NCBI GenBank assembly: GCA_944393475.1
Contig: CALYAI010000003.1
Coordinates: 1-37,787, forward strand
Direction of reading: 5' to 3'
Source of the DNA: an uncultured Clostridia bacterium
Lineage (GTDB): Bacteria; Bacillota; Clostridia; TANB77; CAG-508
DNA length: 37,787 bases
Part shown: positions 1 through 37,787 of the stretch, piece after piece
How positions within the stretch are numbered: the first letter of the stretch is position 1
How the letters are laid out: each line of letters starts with the position of its first letter
Made by a program: the position numbers and the translations under genes
The notes under the pieces: model-generated
What the model was told of the DNA's origin: nothing
Database searches by the model: none
Seen by the model: only the letters and a program-made list of their open reading frames with translations

Positions 1-2839
1 AGATTGTACCCTTGTTACCATGACGTCCAGCCATTTTATCTCCGACTGATATTTTTCTCTTTGTTGCTATATAACATCTTATTATTTGGTTTACACCTGG
101 TCCTAATTCATCTGAATTGTCCCTTGTAAAGATTTTTACATCAACTATTGTTCCTGCTTCACCATGTGGTACTTTAAGTGATGTATCTCTAACTTCACGA
201 GCTTTTTCTCCAAATATTGCACGAAGTAATCTTTCTTCTGCAGTTAATTCTGTTTCACCTTTTGGTGTAACCTTACCAACTAAGATATCTCCAGGTCTTA
301 CTTCTGCACCAATTCTTATAATACCATTTTCATCTAGGTCTTTTAGACTTTCTTCACCAACATTTGGTATATCTCTTGTTATCTCTTCTGGTCCTAATTT
401 TGTATCACGACATTCGCAATCATATTCTTCTATATGTATTGAAGTGAACACATCTTCTTTTACTAACCTTTCATTTAATAGGATAGCATCTTCGTAGTTA
501 TAACCTTCCCATGTAGAGAATGCTACTAATACGTTTCTTCCCAATGCCATTTCACCATTTTTAGTTGCAGGTCCATCAGCTATAGCGTCACCTTTTTTAA
601 CTTTTTCGCCCTTAACAACTATTGGTCTTTGGTTAATACATGTTCCTCCATTTGTTCTTTTAAATTTATTTAGTTTATGTGTTTTTGTTGTTCCATTTTT
701 ATATTTAACTGTAATAGCCTCTCCTGTAACTTTTTGGATTACTCCATCATCTTCTGCTAATATTAATATTCCAGAGTCTTTTGCTGCTCTATATTCCATT
801 CCTGTTCCAACTATTGGAGCTTCTGGCATAATTAATGGAACTGCTTGACGTTGCATGTTTGCACCCATAAGTGCACGTTTTGCATCATCATGCTCTAAGA
901 AAGGTATCATGGCTGCACCAATAGAAACTAATTGTTTTGGTGATACATCCATTCCTGTTACCATTTCTTTATCTACTTCTATAATATCATTTCTATATCT
1001 AACTTTAACCCTGTCATTTACAAAGCTTCCGTCTTCATTTAATGGTTCTTCTGCTTCTGCAATATAGTTACCATCTTCTACATCTGCACTCATATATTCT
1101 ACTTTATCAGTAACCTTATGTGTCTCTGGATCTACTAATCTATATGGTGTTTCTATAAATCCATATTCATTTATTTGTGCAAATGAAGAAAGTGCAGATA
1201 TAAGTCCTATGTTTGGTCCTTCTGGAGATTCTATTGGACATAGTCTTCCATAGTGTGTATAGTGAATATCACGTACTTCGAATCCTGCTCTTTCTCTAGA
1301 AAGTCCACCAGGTCCTAATGCTGAAATTCTTCTTTTATGTGTTAATTCAGAAAGTGGGTTTGTTTGATCCATGAATTGTGACAATTGTGAGCTTCCGAAG
1401 AATTCTCTTATTGCAGATGTTATTGGTTTTGTGTTAATTAATGTTTGTGGTGTTACTACGTCTAGATCTTGAATTGTCATTCTTTCACGAACAACTCTTT
1501 CTAATCTTGTTAAACCAATTCTAAATTGATTTTGTAATAACTCTCCAACACAACGAATACGTCTATTTCCTAAGTGATCTATATCATCTATTTCCCCTAA
1601 ATTATGATCTAGATTTAATAGATAACTTACAGAAGCTAAAATATCTTCTGTTGTAACATGCTTTGGAACTAATTCTTCATATCTTTGTTTTATTACATCG
1701 TGTAAATCTTTTTCTTCAGTATTATCTAATATACTTTTTAATACTTCATAATTTACCATTTCTTTAAAATGTAAATCTGATATATCTACATTTGTTACAA
1801 AGTCATGTATATTTACTGTTCCATTTCCTATTATTTTTACTGGTGTATCTTCTACTTTTACTTCTACTACATTTATTCCTGAATTTTGTATTTCTTCTGC
1901 AATATCTTTAGAAATAACTTCTCCTGCTTCTACAAATACTTCTCCTGTTTCTGGATTTATAATGTCTTTGTTAGCTATTTTTCCAGAAATTCTTGTAGCC
2001 AAACTTAATTTTTTATTATATTTGTGTCTTCCAACTTTTGCTAAATCATATCTTCTTGCATCGAAGAATAATCCATTAAATAAATTTTTTGCAGCATCAA
2101 CTGTTGGAAGTTCCCCAGGTCTTAATTTTTTGTAAATTTCTATTAATGCTTCATCTTGAGTTTTAATAGGATCCTTTTCCAATGTTACTTTTAATTTTTC
2201 TTCGTTTCCAAAGAAATCAAGTATTTGTTCATCTGTTGATAATCCTAAAGCTCTTAATAGAGTTGTTACTGGAATTTTTCTAGTTCTATCTACACGTGCA
2301 TAGAATACATCGTTACTATCTGTTTCGTATTCAATCCACGCACCTCTAATTGGCATTACTGTAGATGTAAAGATTTTCTTTCCTGTTTTGTCATATGTAA
2401 AATCATAATAACAACCAGGTGAACGAACTAATTGGCTTACTACAACTCTTTCTGCACCATTAATAATAAATGTTCCACTTTCTGTCATTAAAGGGAAATC
2501 TCCTAAATAGATTTCTTGTTCTTTAATTTCTCCTGTTTCACGATTTATTAGTCTTACTTTTACATGTAAACGTGTAGAATATGTAGCATCTCTTTCTTTA
2601 GCTTCATCTAAAGAATATTTTGTTTTGTCTTCCATGTAGTAATCGAAAAACTCTAGAACTAAATTTCCTGAATAGTCGATAATTGGTGAAATATCTTTTA
2701 ATACTTCGCCTAATCCTTCTTCGACAAACCACTCATAAGAATCTCTTTGAACTTTTATAAGGTTAGGCATTTCGATATAGTCGCCAACTTTTGCAAAGTT
2801 CTTTCTTGAGCTTTTTTCGTGCTTAATTTCTTTTAACAA
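1..2839 (-). CDS. rpoB: DNA-directed RNA polymerase beta subunit (3'-partial, runs off the left edge)
   Basis: Manual minus-strand translation: TTG at 2839 after RBS AGAGGTGA gives [38 protein letters not shown]. Contains [35 protein letters not shown] (Rif cluster I), [14 protein letters not shown], and ends at [14 protein letters not shown] in the same frame. Confidence 0.98.
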
Positions 2840-3025
2840 CTAAATCACCTCTAAAATAAAATATAAGCAGTTTGAAAAAATTATATATGAACATTGAAAA
2901 GTCCCTCTTGCAATTAAAGTTTTATAATAACTTCCAAATTCCTGCTTTATAAATTTTTCCGTTAGAATATCACTCTAATTCAATTCCTCTTTCCAATTAA
3001 ATATAACCGATTTTTAGGCAACAAA

Positions 3026-3068
3026 AAGGTATGCTGGCAATTACTATCTTTTTTTGCCAACCTACCTT
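3026..3068 (-). terminator. Terminator/attenuator-like hairpin in the rpoB 5' leader
   Basis: Minus strand AAGGTA-G-GTTGGCAA / 13-nt loop / TTGCCAGC-A-TACCTT, followed by TTTGTT. Confidence 0.55.
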
Positions 3069-3140
3069 AGTCATTTAAAATTACTTTTTACTAATAATTT
3101 TAATTATTTTTATCACCCGAACATTTAAAATATCTTAAAT

Positions 3141-3170
3141 ATAATATCATCAATCCCTACGGATTGTCAA
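3141..3170 (-). promoter_or_regulatory. SigA-type promoter for rpoB
   Basis: Minus strand TTGACA (3170-3165), 18-nt spacer ending TGA, TATTAT (3146-3141); extended -10. Confidence 0.7.
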
Positions 3171-3294
3171 GGTTTTAAGCCAATATTTTTAGATGTTTTT
3201 TCCATTTTTTATCTTTTTATAGAATAATTTAATTTGTATTTTTATTTTCCGTATGTTATACTACAAAAAAACGTAATTTTTTAAGGTGAGATAT

Positions 3295-4749
3295 ATGCAA
3301 GATAATAATACTAAAGATAATAATCAAAGAAATCTATCAGAAGCTTTTGAAGAACTAAAAAAAGCTAGGGAAGCTAGTATGCAGAAAGTGCAAAAACGAC
3401 CTACTAGCAAATCTACCTTTTCTAACTCTAAACCAAAAGTAAATAAAATTACTAATAATTCTAAACCAAAGAAGACTAAGCAAAAGAAAATGTCTTCTCC
3501 AAAATTGCCCAAAGCAAAACCTTATAACGGAATTGTAAGATATAAGTTTGATAGATTAAAAAGTAATAAAAAGAAATTTAAGCAATTCATCATTTTATCT
3601 ACTGTATATATTATAGTTATAATTGCTTTAATAGTTTTTATTGTTATGTATATTTCTAGTAAAAACAAGTACGAAAACCCATATGGCGATTTTGTTACTT
3701 ACGAGAAAAATACAAATCCTTTTAATATTAGTCAAATTCTTATTGATAATACTAATTCGACTAAAACAAAGGAAAAAACATATAGGGATAAGGAAATTCC
3801 TTTTTCTACAAAATACATTAAGAATGATTCTCTTCCTAAGGACGAAAAGGTTGTAAAACAACCTGGCGTAATGGGTCTTGAACGTGTTAATATTATTAGA
3901 ACATATGAGGGTGACGATTTAATTGACGAATCAACTTCTAGTATAGATATACTTTTAGCACCTGTTGAAGAAATTGTAGAAGTTGGTACATCGGATTTCT
4001 TAGTAAACTATAATGTACATTTAGGAGATATAATGTATATTATTTCTACAACATCTTTAATGGATGCAATAAATAATGGAACAGAAATTTGCAAAATTAC
4101 TAGATATATGGATGTTACCCTTTTAGAGGTTCTTGGAGATTGGTGTAAAATTTCTTTTGATGGAAAAGAAGGTTATGTTCCTGCCTCTTCATTAACATCA
4201 CAATCAACAACACCTGGCATTGTTGCACAAAACAAAGTTCAAAGAATTATATCAAATTTAAACTTTAATATGTCATTAAATGTAAAGAGTGGTTTAACAT
4301 TGGATGACTATAAACGTATCCTTTCTGGAGAAGCACGTGATGTTAATAAAATATTGGAAAACAATGCAGAAGCATTTTATAATGCAGAACAAAAATATAA
4401 TGTAAATGGAATATTATTAGTTGCAATGGCTATACACGAAAGCGGTTGGGGAACATCTGCAATTTCTTTAGATAAAAAGAATTTATTTGGATATGGTGCA
4501 TATGATAGTGATGCATATAATTCTGCATATACTTTTAATACATATGCAGAAGGAATAGATTTAGTTGCCAAGGTATTAGCAAAAGCATATTTAAATCCTG
4601 CTGGAATGTCTATGCCGGATGGAGATACAACTACAGGTAGATATTATTCTAGTCCAACATTATCCGGTATTAATACAAGATATTCTACAGACCCTAACTG
4701 GTGTACTAAAGTATTTTCTTATATGACATATTTTTATGATAAATTATAG
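3295..4749 (+). CDS. Membrane-anchored peptidoglycan hydrolase: TM, G5, SH3b and GH73 glucosaminidase domains
   Basis: ATG at 3295 follows AAGGTGAG. Basic N-tail and one TM. G5-like EIPFSTKY...VKQPGVMG...PVEEIVEVGT; SH3 WCKISFDGKEGYV; GH73 AIHESGWG, NLFGYGA and YSTDPNW. Confidence 0.88.
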   Translation: MQDNNTKDNNQRNLSEAFEELKKAREASMQKVQKRPTSKSTFSNSKPKVNKITNNSKPKKTKQKKMSSPKLPKAKPYNGIVRYKFDRLKSNKKKFKQFIILSTVYIIVIIALIVFIVMYISSKNKYENPYGDFVTYEKNTNPFNISQILIDNTNSTKTKEKTYRDKEIPFSTKYIKNDSLPKDEKVVKQPGVMGLERVNIIRTYEGDDLIDESTSSIDILLAPVEEIVEVGTSDFLVNYNVHLGDIMYIISTTSLMDAINNGTEICKITRYMDVTLLEVLGDWCKISFDGKEGYVPASSLTSQSTTPGIVAQNKVQRIISNLNFNMSLNVKSGLTLDDYKRILSGEARDVNKILENNAEAFYNAEQKYNVNGILLVAMAIHESGWGTSAISLDKKNLFGYGAYDSDAYNSAYTFNTYAEGIDLVAKVLAKAYLNPAGMSMPDGDTTTGRYYSSPTLSGINTRYSTDPNWCTKVFSYMTYFYDKL

Positions 4750-4790
4750 GGATTAGTAATACATCTTATTTTCCCTAAAAGGAGATTCAA

Positions 4791-5624
4791 ATGAAGAAAT
4801 TTTTAAAAAGGAAAGACTTAGTTATTTTATTAATATTAGTTATAATAATTATCGCATTATTGCCTTTTTATATATTAAAAATTAGAGAAGTAGTTCTTAG
4901 TAATAAATTTGCAAATGACATTGCTAAAGATTATTCTAATTATACAAATCCTGTATTTTATGTTGAAAAAATTATATATTATAGCAGTGCTTTTGTATCA
5001 GATAATAGTGAAAATGGCAATTTGCAAAAAATAAATATTGGGCAATATACGGATATTGCAATATATATTAACAATACAAAGAAATCAGATGCTCTAACAG
5101 ATGAGAACACAATTTCTGAGTTATATATTGACGATATAGAAGTTTCAACAAAATCTGGTAAAGGTGAATGTTTGCTAGCATATAAAAATCCTTATTACTT
5201 TGCAAATTATAAAGGATTGGAAGCTCCAGAAAGTGGTAGAATAGATTTTAATATTATTAACAACAATAAGGATAATAAGGAAAGTGCATATAATTCTCCT
5301 TCATTCTACCATGATTGTTCAAATCCAATTTCCTTAGGATTTATTAATAAAAATATTTTAACAGATGTAACTGTTTCTAACACAGATACTTTTGCTTTAA
5401 ATGGAACTATTCTTCAGAAATTAGATGTTCCATTGGATGATTTAATTTTTAACATGAGTTTTAAAATTCATATTAAAAATAATAAAAATGAAGAATTTGT
5501 CTGCAATGTAGATAGATCCGTATTGGACGACTCTTATGCAAATAGCATTTATAAAGATGGTTACCTTGCTTCGCAATATACTCCAAGTGAAGGTACATAT
5601 CAATTTATAAAAGTTTCAGATTAA
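4791..5624 (+). CDS. Hypothetical protein with N-terminal membrane anchor
   Basis: 277-aa ORF, RBS AAGGAGA, basic then hydrophobic N-terminus; no family recognised. Confidence 0.8.
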   Translation: MKKFLKRKDLVILLILVIIIIALLPFYILKIREVVLSNKFANDIAKDYSNYTNPVFYVEKIIYYSSAFVSDNSENGNLQKINIGQYTDIAIYINNTKKSDALTDENTISELYIDDIEVSTKSGKGECLLAYKNPYYFANYKGLEAPESGRIDFNIINNNKDNKESAYNSPSFYHDCSNPISLGFINKNILTDVTVSNTDTFALNGTILQKLDVPLDDLIFNMSFKIHIKNNKNEEFVCNVDRSVLDDSYANSIYKDGYLASQYTPSEGTYQFIKVSD

Positions 5625-5635
5625 TATAAAAGTAT

Positions 5636-5676
5636 AAAAACCACCTATTAATAATATAAATGAATAGGTGGTTTTT
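5636..5676 (+). promoter_or_regulatory. Inverted repeat (terminator-like) covering the RBS of the SpoVB-like gene and overlapping a possible SigE-type promoter
   Basis: AAAAACCACCTATT-13 nt-AATAGGTGGTTTTT is a perfect 14-bp stem. GTATA-N16-AATATAAAT resembles the SigE ATA-N16-cATAcanT consensus. Confidence 0.6.
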
Positions 5677-7200
5677 TTGAGGAAAGTAAAATTATTTATT
5701 ATAAATGGGCTTGCTCTATTTTTTATATCATTTTTTTTACAACTTATTGGTGTATCTTTTGGAGTGTATATATCTAATAGAATTGGTGATGAAGCCGTTG
5801 GATTATATCATTTATTAATGTCTACCTATTCTTTTGGAATTACTCTTGCCTTTTCTGGAATTAACTTAGCTTGTACCCGTATTGTGTCCGAAGAACTTGC
5901 AGTAAAGAATTTAAAAAATATAAAAATAGTCATGAGAAATTGCTTGCTATATAGTTTATTTTTTGGTATATTCGCTTTTCTTTTATTTTCTTCATTAGCA
6001 AATGTAATTTCTAAAAATATTTTACATAGCAAAATATCTATTAGTACAATTTGTATAATGGCCTTTTCCTTTCCATTTGCTTCTATTTGTTCTTGCTTAA
6101 GTGGTTATTTTTCTGCTGTTAGACATATTGTTAAAAGTGCAGTAGTACAAATCGCAGAACAAATATTTAAAATGGCTATTGTTGGTTTATTCCTAAGCTA
6201 TTTCTTCGATTCTTCTATTAATTCTGCTTGTTTGCTAATAGTGTTAGGAAATAGTATTTCCGAGGTTCTTTCCTGCTTTATTATGTTTCTTATTTATAAA
6301 TTTGATAGAAATAAATTATATAAAAAATATGGATACAAAGAAAATAATTTAAATTCTAATAATATTACAAAGAGGATTTTTAATATATCTCTTCCAATTT
6401 CGTCCACTACATATATTAAATCTGGACTATCTACTTTAAAGCAAATATTAATTCCAATAAAGCTGGAAGCTTTTGGACTAACTTGTAGTGAAGCTCTTTC
6501 TAAATATGGTATGATTAACGGAATGGTTTTCCCCATACTTTTATTTCCCAGCACCCTTTTGGGATCTTTTAGTGGACTTCTTATTCCTGAGTTTTCCTCT
6601 TTTAACATAAAGGGAGAAAATGAAATTATAAAAAATTCCATATATAAAATAATTAAATATACTTTAACATTTTCTTTTTTTATACTTGGGGTTTTCTTTT
6701 GTTTTGCTAATGAATTAAGTTTTTTAATTTATCATAATAATGAAATTGCTGAATATATAATATTTCTTACTCCAATAATTCTTTTTATGTATTTGGATAA
6801 TATCGTTGACGGAATTTTAAAAGGATTAAATAAACAAGTTAGTGTTATGATTATAAACATTATAGATTTAATAAGTACAATTTTCTTAATTTGGCTATTA
6901 TTGCCACTTTATGGCATTAAAGGATATTTATGTGTCTTATTTATTAGCGAAATTTTAAATTGTGGATTAAGTATTATCGTATTATTAAAATCTACTAAGT
7001 TAAAATTTGATTTAAAACAGTGGGTAATAAAGCCTTGCTTCGCTTTTTTTATAAGTACTATTATTCTTAATTTTATAAAAATAAGTTCATATAGTATTTT
7101 CCCTTTAATGGTAAATTTAATAATTTATGCTTTTATCTTTTGTATAGTATGTTTTTTTGTTAAGCTAATTTCGAAAAAAGAAATTAATTATTTTCTATAA
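5677..7200 (+). CDS. spoVB: SpoVB/MurJ-like MOP-superfamily flippase (stage V sporulation protein B-like)
   Basis: About 14 TM segments with VYISNRIGDEAVGLYHL, GYFSAVRHIVKSAVVQIAEQ and GMINGMVFPILLFP. Start is probably TTG 5677 (RBS AGGTGG 5 nt upstream); the ORF track uses GTG 5668. Confidence 0.78.
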   Translation: MRKVKLFIINGLALFFISFFLQLIGVSFGVYISNRIGDEAVGLYHLLMSTYSFGITLAFSGINLACTRIVSEELAVKNLKNIKIVMRNCLLYSLFFGIFAFLLFSSLANVISKNILHSKISISTICIMAFSFPFASICSCLSGYFSAVRHIVKSAVVQIAEQIFKMAIVGLFLSYFFDSSINSACLLIVLGNSISEVLSCFIMFLIYKFDRNKLYKKYGYKENNLNSNNITKRIFNISLPISSTTYIKSGLSTLKQILIPIKLEAFGLTCSEALSKYGMINGMVFPILLFPSTLLGSFSGLLIPEFSSFNIKGENEIIKNSIYKIIKYTLTFSFFILGVFFCFANELSFLIYHNNEIAEYIIFLTPIILFMYLDNIVDGILKGLNKQVSVMIINIIDLISTIFLIWLLLPLYGIKGYLCVLFISEILNCGLSIIVLLKSTKLKFDLKQWVIKPCFAFFISTIILNFIKISSYSIFPLMVNLIIYAFIFCIVCFFVKLISKKEINYFL

Positions 7201-7618
7201 TAATTAATACTTCATCTTCATTAATTATTTCTTTTTTTACTAGCTCATTATTAAAAATATAATGAACTAGTATTTTTATATTTTTTTCTTTATCTTGAAT
7301 TTCCATAATATCATGATGCTCTTCCTTACTATATGCACACATATCTATGTTATCTAAAATTTCTATATTTTTATTGTTTTGGCAAAAATATGCCCAATAT
7401 TTGTATGCAACATTGTCTACTTCTTTCTTTTTACAAACCGAAATAATTATATCTTGGTTTTTTGCTAAGATATTAATACCTTTAAAAATTTCTTTTCTTA
7501 TTTCTTTTATTATATCTATTTTTTCTATTTTTGTTTTAATTACTTTGTTTAAAAAATTAATTATCTCTTTAGTGTTGTTTTCTATATATTTTTTTAGAAA
7601 TTCTAATTTTATATTCAC
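7184..7618 (-). CDS. Hypothetical protein, apparently a degenerate Rpn/PD-(D/E)XK nuclease-family homologue
   Basis: Strong RBS GAGGAAGGAG before GTG. Blocks IINFLNKVIKTKIEKIDI, YKYWAYF, IEILD, EHH and LVHYIF follow the Rpn-family order. Confidence 0.65.
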   Translation of the reverse strand: MNIKLEFLKKYIENNTKEIINFLNKVIKTKIEKIDIIKEIRKEIFKGINILAKNQDIIISVCKKKEVDNVAYKYWAYFCQNNKNIEILDNIDMCAYSKEEHHDIMEIQDKEKNIKILVHYIFNNELVKKEIINEDEVLIIIENN

Positions 7619-7657
7619 AACAAAAAAGTCTCCTTCCTCAAGAGTTATATGTTACAT

Positions 7658-7686
7658 ATTAAAACATATTTAAATAATTTTTACAA
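7658..7686 (-). promoter_or_regulatory. SigA-type promoter for the 144-aa gene
   Basis: Minus strand TTGTAA-17 nt (ending TGT)-TTTAAT. Confidence 0.5.
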
Positions 7687-7695
7687 GATTATTCG

Positions 7696-7712
7696 TTCGA
7701 CATAATTCGACA
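7696..7712 (-). promoter_or_regulatory. Two tandem Spo0A boxes (TGTCGAA)
   Basis: TTCGACA at 7696-7702 and 7706-7712 both match TGNCGAA on the minus strand; 10-bp period; intergenic. Confidence 0.7.
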
Positions 7713-7729
7713 TATTTCATTTATGTTTT

Positions 7730-8857
7730 TTACCCCAGAGTTAAATTTAAAACATTTGTGTTGTTTCCTCTTTTATATTCTATCTCTATAATGTCTCCAG
7801 GATTTTTTGTATAAATATATTCTTTTATATCATTAATTGTATATATTTCCATTCCATCAATTTTTAGAATTATATCTCCTTTTCTTAATCCACTATTTTC
7901 TGCTGGTCCTCTAGCAGTTACACTTTCTATATATACTCCACTATCTAAATTTAAAGATTTATCTATATAAGAAATTATATCTTTGTCATACCCGGAAATT
8001 CCAATTATGGCTTCTTTAAACTCACCCGTAGTATTATACTTATCTATTATTGGTTTTAATATATTTATTGGCACAGCAAAACCAATTCCTTCTGCAGAGT
8101 CAATTTTTAAAGAATTTATACCTATAACTTCACCATTTGTATTAATTAATGGTCCTCCACTATTTCCCGGATTTATTGTTGCATCTGTTTGTATTAGATC
8201 AGTCATTAATACTTCTTCCCCATTTTCATTAAATTTTATCGTTCTAGACTTTGCACTTATTATTCCAGCAGTAACTGTTCTTTCAAATTCATAACCAAGA
8301 GGATTTCCCACAGCATATACTGTCTGTCCTGCCTGCACATTATCCGAATTTCCTAATTTTATACTCTGTAATCCTTTCATATTTATTTTTACTATGCTTA
8401 AGTCCATATCTGAATCTGCCCATACGACTGTTGCTTCATATGTGTTACTATTTTCTAAGGTTACATAGCAAGTACTATATTTATCACCCGAAACATGTCT
8501 ATTCGTTATTATATATCCATTTGCAGATGCTATAACACCTGTTCCCAATCCTAATTTTTCTATTCCATCCTCTGCTAAAACAGAACTTCCCATGTTTTGT
8601 AGTTTGGAAATTCCTACAACACTATGGTTAACTTCTTCTATCATCTCCTCTATCCCAATATCTTTTTCTTCTTTTTGAGTCGTAGTCTGCATGGTCCTAT
8701 CTACTTTTAAATCTTCATCTATTTTTGCTATATCAGTTCTTATATATAATCTTACTAAAGAGATTGTTAAAACCATTATTAGAGCAATTACAAATATAAT
8801 AAATAGTATATTTGTAATTCTTCTTTTTTTCTTTTTAGTTCTTTTGTATTCCTGCAT
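7730..8857 (-). CDS. htrA: HtrA/DegP-family serine protease (TM, trypsin-like domain, PDZ)
   Basis: TNRHV, MDLSIVKI, IQTDATINPGNSGGPL and a C-terminal PDZ (GPAENSGLRKGDII). ATG 8857 follows RBS AAGGGG; the ORF track extends to TTG 8905. Confidence 0.93.
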   Translation of the reverse strand: MQEYKRTKKKKRRITNILFIIFVIALIMVLTISLVRLYIRTDIAKIDEDLKVDRTMQTTTQKEEKDIGIEEMIEEVNHSVVGISKLQNMGSSVLAEDGIEKLGLGTGVIASANGYIITNRHVSGDKYSTCYVTLENSNTYEATVVWADSDMDLSIVKINMKGLQSIKLGNSDNVQAGQTVYAVGNPLGYEFERTVTAGIISAKSRTIKFNENGEEVLMTDLIQTDATINPGNSGGPLINTNGEVIGINSLKIDSAEGIGFAVPINILKPIIDKYNTTGEFKEAIIGISGYDKDIISYIDKSLNLDSGVYIESVTARGPAENSGLRKGDIILKIDGMEIYTINDIKEYIYTKNPGDIIEIEYKRGNNTNVLNLTLG

Positions 8858-8951
8858 AAACTTCAACCCCTTTTTGGTAAACTTTGTTATATTTATATTT
8901 TCCAAAAACTAATTTTTAATACAAATTTCATCAAGTATTTTTACTTTTCTA

Positions 8952-8981
8952 TTGAATTTTCACAAGTTATAAATATATAAT
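8952..8981 (+). promoter_or_regulatory. SigA-type promoter for the NRPS-kinase operon
   Basis: TTGAAT-18 nt-TATAAT, then RBS AAAGGATGTG before ATG 9020. Confidence 0.6.
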
Positions 8982-9019
8982 AAGTTTAAATTGATTTTTG
9001 ATACAAAGGATGTGATTAG

Positions 9020-12000
9020 ATGAATAAATATCCATTAGCTTTTCCTCAGCTAGCTCTTTGGAGTGTAGAACAGTTTTTTAAAGGAACAAGTGTTAATGTA
9101 ATAACTGGATATATAAAAGTAAAGGAACAGCTTGATCTTGCATTGTTCGAAGAAGCTGTGCAAACAGTTATTGCTAATACGGATATTTTTGGTGTTCATA
9201 TCTCATACCAAAATGATGAGTTAATGCAAACTTTTAATAAAATGGAACGTAGAAAACTTACAATCGTTAATTTTAAAAATGAAGATGAGTTTACTACTTT
9301 TTTAAACACTGTAGCAACAACTTCTTTTGATATTTTTAATGATGATTTATTTGAATTCACTCTTTTTAAATTTCCAGATGGTACTGGTGGTGTTATTGGT
9401 CGTTTTCATCATATTATATGTGATGCATGGTCAATGAGCCTTGTTATTACAAAAATAATGTCAATATACGAGAATTTAAAAAACAAACTTCCAGCTACTC
9501 AAGGAATAGATTTTGAATCATATATTAATTACATTAATTCTGAACAGGAATATATAGGTAGTGCTAAATACGAAAAATCCAAAGAATTTTGGTTAAATAC
9601 TTTTACTAATAATTTTTCTTATAGCTATTTATGTAACAATATTTCTAATTCTTGTAGTGCACTAAGACAAAAATATTCAATTTCTAAAGATTTAGTTAAG
9701 AATTTGAATGATTTTTGCCAAGCAAATTCCATTTCACTTCCATTGTTATTAATTTCTGTTATAGGAATTTATTTAGCAAAAATTAATGATAATACATGTT
9801 CTACTATTGGTCTTCCAATACTAAATAGAACAAATTTTAAGGAAAAAAATACTATTGGTGCATATATAAGTACCATTCCTTTTAAGATAAATATTTCAAC
9901 TGAAGAAAAATATTTGGATTTTATTAAAAACCTAAAGAAAAATTATTTTGAGATACTAAGAAACCAAAAATATCCATATAATAAAATCTTGGAAGATATC
10001 AGGAAGAAGACAAATGTTTCTAAAAACCTTTACGACGTAGCTTTTTCCTACCAAAATGCTAGGGATAATCATTCTACATCAAATATTTCTTACGAAAGTG
10101 ATTGGATTTTTAATGGCTGTGTTTCTAATAATATGGATATACATATATATGATATGGATAACACTGGGGATTTATCTATAATCTTTGATTATAGAAAGGA
10201 TTTGTTTAATTCATCTGATGTAGAGGAAATTTACTGTAATTTAATGAATATTTTAAAACAAATTATGAATAATCCAAACATCTTGTTAAAAGATATTTCA
10301 CCAGTAGCTAGAGTTGTTAAGGATTTTATTTTAAATGAATATAATAATACTTCTTCTAAGTACCCAGGAGAAATTCCAATTATTAGACTATTCGAAGCCC
10401 AAGCTAAGAAAACTCCTAATAAACTTGCCATAGTAGAAGAAAAAAAAGAATTAACATATTCGGAACTTTTAAATTGCATTAATAATTTGGCATATAGGCT
10501 TACAGCTTCTGGCATTAAATATAAAGATAATGTATGTTTATTCTTCGATAATTCAGTTGAATTAGTCGCTTTGATTTTAGCATGTTTAAAGATAGGTGCT
10601 TGCTATATTCCATTAAACACTTCTTTCCCAATCGAAAGAGTTAAATATATTATGGAAGATAGTAATTCTTCTGCAATTATTACTAATTCAAAAAATGTGA
10701 AGAAAATACCTGGATTTACTAATTCCATCGTAATTAATTATGAGGATTTAGAATTTTCATCTAATAAGGATTACAATGAAGATTTATTAAATTCAGATGA
10801 CTTAGCATATACGATTTATACTTCAGGCTCAACAGGAAATCCAAAAGGAGTTCAAATTGCAAATAGAAGCTTAGTAAATTATATTTATTGGTGTACAAAA
10901 CAATATGTGGCTGGCGAAACCGCAAATTTTCCACTATATTCTTCCATTGCATTTGACCTAACAGTAACATCTGTTTTTACTCCTTTAATTTCTGGAAATG
11001 CAATATATGTATATAATAATTCTAATCCTGAATTATTAATTAAAGAAATTGTAGAAGATAAAAAAATACAGGTACTAAAATTAACCCCTGCACATCTTAC
11101 TTTATTATTAGATGTTGCAACTCCTGACACCTGTATTAAAAAATTAATTTTAGGTGGAGATATCTTAACTGCAGAAATATGTAAAGCAATTACAAATAAA
11201 TTACATAATGGAATAAAAATATATAATGAATATGGTCCGACAGAAGCAACAGTTGGCTGTATGATATATGAATATAGCCTTTTGGATGATTATGTCTCTG
11301 TTCCAATTGGAAGACCAATAGATAATGTGAAAATTTATATATTTAATTCGTCAATGAATTTAATGCCATATAATACTATTGGTGAAATGTATATTGGCGG
11401 AGATTGCCTATCTAAGGGATATTTAAATCTTCCAGAAGTTAATAAAAAAAGTTTTGTACAAAATCCTTTTAATAAAAAAGAAGTACTTTACAAAACCGGT
11501 GATTTAGCTGTAATGCATCCTAATGGAGTTATGGAATACATAGGTAGATCGGATTTTCAAATTAAAATTAATGGATATAGAATAGAAACCGGAGAGGTTC
11601 AATCACAAATACTAAAATATCCATCAATTAAGGATTGTTATGTTATAGATATGAAAATAAAAAATAACAAAGAGCTTTGTGCATACTATATAGAATCTGA
11701 ACCTGTTAATATTGATGATTTAATTGCTACATTGGACAAAAAATTACCAAATTATATGATCCCTAAATATTTCATAAAAATGGATTCATTGCCAATGACA
11801 GTTAATGGTAAGGTAAATAGAAAAGAATTACCTCTTCCTGTAATAAAAAGGAAAGTGGCTCTTATACCTCCTGAAAATGAAGTGGAGGAAAAACTTTGTA
11901 AGGTATTTTGCGAAATTTTAGAGATTAAAAAGATAGGTACAAATGAAAACCTTTTTGATTATTATTTAGATTCTTTAAGCTTAATAAAAGCACAGACTAA

Positions 12001-13297
12001 ATTATATTCAGAAGGATATAATTTGGATACACAGGATTTTTATAATAATAAAACAATTAAAAATTTAGCAGATTATATAATTGGTGGTTATAAAAAAGAA
12101 GAAACAAATAATGAAGAGCTAACAGATATTCATTTTTCGATATCTGATATTCAAAAAGATTTAAAAGCACCCGTAAAAATTAAAAATGTATTGTTATTTG
12201 GTGCAACTGGATTTTTAGGTGTTCATTTACTTCGTGAATTACTAATGAAAACAAATTATAATATATATTGTTTAATTAGAAGCAAGAACAATATAAATCC
12301 AACCGAAAGATTAAAAGAGAAAATAAATTTCTATTATCCAGATACGGATATTAGCAAATATGTAGATAGAGTTACTATTTTGGAAGGAAATTTATTGGAC
12401 GAACATTTTGGATTACAAGATGATGAATATAATAATTTACTAAATACTATTGATGTTTGTATACATTCTGCTGCACTTGTAAAACACTATGGAGACTATA
12501 ATTTATTCCATCAGACAAATGTTGTCTCTACAGAAAAAATAATTGAATTCTGTAATGCAGGACATAGTAAGTTGGAATATATTTCTACAATTTCTGTTTC
12601 AGGATTTGGATTAGTGGACACACCTATTGCTGAATTTAGCGAAAACAATTTATATATTGGTCAAAATTATAAAGATAATGTATATGTACATAGCAAATTC
12701 GAAGCAGAGTATTTAATAATAGAAGCTTGCAAAAATACGAATTTAGTAGCAAGTATTTATAGAATTGGTAATCTTTCTAACAGATATAGTGATGGTGTTT
12801 TCCAAGAAAATGCATTAGAAAATTCTTCTTTAAATAGAATAATTGCATGTATAAACTTAGGTTGCTATCCAAAAGAATTAGAAGATTTTCATTTGGAATT
12901 TTCACCTGTTGATATTTGTGCAAAGAATATTGTTTCTTTAATGAATTGTCAAGATAAAAATTTAAAAGTATATCATTTATATGATGATCACTTTACAGAT
13001 TTCGGAAAGATTAATAAGATTTTAAAAAAGAATAATATAAATTTAAAGTCAGTTACGGCAAAAGATTTTAAAGATAGTTTATTAAATGATAAAAATAATT
13101 ATTTTGGTTTTGCAAATTTAATAAATAATACTATTACTAGTAATTTAAAAATAAGTAATAAAATTACAGAAGATACTTTAGTAAAGCATAATTTATGTTG
13201 GCCAGAAATTAATTCTTCTTATATACAAAAAATTATTGATTATTTAATAAAAAATAAATTTATAAAAGGAGCAAAAGATGAAGAAAAATCCAATTAA
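9020..13297 (+). CDS. Single-module non-ribosomal peptide synthetase, C-A(Asn-like)-T-R (terminal thioester reductase)
   Basis: C: RFHHIICDAWS. A: YTSGSTGNPKG, FDLTV, NEYGPTE, YKTGDL, GRSDFQIKINGYRIE, NGKVNR. T: LDSL. R: VLLFGATGFLG, ISTISV, YVHSK. Confidence 0.95.
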   Translation: MNKYPLAFPQLALWSVEQFFKGTSVNVITGYIKVKEQLDLALFEEAVQTVIANTDIFGVHISYQNDELMQTFNKMERRKLTIVNFKNEDEFTTFLNTVATTSFDIFNDDLFEFTLFKFPDGTGGVIGRFHHIICDAWSMSLVITKIMSIYENLKNKLPATQGIDFESYINYINSEQEYIGSAKYEKSKEFWLNTFTNNFSYSYLCNNISNSCSALRQKYSISKDLVKNLNDFCQANSISLPLLLISVIGIYLAKINDNTCSTIGLPILNRTNFKEKNTIGAYISTIPFKINISTEEKYLDFIKNLKKNYFEILRNQKYPYNKILEDIRKKTNVSKNLYDVAFSYQNARDNHSTSNISYESDWIFNGCVSNNMDIHIYDMDNTGDLSIIFDYRKDLFNSSDVEEIYCNLMNILKQIMNNPNILLKDISPVARVVKDFILNEYNNTSSKYPGEIPIIRLFEAQAKKTPNKLAIVEEKKELTYSELLNCINNLAYRLTASGIKYKDNVCLFFDNSVELVALILACLKIGACYIPLNTSFPIERVKYIMEDSNSSAIITNSKNVKKIPGFTNSIVINYEDLEFSSNKDYNEDLLNSDDLAYTIYTSGSTGNPKGVQIANRSLVNYIYWCTKQYVAGETANFPLYSSIAFDLTVTSVFTPLISGNAIYVYNNSNPELLIKEIVEDKKIQVLKLTPAHLTLLLDVATPDTCIKKLILGGDILTAEICKAITNKLHNGIKIYNEYGPTEATVGCMIYEYSLLDDYVSVPIGRPIDNVKIYIFNSSMNLMPYNTIGEMYIGGDCLSKGYLNLPEVNKKSFVQNPFNKKEVLYKTGDLAVMHPNGVMEYIGRSDFQIKINGYRIETGEVQSQILKYPSIKDCYVIDMKIKNNKELCAYYIESEPVNIDDLIATLDKKLPNYMIPKYFIKMDSLPMTVNGKVNRKELPLPVIKRKVALIPPENEVEEKLCKVFCEILEIKKIGTNENLFDYYLDSLSLIKAQTKLYSEGYNLDTQDFYNNKTIKNLADYIIGGYKKEETNNEELTDIHFSISDIQKDLKAPVKIKNVLLFGATGFLGVHLLRELLMKTNYNIYCLIRSKNNINPTERLKEKINFYYPDTDISKYVDRVTILEGNLLDEHFGLQDDEYNNLLNTIDVCIHSAALVKHYGDYNLFHQTNVVSTEKIIEFCNAGHSKLEYISTISVSGFGLVDTPIAEFSENNLYIGQNYKDNVYVHSKFEAEYLIIEACKNTNLVASIYRIGNLSNRYSDGVFQENALENSSLNRIIACINLGCYPKELEDFHLEFSPVDICAKNIVSLMNCQDKNLKVYHLYDDHFTDFGKINKILKKNNINLKSVTAKDFKDSLLNDKNNYFGFANLINNTITSNLKISNKITEDTLVKHNLCWPEINSSYIQKIIDYLIKNKFIKGAKDEEKSN

Positions 13298-15281
13298 AAA
13301 ATTATTATTAATTCATATGGTCCTTATGGCCTTTATATGTATAATGCTATATTTGCTTATACCATATGTATTAAATTATCCACCAAATTCTATAGATAAT
13401 GACTTTCAGATCGAAGTTGTTGGAATAAAATATAGTACTCAATTTATAATTTTAGCAGTTGTTCTTTCTATTTTTATTTTTACAGCTCTAATGTTTTTAT
13501 ATAATATGCTTTCTTTAAAAAAGATAAGAAATAAAAGTACTAATAAAATTGATGCTAAACAAGTAGAAAAAATAAGGAAAAGAAGTTTTACTTTTCCTTA
13601 TCTAGTATTACTACTTACTTTATTAGTGCCACCGTCTGTTGTATGTTTTTGTTTATTTTTATTTAATACAACACCGGAACTGAACTTAAGAATAACAATT
13701 ATAATCTTCTGTATGTCTGCAATATTTTCGATATGTTCGTATATTGCAAATAAGAGCTTTTTTATAAATACTTTGGTAAAAACGTCAAAAATATCTAATA
13801 ACAAAGTATCTGGTTTAAGACTTAATTTATATACCAAAATATTATTACAGATGTTACCAATATTCTTATATTCATTTATAATTATATTGTTATTATCTTT
13901 ATCTTTACTAACAACGGAGAAAGGTGACTTAATTTATAATTTATATCATCAGGAGCTTTCTAATTATTTCTCTGACAAAAGTAAAGTATATGATATAAAT
14001 GAATTACCAAATATATTAAAAGAAAATATAGAATTACAAAACCCAGAAGATAATTTCTTTATTATATCTTGCACAGATGGTAAGATACATTATTCAGAAG
14101 AAGAATTAAATACATTCTTCCAAAAATATTTAAGTGAATTTTACGATAAGACAAATGGACATATTTATGATAACTATGGTCAGAATATAGAAGGAAGTGC
14201 AATAAAGATACATACAAATGAAGGAGATTGCTATATTGGTGTTAGGTTCTATGTATTCTCTACTTCTTTTGTAACACCATTTATAATTGCAACAATAATA
14301 TTAATCTTCTTTAATATATTATTCGTATTATATATTAGTAAGGATTTAAGTAATGATATTAAAACCATAAGTAGGCAACTAAAAGCAATTGCAGCTTCCG
14401 ATGATATCTCTAATGAGCATAATTTACCAGTTACCTCAAATGATGAATTAGGTGACTTAACTATTGCATTTAATAGGGTTCAAGATAAAACAAAAGAATA
14501 TAATGATACTATTAAATCAAATCAAGAAACTCTTATGGAAAGTGAACGTCTAGCATCTCTAGGACAATTGATTGGAGGAATTGCTCACAATCTAAAAACA
14601 CCTATTATGTCAATTTCTGGTGCAGCAGAAGGATTAACAGATCTAGTAAAAGAATATGATTCTTCTATAGACGATCCAGAAGTAACTTCTGCAGATCACC
14701 ATGATATTGCAAAAGATATGAATGAGTGGATCGGAAAAATTAAAACATATGCAGAATATATGTCTGATATCATAACTGTTGTTAAAGGTCAAGCTGTAAA
14801 TCTTTCTTCTGATAATAATATGTATTTTAAAATTGATGAGTTGTTAAAAGATATTAATATTTTGATGAAGCATGAATTAAAGAGTGCTCTTGTTACATTG
14901 GATATTCATAATTATGTTGGCTCAGATGTACAAATAAATGGTGACGTTAATGCTTTGGTTCAAGTAATTAATAATATGATAACAAATGCTATACAAGCAT
15001 ATAATGGGGAACCAAATAAAACTATAAATTTAACCTTAAAAACAGATGCTTCTAAGTTATTCATAGAAGTTCAAGATTCTGGCTCTGGAATGCCTGACGA
15101 AGTAAAGGATAAATTATTTAAAGAAATGATTACTACAAAAGGTAAAAATGGTACTGGACTAGGATTATTTATGTCCTACTCTACTATAAAAGCACATTTT
15201 AATGGTAATATAGATTTTGAATCTGAACTTGGAAAAGGAACTACTTTTATAATAACCATTCCATTACCAAAGCTTAAATAA
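13278..15281 (+). CDS. Sensor histidine kinase (about 6 TM, extracytoplasmic loop, HAMP, HisKA, HATPase)
   Basis: HAMP LPVTSNDELGDLTIAFN; H-box LGQLIGGIAHNLKTP; N-box QVINNMITNA; DSGSGM; GTGLGL. Overlaps the NRPS 3' end by 20 nt; RBS AAAGGAG. Confidence 0.95.
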   Translation: MKKNPIKKLLLIHMVLMAFICIMLYLLIPYVLNYPPNSIDNDFQIEVVGIKYSTQFIILAVVLSIFIFTALMFLYNMLSLKKIRNKSTNKIDAKQVEKIRKRSFTFPYLVLLLTLLVPPSVVCFCLFLFNTTPELNLRITIIIFCMSAIFSICSYIANKSFFINTLVKTSKISNNKVSGLRLNLYTKILLQMLPIFLYSFIIILLLSLSLLTTEKGDLIYNLYHQELSNYFSDKSKVYDINELPNILKENIELQNPEDNFFIISCTDGKIHYSEEELNTFFQKYLSEFYDKTNGHIYDNYGQNIEGSAIKIHTNEGDCYIGVRFYVFSTSFVTPFIIATIILIFFNILFVLYISKDLSNDIKTISRQLKAIAASDDISNEHNLPVTSNDELGDLTIAFNRVQDKTKEYNDTIKSNQETLMESERLASLGQLIGGIAHNLKTPIMSISGAAEGLTDLVKEYDSSIDDPEVTSADHHDIAKDMNEWIGKIKTYAEYMSDIITVVKGQAVNLSSDNNMYFKIDELLKDINILMKHELKSALVTLDIHNYVGSDVQINGDVNALVQVINNMITNAIQAYNGEPNKTINLTLKTDASKLFIEVQDSGSGMPDEVKDKLFKEMITTKGKNGTGLGLFMSYSTIKAHFNGNIDFESELGKGTTFIITIPLPKLK

Positions 15282-15304
15282 CTTATAGATTAATTATATT
15301 TTTC

Positions 15305-15345
15305 AAAAAGAACTAATTGGTTGATTTCCAATTAGTTCTTTTTTT
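15305..15345 (+). terminator. Intrinsic terminator after the kinase
   Basis: AAAAAGAACTAATTGG-7 nt-CCAATTAGTTCTTTTTTT. Confidence 0.85.
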
Positions 15346-15373
15346 ACAAATTTATGTTTTTTTCGATTTTTTA

Positions 15374-15402
15374 TTGCTTTTGTGCCTGTTTATTTATATA
15401 AT
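15374..15402 (+). promoter_or_regulatory. SigA-type promoter for the response regulator
   Basis: TTGCTT-17 nt-TATAAT, then AGGAGG at 15412-15417. Confidence 0.65.
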
Positions 15403-15426
15403 TTTTATATTAGGAGGACTGTCAAT

Positions 15427-16455
15427 ATGAGAAAGAATCAAGTTACAGCCAAAAGCACTGGTTTTAAAATAATTGGTGTTGACGATGAACAAGGAATCTT
15501 AGATTCTCTATCTATTTTTATGAAAAGATCTGGCTACGAATTTGTAGGAATAACAGATCCATTAGAAGCAATTAATCGCGTAAAATCTAAACATTTTTAT
15601 TTAATGATACTAGATTTTATTATGGATCCAATTCATGGTGATAAAGTTGTAGAAGAAATTCGTAAATTTAATAAAGATTTATATATTTTACTTCTAACTG
15701 GACACAAAGATTTGGCTCCACCACTAGAAACGATCCATCAATTGGATATACAGGGTTATTGTGAAAAAAGTGATAAGTTCGATCAATTATTGCTATTAAT
15801 AGAATCTGGCTTAAAGTCTGTAAGTCAAATGAGAACTATTAGTAAAATGAATGATGATCTACAAAAAGCATATATGGATAGTATAGAAATTCTAAGACAT
15901 ACAGTAGAAGCAAAGGACCCATATACAAAAGGGCATTCTGACAGAGTTTCTGCATATGCTGTTTTGCTTGGTCAGAAGTTGTCTTTGGCTGGAGAAGATA
16001 TAGAAAAGTTAAGAATTGGTGGACTTTTTCATGATATAGGAAAAATTGGTATCCCGGACAGTATTCTTTTAAAAGAATCTAAATTAACAGACGAAGAATA
16101 TGCAAAGATTAAAGAGCATCCAGTAATTGGCTATAATATGTTGGAACATGCAACGATGTTTAATGATATTCTAGATATTGTAAAATATCATCATGAAAAA
16201 TTTGATGGTTCTGGTTATCCTGAGCAAATAGCAGGTTCTAATATTCCTTATCTCGCAAGGATTACAGCTGTTGTAGATGCCTTTGATGCAATGACTTCAA
16301 AAAGAAGTTATAGAGATTCTTTACCAATGGATGTTGTAAAATCTGAAATATTAGCAAACCTTGGTTCTCAATTTGATCCAGAAATAGGTATCGCATTTTT
16401 AGATATTTTAGATAATAATTTTAATGCCATTAAAGAAATACAAGAAAAGTATTAA
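15427..16455 (+). CDS. Response regulator with REC and HD-GYP cyclic-dinucleotide phosphodiesterase domains (RpfG-like)
   Basis: REC: VDDE, phosphoacceptor ILDFIM, LLTG, CEKS. HD-GYP: YTKGHSDRV, LFHDIGKI, HHEKFDGSGYP, VVDAFDAMTSKRSY. ATG 15427 follows AGGAGG; the ORF-track start at 15382 is too long. Confidence 0.94.
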   Translation: MRKNQVTAKSTGFKIIGVDDEQGILDSLSIFMKRSGYEFVGITDPLEAINRVKSKHFYLMILDFIMDPIHGDKVVEEIRKFNKDLYILLLTGHKDLAPPLETIHQLDIQGYCEKSDKFDQLLLLIESGLKSVSQMRTISKMNDDLQKAYMDSIEILRHTVEAKDPYTKGHSDRVSAYAVLLGQKLSLAGEDIEKLRIGGLFHDIGKIGIPDSILLKESKLTDEEYAKIKEHPVIGYNMLEHATMFNDILDIVKYHHEKFDGSGYPEQIAGSNIPYLARITAVVDAFDAMTSKRSYRDSLPMDVVKSEILANLGSQFDPEIGIAFLDILDNNFNAIKEIQEKY

Positions 16456-16497
16456 TTACTTTTTGTATTAATATAATTAATTAAGGAGGGGATTTTA

Positions 16498-17463
16498 ATG
16501 GTTTTAACTGCTTCAGAAACAAGAAAGCAAGCTAGAGAATCTTTAAAAGGTAAATGGGGAACTGTTGCTATAATATCTTTAATATTTATAGCATATTCAT
16601 TTTTAATGGGCTTTCTTTCTGCAATACCTTTTCTAGGTTTCTTAGTTTCTATTGCTTCAATTGTTATTAATTTTCCAATTATGTATGGATTTGTAATGAA
16701 TTTTATGAAGCTAAAAAGAGGAGAAGAAGTAGGATATTTTGATTTCTTTAAGGATGGTTTTGCAAATTTTGGAAGAGCATGGTCTGTTCTAGGAAGATTA
16801 TTACAAAAAATGTTAGTACCACTTATTTTACTAGTAGTTGCTGTAATTATTGTAATAGTTGCATTGGTTGGAGTAATAGCTTCAGCAGGTCTTGCTATTG
16901 CTTCTATGGGAGCTTATGTATCTTCTGAGACAGCATTATCTTATCTATTATCAAATGTATCAGTATTTTCATTAGTAGCTATGCTTATAGCTGTTATACT
17001 AGAATTTATTGCTTACATATGGATAATTATTAAATCTTTCCATTATGGACTTGGAATGTATATCGCAATAGATAACCAAAATGCAACAGCACTTGAATGC
17101 ATGAACCAAAGTAAAGAAGTTATGGACGGACATAAAGGTCGTTTATTCAGCTTATATTTATCTTTCATCGGTTGGATTTTACTTGATATGTTATTAGCTG
17201 CAATTCCTGTTGTAGGTGTTATATTATCATATGCAGGATTAGTATTCCTAATACCATATATGCAATTTGCTTCTATTATTTTCTACGAAGATAGAATGGG
17301 AATAAATTCACCTGTAACTGCAGAAGGAACAGTTGCATCAGAAGATTCTGAAAGTAATTCAAACGAAAATGTAGAAAGCAAAGAAATAAAAGAAATGTCT
17401 GGTTCTACAGATGTAAAAGCAGAAATTGTTGATATACCAGAAATAGATAATAAAGACGAATAA
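16498..17463 (+). CDS. DUF975-like integral membrane protein with acidic tail
   Basis: N-terminal ETRKQARESLKGKW, SKEVMDGHKGRLFSLYLSFIGW and LIPYMQFASIIFYE; about 6 TM; RBS AAGGAGG. Confidence 0.8.
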   Translation: MVLTASETRKQARESLKGKWGTVAIISLIFIAYSFLMGFLSAIPFLGFLVSIASIVINFPIMYGFVMNFMKLKRGEEVGYFDFFKDGFANFGRAWSVLGRLLQKMLVPLILLVVAVIIVIVALVGVIASAGLAIASMGAYVSSETALSYLLSNVSVFSLVAMLIAVILEFIAYIWIIIKSFHYGLGMYIAIDNQNATALECMNQSKEVMDGHKGRLFSLYLSFIGWILLDMLLAAIPVVGVILSYAGLVFLIPYMQFASIIFYEDRMGINSPVTAEGTVASEDSESNSNENVESKEIKEMSGSTDVKAEIVDIPEIDNKDE

Positions 17464-17474
17464 TAATTAAATAA

Positions 17475-17510
17475 ATAAAAACTTCTTAGATTATTCTAAG
17501 AAGTTTTTAT
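17475..17510. terminator. Bidirectional terminator between the DUF975-like gene and tex
   Basis: ATAAAAACTTCTTAGA-TTAT-TCTAAGAAGTTTTTAT, a perfect 16-bp stem between convergent genes. Confidence 0.9.
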
Positions 17511-19664
17511 TTACCCTATTTTCATAGAAAGTTTTACTTTTTGTCTTTCATTATCTATTCCAATAACTTTTACCTTTACAATATCTCCTACAGATACTAT
17601 GTCTGATGGATTTTTTACAAATTTTTCACTCATCTCTGATATGTGGACAAGTCCATCATGTTTTACTCCAATATCCACAAATGCTCCAAAGTCAATAACA
17701 TTTCTTACTGTTCCTGTTAATATCATTCCCTCTTTTAAATCCTCGAACTTTAGTACATCCTGTCTTAATATTGGTTTTGGCATATCTTCCCTAGGATCTC
17801 TTCCTGGTTTAGAAAGTTCATCTATTATATCTTTTAATGTCATTTCTCCTACATCAAGCTTTTTAGCGGTTTCTCCAAGTTTTACATCCAATAGTTTCTT
17901 TCTTATTTCAACTAATTTTTCTTTATCCTTTAAATCTTCAGTTCCATATCCTAGTGATTTAAGTAATTCTTCTGCTATTCCATAACTCTCTGGGTGAACA
18001 GCTGTATTTTCCAATGGATTTTTTCCATCAGGAATTCTAATAAAGCCTGCACATTGCTCGAATGCTACTTTCCCTAATTTTGGAACTTTTAATAATTCTT
18101 TTCTTTCTTTTAATTTTCCATTTTCGTCCCTATATTTAACAATGTTTTTTGCAATAGTTTTATTTATTCCAGATACATAAGAAAGTAATGATGGGGTAGC
18201 TGTATTAACATCAACTCCTACTTTGTTAACACTATCTTCTACTACACCTGCTAAGCTTTCTTCCAATTTCTTTTGATTTACATCATGTTGGTATTGACCT
18301 ACACCAATTGATTTTGGATCTATTTTTACAAATTCTGCAAGTGGATCTTGTAATCTTCTTGCAATGGAAATTGCCCCTCTTATAGAAACATTTATGTCTG
18401 GATACTCTTCTGTTGCAAGTTTAGATGCAGAATATACAGATGCTCCTGCTTCGCTTACTATTGTGTATAATACTTTGTGATCACATTTTTTTATCATTTC
18501 AGAAACAAACATCTCGGATTCTCTTGAGGCTGTTCCATTTCCTATTGCAATCATATCTACATGGTCTTTATTTATTAATCTAACTAATTCCTTTTCTGCT
18601 CCAACTATATCATTTTGTGGCTCTGTTGGATATACTGTTGTAATATCCATTACTTTACCTGTTTCATCTATTATTGCAATCTTACAACCAGTTCTATATG
18701 CTGGGTCAAATCCCATAACAGTAATTCCTTTTATTGGGGCTCCAAGTAATAATTGTTTTGCATTTTTCCCAAAAACTTTTATTGCTTGTTCTTCTGCTTT
18801 TTCCGTTAGATCTGATCTTATCTCCCTATCTACAGATGGCTCTATTAATCTTTTAAAGCTATCTTCCACAGTTGCTTTTAAATATTCTGTAAATTGAGTT
18901 TCTCCCTTTATTATGTCTTCTTCTATTTTTCCTAAAATCTTTTCTTCATCTTTTATGATTTTTACTTTTAAGAATTCTTCTTTTTCTCCCCTATTAATAG
19001 CAAGTATTCTATGGCTAGGCATTTTATTTACATTTTCACTATAGTCATAATACATCTCGTATGCAGATCTTTCATCTGGCTTTGTTGCTTTTGTTTCTAT
19101 AGTACCTTTAGAATATATCATTTGCTTTATCATTTTTCTATATTCTGGATTGTCAGATATCATTTCTGCAATAATATCCAATGCTCCCTGAATTGCCTCT
19201 TCTACAGTTTTTACTTCTTTTTCTTCATTAATAAACTGTTCTGCTATTTCTTTTATATCTCTTTTTTCTTCTTGAGCCAAAATAATTTCTGCTAAAGGCT
19301 CCAATCCCTTTGCTTTCGCAACAGTTGCTCTTGTCTTTTTCTTTTGCTTATATGGTCTATATATATCTTCTACTTCTGCAAGTGTTGTTGCATTTTGTAA
19401 GTCTTGTTTTATTTCATCTGTTAATTTCCCTTGCTCATTTATAGAATTTTCAACCTCTTCTTTTCTTTTTTCTAAGTTTCTTAAGTATGTTAATCTTTCG
19501 CCAAATGTTCTTAAGATTTCGTCCGAAAGACCTCCAGTTACTTCTTTTCTATATCTAGCTATAAAAGGAATTGTATTGCCTTCATCTATTAAATTTATAG
19601 TATTTTGCACTTGGCTTTGTTTAATATTTAATTCCTCAGCTATTATTTGTATAATTTTATCCAT
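17511..19664 (-). CDS. tex: Tex-family RNA-binding transcription accessory protein (YqgF, HHH and S1 domains)
   Basis: GNTIPFIARYRKE, GFDPAYRTGCK, AIGNGTASRESE, SIGVGQYQHD, and S1 FGAFVDIGVKHDGLVHISE. Probable start MDKII at 19664. Confidence 0.95.
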   Translation of the reverse strand: MDKIIQIIAEELNIKQSQVQNTINLIDEGNTIPFIARYRKEVTGGLSDEILRTFGERLTYLRNLEKRKEEVENSINEQGKLTDEIKQDLQNATTLAEVEDIYRPYKQKKKTRATVAKAKGLEPLAEIILAQEEKRDIKEIAEQFINEEKEVKTVEEAIQGALDIIAEMISDNPEYRKMIKQMIYSKGTIETKATKPDERSAYEMYYDYSENVNKMPSHRILAINRGEKEEFLKVKIIKDEEKILGKIEEDIIKGETQFTEYLKATVEDSFKRLIEPSVDREIRSDLTEKAEEQAIKVFGKNAKQLLLGAPIKGITVMGFDPAYRTGCKIAIIDETGKVMDITTVYPTEPQNDIVGAEKELVRLINKDHVDMIAIGNGTASRESEMFVSEMIKKCDHKVLYTIVSEAGASVYSASKLATEEYPDINVSIRGAISIARRLQDPLAEFVKIDPKSIGVGQYQHDVNQKKLEESLAGVVEDSVNKVGVDVNTATPSLLSYVSGINKTIAKNIVKYRDENGKLKERKELLKVPKLGKVAFEQCAGFIRIPDGKNPLENTAVHPESYGIAEELLKSLGYGTEDLKDKEKLVEIRKKLLDVKLGETAKKLDVGEMTLKDIIDELSKPGRDPREDMPKPILRQDVLKFEDLKEGMILTGTVRNVIDFGAFVDIGVKHDGLVHISEMSEKFVKNPSDIVSVGDIVKVKVIGIDNERQKVKLSMKIG

Positions 19665-19695
19665 TTCTTTCTCTCCCATCACACATATAAATTAT

Positions 19696-21279
19696 CTATT
19701 CTATACCTAAATATTCATTATATGTGCATTCCTTATCTACAATTTTTCCACCTTTTTTAATATCTATAATTCTATCTGCTACTGTTTGCATTAATTGATG
19801 GTCATGTGATGCAAATATCATATTTCCTTTAAATCTCTTCATTCCTTCATTTAATGCTGTAATGCTTTCCATATCTAGGTGGTTTGTAGGTTCATCAAAT
19901 ATTAGGAAGTTTGCACCAGATAGCATTATCTTAGAAAGTACACATCTTACTTTTTCTCCACCTGATAATACTTTTATATTTTTTAGTGCTTCATCTCCAG
20001 AAAATAACATTCTACCTAAAAAGCTTCTTACATATGTTTCGTCAGGATCTTTTGAATATTGTCTTAGCCAATCTGTTATATTTAAGTCTTGTGTAAACAA
20101 ATAACTATTATCCTTAGGGAAATATGCTTTTGTAATTGTTGTTCCAAAACTTATAGTTCCAGAATCCGGTTCCATTTCTCCCGCTAATATTTGGAATAGT
20201 ACTGTTCTTGCATTCTCGTTATCTGCTAATACTGCAATTTTATTATCTGCTTTTACAGTAAAGCTTACATTATCTAATAATTTTTCACCATCTACGGTTT
20301 TAGTTAGGTTTGTAACTGTTAATATATCATTTCCAACATCTCTATCAGGTTTAAAATCTATATATGGATACCTTCTATTAGAAGGTTTTATTTCGTCTAA
20401 TTGGATTTTTTCTAGAGATTTCTTCCTTGATGTTGCTTGTTTAGATTTAGATGCATTTGCACTAAAACGAGCAATAAATTCTTGTAATTCCTTAATCTTC
20501 TCTTCTTTCTTTTTATTTGCTTCTTTCATTTGTTTTAATGCAAGTTGACTAGATTCGTACCAGAAATCATAATTTCCTGGATATACTTTAATTTTTCCAA
20601 AGTCAACATCTGCAATATGTGTACATACTTTGTTTAAGAAATATCTATCATGTGATACTACAATTACAGTGTTTTCAAAATTAATTAAGAATTCTTCTAA
20701 CCATTGAATTGTAGTTAGATCTAGGTCATTTGTAGGTTCATCCAATAATAATACATCTGGATTTCCAAATAAACTTTGTGCAAGTAATATTTTTACTTTT
20801 TCCCTATCTTCAATTTCTTTCATTTGTTTATAATGGTTTTCTGGTGAAATTCCTAAGTCATTTAATAATGTTTCTGCATTTGTTTCTGCATTCCATCCAT
20901 CTAGTTCTGCAAATCTTTCTTCTAGTTTAGCCGCTTTCATTCCGTCTTCTTCCGTAAAATCTTCTTTTGCATATATTTCTTCTTTTTCTTTCATTATTTT
21001 ATATAGTTCTTGGTCACCCATTATAACCGTGTCCAATACACTATAATCATCATATGCAAAGTGATCTTGTTTTAATATAGATATTCTTTCTCCTTTATCT
21101 ATACTTACATCACCTTTACTTGGCTCTAATTCTCCAGAAAGAACTTTTAAAAAAGTAGATTTTCCTGCACCATTTGCACCTATTATTCCGTAGCAGTTTC
21201 CTTTTCCGAATTTAATATTTACGTCTTCAAATAAAACTCTTTTTCCAAAACGAACTGTTACACCATTTACAGATAGCAT
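19696..21279 (-). CDS. ABC-F family ATPase (YkpA/YbiT-like)
   Basis: Two ABC domains and no TM: GANGAGKST, LLLDEPTN, VSHDRYFLN, linker FIARFSANASKSKQATSRKK, LSGGEK, DEPTNHLD. Confidence 0.93.
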   Translation of the reverse strand: MLSVNGVTVRFGKRVLFEDVNIKFGKGNCYGIIGANGAGKSTFLKVLSGELEPSKGDVSIDKGERISILKQDHFAYDDYSVLDTVIMGDQELYKIMKEKEEIYAKEDFTEEDGMKAAKLEERFAELDGWNAETNAETLLNDLGISPENHYKQMKEIEDREKVKILLAQSLFGNPDVLLLDEPTNDLDLTTIQWLEEFLINFENTVIVVSHDRYFLNKVCTHIADVDFGKIKVYPGNYDFWYESSQLALKQMKEANKKKEEKIKELQEFIARFSANASKSKQATSRKKSLEKIQLDEIKPSNRRYPYIDFKPDRDVGNDILTVTNLTKTVDGEKLLDNVSFTVKADNKIAVLADNENARTVLFQILAGEMEPDSGTISFGTTITKAYFPKDNSYLFTQDLNITDWLRQYSKDPDETYVRSFLGRMLFSGDEALKNIKVLSGGEKVRCVLSKIMLSGANFLIFDEPTNHLDMESITALNEGMKRFKGNMIFASHDHQLMQTVADRIIDIKKGGKIVDKECTYNEYLGIE

Positions 21280-21298
21280 TTCTTTACCTCCTTAAATT

Positions 21299-22252
21299 TT
21301 AATTTAGCATATCCTTCTTTTTTAACCATACTACAGAAATTAATGTAAGCAGCGTGGCAATAAATATCATTATCCAAAATCCAAAAGGGCTTCTTTCGAA
21401 TGGTAATTTAACATTCATTCCCCAAAAGCTTGCAATCATTGTTGGTACTGCAATAATAATTGTAATTGATGTTAATGATTTCATAACTCCGTTTAGGTTA
21501 TTTGATATTATTGATGCATAAGCATCCATTGTTCCGTTTAGGATATCACTATAAACTTTGCTCATTTCTATAGCTTGCTTATTTTCGATTATTGCATCTT
21601 CTAGTATATCTTCATCTTCTTCATATAATTTTATATTCTTAATTTTTACTGTTCTTTCCATAACTGCTTCATTTGATCTTAATGATGTTGTTATATATAC
21701 AAGTGATTTTTCTAATGATAGTAATTTTAATAATTCTCTATTCTTCATTGAATTGCTTAATACATTTTCTGCAATCTCTGTTTCCTTATTAATTTTCTTT
21801 AAGTATTCCAAATAGTCTGAAGAATTATTATACATCATTTGTAATATAAATCTACTCTTTTTATATGTGCAAAATCCTTTTACTTTACCATTTTCGAATC
21901 TTTTTATTAAATTACATTCTCTTAAAGTAACAGTTATGAAATAATCATCTCTTACAACTATCATACCAATTGGCATTGTTGCATACATATAACTTCCCGT
22001 ATGTAATTTTTCTGTAATTGGTATATCTATAATGAATAAAATTGTATTATCTTCGTCCTCTATATCGATTCTGGCTTTTTCTTCGTTATCCAAAGCATAT
22101 CTTATAAAGTCTTCTTTTATATTTACGTTTTGGCAAACTTCTTTTATTTCTTCTTCCGAAGGATCTACCATATGTATCCATGTTCCTCTAGTATATGTAT
22201 TAACAGTTTCTAATTTATTTGTTTGCATATTAGTATTGTATAACTTTATCAT
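21299..22252 (-). CDS. corA: CorA-family Mg2+/Co2+ transporter
   Basis: SIISNNLNGVMK and FWGMNV (GMN signature), two C-terminal TM. ATG 22252 follows AGGTAGGGG. Confidence 0.92.
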   Translation of the reverse strand: MIKLYNTNMQTNKLETVNTYTRGTWIHMVDPSEEEIKEVCQNVNIKEDFIRYALDNEEKARIDIEDEDNTILFIIDIPITEKLHTGSYMYATMPIGMIVVRDDYFITVTLRECNLIKRFENGKVKGFCTYKKSRFILQMMYNNSSDYLEYLKKINKETEIAENVLSNSMKNRELLKLLSLEKSLVYITTSLRSNEAVMERTVKIKNIKLYEEDEDILEDAIIENKQAIEMSKVYSDILNGTMDAYASIISNNLNGVMKSLTSITIIIAVPTMIASFWGMNVKLPFERSPFGFWIMIFIATLLTLISVVWLKKKDMLN

Positions 22253-22305
22253 TTCGTAAATCCCCCTACCTTTCTTTTTATTTGCCAATTTGTTTTAATA
22301 CATTA

Positions 22306-22333
22306 AATAGGAGCTTTATCCAAAGCTCCTATT
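22306..22333 (-). terminator. Hairpin between the adhesin operon and corA
   Basis: AATAGGAGCTTT-4 nt-AAAGCTCCTATT, a perfect 12-bp stem. Confidence 0.7.
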
Positions 22334-22335
22334 CT

Positions 22336-22364
22336 AGTTTACATATTTTTTATTTCTTTGTCAA
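22336..22364 (-). promoter_or_regulatory. SigA promoter for corA-ABC-F-tex
   Basis: Minus strand TTGACA-17 nt-TAAACT. Confidence 0.7.
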
Positions 22365-22371
22365 GTTCTAA

Positions 22372-25300
22372 TTATAAAACTTTTTTCTTAATTACTATAA
22401 CTCCTGTTACTAAAATTGCTAGTCCTACAATTGTTATAATTATTAATGTTAATTGCTTGTTTGCACCAAATGGTACAACAAATGTTAAGATTTCTGATCT
22501 ACCAGTGTCTAATTCTTCTATGTTTTCGAATGTTGTAGGGTCTGCGTTACCAGGTATTTCTACCTCTTCCTGTCCTGTTGTATCCTCATAATATGGTCTT
22601 CTACCATTATCTATTTTTAATTCGATTATTTCTGCTATATTTTGCATATCATCGGATGATGAAGTTTCTTCGGCACCTGCTATAACTCTTACACATCGTA
22701 TTATATCTGGAACATTTGCTGTTTCGCCTGGTTGTAGTTTTTGTCCTGAAGTTACACTTGTTTCTAGAGCTTCATCCAAACTTTCTGTTATATTATCAAA
22801 TACATCAGGTGATAAGTATTCTCCTCTGTAACTACTATCCAGTGTTACACTGTTTTGTTTATTTAATAGTACCTTCCAAACATCGTTTGTTTTTTCGTAG
22901 TCTAAAGCATTTGGAATGTAATCAATTATTTTTTCTGATGACATTTTGTTTATTGTATTCTTATTTTCTACATTTCCTGTATAATAATATGATTGTTCAT
23001 TATAGTCTATTTCACTGTAGTTTCTTACATAATATGTATATTCAACTGTTAATGAAGATCCGTATAGTAAGTTCTCGTCAACTGTTCCCTGGACTAAACC
23101 TGTTGTTACATTTCCATTTTCGTCATATTTATTTGCAACCCAAGTTAAGTTTGGTGCAGTTGATCTAGAATCGAATATTGTACTTCCATCAGTTGCTGTT
23201 AATTTTACATAAGTTACATTTTTGTTTAATACAATCTTTGTTCTTGGTCTTTCTATAATTCCAAAGTCTATATTATCTACAGAATAATTTGGTTGTTCTT
23301 TACCTAGGTATTCTACTTCTAGAGACATTTGTGCAGTATCTGCAAACATGCTTGTATTATTTGCAAGTTCTTCTAACATTGCATCATCTGCATCTCTTGT
23401 AGCATTTAATACTGTAGCATTTGAATATCTTAAAGTTTCGCTATATGCATTTACAGTCTCTCTTCTGTTCCAATCATCTTTTGCATCATTGTTTCTTGGT
23501 GTTGTATTTTGGTACCAGTATTTATCTGAATAATTTCCTTCTGTATAAATTGTTGATTTATAATCTTGTCCTGTATACATTTGGTCATTCATTTGTACTG
23601 CTTTTATACATGTTAGGTCACCATATGTAAATTGTAAATAGTAATCACCTGGTATATAACCACTTATTTCGTATGTACCGTCTTCATTTGTTCTTACTTC
23701 TTTAGGGTTTAAAGTATTTACATCTTCGTTTGTACAAATTAATTTTACAAAAACTTGGTTTACTTTAAATTCCTCATCTTGGTATGTTCCATCTCCGACT
23801 CTTTCATTATTTTTTAGTCTATCATCCAATGGTAAATCTTCGAATGCAATACCATTCATTTTTCTTTCTTCGTTATTTAATACTAATCTTAATGCTGGTG
23901 CAGCATCTGCATCATCTTCGAATACTTCCATACTACGTTTTGTTTTTGCTTCTCCACCTTGATTTTGATATTCTTGTGTTTTTGCATCTGCTACTAATTG
24001 TTGAACATCAGCATCTGTTGGGTTCATATTGTCCGGTGTAGAATCTATATCTAATAGACCTGCATTTTCACCTGCATTTGATATTGTATTTCCGTCTAAG
24101 TCTTTTCTATCGTTTGTATATGCATTTCTATAACCCGCAATTTCTGCAAAATTATCTTCATAAGTTTGTCCTTCTGAAAGAAGAGCTCTTAATGTATCAT
24201 TAGAAACTTTGTACTGAACAAATATCCATTTTTTATCTGTTATTCCTTCATTTGCTAAAGATGTTGTATGTAGTTTTTGGTATGTTTTACCATTTCCAGA
24301 TACAGTTCCAGATGAATTCCAACTGATTTGCTTATTGTTTTCATCATAAGAATTAACTAATTCGTATGATGTATCTGCATAGTCATTTAAGTCTAATACA
24401 TATCCTGTAATTTCTCCAACTGATTGGTTCTTTATTTGGATCTTGTATGTTACAAATACTTGTAATTTATCTCCATCATTATCATATTGTACATCTGACT
24501 TATATATAACATCTTCGCTTCTTAAACTTCTATTATAATTTGGTACATCTGTACCTCTTATTTCTATATTAAGATCTTCTCCGGCACCATTATAATCATA
24601 AGTATGTGTCTTTCCATTTATTTGTACATCAACTTTTATTAAGTCTTTTCTTAAGTTTAGGTCAAATTCTTCTCTTTCCTTAATACCAAAGTTTACGTTT
24701 CGTCTTACTTCCAATGATTTTCCTGCATTATATATTGTTAAACTTTGTAAACCATCTGATCCAGTATATGCATAAATCATAAACATTTCATTTGTAGTAT
24801 CATCCCTACTTGGATATGTATGTTGTGCATCGACTGGTGTAAATTTATCATTAAAAGCTCTTCTGTTTTCTTTACCGTCTGTTGCATGTGATTGTACTTC
24901 TACTGAAGCACCATCTTTTTGGTAAGTTGTTGGTTCATATATTTGACCATTATATTTAAATCTTACATAACATTCTAGATTTATATCCAGTTTGTCAAAT
25001 TCATAATATCCATTACCGTCGGTTGTTGTACTTGCAAGCTGTGTTCCATTTTGGTCAAATAACACTACTTCTACTCCTGATAGCATTACGTCTCCATTAC
25101 TTAGGATACCATCTTCTCTACCATCTTTTTGTGCAAGTTTATCTAAGAATACTTTTCCAGATAACTTCCATACTACATGTAATGGGAATTCACCATTATT
25201 GTATAGGAATGGATCATCTTTTCCATTTTCGTATTTATCTTGTACATCTACAACGAAGTAAATCATTGTATCTGCACCTTGGTAATACTCTGGCGAAGCA

Positions 25301-26796
25301 GTACCTTTTAATCCTTTAAGTGTTTTTTGTAATGTAATTGTTTTTGTATATGTGTCTCCACTTGCTGCCCAACCATTTTCATTTCCTGGTTGTAATATAT
25401 ATCCTGGTCCTGGTTCATCCACTAGTTCATATGTTGCACCCGGTGCTGATGCTCCCGGTCCTATGTTATATATTACCCATTGGAATTCTACCAAGTCCCC
25501 ATCATATATATAGGGAACTCCATTTTCATCTAAATCTTCTGCACTAAAGTATTTTTTATAATCTGGATATGTTACCTCTGTAACTTTAGCACTATTTTTA
25601 CCTCGATTTGCAATTGTTAATTTAGGTATTTCATTTATTGTAAATAGTCTTTTATATGTTCCATCATCTTGTAATCTTTGTACAGATTTTAGATATTTAT
25701 ATGCAACTAGTATTGGTTTTGCTGGTGGTACTTTTAATGTTAATGAACCATTTCCTTCTGTATGTGTTGCATTAAACACAGCTATTCTTTGACTTCCACC
25801 ACCACCAAGTAATAGGATTCTTCCAGCATATAAATCTGTTCCAGTTGTACTTAATGTTATACTTTGTATTTCATCTGCTATTCCATCTATATGTATATAA
25901 AAATCTTGACCACTAGGAATATCACTAAGTGCAATTTCTTCTTTGTTACTATTAAGTACTGTTACAGATCCATCTTCTGTAGAATATTTCTGATTTTTAT
26001 CATCTATTGTTATTCCGGTAACTTCGCCATTTCCAGAAAATTCTAATCTGTATGGTCCTAAGATTGTTTCTGTATCTGTAAATTCAATATCTGGATCTCC
26101 TTGCGAAGCATTTTTAACACCTCCAACACCTCCTTGTATTCCTTCTGCATATGCTTTTGCATCTTGATATACTCCTTGGTATCTAGATCCATAAGCAGTT
26201 GAACCATCTGTTTGCCATCCCGACCAATCTTTATATCCAGAATGTGCAAAAGCACTAAATGCACCGTTATAATTTTGAGCATGATTAGCAAAACAAACTA
26301 TATTACGAAGAAAGAAGTCATCATCACTTCCATTATCAGGTCTATTTGCCAACCAATTTGCAAGATACGCCATAAAACGTGCTCTTTTTACTATATCTGA
26401 ATCTGTAATATTCTGCAATCCGGCATTTCCATATAGCGTTGTTGGTGTATATACATTTAATCCTTGCCAATTATTTCCTAATGTTCCATTATAACTATTA
26501 TCTATATCGATTATAGCTAATATTTGATATGCCCCTTTATTAGGTGAAGAAGCTGTGTGTGGGTCTATACACGCTGCAGTTCTCTGATCAATTGTTCCTC
26601 TAGCAACTTCTACAGCACCAGCATATCTATAATCACTTGATAAAAATCCTGTTACTCCACTGGCAGCTGTTGCTAACTGTAAATCGGTATAAGATTTTAC
26701 GTTGTTTTTTGCTATTATAGCTATTCCTATAAAAATTATTAATATTAAGGCAAGATTAATTAAAACTTTCTTTTTAACTTCTTTTTTAGTTTTCAT
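22372..26796 (-). CDS. Large cell-surface adhesin-like protein (SdrD-B/CnaB-type Ig domains, C-terminal sorting signal)
   Basis: N-terminal signal/TM. Two SdrD-B-like domains (LSGKVFLD...TTTDGNGYYEF; MNGIAFED...RTNEDGTYEI..YIPGDYYLQFTY). C-terminus VVPFG + hydrophobic helix + KKKVL. Confidence 0.85.
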   Translation of the reverse strand: MKTKKEVKKKVLINLALILIIFIGIAIIAKNNVKSYTDLQLATAASGVTGFLSSDYRYAGAVEVARGTIDQRTAACIDPHTASSPNKGAYQILAIIDIDNSYNGTLGNNWQGLNVYTPTTLYGNAGLQNITDSDIVKRARFMAYLANWLANRPDNGSDDDFFLRNIVCFANHAQNYNGAFSAFAHSGYKDWSGWQTDGSTAYGSRYQGVYQDAKAYAEGIQGGVGGVKNASQGDPDIEFTDTETILGPYRLEFSGNGEVTGITIDDKNQKYSTEDGSVTVLNSNKEEIALSDIPSGQDFYIHIDGIADEIQSITLSTTGTDLYAGRILLLGGGGSQRIAVFNATHTEGNGSLTLKVPPAKPILVAYKYLKSVQRLQDDGTYKRLFTINEIPKLTIANRGKNSAKVTEVTYPDYKKYFSAEDLDENGVPYIYDGDLVEFQWVIYNIGPGASAPGATYELVDEPGPGYILQPGNENGWAASGDTYTKTITLQKTLKGLKGTASPEYYQGADTMIYFVVDVQDKYENGKDDPFLYNNGEFPLHVVWKLSGKVFLDKLAQKDGREDGILSNGDVMLSGVEVVLFDQNGTQLASTTTDGNGYYEFDKLDINLECYVRFKYNGQIYEPTTYQKDGASVEVQSHATDGKENRRAFNDKFTPVDAQHTYPSRDDTTNEMFMIYAYTGSDGLQSLTIYNAGKSLEVRRNVNFGIKEREEFDLNLRKDLIKVDVQINGKTHTYDYNGAGEDLNIEIRGTDVPNYNRSLRSEDVIYKSDVQYDNDGDKLQVFVTYKIQIKNQSVGEITGYVLDLNDYADTSYELVNSYDENNKQISWNSSGTVSGNGKTYQKLHTTSLANEGITDKKWIFVQYKVSNDTLRALLSEGQTYEDNFAEIAGYRNAYTNDRKDLDGNTISNAGENAGLLDIDSTPDNMNPTDADVQQLVADAKTQEYQNQGGEAKTKRSMEVFEDDADAAPALRLVLNNEERKMNGIAFEDLPLDDRLKNNERVGDGTYQDEEFKVNQVFVKLICTNEDVNTLNPKEVRTNEDGTYEISGYIPGDYYLQFTYGDLTCIKAVQMNDQMYTGQDYKSTIYTEGNYSDKYWYQNTTPRNNDAKDDWNRRETVNAYSETLRYSNATVLNATRDADDAMLEELANNTSMFADTAQMSLEVEYLGKEQPNYSVDNIDFGIIERPRTKIVLNKNVTYVKLTATDGSTIFDSRSTAPNLTWVANKYDENGNVTTGLVQGTVDENLLYGSSLTVEYTYYVRNYSEIDYNEQSYYYTGNVENKNTINKMSSEKIIDYIPNALDYEKTNDVWKVLLNKQNSVTLDSSYRGEYLSPDVFDNITESLDEALETSVTSGQKLQPGETANVPDIIRCVRVIAGAEETSSSDDMQNIAEIIELKIDNGRRPYYEDTTGQEEVEIPGNADPTTFENIEELDTGRSEILTFVVPFGANKQLTLIIITIVGLAILVTGVIVIKKKVL

Positions 26797-29700
26797 TTTT
26801 TCTTAATCCTCCCTTCTTTCTTATTATCGCTATAGCTATAATTGCTAATATTGCTAAAATTATTATTACTGCTATTGTTATTTGTAAAGCACCTGTGCTT
26901 ACACCAATTATTAATTGTGCTGTGTTATTTTGATTATTAATATTTATCTTAATATTTTCATTTGAACTTTTTACTTCTTCTATATCTGCTTTATTTGTAA
27001 CCTTTTTACCTTCACCTTCTGCTCCGGTTGATGTTGTCATTATTAATTTTAATGATTTTGTTTCTCCTGGTGCTAACTTAGTATTTTCTAATTCTGTTGT
27101 TGCTATTTTGTCTCCTTTTTGGTACCAATCTCCAGAAGCATCATTTAATTTTAATCCTTCACTTGGAGTATCTATTATTTCTTGTATTGTTTCTTCTGCT
27201 TCTCCTGTGTTTTGTATATCTATTGTATATTCAATAGCAATTTGAGCATTTTTTATTTCCTTAGAATGTATTTCTAATTTAGCAATTTGTTTTCTATCAT
27301 AGTCATATGAAGTTGTACGTTTACTTGTACTTACAGCAACTTTTGTAATTGATTTTGTTATTGTTAAGCTTCTTTCTGCTACTTCTATAAATCCTGCATT
27401 TACATTCTCTAAATCTATATCATTAAGATTTAGTTCTTCTGTTGCTGCAACATTTTTTGTTTCTCCATTTTGTTCGATGGTTGTTGAGATTACATCTGAA
27501 TTTGTATCTTCATCTGCTCCATTTACTTTATATGGAGAAATATAATATTTAGATGTATCATATTCGAATACAACTCTATAATTTCCTGGCTCTAAGCTTG
27601 TAAATTCATAATATCCATTATTTGTTGTAGTCGTATTGTTTACTATTGCTCCTGTTGATGTTATTAGTAATACTTCCATTCCAGGAATATTTGATTCTGA
27701 AGTATCTTTTATACCATTTTTGTTAGTATCATTCCATACAAATCCACCTATTGCTCTTTTTCCTGTTGAAGGATTATTTGGATTGTCTGGATCTTCTGGG
27801 TTATCAGGATCACTTGGATTATCTGGATCTTCTGGATTGTCTGGATCTTCTACTTCTCCAATTTCATCAACAACTTTATGTCTTATCGTATTGGATTGTT
27901 TTACTCCCTCTGCTTCATATGCATTCAATAATACTGTATTTTCTATCTCTTTATCATTATTTAAATATGTATTAATATTTGTATCTATTATTAATGTTAC
28001 TTTTTCTCCTGGTTGCATGGTACAAGATATATTATATGTTTGTCCAGTATATTGGACTTCTTTTCTTTCTCCATTTTGTTCTATATAGATATTGTTAATA
28101 ACTGCACTATCTGGAACTGTTCCATAAATTGTAGGAATTCCCTCAAGTTCACCAATATTTGTTATTTCTGTTGTATAGATTAAATTATCTCCTTGATGTA
28201 ATTCTCCCTCTATATTTGCTGTTTGAACTAATGAAAAATCCGTTAGCATTTTTTTGACTGTAAAATCTACAATTCCTGACACATATTCAGTATCTTCATA
28301 TACCATATTGCAAAATGTATAGAATGATTTTGTAACATCTTCATCCTCTATTTTCTTAAAGCTTCCATATACATACATTGATATTTCTTCATTTGGTTGC
28401 AATGTATTTATATTTATTTTTAATGTATTATCTTTATTTTCCAATATACTTGTTCTGTCAGATTCAACATTTGACATAATCACATCATTTGTAAACTCTA
28501 TATGTTGTGTATAAAATAAATTAAGTGTTAGATTGCTCATTGTTTCAGCTGTTAAATTTTTAATTGCAATCTTAAAAACTACCATTCCTCCCTCTACTAG
28601 TTCATCAGGATATCCTGCAGTTGTATCTGGTGCTAATGTTAATTTTACTTTACTATCTACAATTGGGTTTGTAATAGTTTTTATTTCTTTTTCTTCTATT
28701 GAATCTGCAGATATTTTAACGTTAGCAGATGTCGAACTATTATCTCCGTTTTTCTTTACTACTACTTCGTATGAAAATTCCTTTGTTTCTCCGGCTGCTA
28801 TCATTTCTGCTGAAAAGTCCATTTGTTTTCTATCTGGATTTTCGAAATAAGCATGATCTTCTTGTCCATCTTCCATAGTTTTTACCAAAAATTCATAGAA
28901 CACTGCATTTTCATTTGTAGCAGTAACTTTTACATTATTTATTGCTTGATCTGTTGTATTTGTTACTTTAATAATGTATTTTAAGTTTTGTTCATTTCCT
29001 ACACTCTCGCCATCTTTTAATGAAACATTTCCCTTCATTACAGAGATTTCTGTTTTTAACTGATCTTCATCGACTGTTGAAGCTTGTGGCTCTTGGTTTA
29101 CCATTTGCATATCTTCTGTAGAAACTTTCATTCCTGACCAGTTATTTACTGAATTTTCATTTTGTTTAGCATTTGCTATAAAAGCTAAGTATGAGCTTTT
29201 ACTATATGATATGTTTCCAGGTATTTTTAAATCATATTCTACTGTTACCATATCTCCTTTAGCAAAAGAATCTCCAAAAGATATTTTGAATAAGTTACTA
29301 TTCATTGTCTTTGTTTCTGACCAATTTTGATTATCTTCTGAATAATATATTTTTGCATCGTTTCTGTTAATTGTCACATTTCCTGCTATTTCTGCATTAA
29401 AACTTGATGTAATTGTATTTTCTCCCAATGTATATTGTTGGTCTCTACGAGGTAACATACCTGTTAATTCAAAATTATTAACTGAATCATCAAAGTTATT
29501 TGTAATAGTTTCTTTTACATGTATTGTTTGTGAAGCTGTATTAGCTCTTACTTTTACTTCTTCTAATTCTTTGTTTTTAGAAATTGCTGTGTCATTTGCT
29601 AAAGTTGTCATTATAAATCCATATGGTGCTGTTATTTTAACTGGAATATTAACTACTCCGCCATTATCATATGTTATTGCCTTTTCATTTGTATACGTAT

Positions 29701-31648
29701 ATGTAATATTTGTGTCTCTAGATGTTAGATTTTGGTATACTTTAACATTTCCTGTTATAGCTATCTGTGTATTTGCTGTTATGTCATTATTTAAGTATTC
29801 TAATTGCTCTCCTTCTATAGTAATAGTAAGAACTTTTCTTCCATCTTCTAAATTTGTCATTTCAGCATTTGTTAATTTTAGTCCGTTTTCAAAAGTAATT
29901 CCTACTGTTTCTATATTTACTTCTTCGAACTCAGATGGGAATACTACTTGTAATACAGGATTCTTATATAAATCATAATCCATACTTTGAGTATTTAAAT
30001 TTATTTTCATATTTATTGCTGTTCTATCATCTGCTGTATTAAATTCTGTCTTATCCAATTCTACTGTTGATTTTGTAACAGTATCATATAAATTAATGTC
30101 TTTTTCTACTGTACTTGTATAGATCATATTGTTATTTGTAAATATTAATCTTAATTGTTTTACTGCTTTTAATGTATCGTTATCTATTCCATGATTGCTT
30201 CTAATCTTTTTAGTACTATTTATATGTATACTTCCAATCTTCTCTGGATTTTTAATTAAAAATCTAAGTCTAGATATATTATTATATACTATGTTTATAT
30301 TTCCATTTTCATCTGCAGTTGCATCTTTATTTAATGTTCCTAATAAAGTTCCTGTTTCTGCGTCATAGATTTCTAATGTTCCATTTTCTCCTAAAACATT
30401 TGTAAGTTCTTCTTTAGATATACTTGAATTTGTATAATATGTGCTATTTATTATGTTTAGATTAACACTATCTCCTGTAAACATATTTCCTTGTTCTACT
30501 ATTTCTATGTCTTTTCCTGGTAAAATATATTGTACTTGTATATCCATATTTACATTAAATTGCATTTCATATTTTTGCCAATATAGATATCCCTTTGTAA
30601 TATTGTCCGCACTATTTATATTTAATATTGTTGTTTGATTGTTTTGCTCTTTTTCTAAATTATTTTGGAAACTAATATTCGTTTCTTCTCCATTATATGG
30701 TTTTACTTTTAAGTTTTGGTTTGCAACAATATTTACTTTTCCTATATTAAATTGTGTTCCATAAACATATATTATGTTATATTCAATATTTCCAGAAAGA
30801 TTAGCTATTTCACCATTTTCGTTTGGAGTATTTTCTTTTTTTATGACCAAAGACTTATCTTGCGTATTATATTGGAATTCATTTTCTGAAAGTCTTCTTC
30901 CATTTTCTATTATTTCTACTGTTTCTGGAGCAATACCATTTATATCTGGTACATTTGTAGATACCTCTACATTTTCCATAGGTATTGTAGTTCCATTAAT
31001 ACTTCCTGAAACTTTTGAAACAACTATTGATTTACCTTCTGCTTCAATATAGTTTTCTATGGTTGATTGTAAATTACCCTGTACTTTAGATGTCCATTGA
31101 AGTTTTACAGTTATCTTGCTAGATAGTTCTTTTCCAGTTTTATTACTATCTGCATATGTTCCTGCAAAATTTATCTCCGTATCTCTTTCTAGGTCTGTTA
31201 GGTTTATAGTATCCCCTGCTTTATAGCTTATCTTTACAGGTATTTCAACATTTTCTGCTATTGAATTTAATTCGATGCTATTTTCCCCTTCATTTACGCT
31301 CTTTACCAAATTATTTGCTTTTAATGCTTCGTAATCAATTGCAAAATTTGGGTTGTTAAATGTTATTTTAACATTTTGAACAATTCCCTCTTCTAGGTCT
31401 AGGCTTAAATAAATTTCATTTTCACCATTCGTATCTGCAATTACATTACGAATTTTCTTGTTTTCGCTTTTAAAATACGCATCAAATTCGACTTTTTTGT
31501 CTCCTGCTTCAGTCCTTTGATTGTTATAATCCACTGCTGCTGCATAAATTTCTGACAAAAAAGTTCCATAAGATGATAATATCAACATTACAACTATTAA
31601 TGCTGATATTAGCTTGTTGCCTTTTCTTAATACTTTTTCTCTTTCCAT
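26786..31648 (-). CDS. Large cell-surface protein (DUF11-like repeats, Pro/Asp linker, SdrD-B-like domain, C-terminal anchor)
   Basis: ATG 31648 after AAGGGGTG; signal peptide; LKYIIKVTNT and LIYTTEITNIG repeats; IGGFVWNDTNKNGIKD...GYYEFTSLEPGNYRVVFEY; ends GVSTG + TM + RKK. Overlaps the next gene by 11 nt. Confidence 0.85.
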   Translation of the reverse strand: MEREKVLRKGNKLISALIVVMLILSSYGTFLSEIYAAAVDYNNQRTEAGDKKVEFDAYFKSENKKIRNVIADTNGENEIYLSLDLEEGIVQNVKITFNNPNFAIDYEALKANNLVKSVNEGENSIELNSIAENVEIPVKISYKAGDTINLTDLERDTEINFAGTYADSNKTGKELSSKITVKLQWTSKVQGNLQSTIENYIEAEGKSIVVSKVSGSINGTTIPMENVEVSTNVPDINGIAPETVEIIENGRRLSENEFQYNTQDKSLVIKKENTPNENGEIANLSGNIEYNIIYVYGTQFNIGKVNIVANQNLKVKPYNGEETNISFQNNLEKEQNNQTTILNINSADNITKGYLYWQKYEMQFNVNMDIQVQYILPGKDIEIVEQGNMFTGDSVNLNIINSTYYTNSSISKEELTNVLGENGTLEIYDAETGTLLGTLNKDATADENGNINIVYNNISRLRFLIKNPEKIGSIHINSTKKIRSNHGIDNDTLKAVKQLRLIFTNNNMIYTSTVEKDINLYDTVTKSTVELDKTEFNTADDRTAINMKINLNTQSMDYDLYKNPVLQVVFPSEFEEVNIETVGITFENGLKLTNAEMTNLEDGRKVLTITIEGEQLEYLNNDITANTQIAITGNVKVYQNLTSRDTNITYTYTNEKAITYDNGGVVNIPVKITAPYGFIMTTLANDTAISKNKELEEVKVRANTASQTIHVKETITNNFDDSVNNFELTGMLPRRDQQYTLGENTITSSFNAEIAGNVTINRNDAKIYYSEDNQNWSETKTMNSNLFKISFGDSFAKGDMVTVEYDLKIPGNISYSKSSYLAFIANAKQNENSVNNWSGMKVSTEDMQMVNQEPQASTVDEDQLKTEISVMKGNVSLKDGESVGNEQNLKYIIKVTNTTDQAINNVKVTATNENAVFYEFLVKTMEDGQEDHAYFENPDRKQMDFSAEMIAAGETKEFSYEVVVKKNGDNSSTSANVKISADSIEEKEIKTITNPIVDSKVKLTLAPDTTAGYPDELVEGGMVVFKIAIKNLTAETMSNLTLNLFYTQHIEFTNDVIMSNVESDRTSILENKDNTLKININTLQPNEEISMYVYGSFKKIEDEDVTKSFYTFCNMVYEDTEYVSGIVDFTVKKMLTDFSLVQTANIEGELHQGDNLIYTTEITNIGELEGIPTIYGTVPDSAVINNIYIEQNGERKEVQYTGQTYNISCTMQPGEKVTLIIDTNINTYLNNDKEIENTVLLNAYEAEGVKQSNTIRHKVVDEIGEVEDPDNPEDPDNPSDPDNPEDPDNPNNPSTGKRAIGGFVWNDTNKNGIKDTSESNIPGMEVLLITSTGAIVNNTTTTNNGYYEFTSLEPGNYRVVFEYDTSKYYISPYKVNGADEDTNSDVISTTIEQNGETKNVAATEELNLNDIDLENVNAGFIEVAERSLTITKSITKVAVSTSKRTTSYDYDRKQIAKLEIHSKEIKNAQIAIEYTIDIQNTGEAEETIQEIIDTPSEGLKLNDASGDWYQKGDKIATTELENTKLAPGETKSLKLIMTTSTGAEGEGKKVTNKADIEEVKSSNENIKININNQNNTAQLIIGVSTGALQITIAVIIILAILAIIAIAIIRKKGGLRKNEN
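27771..27850 (-). repeat. 18-bp coding tandem repeat, (E/S)DPDNP x4
   Basis: Translation EDPDNPEDPDNPSDPDNPEDPDNPNNP; DNA copies differ at synonymous positions. Confidence 0.9.
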
Positions 31649-31685
31649 AGGAACACCCCTTAATTGCATAAATATTATTATTATC

Positions 31686-31714
31686 AATATAGCAACATAT
31701 TTTTCTTAATTCAA
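31686..31714 (-). promoter_or_regulatory. SigA-type promoter for the surface-protein operon
   Basis: Minus strand TTGAAT-17 nt (ending TGC)-TATATT. Confidence 0.6.
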
Positions 31715-31844
31715 TATGTATTATTTTGCTTGGCCTTTTACCCCGAAATTGGCTCTACGGATATTACTTTTAAGGAATTGTTACATCTTTATTAAATCTT
31801 TGTTTATTTTGCATGACGCAACATATTTTTATGTTTTTAGACAC

Positions 31845-31887
31845 AAAAAAACACCATAGAATTTTTTTTATTCTATAGTGCTTTTTT
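31845..31887 (-). terminator. Intrinsic terminator after the M23 gene
   Basis: Minus strand GCACTATAGAAT...ATTCTATGGTGT-TTTTTT. Confidence 0.8.
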
Positions 31888-31910
31888 ATTCATATTTCAA
31901 CATTTTTTAA

Positions 31911-33161
31911 CTATGGTAAGTATTTTGCTGGATCGACTCTTTGTGAACCATTAACTCTTATTTCGAAGTGCAAATGTGCTCCACCCGTAGGGTTGCTAGG
32001 TGTTGGTCTTGGTTGTACATTTCCTGTATTACCAACTGTCATTATTTGTTGTCCTTGTGATACTCTTTGTCCTTCTTTTACTAATCTACTTCCTGGCTTT
32101 CCATGTGCATATAATGTTATATTACCATCATCATGCAATATTGCTATATATTCGCCATAACTTCTATACTTTCCTATTAAATTTCCATTTGAATCATAGT
32201 TTGGTATGGTTCCTGTTAATGTTTCTGAAATTACAACTGTACCACTCTTAGCAGCTACTACTGGTTTTCCATAGTTTCCTCCAAAATCTGCTCCGCCATG
32301 TCCAGAATATCCATAAAAACCACATGTTATATTTCTTTTACTTAATCCTGGGATTGGGCATATATATCCCTTACTACTTGTTCCTCCAGAATTATTGCTT
32401 GATCCTCCTGAGCTACCACTAGAGCCATTTCCTTTATTGTTGTTTTTATTTGCATTAGCTATTGCTTCAAGTCTTGCATCTATTGCTGCTTTATCCTTTT
32501 CAAACTGTGCTAAATCTTTTTGTAAATCACTTGCTTGACCCTGCAAACTATTTATGTATTTTTCTTTTTCCTTTTTTGTAGAATTTAACTCCTGCGTTTT
32601 TACTTCTTTTTCACTTTTTAAATCTTCTATTTGTAATTTATCATCTTCCAATGATTTCTTAGTTGCTTCTATTTCTTTCTGTTCTTTTTGTATTCTTTCT
32701 AATAAGTCCAAGTCATAAGAAGCTAACTCGGAAATTAAATAATAATTAGAAATAAATTCTGTTAAACTATTTGAAGACAATAGTACATCTAAATATGAAA
32801 CACTTCCTGTTTCATATATTGTTATTAATCTTTCATCCAACAAATTTGAATTTTCCTCATATGCTTTTTGTTGTTCTTCTAATTTTTTTTCGTTTTCTGA
32901 TATATTAGTATTTAATGTATCTAATTTGTCATTTAGTGCATCGATTGAACCTTGGTATTCATCAATCTTGCTCTGTATATTGTCTACCTCATTTTCTGTA
33001 TCCGTCTTTGTTTCGTTTACTTCGTTTAACTTATTTTTTGTCTCGTTTATTTTGTCTTGCAAATCTTTTGAATCCTGTGTTGAAACTCCTAAAGATATAT
33101 TAGTCATAACACAGATTAATATTATTAATATGACTAATATTTGTTTTAGCATTTGTTTCAT
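31911..33161 (-). CDS. Secreted coiled-coil plus M23 peptidase (murein hydrolase, EnvC/CwlO-like architecture)
   Basis: Signal peptide; PcsB-like coiled coil (YLDVLLSSNSLTEFI); G/S/N linker; M23 HGGAD and HLHFE zinc motifs intact. ATG 33161 follows GGAAAGGG. Confidence 0.9.
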   Translation of the reverse strand: MKQMLKQILVILIILICVMTNISLGVSTQDSKDLQDKINETKNKLNEVNETKTDTENEVDNIQSKIDEYQGSIDALNDKLDTLNTNISENEKKLEEQQKAYEENSNLLDERLITIYETGSVSYLDVLLSSNSLTEFISNYYLISELASYDLDLLERIQKEQKEIEATKKSLEDDKLQIEDLKSEKEVKTQELNSTKKEKEKYINSLQGQASDLQKDLAQFEKDKAAIDARLEAIANANKNNNKGNGSSGSSGGSSNNSGGTSSKGYICPIPGLSKRNITCGFYGYSGHGGADFGGNYGKPVVAAKSGTVVISETLTGTIPNYDSNGNLIGKYRSYGEYIAILHDDGNITLYAHGKPGSRLVKEGQRVSQGQQIMTVGNTGNVQPRPTPSNPTGGAHLHFEIRVNGSQRVDPAKYLP

Positions 33162-33234
33162 AATACATTCAACCCTTTCCAAGGCATAAATAGGTATGAA
33201 AGTTATTCTTTCGTACTATTTCCCTTTCAATATT

Positions 33235-33501
33235 TTATATTGATTTTTCTTTTAGAATTGCTACCAACAATTCATTTTCTTGTATTTTTTCTTTTTTACC
33301 TTTGTATGTATATTCTTCTCCTGTTTTATATACCAAGTATCCTGTATTCATTAATTTTTGAGCAATTAAACTTAAAAAAGTAATTGAATCTTCTTCTGAT
33401 AAATTCAATTTCATTCTTACTTCGTAAAAAGAAAATTTAATAATTTCTCTGTTTTGTGCTAGTTTTGCATTTAAATAATTATCTACAAATTCTAACGTCA
33501 T
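33235..33501 (-). CDS. Small hypothetical protein (88 aa)
   Basis: AAAGGAG RBS then ATG 33501 (MTLEFVDNY...). The ORF-track upstream extension runs through the tRNA terminator. Confidence 0.75.
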   Translation of the reverse strand: MTLEFVDNYLNAKLAQNREIIKFSFYEVRMKLNLSEEDSITFLSLIAQKLMNTGYLVYKTGEEYTYKGKKEKIQENELLVAILKEKSI

Positions 33502-33545
33502 TATATATCTCCTTTGGTTTTTTTGTATAATATCACAAAAACATA

Positions 33546-33573
33546 AAAAAAACAACACTTTTTAGTGTTGTTT
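33546..33573 (-). terminator. Terminator after tRNA-Lys
   Basis: Minus strand AAACAACACT-AAA-AGTGTTGTTT-TTTTT. Confidence 0.8.
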
Positions 33574-33649
33574 TGGTGCACCACCGGGGGGTCGAACCCC
33601 GGACCTTCTGATTAAGAGTCAGCTGCTCTACCAACTGAGCTAGTGGTGC
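33574..33649 (-). tRNA. tRNA-Lys (anticodon CTT)
   Basis: 76-nt cloverleaf: acceptor GCACCAC/GTGGTGC-A-CCA, D arm AGCTCAGTTGGTAGAGC, anticodon loop CT-CTT-AA, T arm CGGGG-TTCGACC-CCCG. Confidence 0.97.
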
Positions 33650-33673
33650 AGTTTCTGTACAAAGTACTTAATA

Positions 33674-33702
33674 AGTATAATACCAAAGTTTTACCTTGTC
33701 AA
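33674..33702 (-). promoter_or_regulatory. SigA promoter for tRNA-Lys
   Basis: Minus strand TTGACA-17 nt-TATACT with an AT-rich upstream element. Confidence 0.8.
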
Positions 33703-33714
33703 GAGGAAATTTTT

Positions 33715-33759
33715 ATAAAATAGATCCTAAAAGTCTATGCCTCTAGGATCTTATTTTAT
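33715..33759 (-). terminator. Terminator after the VanW-family gene
   Basis: ATAAAATAGATCCTA...TAGGATCTTATTTTAT imperfect inverted repeat. Confidence 0.65.
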
Positions 33760-33761
33760 TT

Positions 33762-35573
33762 CTATCCAATTTCATTTGTTTGGTCTTTTTCTGGCTCTGT
33801 TGGTGTTTCCGGATCTGTTGCTGGTGTTTCCGGTTGCTCCGGCTCCGTTGGAGTTGTTGGTTCTGTTGGTGTTGCTGGTTGCTCCGGTGGAGTTTCTGTT
33901 ACTGGTGGTGTTGTTACAACTCCTTTTGTTCCTCTTTTTATTATTGTTGTCATTTGGTTATATTTATCTTTTGAAAGTAATGTTCTAGATACTACTTTTC
34001 CATTTAAGTACATTACTTTATATGCCTCACTATATGTACCATTATGTCCTTTTTGTACTACTTTTTCCTTGCCTTGTTCCAATGTTGCATCATCTTCATA
34101 TTTAGTTTGCATTGGAATGCTTCCAGTTATTTTTGTTTCTATTTTAATTTCGTATTCGGTTTCTTCCTTTATTCCAAATATTGCTACTCTGGCTACTCCT
34201 CCACTTACTGTACTTTTTATTTGTATAGGATATTTTCTTGTATTCTTGAATTTAAAATCGATTGCACCATATACAACTGTTGCATCTCTACCTGCTTTTA
34301 CATATGATGGAACAAATTGGTGGTTACTTCTACTTACTATATCTAAATTTGCAAATATAACTGCATTATATAATGTGGATGTTATTTGGCAAATTCCCCC
34401 ACCTATATCATCAACTACTTTTCCGCCAGCATATGTTGCTGCTTCTTTATATCCTGCTGCTACTGTTCTTTTTCCTACAACCTTGTTATAAGAAAATGTT
34501 TCTCCAGGCATTATAACAGTATTGTTTATCTTATTTGAGGCCAATCTTAAATTTGTAGTTCTGTTTGTATCCCCACCATTATAATATGTTGTAAATTCTC
34601 CCAATAAATCAGGAAATGCTTCTGAACCAATCTTATCAGTTGTTATTTTTGGGTGAGTAATTTTTAAAGGTATTACATATTCATCCTTAACTTCTTCAAG
34701 TAGTTTTTTGGCTTCTTCCATCGAAATTGCAAAGTCTACTCCATCAACATGTGGATATAGTGTAAATGGATCCTTTGTGTAATACGCATCCTTTGCCTCC
34801 GTATGTATTTCGGAATAGATTTTATCCAAATCTATTGGATCTGGTTCTTTATTTCTTGTTGAAATTTGAATTTCTTTTTCAGCGCTTTCCACATTTTTTA
34901 TCTCATTTTCTACTTCTTGTTTTAATGTTTCTTCATCAACTTCTAGCCCTGCTTTTCCTCTGGTTATTATAAGTTCTGATTCCTCTTTATCTATATCATA
35001 ACTACTTTCTACAACTGCACCAGGTATTTGACCATTTATTGTATCTATTTGTTTTGTTAGTTCATCGTTATCATATTCAAAAGGTATTTCTATATTGTTT
35101 TTAACAAAATAATTCTTAATAATGTTAAAATTGTCTATGAATATATTACTGTCCCTACCCACGTTATATGCTTTATCTATTGCTTCATCTAATTTATAAT
35201 TTAGTTGTAATTGTTCAAAACTTATAATTCCTTTATATTCTCCTCCATCTGCTGTTTGTTGATTTGTTTTTACAACTACATCCTCTGTTTTTTTAGTATT
35301 TATTTTTTCCTCTAATAAAGTTTTTATTTCTTCTTTTGTTTTTCCTCCAACCTCTACATTGTTTATAGTAATTCCACTTAATACTTTATCGCTTTTACTA
35401 TTTACCAATGCAAAAACTGTACTTAATATTCCTGCAAGCACGATGATAGCGATTATTATAGCTATTATAATAATCTTTTTTTTCTTGCTTTTATTTTCTT
35501 TCTTTTTACTTTTCTCTTCCTTTTCGATAGGAATTTTATCCTTTTTTTCTAACTTTTCTTGTTCTTCAACCAT
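33762..35573 (-). CDS. VanW-family protein (TM, PG-binding-4, VanW, G5, Pro/Thr/Glu tail; YoaR-like)
   Basis: NRTTNLRLA, PGETFSYNKVVG, GGGICQITSTLYNA, GRDATV, DFKFKN; G5 EKVVQKGHNG...IIKRGTK. Confidence 0.92.
   Translation of the reverse strand: MVEEQEKLEKKDKIPIEKEEKSKKKENKSKKKKIIIIAIIIAIIVLAGILSTVFALVNSKSDKVLSGITINNVEVGGKTKEEIKTLLEEKINTKKTEDVVVKTNQQTADGGEYKGIISFEQLQLNYKLDEAIDKAYNVGRDSNIFIDNFNIIKNYFVKNNIEIPFEYDNDELTKQIDTINGQIPGAVVESSYDIDKEESELIITRGKAGLEVDEETLKQEVENEIKNVESAEKEIQISTRNKEPDPIDLDKIYSEIHTEAKDAYYTKDPFTLYPHVDGVDFAISMEEAKKLLEEVKDEYVIPLKITHPKITTDKIGSEAFPDLLGEFTTYYNGGDTNRTTNLRLASNKINNTVIMPGETFSYNKVVGKRTVAAGYKEAATYAGGKVVDDIGGGICQITSTLYNAVIFANLDIVSRSNHQFVPSYVKAGRDATVVYGAIDFKFKNTRKYPIQIKSTVSGGVARVAIFGIKEETEYEIKIETKITGSIPMQTKYEDDATLEQGKEKVVQKGHNGTYSEAYKVMYLNGKVVSRTLLSKDKYNQMTTIIKRGTKGVVTTPPVTETPPEQPATPTEPTTPTEPEQPETPATDPETPTEPEKDQTNEIG
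33790..33912 (-). repeat. Low-complexity coding repeat (PTEP/PAT/PETP)
   Basis: TTPPVTETPPEQPATPTEPTTPTEPEQPETPATDPETPTEP. Confidence 0.8.
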
Positions 35574-35660
35574 TCTTTTGCTCCCCTTATTTCCCTAATA
35601 TATTATATATTACAGATATATCACAATATGAATATATTTTCAATATTTTTCTGACAATAG

Positions 35661-35689
35661 TAGACTTTTATTTATCAATTTTGTATAAT
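35661..35689 (+). promoter_or_regulatory. SigA-type promoter for the XRE regulator
   Basis: TAGACT-17 nt-TATAAT. Confidence 0.6.
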
Positions 35690-35706
35690 TCTAAAGAGGT
35701 ATAAAT

Positions 35707-36276
35707 ATGTTAGGTAAATTAATTAGAAATAGTAGAAGAAAAAAAAGAAAGAGATTAGAGGATGTTGCAATGGAAGCTGGCATAGATAAAGGTTATTTAA
35801 GCAACATCGAAAATGATAAAAGGAAGCCAACTATTAAGGTATTAAAAGAAGTTTGTAATGCAATTGGTGTTCCATACCAAAAATTCTTGGCTTGTTACGA
35901 TACATATTTGCCAAAAGCTGTTGAAGACTATAATTTTTTTACACATACTGCAGAAGAAAGAATTTTGGTTATAGATGATATAAATGATTTGCATTTTCTA
36001 CCATGTCCATCTTCTGCTGCATCAGCTTCTTTTGCAATACGTATTAATGATGATGCCCTAAATATAGAAAAATATTCCTATGTTTTTATAGATTTAGGTA
36101 CTCCTGTAAAGCCAAATGATGTAGGTCTTTTTTATCTTAATGGAAAGATTTTTATTAGAAGATTATATGTTTATAAGGGAGATCATTTTTCTCTTTATGC
36201 GGATAATCCTAAATATCCAAAAATAAAAGTTAATGATGATGATATTTTTTATATAATTGGGAAAGTTATACAATAA
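35707..36276 (+). CDS. XRE-family HTH regulator with C-terminal S24-like (LexA/CI) domain
   Basis: HTH LEDVAMEAGIDKGYLSNIENDKRKP; C-terminal FAIRINDDAL...IFIRRL...LYADNPKYPKI...FYIIGKVI. Confidence 0.88.
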   Translation: MLGKLIRNSRRKKRKRLEDVAMEAGIDKGYLSNIENDKRKPTIKVLKEVCNAIGVPYQKFLACYDTYLPKAVEDYNFFTHTAEERILVIDDINDLHFLPCPSSAASASFAIRINDDALNIEKYSYVFIDLGTPVKPNDVGLFYLNGKIFIRRLYVYKGDHFSLYADNPKYPKIKVNDDDIFYIIGKVIQ

Positions 36277-36301
36277 TTTTATATTTTTTTGTAAAAAACT
36301 A

Positions 36302-36330
36302 TTGAATAATGTAAAACTTATATATATAAT
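36302..36330 (+). promoter_or_regulatory. SigA-type promoter for the carbohydrate-binding protein gene
   Basis: TTGAAT-17 nt-TATAAT. Confidence 0.6.
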
Positions 36331-36401
36331 AGTATTGGTTTATATTATTGTTTAATTTACAATTTTTAACTAATCAAAAGATAAATGAGGAGAAATGCGA
36401 T

Positions 36402-36881
36402 ATGGAATTAGTAAAAAATATTTTTTTCAATACAGATAAATTAATAGAAAATTCTGTTATAAAGATTTCGTATACAGGAAAGTTTTTCCAAGATAATACT
36501 AATAACGAATTATATATACATTATGGTTTCGGTTTATTGTGGGAAAATGTTAATGAAATAAAAATGGAAAAAACTGAATTAGGTTACCAAGCTTTAATAT
36601 ATTTAAATGGTAAAGATTCATTAAATTTCTGTTTTAAAAACGGTAAAGGTGAATGGGATAATAATAATGGCAAAAATTATATGTTCGAAATTGCTCCATT
36701 ACCAACAGATTTAATTGTAGTTCAAGAAAATGCATTAGAGGAATTAGGAACTCAAGGTAGAGTTGCTAGATGGTGGCAAAATGTTAAGGCTTCTGTTGTT
36801 GCTGCAATTAAATATTTACCAAAACTATTTTCTTTTAACACAAATTCAGAAACAGTTGGAAATGAAGATTCTTTAAAATAA
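36402..36881 (+). CDS. Stand-alone starch/glycogen-binding module protein (CBM25/CBM53-like)
   Basis: ATG 36402 after GAGGAG; LYIHYGFG..W, LNFCFKNGKGEWDNNNGKNY. Confidence 0.8.
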   Translation: MELVKNIFFNTDKLIENSVIKISYTGKFFQDNTNNELYIHYGFGLLWENVNEIKMEKTELGYQALIYLNGKDSLNFCFKNGKGEWDNNNGKNYMFEIAPLPTDLIVVQENALEELGTQGRVARWWQNVKASVVAAIKYLPKLFSFNTNSETVGNEDSLK

Positions 36882-36891
36882 TATAAAAATT

Positions 36892-36916
36892 AAAAGCACG
36901 TTAAACGTGCTTTTTT
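36892..36916. terminator. Bidirectional terminator
   Basis: AAAAGCACGTT-A-AACGTGCTTTT-TT between convergent genes. Confidence 0.8.
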
Positions 36917-36922
36917 GTTTTG

Positions 36923-37648
36923 CTAAATATTCCAACCACCATTTATAGAAATTATTTGACCTGTCGTATATGTATCTTCCAAAAGCCATTTTATGCACTT
37001 TGTAATTTCTTCCGGTCTTCCTATTTTTTCTAATGGTATTTCTTCTTTTATTTCGTTTATCTCTTCTTCAGAAAATTTACTATTCATTGATGTATCTATC
37101 ATTCCAGGTGCTATTGCATTCACTCTTATATTAGATGGTCCTAATTCCTTTGCTAAGCTTTTTGTTAATCCAATAATTCCTGCCTTAGATGTAGAATATG
37201 CAACTTCCATTGCTGCTCCTGTAACTCCCCATATTGAAGAAATATTTATAATTAATCCATTTTGTCTATGTATCATATTTTTTACAACTTCTTGTGTAAC
37301 AATAAAATTTGATTTTAAATTTGTATTAATTATATTATCCCATTCTGCGTCTGTTATATCTGTAAATAATTTATATTGTGAAATTCCCGCATTATTTATT
37401 AATACGTCTATTCTTCCATATTTACTTAGAATTGTAGAAATCATATTTTCTACTTCATCTCTTTTTGAAACATCAGCTTTCATTATGTCTATATTTATGT
37501 TTTCTTTTTTTAATTCTTCTTGTAACTGTATTGCTTCTTTTTCAGATTTATTATAATTTGCAATCACAATATTTTCGTGTGCCAAAGTTTTAGCAATATT
37601 ATTACCAATTCCTCTTGAAGCACCTGTTACTAGTATAACTTTATTCAC
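36923..37648 (-). CDS. SDR oxidoreductase, FabG/YmfI-like
   Basis: TGASRGIG, NNAG, SSIWGVTGAAMEVAYSTSK (YxxxK; resembles the YmfI-type SSIWG...EVAYS), IAPGMIDT. GTG start after GGAAGGAG. Confidence 0.88.
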   Translation of the reverse strand: MNKVILVTGASRGIGNNIAKTLAHENIVIANYNKSEKEAIQLQEELKKENINIDIMKADVSKRDEVENMISTILSKYGRIDVLINNAGISQYKLFTDITDAEWDNIINTNLKSNFIVTQEVVKNMIHRQNGLIINISSIWGVTGAAMEVAYSTSKAGIIGLTKSLAKELGPSNIRVNAIAPGMIDTSMNSKFSEEEINEIKEEIPLEKIGRPEEITKCIKWLLEDTYTTGQIISINGGWNI

Positions 37649-37715
37649 TTTCCAATACTCCTTCCATAGGAAATTTATATATTTACTTTTATATAAATTA
37701 TTTTTGGATAAAACA

Positions 37716-37750
37716 AAAAGCTAGGCAATCTTTATAGAAAGTCTAGCTTT
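37716..37750 (-). terminator. Terminator after the edge tRNA
   Basis: Minus strand AAAGCTAGAC...GCCTAGCTTTTTG. Confidence 0.65.
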
Positions 37751-37757
37751 AAGTATA

Positions 37758-37787
37758 TGGAGCCACTTGTCCGACTTGAACGGACGA
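37758..37787 (-). tRNA. 3' end of a tRNA (partial; probably Thr, anticodon outside the window)
   Basis: Minus strand ...TC-GTCCG-TTCAAGT-CGGAC-AAGTGGC-T-CCA gives the T arm, acceptor 3' strand and CCA. The implied GCC 5' end is typical of tRNA-Thr. Confidence 0.8.

What the first reader, a model, noticed from the sequence alone, without database searches (positions are those of the whole stretch)
9020..16455. Candidate NRPS-based cell-cell signalling system: C-A-T-R synthase, polytopic histidine kinase and REC-HD-GYP phosphodiesterase
Seen: a lone NRPS module overlaps a sensor kinase by 20 nt, implying translational coupling, and the pair is closed by one terminator. The next gene is a response regulator with intact REC and HD-GYP motifs. 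No tailoring enzymes, ABC exporter, immunity gene or DNA-binding regulator are present. Known: antibiotic clusters normally use DNA-binding regulators. A synthase fused into an operon with its receptor is the layout of autoinducer circuits (luxMN, agr; cqsA/cqsS are also adjacent). Synthase, kinase and REC-HD-GYP is the logic of Xanthomonas RpfF/RpfC/RpfG. Inference: the NRPS makes a small acylated signal that the kinase senses, and the output is c-di-GMP (or other cyclic dinucleotide) hydrolysis. I know of no described NRPS-autoinducer/HD-GYP circuit in Clostridia, but I could not search.
Basis: partly seen in the sequence, partly recalled or inferred. Interest (0 to 1): 0.92.

Follow-up and report, generated by a model that had tools for sequence, protein, structure and literature searches.

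The report
NRPS signal–kinase cassette in gut Clostridia
A small-molecule synthase, a membrane sensor kinase and a cyclic-nucleotide-degrading regulator form a conserved three-gene unit in uncultured gut Clostridia, and the synthase and the kinase's sensor half are swapped together between close relatives, as expected of a signal and its receptor.

Summary
Window 9020-13297 encodes a C-A-T-R NRPS. It overlaps by 20 nt a HAMP histidine kinase with six membrane helices (13278-15281). A hairpin follows, then a REC-HD-GYP regulator (probable start 15427).

Synteny holds. The NRPS adjoins this kinase in 78 of 78 assessable loci among 80 from other species. The trio also occurs in four Clostridia genomes outside the order, flanked there by housekeeping genes.

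The new result is an agr-like mosaic. Between close relatives the flanks, kinase core and regulator stay 90-100% identical, while the NRPS and sensor fall to about 35%. DNA breakpoints lie just upstream of the NRPS start and at kinase residues 380-401. The sensor tree follows the NRPS adenylation-domain specificity code (26 changes; minimum 24). The kinase-core tree follows taxonomy (42 changes). One genome that lost NRPS and kinase keeps a regulator without its phospho-acceptor aspartate.

Best reading (about 0.55): the NRPS makes an N-acyl amino aldehyde or alcohol that the co-inherited sensor detects, with at least 14 specificity classes, signalling through the HD-GYP regulator.

The chemistry, ligand binding and nucleotide substrate are inferred. 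A canonical c-di-GMP toolkit was not found. My paper searches found no description of such a system.

The parts
8952..8981 (+). Promoter-like site (TTGAAT, 18 nt, TATAAT) upstream of the NRPS. It lies in the conserved left flank.
   Evidence: Consensus scan, 10 of 12 matches. The scan found fewer sites than in shuffles, so this is weak. DNA similarity to other-class relatives runs up to 8924-8992.
8990..14421 (+). Hypervariable cassette: the whole NRPS plus the sensor half of the kinase (to about residue 381, inside HAMP).
   Evidence: blastn of the window against G011, G013 and G003 loses similarity at 8990, 8924 and 8992 and regains it at 14421, 14424 and 14421. Against same-class G007 it is continuous over 7195-19682. 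Six other between-class pairs resume at kinase residues 380-401.
9020..13297 (+). Single-module NRPS, C-A-T-R, 1425 aa. C is 9023-10303, A is 10391-11812, T is 11888-12079, R is 12188-12931.
   Evidence: Pfam. HHIICDA, DSLS, GATGFLG and YVHSK motifs are present and conserved in 81 relatives. The A-domain code is DLTKIGEVGK. The R domain is closest to 6vtj (6e-40) and the AusA reductase 4f6c (1e-33).
13278..14342 (+). Kinase sensor region, aa 1-355: TM1-TM5, an extracytoplasmic PDC/PAS-like domain (about aa 231-328) and TM6.
   Evidence: AlphaFold2 with a 61-sequence alignment, pLDDT 87.4. K/R-rich loops at 77-92 and 171-183 fit a cytoplasmic side. The weak best fold matches are the KinD and CpxA sensor domains.
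14346..15281 (+). Kinase transmitter: HAMP (14346-14489), DHp with the H-box AHNLKTP (about 14508-14867) and the catalytic ATPase domain (14940-15269).
   Evidence: Pfam. H437 and the G-boxes are invariant in alignment A1. This part follows taxonomy.
15305..15343 (+). Terminator-like hairpin between the kinase and the regulator.
   Evidence: RNA fold dG -18.6 kcal/mol, z -4.16.
15427..16455 (+). Response regulator REC-HD-GYP (RpfG family), 342 aa. REC is 15472-15801 and HD-GYP is 15892-16386.
   Evidence: Pfam; motifs; family definition from passages of bioRxiv 10.1101/2021.11.05.467447.
16498..17463 (+). DUF975 membrane protein. It follows the regulator throughout the window's genus but not in most other genera, so it is probably not a core part.
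   Evidence: Pfam; gene maps.

Best explanation
This is a three-gene signalling unit.

The NRPS loads one amino acid. Here that is Asn or Asp, judged from the code DLTKIGEVGK. Its N-terminal C domain acylates the amino acid, and the terminal reductase releases the product as an N-acyl amino aldehyde or alcohol. The six-helix, PDC-domain sensor of the co-translated kinase detects that product or a spontaneous derivative of it. The kinase changes the phosphorylation state of the REC-HD-GYP regulator, which then changes hydrolysis of a cyclic dinucleotide.

The system exists in at least 14 specificity classes. Each pairs one adenylation-domain code with one sensor clade. The classes are exchanged between lineages as a cassette, as in the agr and comQXP pherotypes.

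Shown here: the domain anatomy, conserved linkage, the cassette boundaries, the agreement between the sensor tree and the A-code, and the decay of the regulator's receiver where the kinase is lost.

Inferred: the product structure, that the product is the ligand, that signalling is between cells rather than autocrine, phosphotransfer, and the nucleotide substrate.
For: (a) Linkage. The NRPS and this kinase type are found in the same 38 of 41 relatives and are neighbours in 37 of those 38. Among 80 loci from other species, the NRPS lies directly upstream on the same strand in 74. In 2 the order is kinase then NRPS, in 2 a split gene or small ORF lies between, and 2 sit at a contig edge. Of 81 unique intact pairs, 69 have a gap of 30 nt or less and 24 overlap.

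(b) The trio also sits between MutS2 and BipA in a complete 4.3-Mb genome, and it occurs in three other genomes outside the order.

(c) Mosaic. G003 and G015 share HtrA 93%, kinase core 91%, regulator 97%, Tex 96% and ABC-F 100%, but NRPS 36% and sensor 34%. G007 and G020 share flanks at 97-99%, NRPS 36% and sensor 28%. The breakpoints are fixed.

(d) Trees. Sensor clades unite different families that carry the same A-code. The DSELTAEVCK clade has support 97/97 and the Gly-code clade 92/98 in the careful tree. The AU test rejects genus monophyly on the sensor (p 0.0028) and on the NRPS (p 3e-5). It rejects the code clades on the core (p 0.0014 and 0.00066).

(e) Over 81 pairs the A-code needs 26 changes on the sensor tree (minimum 24; shuffled mean 62.3, minimum 56) and 42 on the core tree.

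(f) Catalytic motifs of C, T and R are kept in all classes.

(g) G022 lacks the NRPS and kinase but keeps the regulator at the same site. That regulator has Ser in place of the phospho-acceptor Asp and sits on a long branch.

(h) The other kinases in the genome that I could place have their own adjacent regulators.
Against: The NRPS and the sensor are physically adjacent. Their shared history could therefore reflect linkage alone.

The Ser and Thr classes are not separated cleanly in the sensor tree. G029 (Ser) pairs with G033 (Thr), and G032 (Ser) with G037 (Thr). The NRPS tree separates them by code.

The regulator is not in the fetched locus in 8 of 81 pairs that have room downstream. One family in the order (f3) uses an unrelated HisKA_7TM kinase next to the NRPS.

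The C domain resembles elongation C domains (TycC 2jgp, 1e-24) more than solved starter C domains (7c1h, 1.5e-11; 4jn3, 6e-6). The acyl donor is therefore unproven.

Only one small ACPS-type phosphopantetheinyl transferase was found per genome in the window's genus.

On c-di-GMP: the two GGDEF-family proteins read GGDDF and MGPKF. PilZ was found in 0 of 5 genomes. No riboswitch was found near the operon.

There are no expression data and no exporter. The AU groups were named after the trees were seen. Most trees were 'quick' LG+G4 trees that carried long-branch warnings.
Confidence: 0.55

Rival explanations
1. The product is mainly a bioactive compound, such as a protease-inhibiting aldehyde or an antimicrobial aimed at the host or at competitors. 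The kinase senses it only for autoinduction or self-protection, as NisK senses nisin. The product is still the ligand, but the biology is not quorum sensing.
For: The R domain is of the aldehyde-forming AusA type. A gut NRPS family is reported to make peptide aldehydes that inhibit host cathepsins (passage in PMC12282076; the original paper, Guo 2017, is recalled and was not held). An HtrA-type serine protease lies divergently next to the NRPS in 53 of 81 loci.
Against: There is no immunity or export gene in the unit. The many exchangeable classes with matched sensors are typical of signalling dialects. The output is a second-messenger enzyme rather than a resistance operon regulator.
Confidence: 0.2
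2. The kinase senses something unrelated to the NRPS product, such as a host or dietary cue or envelope stress. The NRPS and the sensor travel together only because they are adjacent, and recombination ends in the conserved HAMP/DHp DNA.
For: Homologous recombination needs conserved DNA. The kinase core and the upstream flank provide it, which alone could fix the breakpoints. The Ser/Thr incongruence also fits.
Against: The pair is kept across orders, in different flanks and even in reversed gene order. The A-code fits the sensor tree almost perfectly (26 changes against a minimum of 24). The NRPS is never seen beside this kinase's core with a mismatched sensor clade beyond those 2 extra changes. 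Translational overlap is common (24 of 81).
Confidence: 0.12
3. The polytopic N-terminal region of the kinase works with the NRPS as a membrane dock or export path for the lipid-like product. The kinase reports flux rather than the extracellular concentration.
For: No separate exporter is present. The six-helix bundle has no solved counterpart. The sensor region co-varies with the NRPS as a whole, not only with the A pocket.
Against: The region has a PDC/PAS-like extracytoplasmic domain and a HAMP linker, the standard layout of ligand-sensing kinases. No transporter family matched it.
Confidence: 0.08

Closest known systems
agr (AgrBDCA) specificity groups of staphylococci, and the comQXPA pherotypes of Bacillus (recalled knowledge)
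   Same: A variable segment that holds the signal-making gene(s) and the sensor half of the histidine kinase is flanked by a conserved kinase core and a conserved regulator. The alleles are distributed against the species tree.
   Different: The signal maker here is an NRPS, not a ribosomal peptide with its processing enzyme. The regulator is an HD-GYP enzyme, not a DNA-binding protein. The polymorphism was seen between species representatives with 96-100% identical flanks, not yet within one named species.
Xanthomonas DSF circuit RpfF/RpfC/RpfG (recalled; RpfG family as in bioRxiv 10.1101/2021.11.05.467447, passages read)
   Same: The logic is synthase, then membrane kinase, then REC-HD-GYP regulator. 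The regulator belongs to the same domain family.
   Different: The synthase is an NRPS, not a crotonase. The kinase is not a hybrid with REC and HPt domains. There is no sequence relation between the sensor regions.
CqsA/CqsS, LqsA/LqsS and LuxM/LuxN (recalled)
   Same: A small-molecule autoinducer synthase is encoded beside a polytopic histidine kinase that senses a lipid-like product.
   Different: The synthase families and the kinase sensors differ, and the output goes through phosphorelays to DNA or RNA regulators.
Gut Clostridia NRPS family making (N-acyl) dipeptide aldehydes and pyrazinones (Guo et al. 2017 Cell, recalled; one-sentence summaries seen in PMC12282076, and PMC8210680)
   Same: Gut Clostridia, short NRPS lines ending in a reductase domain, and some relatives here with two modules (C-A-T-C-A-T-R, about 2500 aa).
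   Different: Those products were presented as host protease inhibitors. As far as I recall and could search, a linked kinase and HD-GYP regulator and class switching were not described. I could not test whether this NRPS belongs to that 47-cluster family.
NRPS-derived signals: the PVF (PvfC) and valdiazen (ham) systems of Pseudomonas and Burkholderia (recalled; valdiazen named a signalling molecule in the abstract of PMC11659414, search listing)
   Same: A short NRPS makes a diffusible signal.
   Different: Those occur in Proteobacteria, with other domain orders, no adjacent cognate sensor kinase known to me, and no cassette polymorphism.

Membership tests
RpfG family (REC-HD-GYP response regulators) | N-terminal receiver with an acidic pocket, phospho-acceptor Asp, and conserved Thr and Lys | tested here: met
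   Response_reg 4.2e-14. VDDE, LMILDF, LLLTGH and CEKS are seen in the translation. They are conserved in relatives except in the orphan of G022.
RpfG family (REC-HD-GYP response regulators) | HD-GYP domain with an HD dyad and the HHExh(D/N)GxGYP motif | tested here: met
   HD_5 3.4e-37. FHDIGK and HHEKFDGSGYP are present. The motif definition comes from passages of 10.1101/2021.11.05.467447.
RpfG family (REC-HD-GYP response regulators) | Hydrolysis of c-di-GMP | not testable with these tools
   Some members are inactive or act on cGAMP. The genome context is ambiguous: GGDDF and MGPKF variants and no PilZ.
DSF/Rpf quorum-sensing circuit | Crotonase-family synthase (RpfF) and a hybrid sensor kinase with REC and HPt domains (RpfC) | tested here: not met
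   The synthase is C-A-T-R. The kinase has only HAMP, HisKA and HATPase_c.
Polymorphic (pherotype) quorum-sensing loci of the agr/comQXP type | Signal-synthesis gene and kinase sensor diverge together, while the kinase core and regulator stay conserved | tested here: met
   Identity tables, DNA breakpoints, trees and AU tests, label changes.
Polymorphic (pherotype) quorum-sensing loci of the agr/comQXP type | Alleles segregate within one species | tested here: inconclusive
   I saw it only between species representatives with 96-100% identical flanking proteins. The metagenome scan found no contig closer than 89% to the window's regulator.
Polymorphic (pherotype) quorum-sensing loci of the agr/comQXP type | Ribosomal peptide pheromone; cognate activation and cross-inhibition between groups | tested here: not met
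   The signal maker is an NRPS. Activation and cross-inhibition are not testable here.
Reductase-terminated NRPS releasing aldehydes (AusA type) | Terminal SDR-type thioester reductase with a GxxGxxG and YxxxK signature after the carrier domain | tested here: met
   NAD_binding_4 4.4e-46. GATGFLG and YVHSK are present. PDB matches are 6vtj at 6e-40 and AusA R at 1e-33. Whether release gives an aldehyde or an alcohol is not testable.
Lipo-initiation (starter C domain) NRPS | An N-terminal C domain of the starter subtype that takes an acyl-CoA or acyl-ACP donor | tested here: inconclusive
   The position (first domain, intact HHxxxD) fits. By sequence it is nearer to elongation C domains than to the solved starter domains.
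47-cluster gut NRPS family (Guo 2017) | Sequence membership in that cluster family | not tested
Supplements are closed.

The most novel reading that the evidence does not exclude
This is an undescribed and widespread class of bacterial cell-to-cell communication. Uncultured small-genome gut Clostridia, and some larger relatives, would talk with NRPS-made N-acyl amino aldehydes or alcohols. The amino acid (Asn, Thr, Ser, Gly and at least ten others) sets the dialect. Each dialect has its own six-helix/PDC sensor. Dialect cassettes are swapped by recombination between near-identical genomes, and the message is read out as a cyclic-dinucleotide level rather than directly by a transcription factor.
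Probability: 0.4. Interest if true: 0.93.

Novelty: new variant of a known kind. Interest (0 to 1): 0.85.

Why it matters
If the reading holds, three things follow.

First, hundreds of uncultured gut species would have a quorum-type signalling system.

Second, the ligand class of each system could be predicted from sequence. That gives a ready-made panel of matched signal and receptor pairs for biochemistry and for synthetic biology.

Third, it offers a function for part of the abundant, reductase-terminated NRPS genes of gut Clostridia. These have so far been discussed as sources of host-directed protease inhibitors.

It would also be, as far as I know, the first case of agr-like pherotype evolution with a non-ribosomal signal.

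The comparative pattern itself holds regardless of mechanism. It makes the hypothesis directly testable with two or three synthetic genes.

Tried and rejected
- **Expression:** no RNA holder was listed for the 7.4-kb stretch.
- **Polymorphism within a species:** the metagenome scan with the regulator returned 73 relatives. None was above 89% identity, so it gave no test.
- **Riboswitch or other RNA:** Rfam at gathering threshold found only a tRNA in the window. Nothing was found at E <= 1 in 7600-9100. The c-di-GMP-I model found nothing in 5 genomes, but it also rang in no control genome, so that result says nothing.
- **Specificity-determining positions:** I looked for positions concentrated in one part of the sensor. 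Variation is spread over all helices and the PDC domain, so the pocket could not be located.
- **Co-loss idea, rejected:** G001 and G018 lack the NRPS, kinase and regulator. They also lack Tex and have only a 42% HtrA paralogue. The region is probably missing from those assemblies, so they are not counted as evidence.
- **Acyl-ligase idea:** an AMP-binding/AMP-binding_C_3 gene lies between HtrA and the NRPS in some classes. It also remains in G022 without the NRPS, and my labelling of it was incomplete (14 of 81). I leave it open.
- **DUF975 and HtrA:** they are conserved neighbours only within part of the order. I do not count them as parts.
- **Literature:** the searches returned no paper describing an NRPS linked to a kinase sensor in this way. 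Guo 2017 (PMC5302092) is not held, and supplements are closed. An existing description in those sources cannot be excluded.
- **Other:** Complex prediction was not used. An NCBIfam scan was never completed.


Full report
**1. What is in the window**

The ORF listing and Pfam show four co-directional genes between a divergent HtrA-type protease (7730-8905, minus strand) and a convergent Tex gene (17511-19682, minus strand):
- a C-A-T-R NRPS (9020-13297, 1425 aa);
- a HAMP-HisKA-HATPase_c histidine kinase (13278-15281, 667 aa);
- a REC-HD-GYP regulator;
- a DUF975 membrane protein (16498-17463).

The kinase start overlaps the NRPS end by 20 nt and follows an AGGAG.

A 16-bp hairpin at 15305-15343 lies after the kinase (dG -18.6 kcal/mol, z -4.16).

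The regulator most likely starts at ATG 15427, behind AGGAGG.

All catalytic signatures are visible in the translations:
- HHxxxD in the C domain;
- the carrier Ser;
- GxxGxxG and YxxxK in the reductase;
- the H-box and G-boxes in the kinase;
- DD, D, T and K in the receiver;
- HD and HHExxDGxGYP in the HD-GYP domain.

**2. The sensor**

I made an AlphaFold2 model of kinase residues 1-420 from 61 aligned relatives. It has pLDDT 87.4 and pTM 0.82. It shows:
- five long helices (5-31, 52-76, 93-128, 133-170, 184-230);
- an alpha/beta domain (240-325);
- a sixth helix (329-373) that runs into HAMP.

The lysine- and arginine-rich loops fall on one side, so the alpha/beta domain is outside the cell.

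Foldseek found no solved structure at E <= 0.001. The weak top rows are the PDC/PAS-like sensor domains of KinD and CpxA.

In 1.84 billion protein representatives the sensor region finds only 216 clusters at E <= 0.001, of which 144 reach 1e-10 and 22 reach 1e-30. Most of the listed ones are 600-700 aa long. It is a small and very diverged family, and its members are mostly of one length class.

**3. Linkage**

Relatives of the window's genome (41 genomes including the window's own, all 0.9-2.0 Mb):
- The NRPS matches in 38 of 41.
- A kinase match at E <= 1e-30 is found in the same 38.
- In my gene maps the two genes are neighbours in 37 of the 38. In G009 only the 3' NRPS fragment is on that contig. 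In G031 the kinase is in pieces. In G024 the two genes lie at the ends of two contigs.

The best 80 became loci. Their record titles name uncultured Clostridia from human, mouse, chicken, rabbit and ruminant guts, among them Clostridium sp. CAG:508 and CAG:571. Of these 80:
- 74 have the NRPS directly upstream on the same strand;
- 2 have the order kinase then NRPS;
- 2 have a split gene or a small ORF between;
- 2 begin at a contig edge.

From 127 loci (the window, L013-L132 and L206-L211) I kept those with an intact one-module NRPS (1380-1520 aa) beside a 630-720-aa kinase. This gave 89 loci, 81 after removing identical kinases. It drops two-module NRPS loci, the HisKA_7TM loci and broken genes. 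In these 81:
- the gap is 30 nt or less in 69, and the genes overlap in 24;
- the HD-GYP regulator is the next gene in 58, elsewhere in the locus in 8, not assessable in 7, and not in the locus in 8.

In a class-wide sample, the sensor matched 14 of 399 scored genomes. Four of these lie outside the order. Their genomes are 1.9-4.3 Mb, and the fetched loci have GC 0.40-0.44. All four carry NRPS-kinase-regulator in that order. In the 4.3-Mb genome, Pfam shows the regulator to be REC-DUF3369-HD-GYP, and the trio sits between MutS2 and BipA.

The three genes are therefore a self-contained unit that has been kept through very different genomic backgrounds.

**4. The mosaic**

Within the window's genus the order HtrA | NRPS-kinase-regulator-DUF975 | Tex, ABC-F is constant. 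Identity to the window is bimodal. For G011:
- Tex 93%, ABC-F 94%, regulator 90%, kinase core 79%;
- NRPS 37%, sensor 31%.

The NRPS figure is no higher than for other families of the order.

Two pairs of genomes with almost identical flanks carry unrelated cassettes:
- G003/G015: HtrA 93%, core 91%, regulator 97%, Tex 96%, ABC-F 100%; NRPS 36%, sensor 34%.
- G007/G020: flanks 97-99%; NRPS 36%, sensor 28%.

At the DNA level, similarity between the window and three other-class relatives stops at 8924-8992 and resumes at 14421-14424. That is kinase residue 381, inside HAMP. Against a same-class relative, similarity is continuous. Six more between-class pairs resume at kinase residues 380-401. 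In three of them similarity ends 26-79 nt before the NRPS start.

**5. Trees**

On 30 one-module loci, the kinase-core tree recovers the window's family as one clade (support 95). The sensor tree and the NRPS tree instead group by adenylation-domain code across families.

A careful mixture-model tree of the sensor keeps these groups:
- the DSELTAEVCK group, G002 from the window's family with G028 and G040 from another, at 97/97;
- the Gly-code group, spanning two families, at 92/98;
- the window's class at 100/100;
- the DVAYLGGICK class at 100/100.

AU tests:
- They reject monophyly of the window's family on the sensor (p 0.0028) and on the NRPS (p 3e-5).
- They reject the two cross-family code groups on the core (p 0.0014 and 0.00066).

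The groups were named after the trees were seen, and the software flagged long-branch joins.

On 81 pairs there are 25 exact codes, which I grouped into 14 coarse classes. On the sensor tree they need 26 and 15 changes, against minima of 24 and 13. Shuffled labels need 62.3 and 58.4 on average and never fewer than 56 and 51. On the core tree they need 42 and 37.

The regulator tree follows taxonomy, with the codes intermixed.

Against a strict one-to-one match, the Ser and Thr classes are interleaved in the sensor tree.

**6. What the NRPS makes**

I read the ten specificity positions by anchoring on conserved motifs. The positions are recalled from Stachelhaus 1999. They gave the following codes:
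- DLTKIGEVGK for the window's class. A survey of A-domain codes mentions it in its Glu/Gln/Asp/Asn section (PMC12283262, passage).
- DFWNIGMVHK, mentioned in that survey's section on Thr-activating domains (same passage).
- DILQLGMIWK, Gly (same passage).
- DVWHFSLVDK, which matches the Ser domain of enterobactin synthetase exactly (PMC3795760, passage).
- About ten further classes that I could not assign.

That the method returns published codes letter for letter supports the column mapping.

The reductase domain is closest to 6vtj and to the AusA reductase.

The N-terminal C domain has an intact active-site motif. By sequence it is closer to elongation C domains than to the solved starter domains. 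N-acylation is therefore inferred from the domain's position, not shown.

Some relatives carry two-module versions of about 2500 aa with a shorter kinase of about 605 aa. That kinase matches the window's kinase only from residue 360-410 onwards, which is the same junction.

**7. The output**

The regulator fits the RpfG family as defined by Galperin and Chou (passages).

A natural experiment ties it to the kinase. G022 has HtrA, an acyl-ligase-like gene, the regulator, DUF975 and Tex, but no NRPS and no kinase of this type. Its regulator differs as follows:
- it is only about 51% identical and sits on a long branch;
- it has Ser in place of the phospho-acceptor Asp, and DN in place of DD;
- its HD and HHE..GYP motifs remain.

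The substrate is open:
- The genomes hold a REC-GGDEF protein whose signature reads GGDDF.
- They also hold a GGDEF-like protein that reads MGPKF.
- They have several further HD-GYP proteins.
- No PilZ was found in 5 of 5 genomes, although the control genomes did ring.

**8. Judgement**

The unit is real, conserved and modular. The co-inheritance of the NRPS with exactly the sensor half of the kinase is the pattern known from pherotype systems.

I put the signal-receptor reading at about 0.55. The main rivals are a bioactive product with autoinduction (0.2), linkage without function (0.12) and an export or docking role for the membrane region (0.08).

My literature searches found no description of such a system. 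The paper most likely to overlap with this finding could not be read.

Noticed in passing
L049:8059-9153 (G022): An orphan REC-HD-GYP gene sits at the same chromosomal site in a genome that lacks the NRPS and kinase. The phospho-acceptor Asp is replaced by Ser and the DD pair by DN, while the HD and HHE..GYP motifs are kept. It looks like a receiver decaying after loss of its kinase.
   Followed up: partly
L041:6581-10172 (G026), L038:9819-11549 (G030): In one family of the order (f3) the same kind of C-A-T-R NRPS is followed by one or two kinases about 33-38% identical to the window's. Pfam on the G026 kinase at 6581-8347 gives HisKA_7TM, an unrelated seven-helix sensor. The HD-GYP regulator there lies on another contig.
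   Followed up: partly
L206:6506-8014 (G393), also L207-L209: Outside the order the linked regulator is about 500 aa long. Pfam on the G393 copy gives REC-DUF3369-HD-GYP, the same architecture as V. cholerae VCA0210 according to passages of 10.1101/2021.11.05.467447. The three genes there sit between MutS2 and BipA.
   Followed up: partly
L019:13786-15495 (G013) and similar genes in other loci: A 514-600-aa gene lies between HtrA and the NRPS in several classes. It lies inside the variable DNA in the DVAYLGGICK class. The two copies I scanned (G013 and G022) are AMP-binding plus AMP-binding_C_3. It could supply the acyl donor, but it also persists in G022 without the NRPS.
   Followed up: partly
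L017:13820-14407 (G036): A 195-aa Sfp-like phosphopantetheinyl transferase (ACPS plus AASDHPPT_N) sits right beside the NRPS in another family. The window's genus shows only one small ACPS-type gene per genome.
   Followed up: no
L214:820-1749 and L215:815-1936 (window's own genome, other contigs): The only two GGDEF-family proteins found have non-canonical signatures. One is a REC-GGDEF protein with GGDDF. The other is a membrane GGDEF-like protein with MGPKF. No PilZ was found in five genomes of the genus.
   Followed up: partly
window 22372-31687 (-): Two very large tandem proteins (1474 and 1633 aa) carry SdrD_B / prealbumin-like fold domains, which are typical of surface adhesins. They could be targets of second-messenger control, but nothing links them to the unit.
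   Followed up: no
window 35707-36276 (+), 33762-35573 (-), 31911-33182 (-), 33577-33649 (-): Also in the window: a LexA-like HTH plus Peptidase_S24 repressor, a VanW/G5/PG_binding_4 protein, a PcsB-like M23 peptidoglycan hydrolase, and a tRNA gene. These are ordinary cell-envelope and housekeeping content.
   Followed up: no
L032:6823-8883 (G039), L018:5338-6762 (G029), L029:12901-13878 (G037): Where the regulator is separated from or missing beside the kinase, the intervening or neighbouring genes look mobile or defence-like: RecF/SMC-type ATPase, Bro-N, Schlafen/AlbA_2-Fic-like, and a phage integrase. This suggests insertions broke up the unit.
   Followed up: no

Follow-up and report, generated by a model that had tools for sequence, protein, structure and literature searches.

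The NRPS gene in the window (the whole 37,787-nucleotide stretch of uncultured Clostridia DNA analyzed here) is replaced, from one relative to another, together with the sensor half of its neighbor, a histidine kinase. This co-replacement, missed by an earlier reading made from the sequence alone, is the strongest argument that the NRPS makes a signal. We regard it as somewhat probable that the NRPS supplies the synthase in a polymorphic cassette of synthase and receptor, and that the adjacent kinase would sense its acyl-asparagine-derived product.

Organization of the NRPS locus

The features of the locus, and the motifs quoted in the sequence-only reading, are located as follows.

7730..8905, − strand: HtrA-type serine protease with PDZ, divergently transcribed (Pfam)
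8952..8981, + strand: promoter-like site (TTGAAT, 18-nt spacer, TATAAT), about 40 nt 5′ of the NRPS start (consensus scan)
9020..13297, + strand: stand-alone NRPS P0001, C-A-T-R, 1425 aa (ORF translation and domain profiles)
9023..10303, + strand: N-terminal condensation (C) domain, residues 2-428 (Pfam PF00668, 1e-73)
10391..11812, + strand: adenylation (A) domain, residues 458-931 (Pfam and specificity-code columns)
10952-10969, + strand: FDLTVT, residues 645-650
11072-11089, + strand: VLKLTP, residues 685-690
11144-11158, + strand: LILGG, residues 709-713
11225-11257, + strand: NEYGPTEATVG, residues 736-746
11804-11812, + strand: NGK, residues 929-931
11888..12079, + strand: carrier (T) domain, residues 957-1020, with phosphopantetheine Ser985 within a DSL motif (Pfam)
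12185..13264, + strand: terminal thioester reductase (R), residues 1056-1415, with GATGFLG at 1061 and Y1222/K1226 (TIGR01746, PF07993)
13278..14417, + strand: histidine kinase, variable sensor half (residues 1 to ~380) with six membrane helices predicted by hydropathy scan
14418..15281, + strand: conserved kinase half, comprising the end of HAMP, HisKA and HATPase_c (Pfam)
15382..16455, + strand: response regulator, REC and HD-GYP, motifs HDIGK and HHEKFDGSGYP (domain profiles)
16498..17463, + strand: DUF975 membrane protein, last gene ahead of the terminator (Pfam)
17472..17513, no strand: two-way terminator-like hairpin between the DUF975 gene and the convergent Tex gene (terminator scan)

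The ORF at 9020-13297 encodes a one-module NRPS that is complete and self-sufficient, and all the quoted motifs were found within it on the + strand. The sequence-only reading had given the range 9407-13297, of which the end is correct and the start is not, position 9407 being the first His of HHIICDAWS (residue 130) in a gene that begins at 9020. Its C-A-T-R architecture is borne out by Pfam matches to Condensation (2-428), AMP-binding (458-802), AMP-binding_C (859-931), PP-binding (957-1020) and NAD_binding_4 (1061-1304), together with an NCBIfam thioester reductase match at residues 1056-1415; as it had also stated, neither an E domain nor a further module was detected in P0001 by the Pfam and NCBIfam scan. 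The top NCBIfam match is AusA (4e-204, residues 28-1411, aligned to the second AusA module), at 681 bits, far under the model cut-off of 2500. AusA shares the terminal reductase release, but differs in carrying a second A domain and lacking an N-terminal C domain.

The promoter-like site is a pattern match only, in a region that holds 53 such sites, fewer than the shuffle mean of 83.8. The kinase gene begins inside the end of the NRPS gene, with a 20-nt overlap, and no + strand terminator-like site lies between any two of the four genes; two other + strand matches fall inside ORFs, at 9856-9875 in the NRPS and 16900-16913 in the DUF975 gene. According to the hydropathy scan, a sensor loop of ~125 aa separates helix 5 from helix 6 of the kinase. 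Translation of the regulator probably begins at Met 16, because its relatives are 342 aa long. Among 44 related loci chosen by NRPS similarity alone, a histidine kinase lies directly 3′ of the NRPS in all but G044, where a TPR protein takes its place (43/44). The DUF975 gene is frequent at these loci, but not constant. The HtrA gene is a conserved flank outside the variable block, and is not found at this position in other families of Clostridia.

Joint replacement of synthetase and kinase sensor

Within single genera, the flanks, the kinase core and the regulator are 71-99% identical, against 36-40% for the synthetase and 22-36% for the sensor. For instance, G227 and G200, from the same genus but with different codes, share 92% identity in HtrA, 93% in the regulator and 99% in Tex, compared to 38% in the NRPS, and their kinases are 27, 24, 22, 31, 80, 92 and 98% identical over successive stretches of 100 aa. 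A similar profile was obtained for G096 and G310, also of one genus and with different codes (NRPS 40%, regulator 89%, kinase 27, 30, 35, 36, 85, 91 and 90% per 100 aa). The window and G589, which belongs to the same genus and carries a Gly code, are 71% identical in HtrA, 86% in the regulator and 36% in the NRPS, and the kinase identity per 100 aa (34, 27, 30, 36, 89, 82 and 83%) separates a sensor at 27-36% from a core at 82-89%. Against L010, which carries an Asn code, the HtrA and regulator values are the same (71% and 86%), the NRPS reaches 80% and the kinase is 74-91% identical throughout. Regulators of the window's genus are 84-90% identical regardless of the NRPS allele.

We compared kinase sensors and cores in 465 pairs from 31 kinases, the pairs being phylogenetically dependent. 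At a core identity of 70-80%, same-code sensors average 50.6% identity (minimum 42.0, n=11) versus 24.8% for different-code sensors (maximum 29.7, n=72), and at a core identity of at least 80% the values are 81.7% (minimum 59.2, n=11) and 26.9% (maximum 32.7, n=10). At a core identity of 50-60%, same- and different-code sensors show no contrast (27.8%, n=17, versus 26.2%, n=95), and the sensors of the Asn-code loci G092 and G096, which belong to other families, are unrelated. The two replaced stretches are adjacent, and physical linkage could partly account for their co-replacement.

Sensor identity follows the A-domain code of the NRPS and not the genus: the NRPS and sensor trees both cluster by code across genera, with an Asn clade that covers genera g1, g4, g6, g7 and g220 (support 100), whereas the kinase-core and regulator trees cluster by genus. 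Moreover, in five genomes of the family that lack the NRPS (92-100% complete), the kinase ortholog is missing too (best identity 28-32%); four of them also lack the regulator ortholog, and the fifth keeps a 232-aa piece with HD-GYP only. It could be argued that the NRPS and the kinase are mere neighbors, the sensor being hypervariable under pressure on its exposed loops, from phages or antibodies for example, with the NRPS hitch-hiking, since the variable stretches are contiguous and a single recombination event swaps both. We find this very improbable given that the variable block spans an entire 4.3-kb cytoplasmic enzyme, that helices vary as strongly as loops (18-45% identity per 25-aa window over residues 1-375), that NRPS and sensor clades agree over at least five genera and that the genes are lost jointly. 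Two-module NRPS alleles situated at this locus and followed by a kinase (L014, G146, G552, G504 and G566) also bring a different sensor type, with seven helices and ~600 aa.

By analogy drawn from sequence, the joint replacement of synthetase and kinase sensor is an agr-like "pherotype" pattern. AgrB/AgrD and the AgrC sensor form specificity groups in which a hypervariable block spans the signal maker and the sensor. As in staphylococcal agr, the block described here would join signal production to a membrane sensor, is bordered by a kinase core and a regulator that are conserved, and has alleles that cross species. In agr, on the other hand, a ribosomal thiolactone peptide serves as signal and a LytTR DNA binder as regulator, in place of the NRPS and REC-HD-GYP regulator seen here, and there is no sequence relationship between the two systems.

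Predicted substrate, acylation and release

The specificity code DLTKIGEVGK corresponds to residues 646, 647, 650, 687, 710, 712, 737, 745, 746 and 931 of P0001; its GrsA position numbers are assigned from the conserved core motifs. Identical alignment columns of E. coli CFT073 clbN give DLTKVGEVGK, a 9/10 match whose sole difference is Val/Ile at position 299. ClbN activates L-Asn. In relatives the same columns read DFWNIGMVHK and DILQLGMIWK, which passages of PMC12283262 give as Thr- and Gly-type signatures, respectively. The recovery of these signatures and of the near-identical ClbN code supports the choice of columns. The Asn-type code reported in the sequence-only reading is upheld by this agreement with ClbN, and the A domain very likely loads L-asparagine onto the T domain, as judged from the code.

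Whether the asparagine amine is then acylated depends on the type of C domain. Orthology links the P0001 C domain to the N-terminal C1 in 46/46 two-module relatives (~260-330 bits versus ~90-125 for C2), and the catalytic His131 and Asp135 of this domain are retained in 38/38 single-module relatives. In the clb island, the P0001 C domain best matches that of ClbN (97 bits, versus 64 for ClbH, 54 for ClbJ and no match for ClbB), although the two are only 19% identical. ClbN, XcnA and AmiA are prodrug starter modules (starter C, A(Asn) and T) that make N-acyl-Asn. Like P0001, ClbN has an N-terminal C domain followed by an Asn-type A domain, with codes that differ at 1 of 10 positions, and it is the best C and A match in the island; unlike P0001, which ends in a reductase, it has an E domain and hands over to a long assembly line. 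A fatty-acyl-CoA-ligase-like gene adjoins the NRPS in 8/44 related loci, among them G587 and G493, both of the Asn type; no acyl ligase lies beside the NRPS in this window. In a PDB sequence ranking, elongation types come out nearest (TycC 2jgp, 1e-24; LgrA, 2e-19), ahead of 7c1h (1e-11) and CDA 4jn3 (6e-6), which we take to be starter C domains. Orthology, catalytic residues, the ClbN match and the ligases lend indirect support to an acylating starter type, and the PDB ranking speaks against it. The domain would probably acylate the asparagine amine with a fatty acyl-CoA or acyl-ACP from primary metabolism.

As the sequence-only reading had supposed, we found no partner NRPS. The window's own genome (82% complete) contains one Condensation match and, apart from the NRPS, a single carrier ORF, of 79 aa, and each of five relatives (95-100% complete) contains one Condensation match, with non-NRPS carriers only as ORFs of 80-167 aa. 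Because neither a second condensation domain nor another multi-domain carrier was found in these six genomes, P0001 appears to work alone. Asp984 and Ser985 of the T domain, and G1061, G1064, G1067, Y1222 and K1226 of the R domain, are retained in 38/38 single-module relatives. The R domain would free N-acyl-asparaginal by means of NAD(P)H, and a second reduction would give N-acyl-asparaginol; one of these two is the likeliest of the products considered. In rotihibin, L-asparaginol is what PMC8552735 proposes as the outcome of an Asn module with an R domain behind it. The last module of the rotihibin synthetase RthA resembles P0001 in this reductive release, but it ends a five-module lipopeptide line of Streptomyces and has no linked kinase.

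If the C domain were non-acylating, free asparaginal would be released and would form a dihydropyrazine or pyrazine dimer, that compound being the active species, if there is one. Like AusA, PvfC makes amino-aldehyde-derived pyrazinones or pyrazines by terminal reductase release. Products of the two-module relatives were isolated as non-acylated pyrazinones that arise without enzymes from dipeptide aldehydes, according to part of PMC12327764, and the elongation-type PDB ranking and the lack of an acyl ligase in the window point the same way. We nevertheless consider non-acylation quite unlikely, as the catalytic His and Asp persist across highly divergent alleles, an aminoacyl donor module is absent from the 82%-complete genome and the five relatives, and ligase genes adjoin the NRPS in other loci. 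A pyrazine could even so be the kinase ligand; this alternative concerns the chemistry and not the signaling.

Biological role of the product

P0001 is homologous over its whole length to a two-module C-A-T-C-A-T-R family (30-39% identity), the peptide aldehydes of which, made by gut Clostridia, inhibit cathepsins according to portions of PMC12282076 and PMC12327764. The family shares with P0001 the same N-terminal C clade, the same terminal reductase and an occurrence in gut Clostridia metagenome genomes; P0001 differs by its one module and Asn code, which would give an amino-acid derivative and not a dipeptide. This family was reportedly described by Guo et al. in Cell in 2017, and its ruminopeptin enzyme RupA by Schneider and Balskus in 2018. 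An N-acyl-Asn aldehyde could by extension act mainly outward, against host or microbial proteases (the sequence-only reading had suggested host legumain as a target), with the two-component system only regulating its production or responding to envelope stress. This homology, the C1 orthology and the HtrA protease gene adjoining the NRPS in this bacterial family speak for such an inhibitor. We judge it unlikely as the main role, because it does not explain why the sensor is swapped along with the NRPS while the core, regulator and HtrA remain genus-typical, and it leaves the joint loss of NRPS, kinase and regulator unaccounted for; moreover, HtrA is not adjacent in other families. Inhibitor and signal roles are compatible.

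The sequence-only reading had proposed that the product could close to a five-membered hydroxy-lactam or to a lactone, either of which resembles an AHL; such a look-alike would act on AHL-type receptors. An Asn code with a terminal reductase makes the aldehyde or alcohol plausible, and attack of the side-chain amide on the aldehyde is chemically reasonable. Yet the NRPS-kinase arrangement also occurs in relatives whose codes are of the Thr, Gly and Val types and whose products are unable to form that ring, so that ring chemistry specific to Asn cannot be what unites the family; the candidate receptor linked to the NRPS is a histidine kinase of the membrane, and no LuxR-type autoinducer-binding domain was found in the 82%-complete genome. 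A ring acting as an AHL look-alike is thus a highly improbable explanation: the co-replacement supports the idea of signaling by way of a two-component receptor, and not by way of AHL chemistry.

In the synthase-receptor scheme, the P0001 product would be the most likely ligand of the six-helix kinase sensor, a link that sequence patterns make reasonably probable. The conserved core would then phosphorylate the REC-HD-GYP regulator, probably a cyclic-dinucleotide phosphodiesterase. Counted against this scheme are two GGDEF-like ORFs of the same genome without the GG[DE]EF motif, which makes a cyclic-dinucleotide substrate for the HD-GYP output less certain, and the finding of phosphopantetheinyl transferases of AcpS size only in this genome and 5/5 relatives, which bears on how the T domain would be primed. 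Known systems combine a small lipid-like signal with a multi-helix kinase and, for Rpf, a REC-HD-GYP regulator. The Xanthomonas DSF system (RpfF, RpfC, RpfG) would resemble the present one in all three respects, and CqsS and LuxN in being multi-helix membrane-kinase autoinducer receptors; they differ in their synthases (crotonase, PLP enzyme or LuxM type), their hybrid kinases and their occurrence in Proteobacteria. The arrangement would be like a quorum-sensing circuit or an autocrine one, in which the amino acid chosen by the A domain sets the specificity group, Asn for the window allele. Since the synthetase shares a swappable cassette with the sensing half of the kinase, these small-genome gut Clostridia probably use its product as a signal of their own making.

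Synthetase architecture and adenylation code

The nonribosomal peptide synthetase (NRPS) of the window, an AT-rich stretch (G+C 23-33% by composition scan), carries condensation (C), adenylation (A), carrier (T) and reductase (R) domains in that order in one polypeptide, and the Pfam and NCBIfam domain matches all lie over their cut-offs, AMP-binding_C narrowly.

Features of the NRPS
9020-13297, forward strand: NRPS, 1425-aa open reading frame
NRPS residues 2-428: Condensation (Pfam)
NRPS residues 458-802: AMP-binding (Pfam)
NRPS residues 859-931: AMP-binding_C (Pfam, barely over cut-off)
NRPS residues 957-1020: PP-binding (Pfam)
NRPS residues 1061-1304: NAD_binding_4 (Pfam)
NRPS residues 1056-1415: thioester-reductase domain (NCBIfam)

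Neither an epimerisation domain nor an additional module was detected in the NRPS with Pfam and NCBIfam, which bears out the C-A-T-R layout proposed in a sequence-only reading of this DNA. That reading had begun its interval at 9407, a position inside the NRPS that corresponds to the first His of HHIICDAWS; the gene itself begins at 9020. Over the whole protein, NCBIfam aligned the NRPS best with the second module of AusA, at a score far under the cut-off of that model, and with one A and one T domain only the enzyme is not a two-module dipeptide-aldehyde synthetase. The C motif HHIICD is found at residue 130 and the T motif DSL at residue 984, and the R domain contains the NAD(P)-binding glycines (GATGFLG at 1061) and the Tyr/Lys pair (Y1222, K1226). 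Catalytic residues of C, T and R are kept in all 38 single-module relatives, including His131 and Asp135 of C despite an overall identity of about 35% among alleles; the first His of HHIICD is kept in 36 of the 38.

The ten specificity residues of the A domain (hereafter the code) are DLTKIGEVGK, and all motifs quoted in the sequence-only reading are present. Code columns were set by conserved motif anchors, with ClbN and relatives read at the same alignment columns as controls. In relatives these columns gave DFWNIGMVHK and DILQLGMIWK, listed respectively as Thr-type and Gly-type signatures in a survey covering 2051 A domains (PMC12283262). Within the clb island of E. coli CFT073, ClbN was the top A-domain match at 245 bits, the remaining full-length A matches scoring 180-233. 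ClbN loads L-Asn, and position 322 is Glu in Asn-type codes and His in Asp-type codes. The NRPS code follows the DLTK.GEVGK pattern and has Glu at position 322. Since the relatives' columns yield known signatures and ClbN reads DLTKVGEVGK at the same columns, identical to the NRPS code at 9 of 10 residues, Asn as the predicted substrate is a well-founded prediction, and the Asn-type code proposed earlier holds. The survey handles DLTKIGEVGK in its Asp/Asn section, where beta-cyano-alanine is given as compatible too (PMC12283262). The idea that every single-module relative has the Asn code proved only partly true: it occurs in 13 of the 38 full-length single-module enzymes of our genome-based set, the other 25 carrying different codes, and in all 73 single-A proteins, the window's own included, among the best 120 matches, a list ranked by similarity to an Asn-type query.

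Stand-alone operation, probable acylation and release

The sequence-only reading allowed that the C domain might need a partner NRPS elsewhere. The window's own genome is metagenome-assembled (1.33 Mb, 115 contigs, 82% complete, 5% contaminated); in it, the NRPS was the only Condensation match, PP-binding matched the NRPS and a 79-aa open reading frame, and four stand-alone AMP-binding open reading frames of 491-634 aa were found. Because this genome is incomplete, we extended the search to five relatives with orthologous enzymes and 95-100% completeness, each of which gave one Condensation match and other carriers of 80-167 aa only. A partner NRPS is not supported, as neither the own genome nor any of these five relatives has a second Condensation match or a multi-domain carrier.

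The C domain begins at NRPS residue 2 with no carrier-bound aminoacyl donor upstream, the position of a starter domain. Among the best 120 matches to the NRPS, 46 are two-module relatives (C-A-T-C-A-T-R NRPSs of gut Clostridia) with 30-39% identity and homologous N-terminal C and terminal R domains; judging from architecture and source rather than from named records, we infer that they represent the published gut Clostridia peptide-aldehyde family. The window's C domain matches their N-terminal condensation domain at about 260-330 bits versus about 90-125 bits for the internal one, and is orthologous to the N-terminal domain in 46 of 46 cases. When PDB sequences were ranked against the C domain, elongation C domains came first, which speaks against a starter assignment; its best match in the clb island was the C domain of ClbN, though this match is weak, with only 19% identity, so that the two comparisons point in different directions. 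Of 44 related loci (40 picked by NRPS match alone, the window and three further loci), 8 have a long-chain-fatty-acid-CoA ligase-like gene beside the NRPS; in G587, whose locus is of Asn type, this gene overlaps the start of the NRPS. On balance we lean towards N-acylation by the C domain.

The R domain is predicted to release an aldehyde or an alcohol, the sequence being neutral between the two. Precedents are rotihibin, in which an Asn module and a reductase are proposed to give asparaginol (PMC8552735), and the two-module gut family, whose products are given as aldehydes in reviews (PMC12327764, PMC12282076). We found a single phosphopantetheinyl transferase of AcpS size (117-167 aa) per genome, and none of Sfp type, in the own genome (C1:8788-9138) and in relatives G173, G227, G200, G589 and G531. 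The route of T-domain priming matters for heterologous expression of the NRPS.

Joint replacement of synthetase and sensor

The NRPS is followed by genes for a histidine kinase, a REC-HD-GYP response regulator and a DUF975 protein.

Features around the NRPS
7730-8905, reverse strand: HtrA, divergent flank gene
13278-15281, forward strand: histidine kinase, 667 aa
15382-16455, forward strand: REC-HD-GYP regulator
33577-33649, reverse strand: tRNA (Rfam)

The kinase gene begins 20 nt upstream of the NRPS stop codon and encodes six predicted membrane helices with a loop of about 125 aa, followed by HAMP, HisKA and HATPase_c domains (hydropathy scan, Pfam). The HDIGK and HHEKFDGSGYP motifs of the regulator are intact. 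Its open reading frame opens at a GTG and spans 357 aa; since same-genus orthologs are 342 aa long, translation probably begins with the Met of residue 16 (region 15382-15426). A pattern scan revealed no forward-strand terminator-like site in the gaps between NRPS, kinase, regulator and DUF975 genes; two other forward-strand matches lie inside open reading frames, at 9856-9875 (NRPS) and 16900-16913 (DUF975). Pattern matches also place a promoter-like site 5′ of the NRPS and a two-way hairpin 3′ of the DUF975 gene. An Rfam scan of the window found no riboswitch upstream of the NRPS, its sole match being the tRNA. Cell-wall and sporulation genes surround the locus (3286-7200, forward strand, and 31911-35573, reverse strand): a glucosaminidase with G5 and SH3 domains, a 277-aa protein without family, a SpoVB-like flippase, an M23/PcsB-like peptidase and a VanW/G5 protein. 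Two giant open reading frames of 1474 and 1633 aa overlap each other at 22372-31687 (reverse strand); SdrD_B and carboxypeptidase-regulatory-like domains alone exceeded the curated Pfam thresholds in them, which suggests proteins of surface or adhesin type. We set aside HtrA as the target of an NRPS-made inhibitor because it is a conserved flank in the window's bacterial family only.

NRPS matches at E ≤ 1e-100 occur in 58 of 399 Clostridia genomes, and in the window's bacterial family, whose genomes measure only about 1-2 Mb, members of the enzyme family were found in 151 of the 200 species genomes, or in 130 of 168 when only those of high quality are counted. Human gut metagenomes are rich in these enzymes, and for the Asn-type protein a single cluster at 90% identity can reach 1054 sequences. 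Of the 44 loci, 43 have a histidine kinase gene after the NRPS; the exception, G044, has a TPR protein. Codes across these loci include the Asn type, DFWNIGMVHK, three Gly-like codes, DAFWLGGTFK, DIFQMAGIFK, DV[AS]YLGGICK and DSELTAEVCK. The window's own genus alone has at least five single-module codes and one two-module allele, a polymorphism seen between species within genera only, the genome set holding one genome per species. In loci L066 (G146), L073 (G552), L083 (G504), L084 (G566) and L014, this chromosomal position is taken by two-module C-A-T-C-A-T-R alleles. The kinase downstream of them is shorter, at about 600 aa, with a different sensor (seven helices by hydropathy in the two scanned, G146 and G552), and its C-terminal core is 57-66% identical to that of the window kinase. 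The NRPS of L014 comes in two pieces, of 829 and 1661 aa. In a sister family, f2, single-module NRPSs are followed by kinases of 575-593 aa (loci L057, L058, L061-L063, L065); the one scanned, from G399, combines an N-terminal HisKA_7TM region with a PAS domain, and G016 has two such kinases in tandem.

Pairwise comparison showed the locus to be a mosaic within genera, the kinase gene included.

Identity between paired loci (kinase identities in % per successive 100 aa)
G227 / G200 (same genus, codes differ): HtrA 92%, Tex (convergent gene downstream of DUF975) 99%; NRPS 38%; kinase 27, 24, 22, 31, 80, 92, 98; regulator 93%
G096 / G310 (another family, codes differ): MutS2 86%; NRPS 40%; kinase 27, 30, 35, 36, 85, 91, 90; regulator 89%
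Window / G589 (same genus, Gly code): HtrA 71%; NRPS 36%; kinase 34, 27, 30, 36, 89, 82, 83; regulator 86%
Window / L010 (Asn code): HtrA 71%; NRPS 80%; kinase 74-91 throughout; regulator 86%

In their flanks, G589 and L010 stand equally close to the window, and the break in kinase identity between the window and G589 falls near residue 380. We compared sensors in 465 kinase pairs, phylogenetically dependent on one another, drawn from 31 of the 43 kinases after dropping those outside 640-700 aa or beside two-module NRPSs. Sensor identity tracks code class at core identities of 60% or more, with no overlap between same-code and different-code pairs above 70%; at 50-60% core identity, same-code and different-code sensors are alike. 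Asn-code loci of other families have unrelated sensors. NRPS and sensor trees recover the same code-defined clades across genera, and regulator and kinase-core trees group by genus (FastTree, local support only; the NRPS tree holds 38 of the 44 loci, after removal of four two-module enzymes and of G253 and G331, whose NRPSs are truncated or split, and the regulator tree 22). The synthesis gene and the sensor thus vary together beside a conserved core and regulator, as expected of agr-like pherotypes.

We also looked for the kinase and regulator in 5 of the 49 family genomes without the NRPS, picked for completeness and spread of genera. A kinase ortholog was absent from all five and a regulator ortholog from four, with a truncated piece in the fifth. 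This piece, from G056, is a 232-aa open reading frame (C11:23686-24336) that has 57% identity to the HD-GYP half of the regulator only and looks like a remnant of the locus.

A candidate signalling system

In agr specificity groups, the signal-making gene and the sensor are co-replaced beside a conserved kinase core and regulator, and the window locus shares this swapping of synthesis gene and sensor. Such co-replacement is difficult to account for if the sensor does not recognise the NRPS product. The REC-HD-GYP output resembles RpfG of the DSF system. The own genome contains two GGDEF-like open reading frames (L067/C31 and L068/C14), both partial matches (57 and 34 bits) in which the GG[DE]EF motif is absent. 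Because GGDEF-like matches, here and in relatives, are weak and partial and those of the own genome lack the signature motif, c-di-GMP is only a candidate output nucleotide of the regulator.

These findings lend independent support to the earlier idea that the product is a signal, since NRPS and sensor are replaced together beside a conserved core and regulator; the apparent receptor is a two-component kinase, not a LuxR protein. The Asn-derived, acyl-homoserine lactone-like ring also proposed cannot be the common principle of the NRPS family: sister alleles carry Thr-, Gly- and Val-type codes. The LuxR-type autoinducer-binding domain PF03472 had no match in the own genome (82% complete). Taking the evidence jointly, we tentatively propose, as a reading somewhat short of an even call, an undescribed signal class in small-genome gut Clostridia, in which a one-module NRPS would produce N-acyl amino aldehydes or alcohols and a co-inherited six-helix sensor kinase acting on the REC-HD-GYP regulator would read them. 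Its dialects would be set by the code of the A domain, which is of Asn type here and of Thr, Gly, Val or other type in sister species, cassettes would be exchanged between genera, and two-module peptide-aldehyde NRPSs would be alleles of the same locus, not primarily host-directed inhibitors. A search of open-access literature, which did not extend to the primary papers on the two-module family, found no description of the NRPS-kinase cassette and no paper on this C-A-T-R enzyme.

The NRPS product could instead be a protease inhibitor, in line with reviews in which the two-module relatives appear as producers of inhibitors of host proteases (PMC12282076, PMC12327764). The mosaic structure of the kinase gene suggests another role, in place of inhibition or besides it, namely that of a self-recognition signal with amino-acid-coded specificity groups, and the two activities are compatible and may coexist. 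Owing to the Asn prediction and the stand-alone status of the NRPS, product masses are predictable for metabolomics searches. If true, the proposal of a signal would provide a handle on communication in uncultured, reduced-genome Clostridia.
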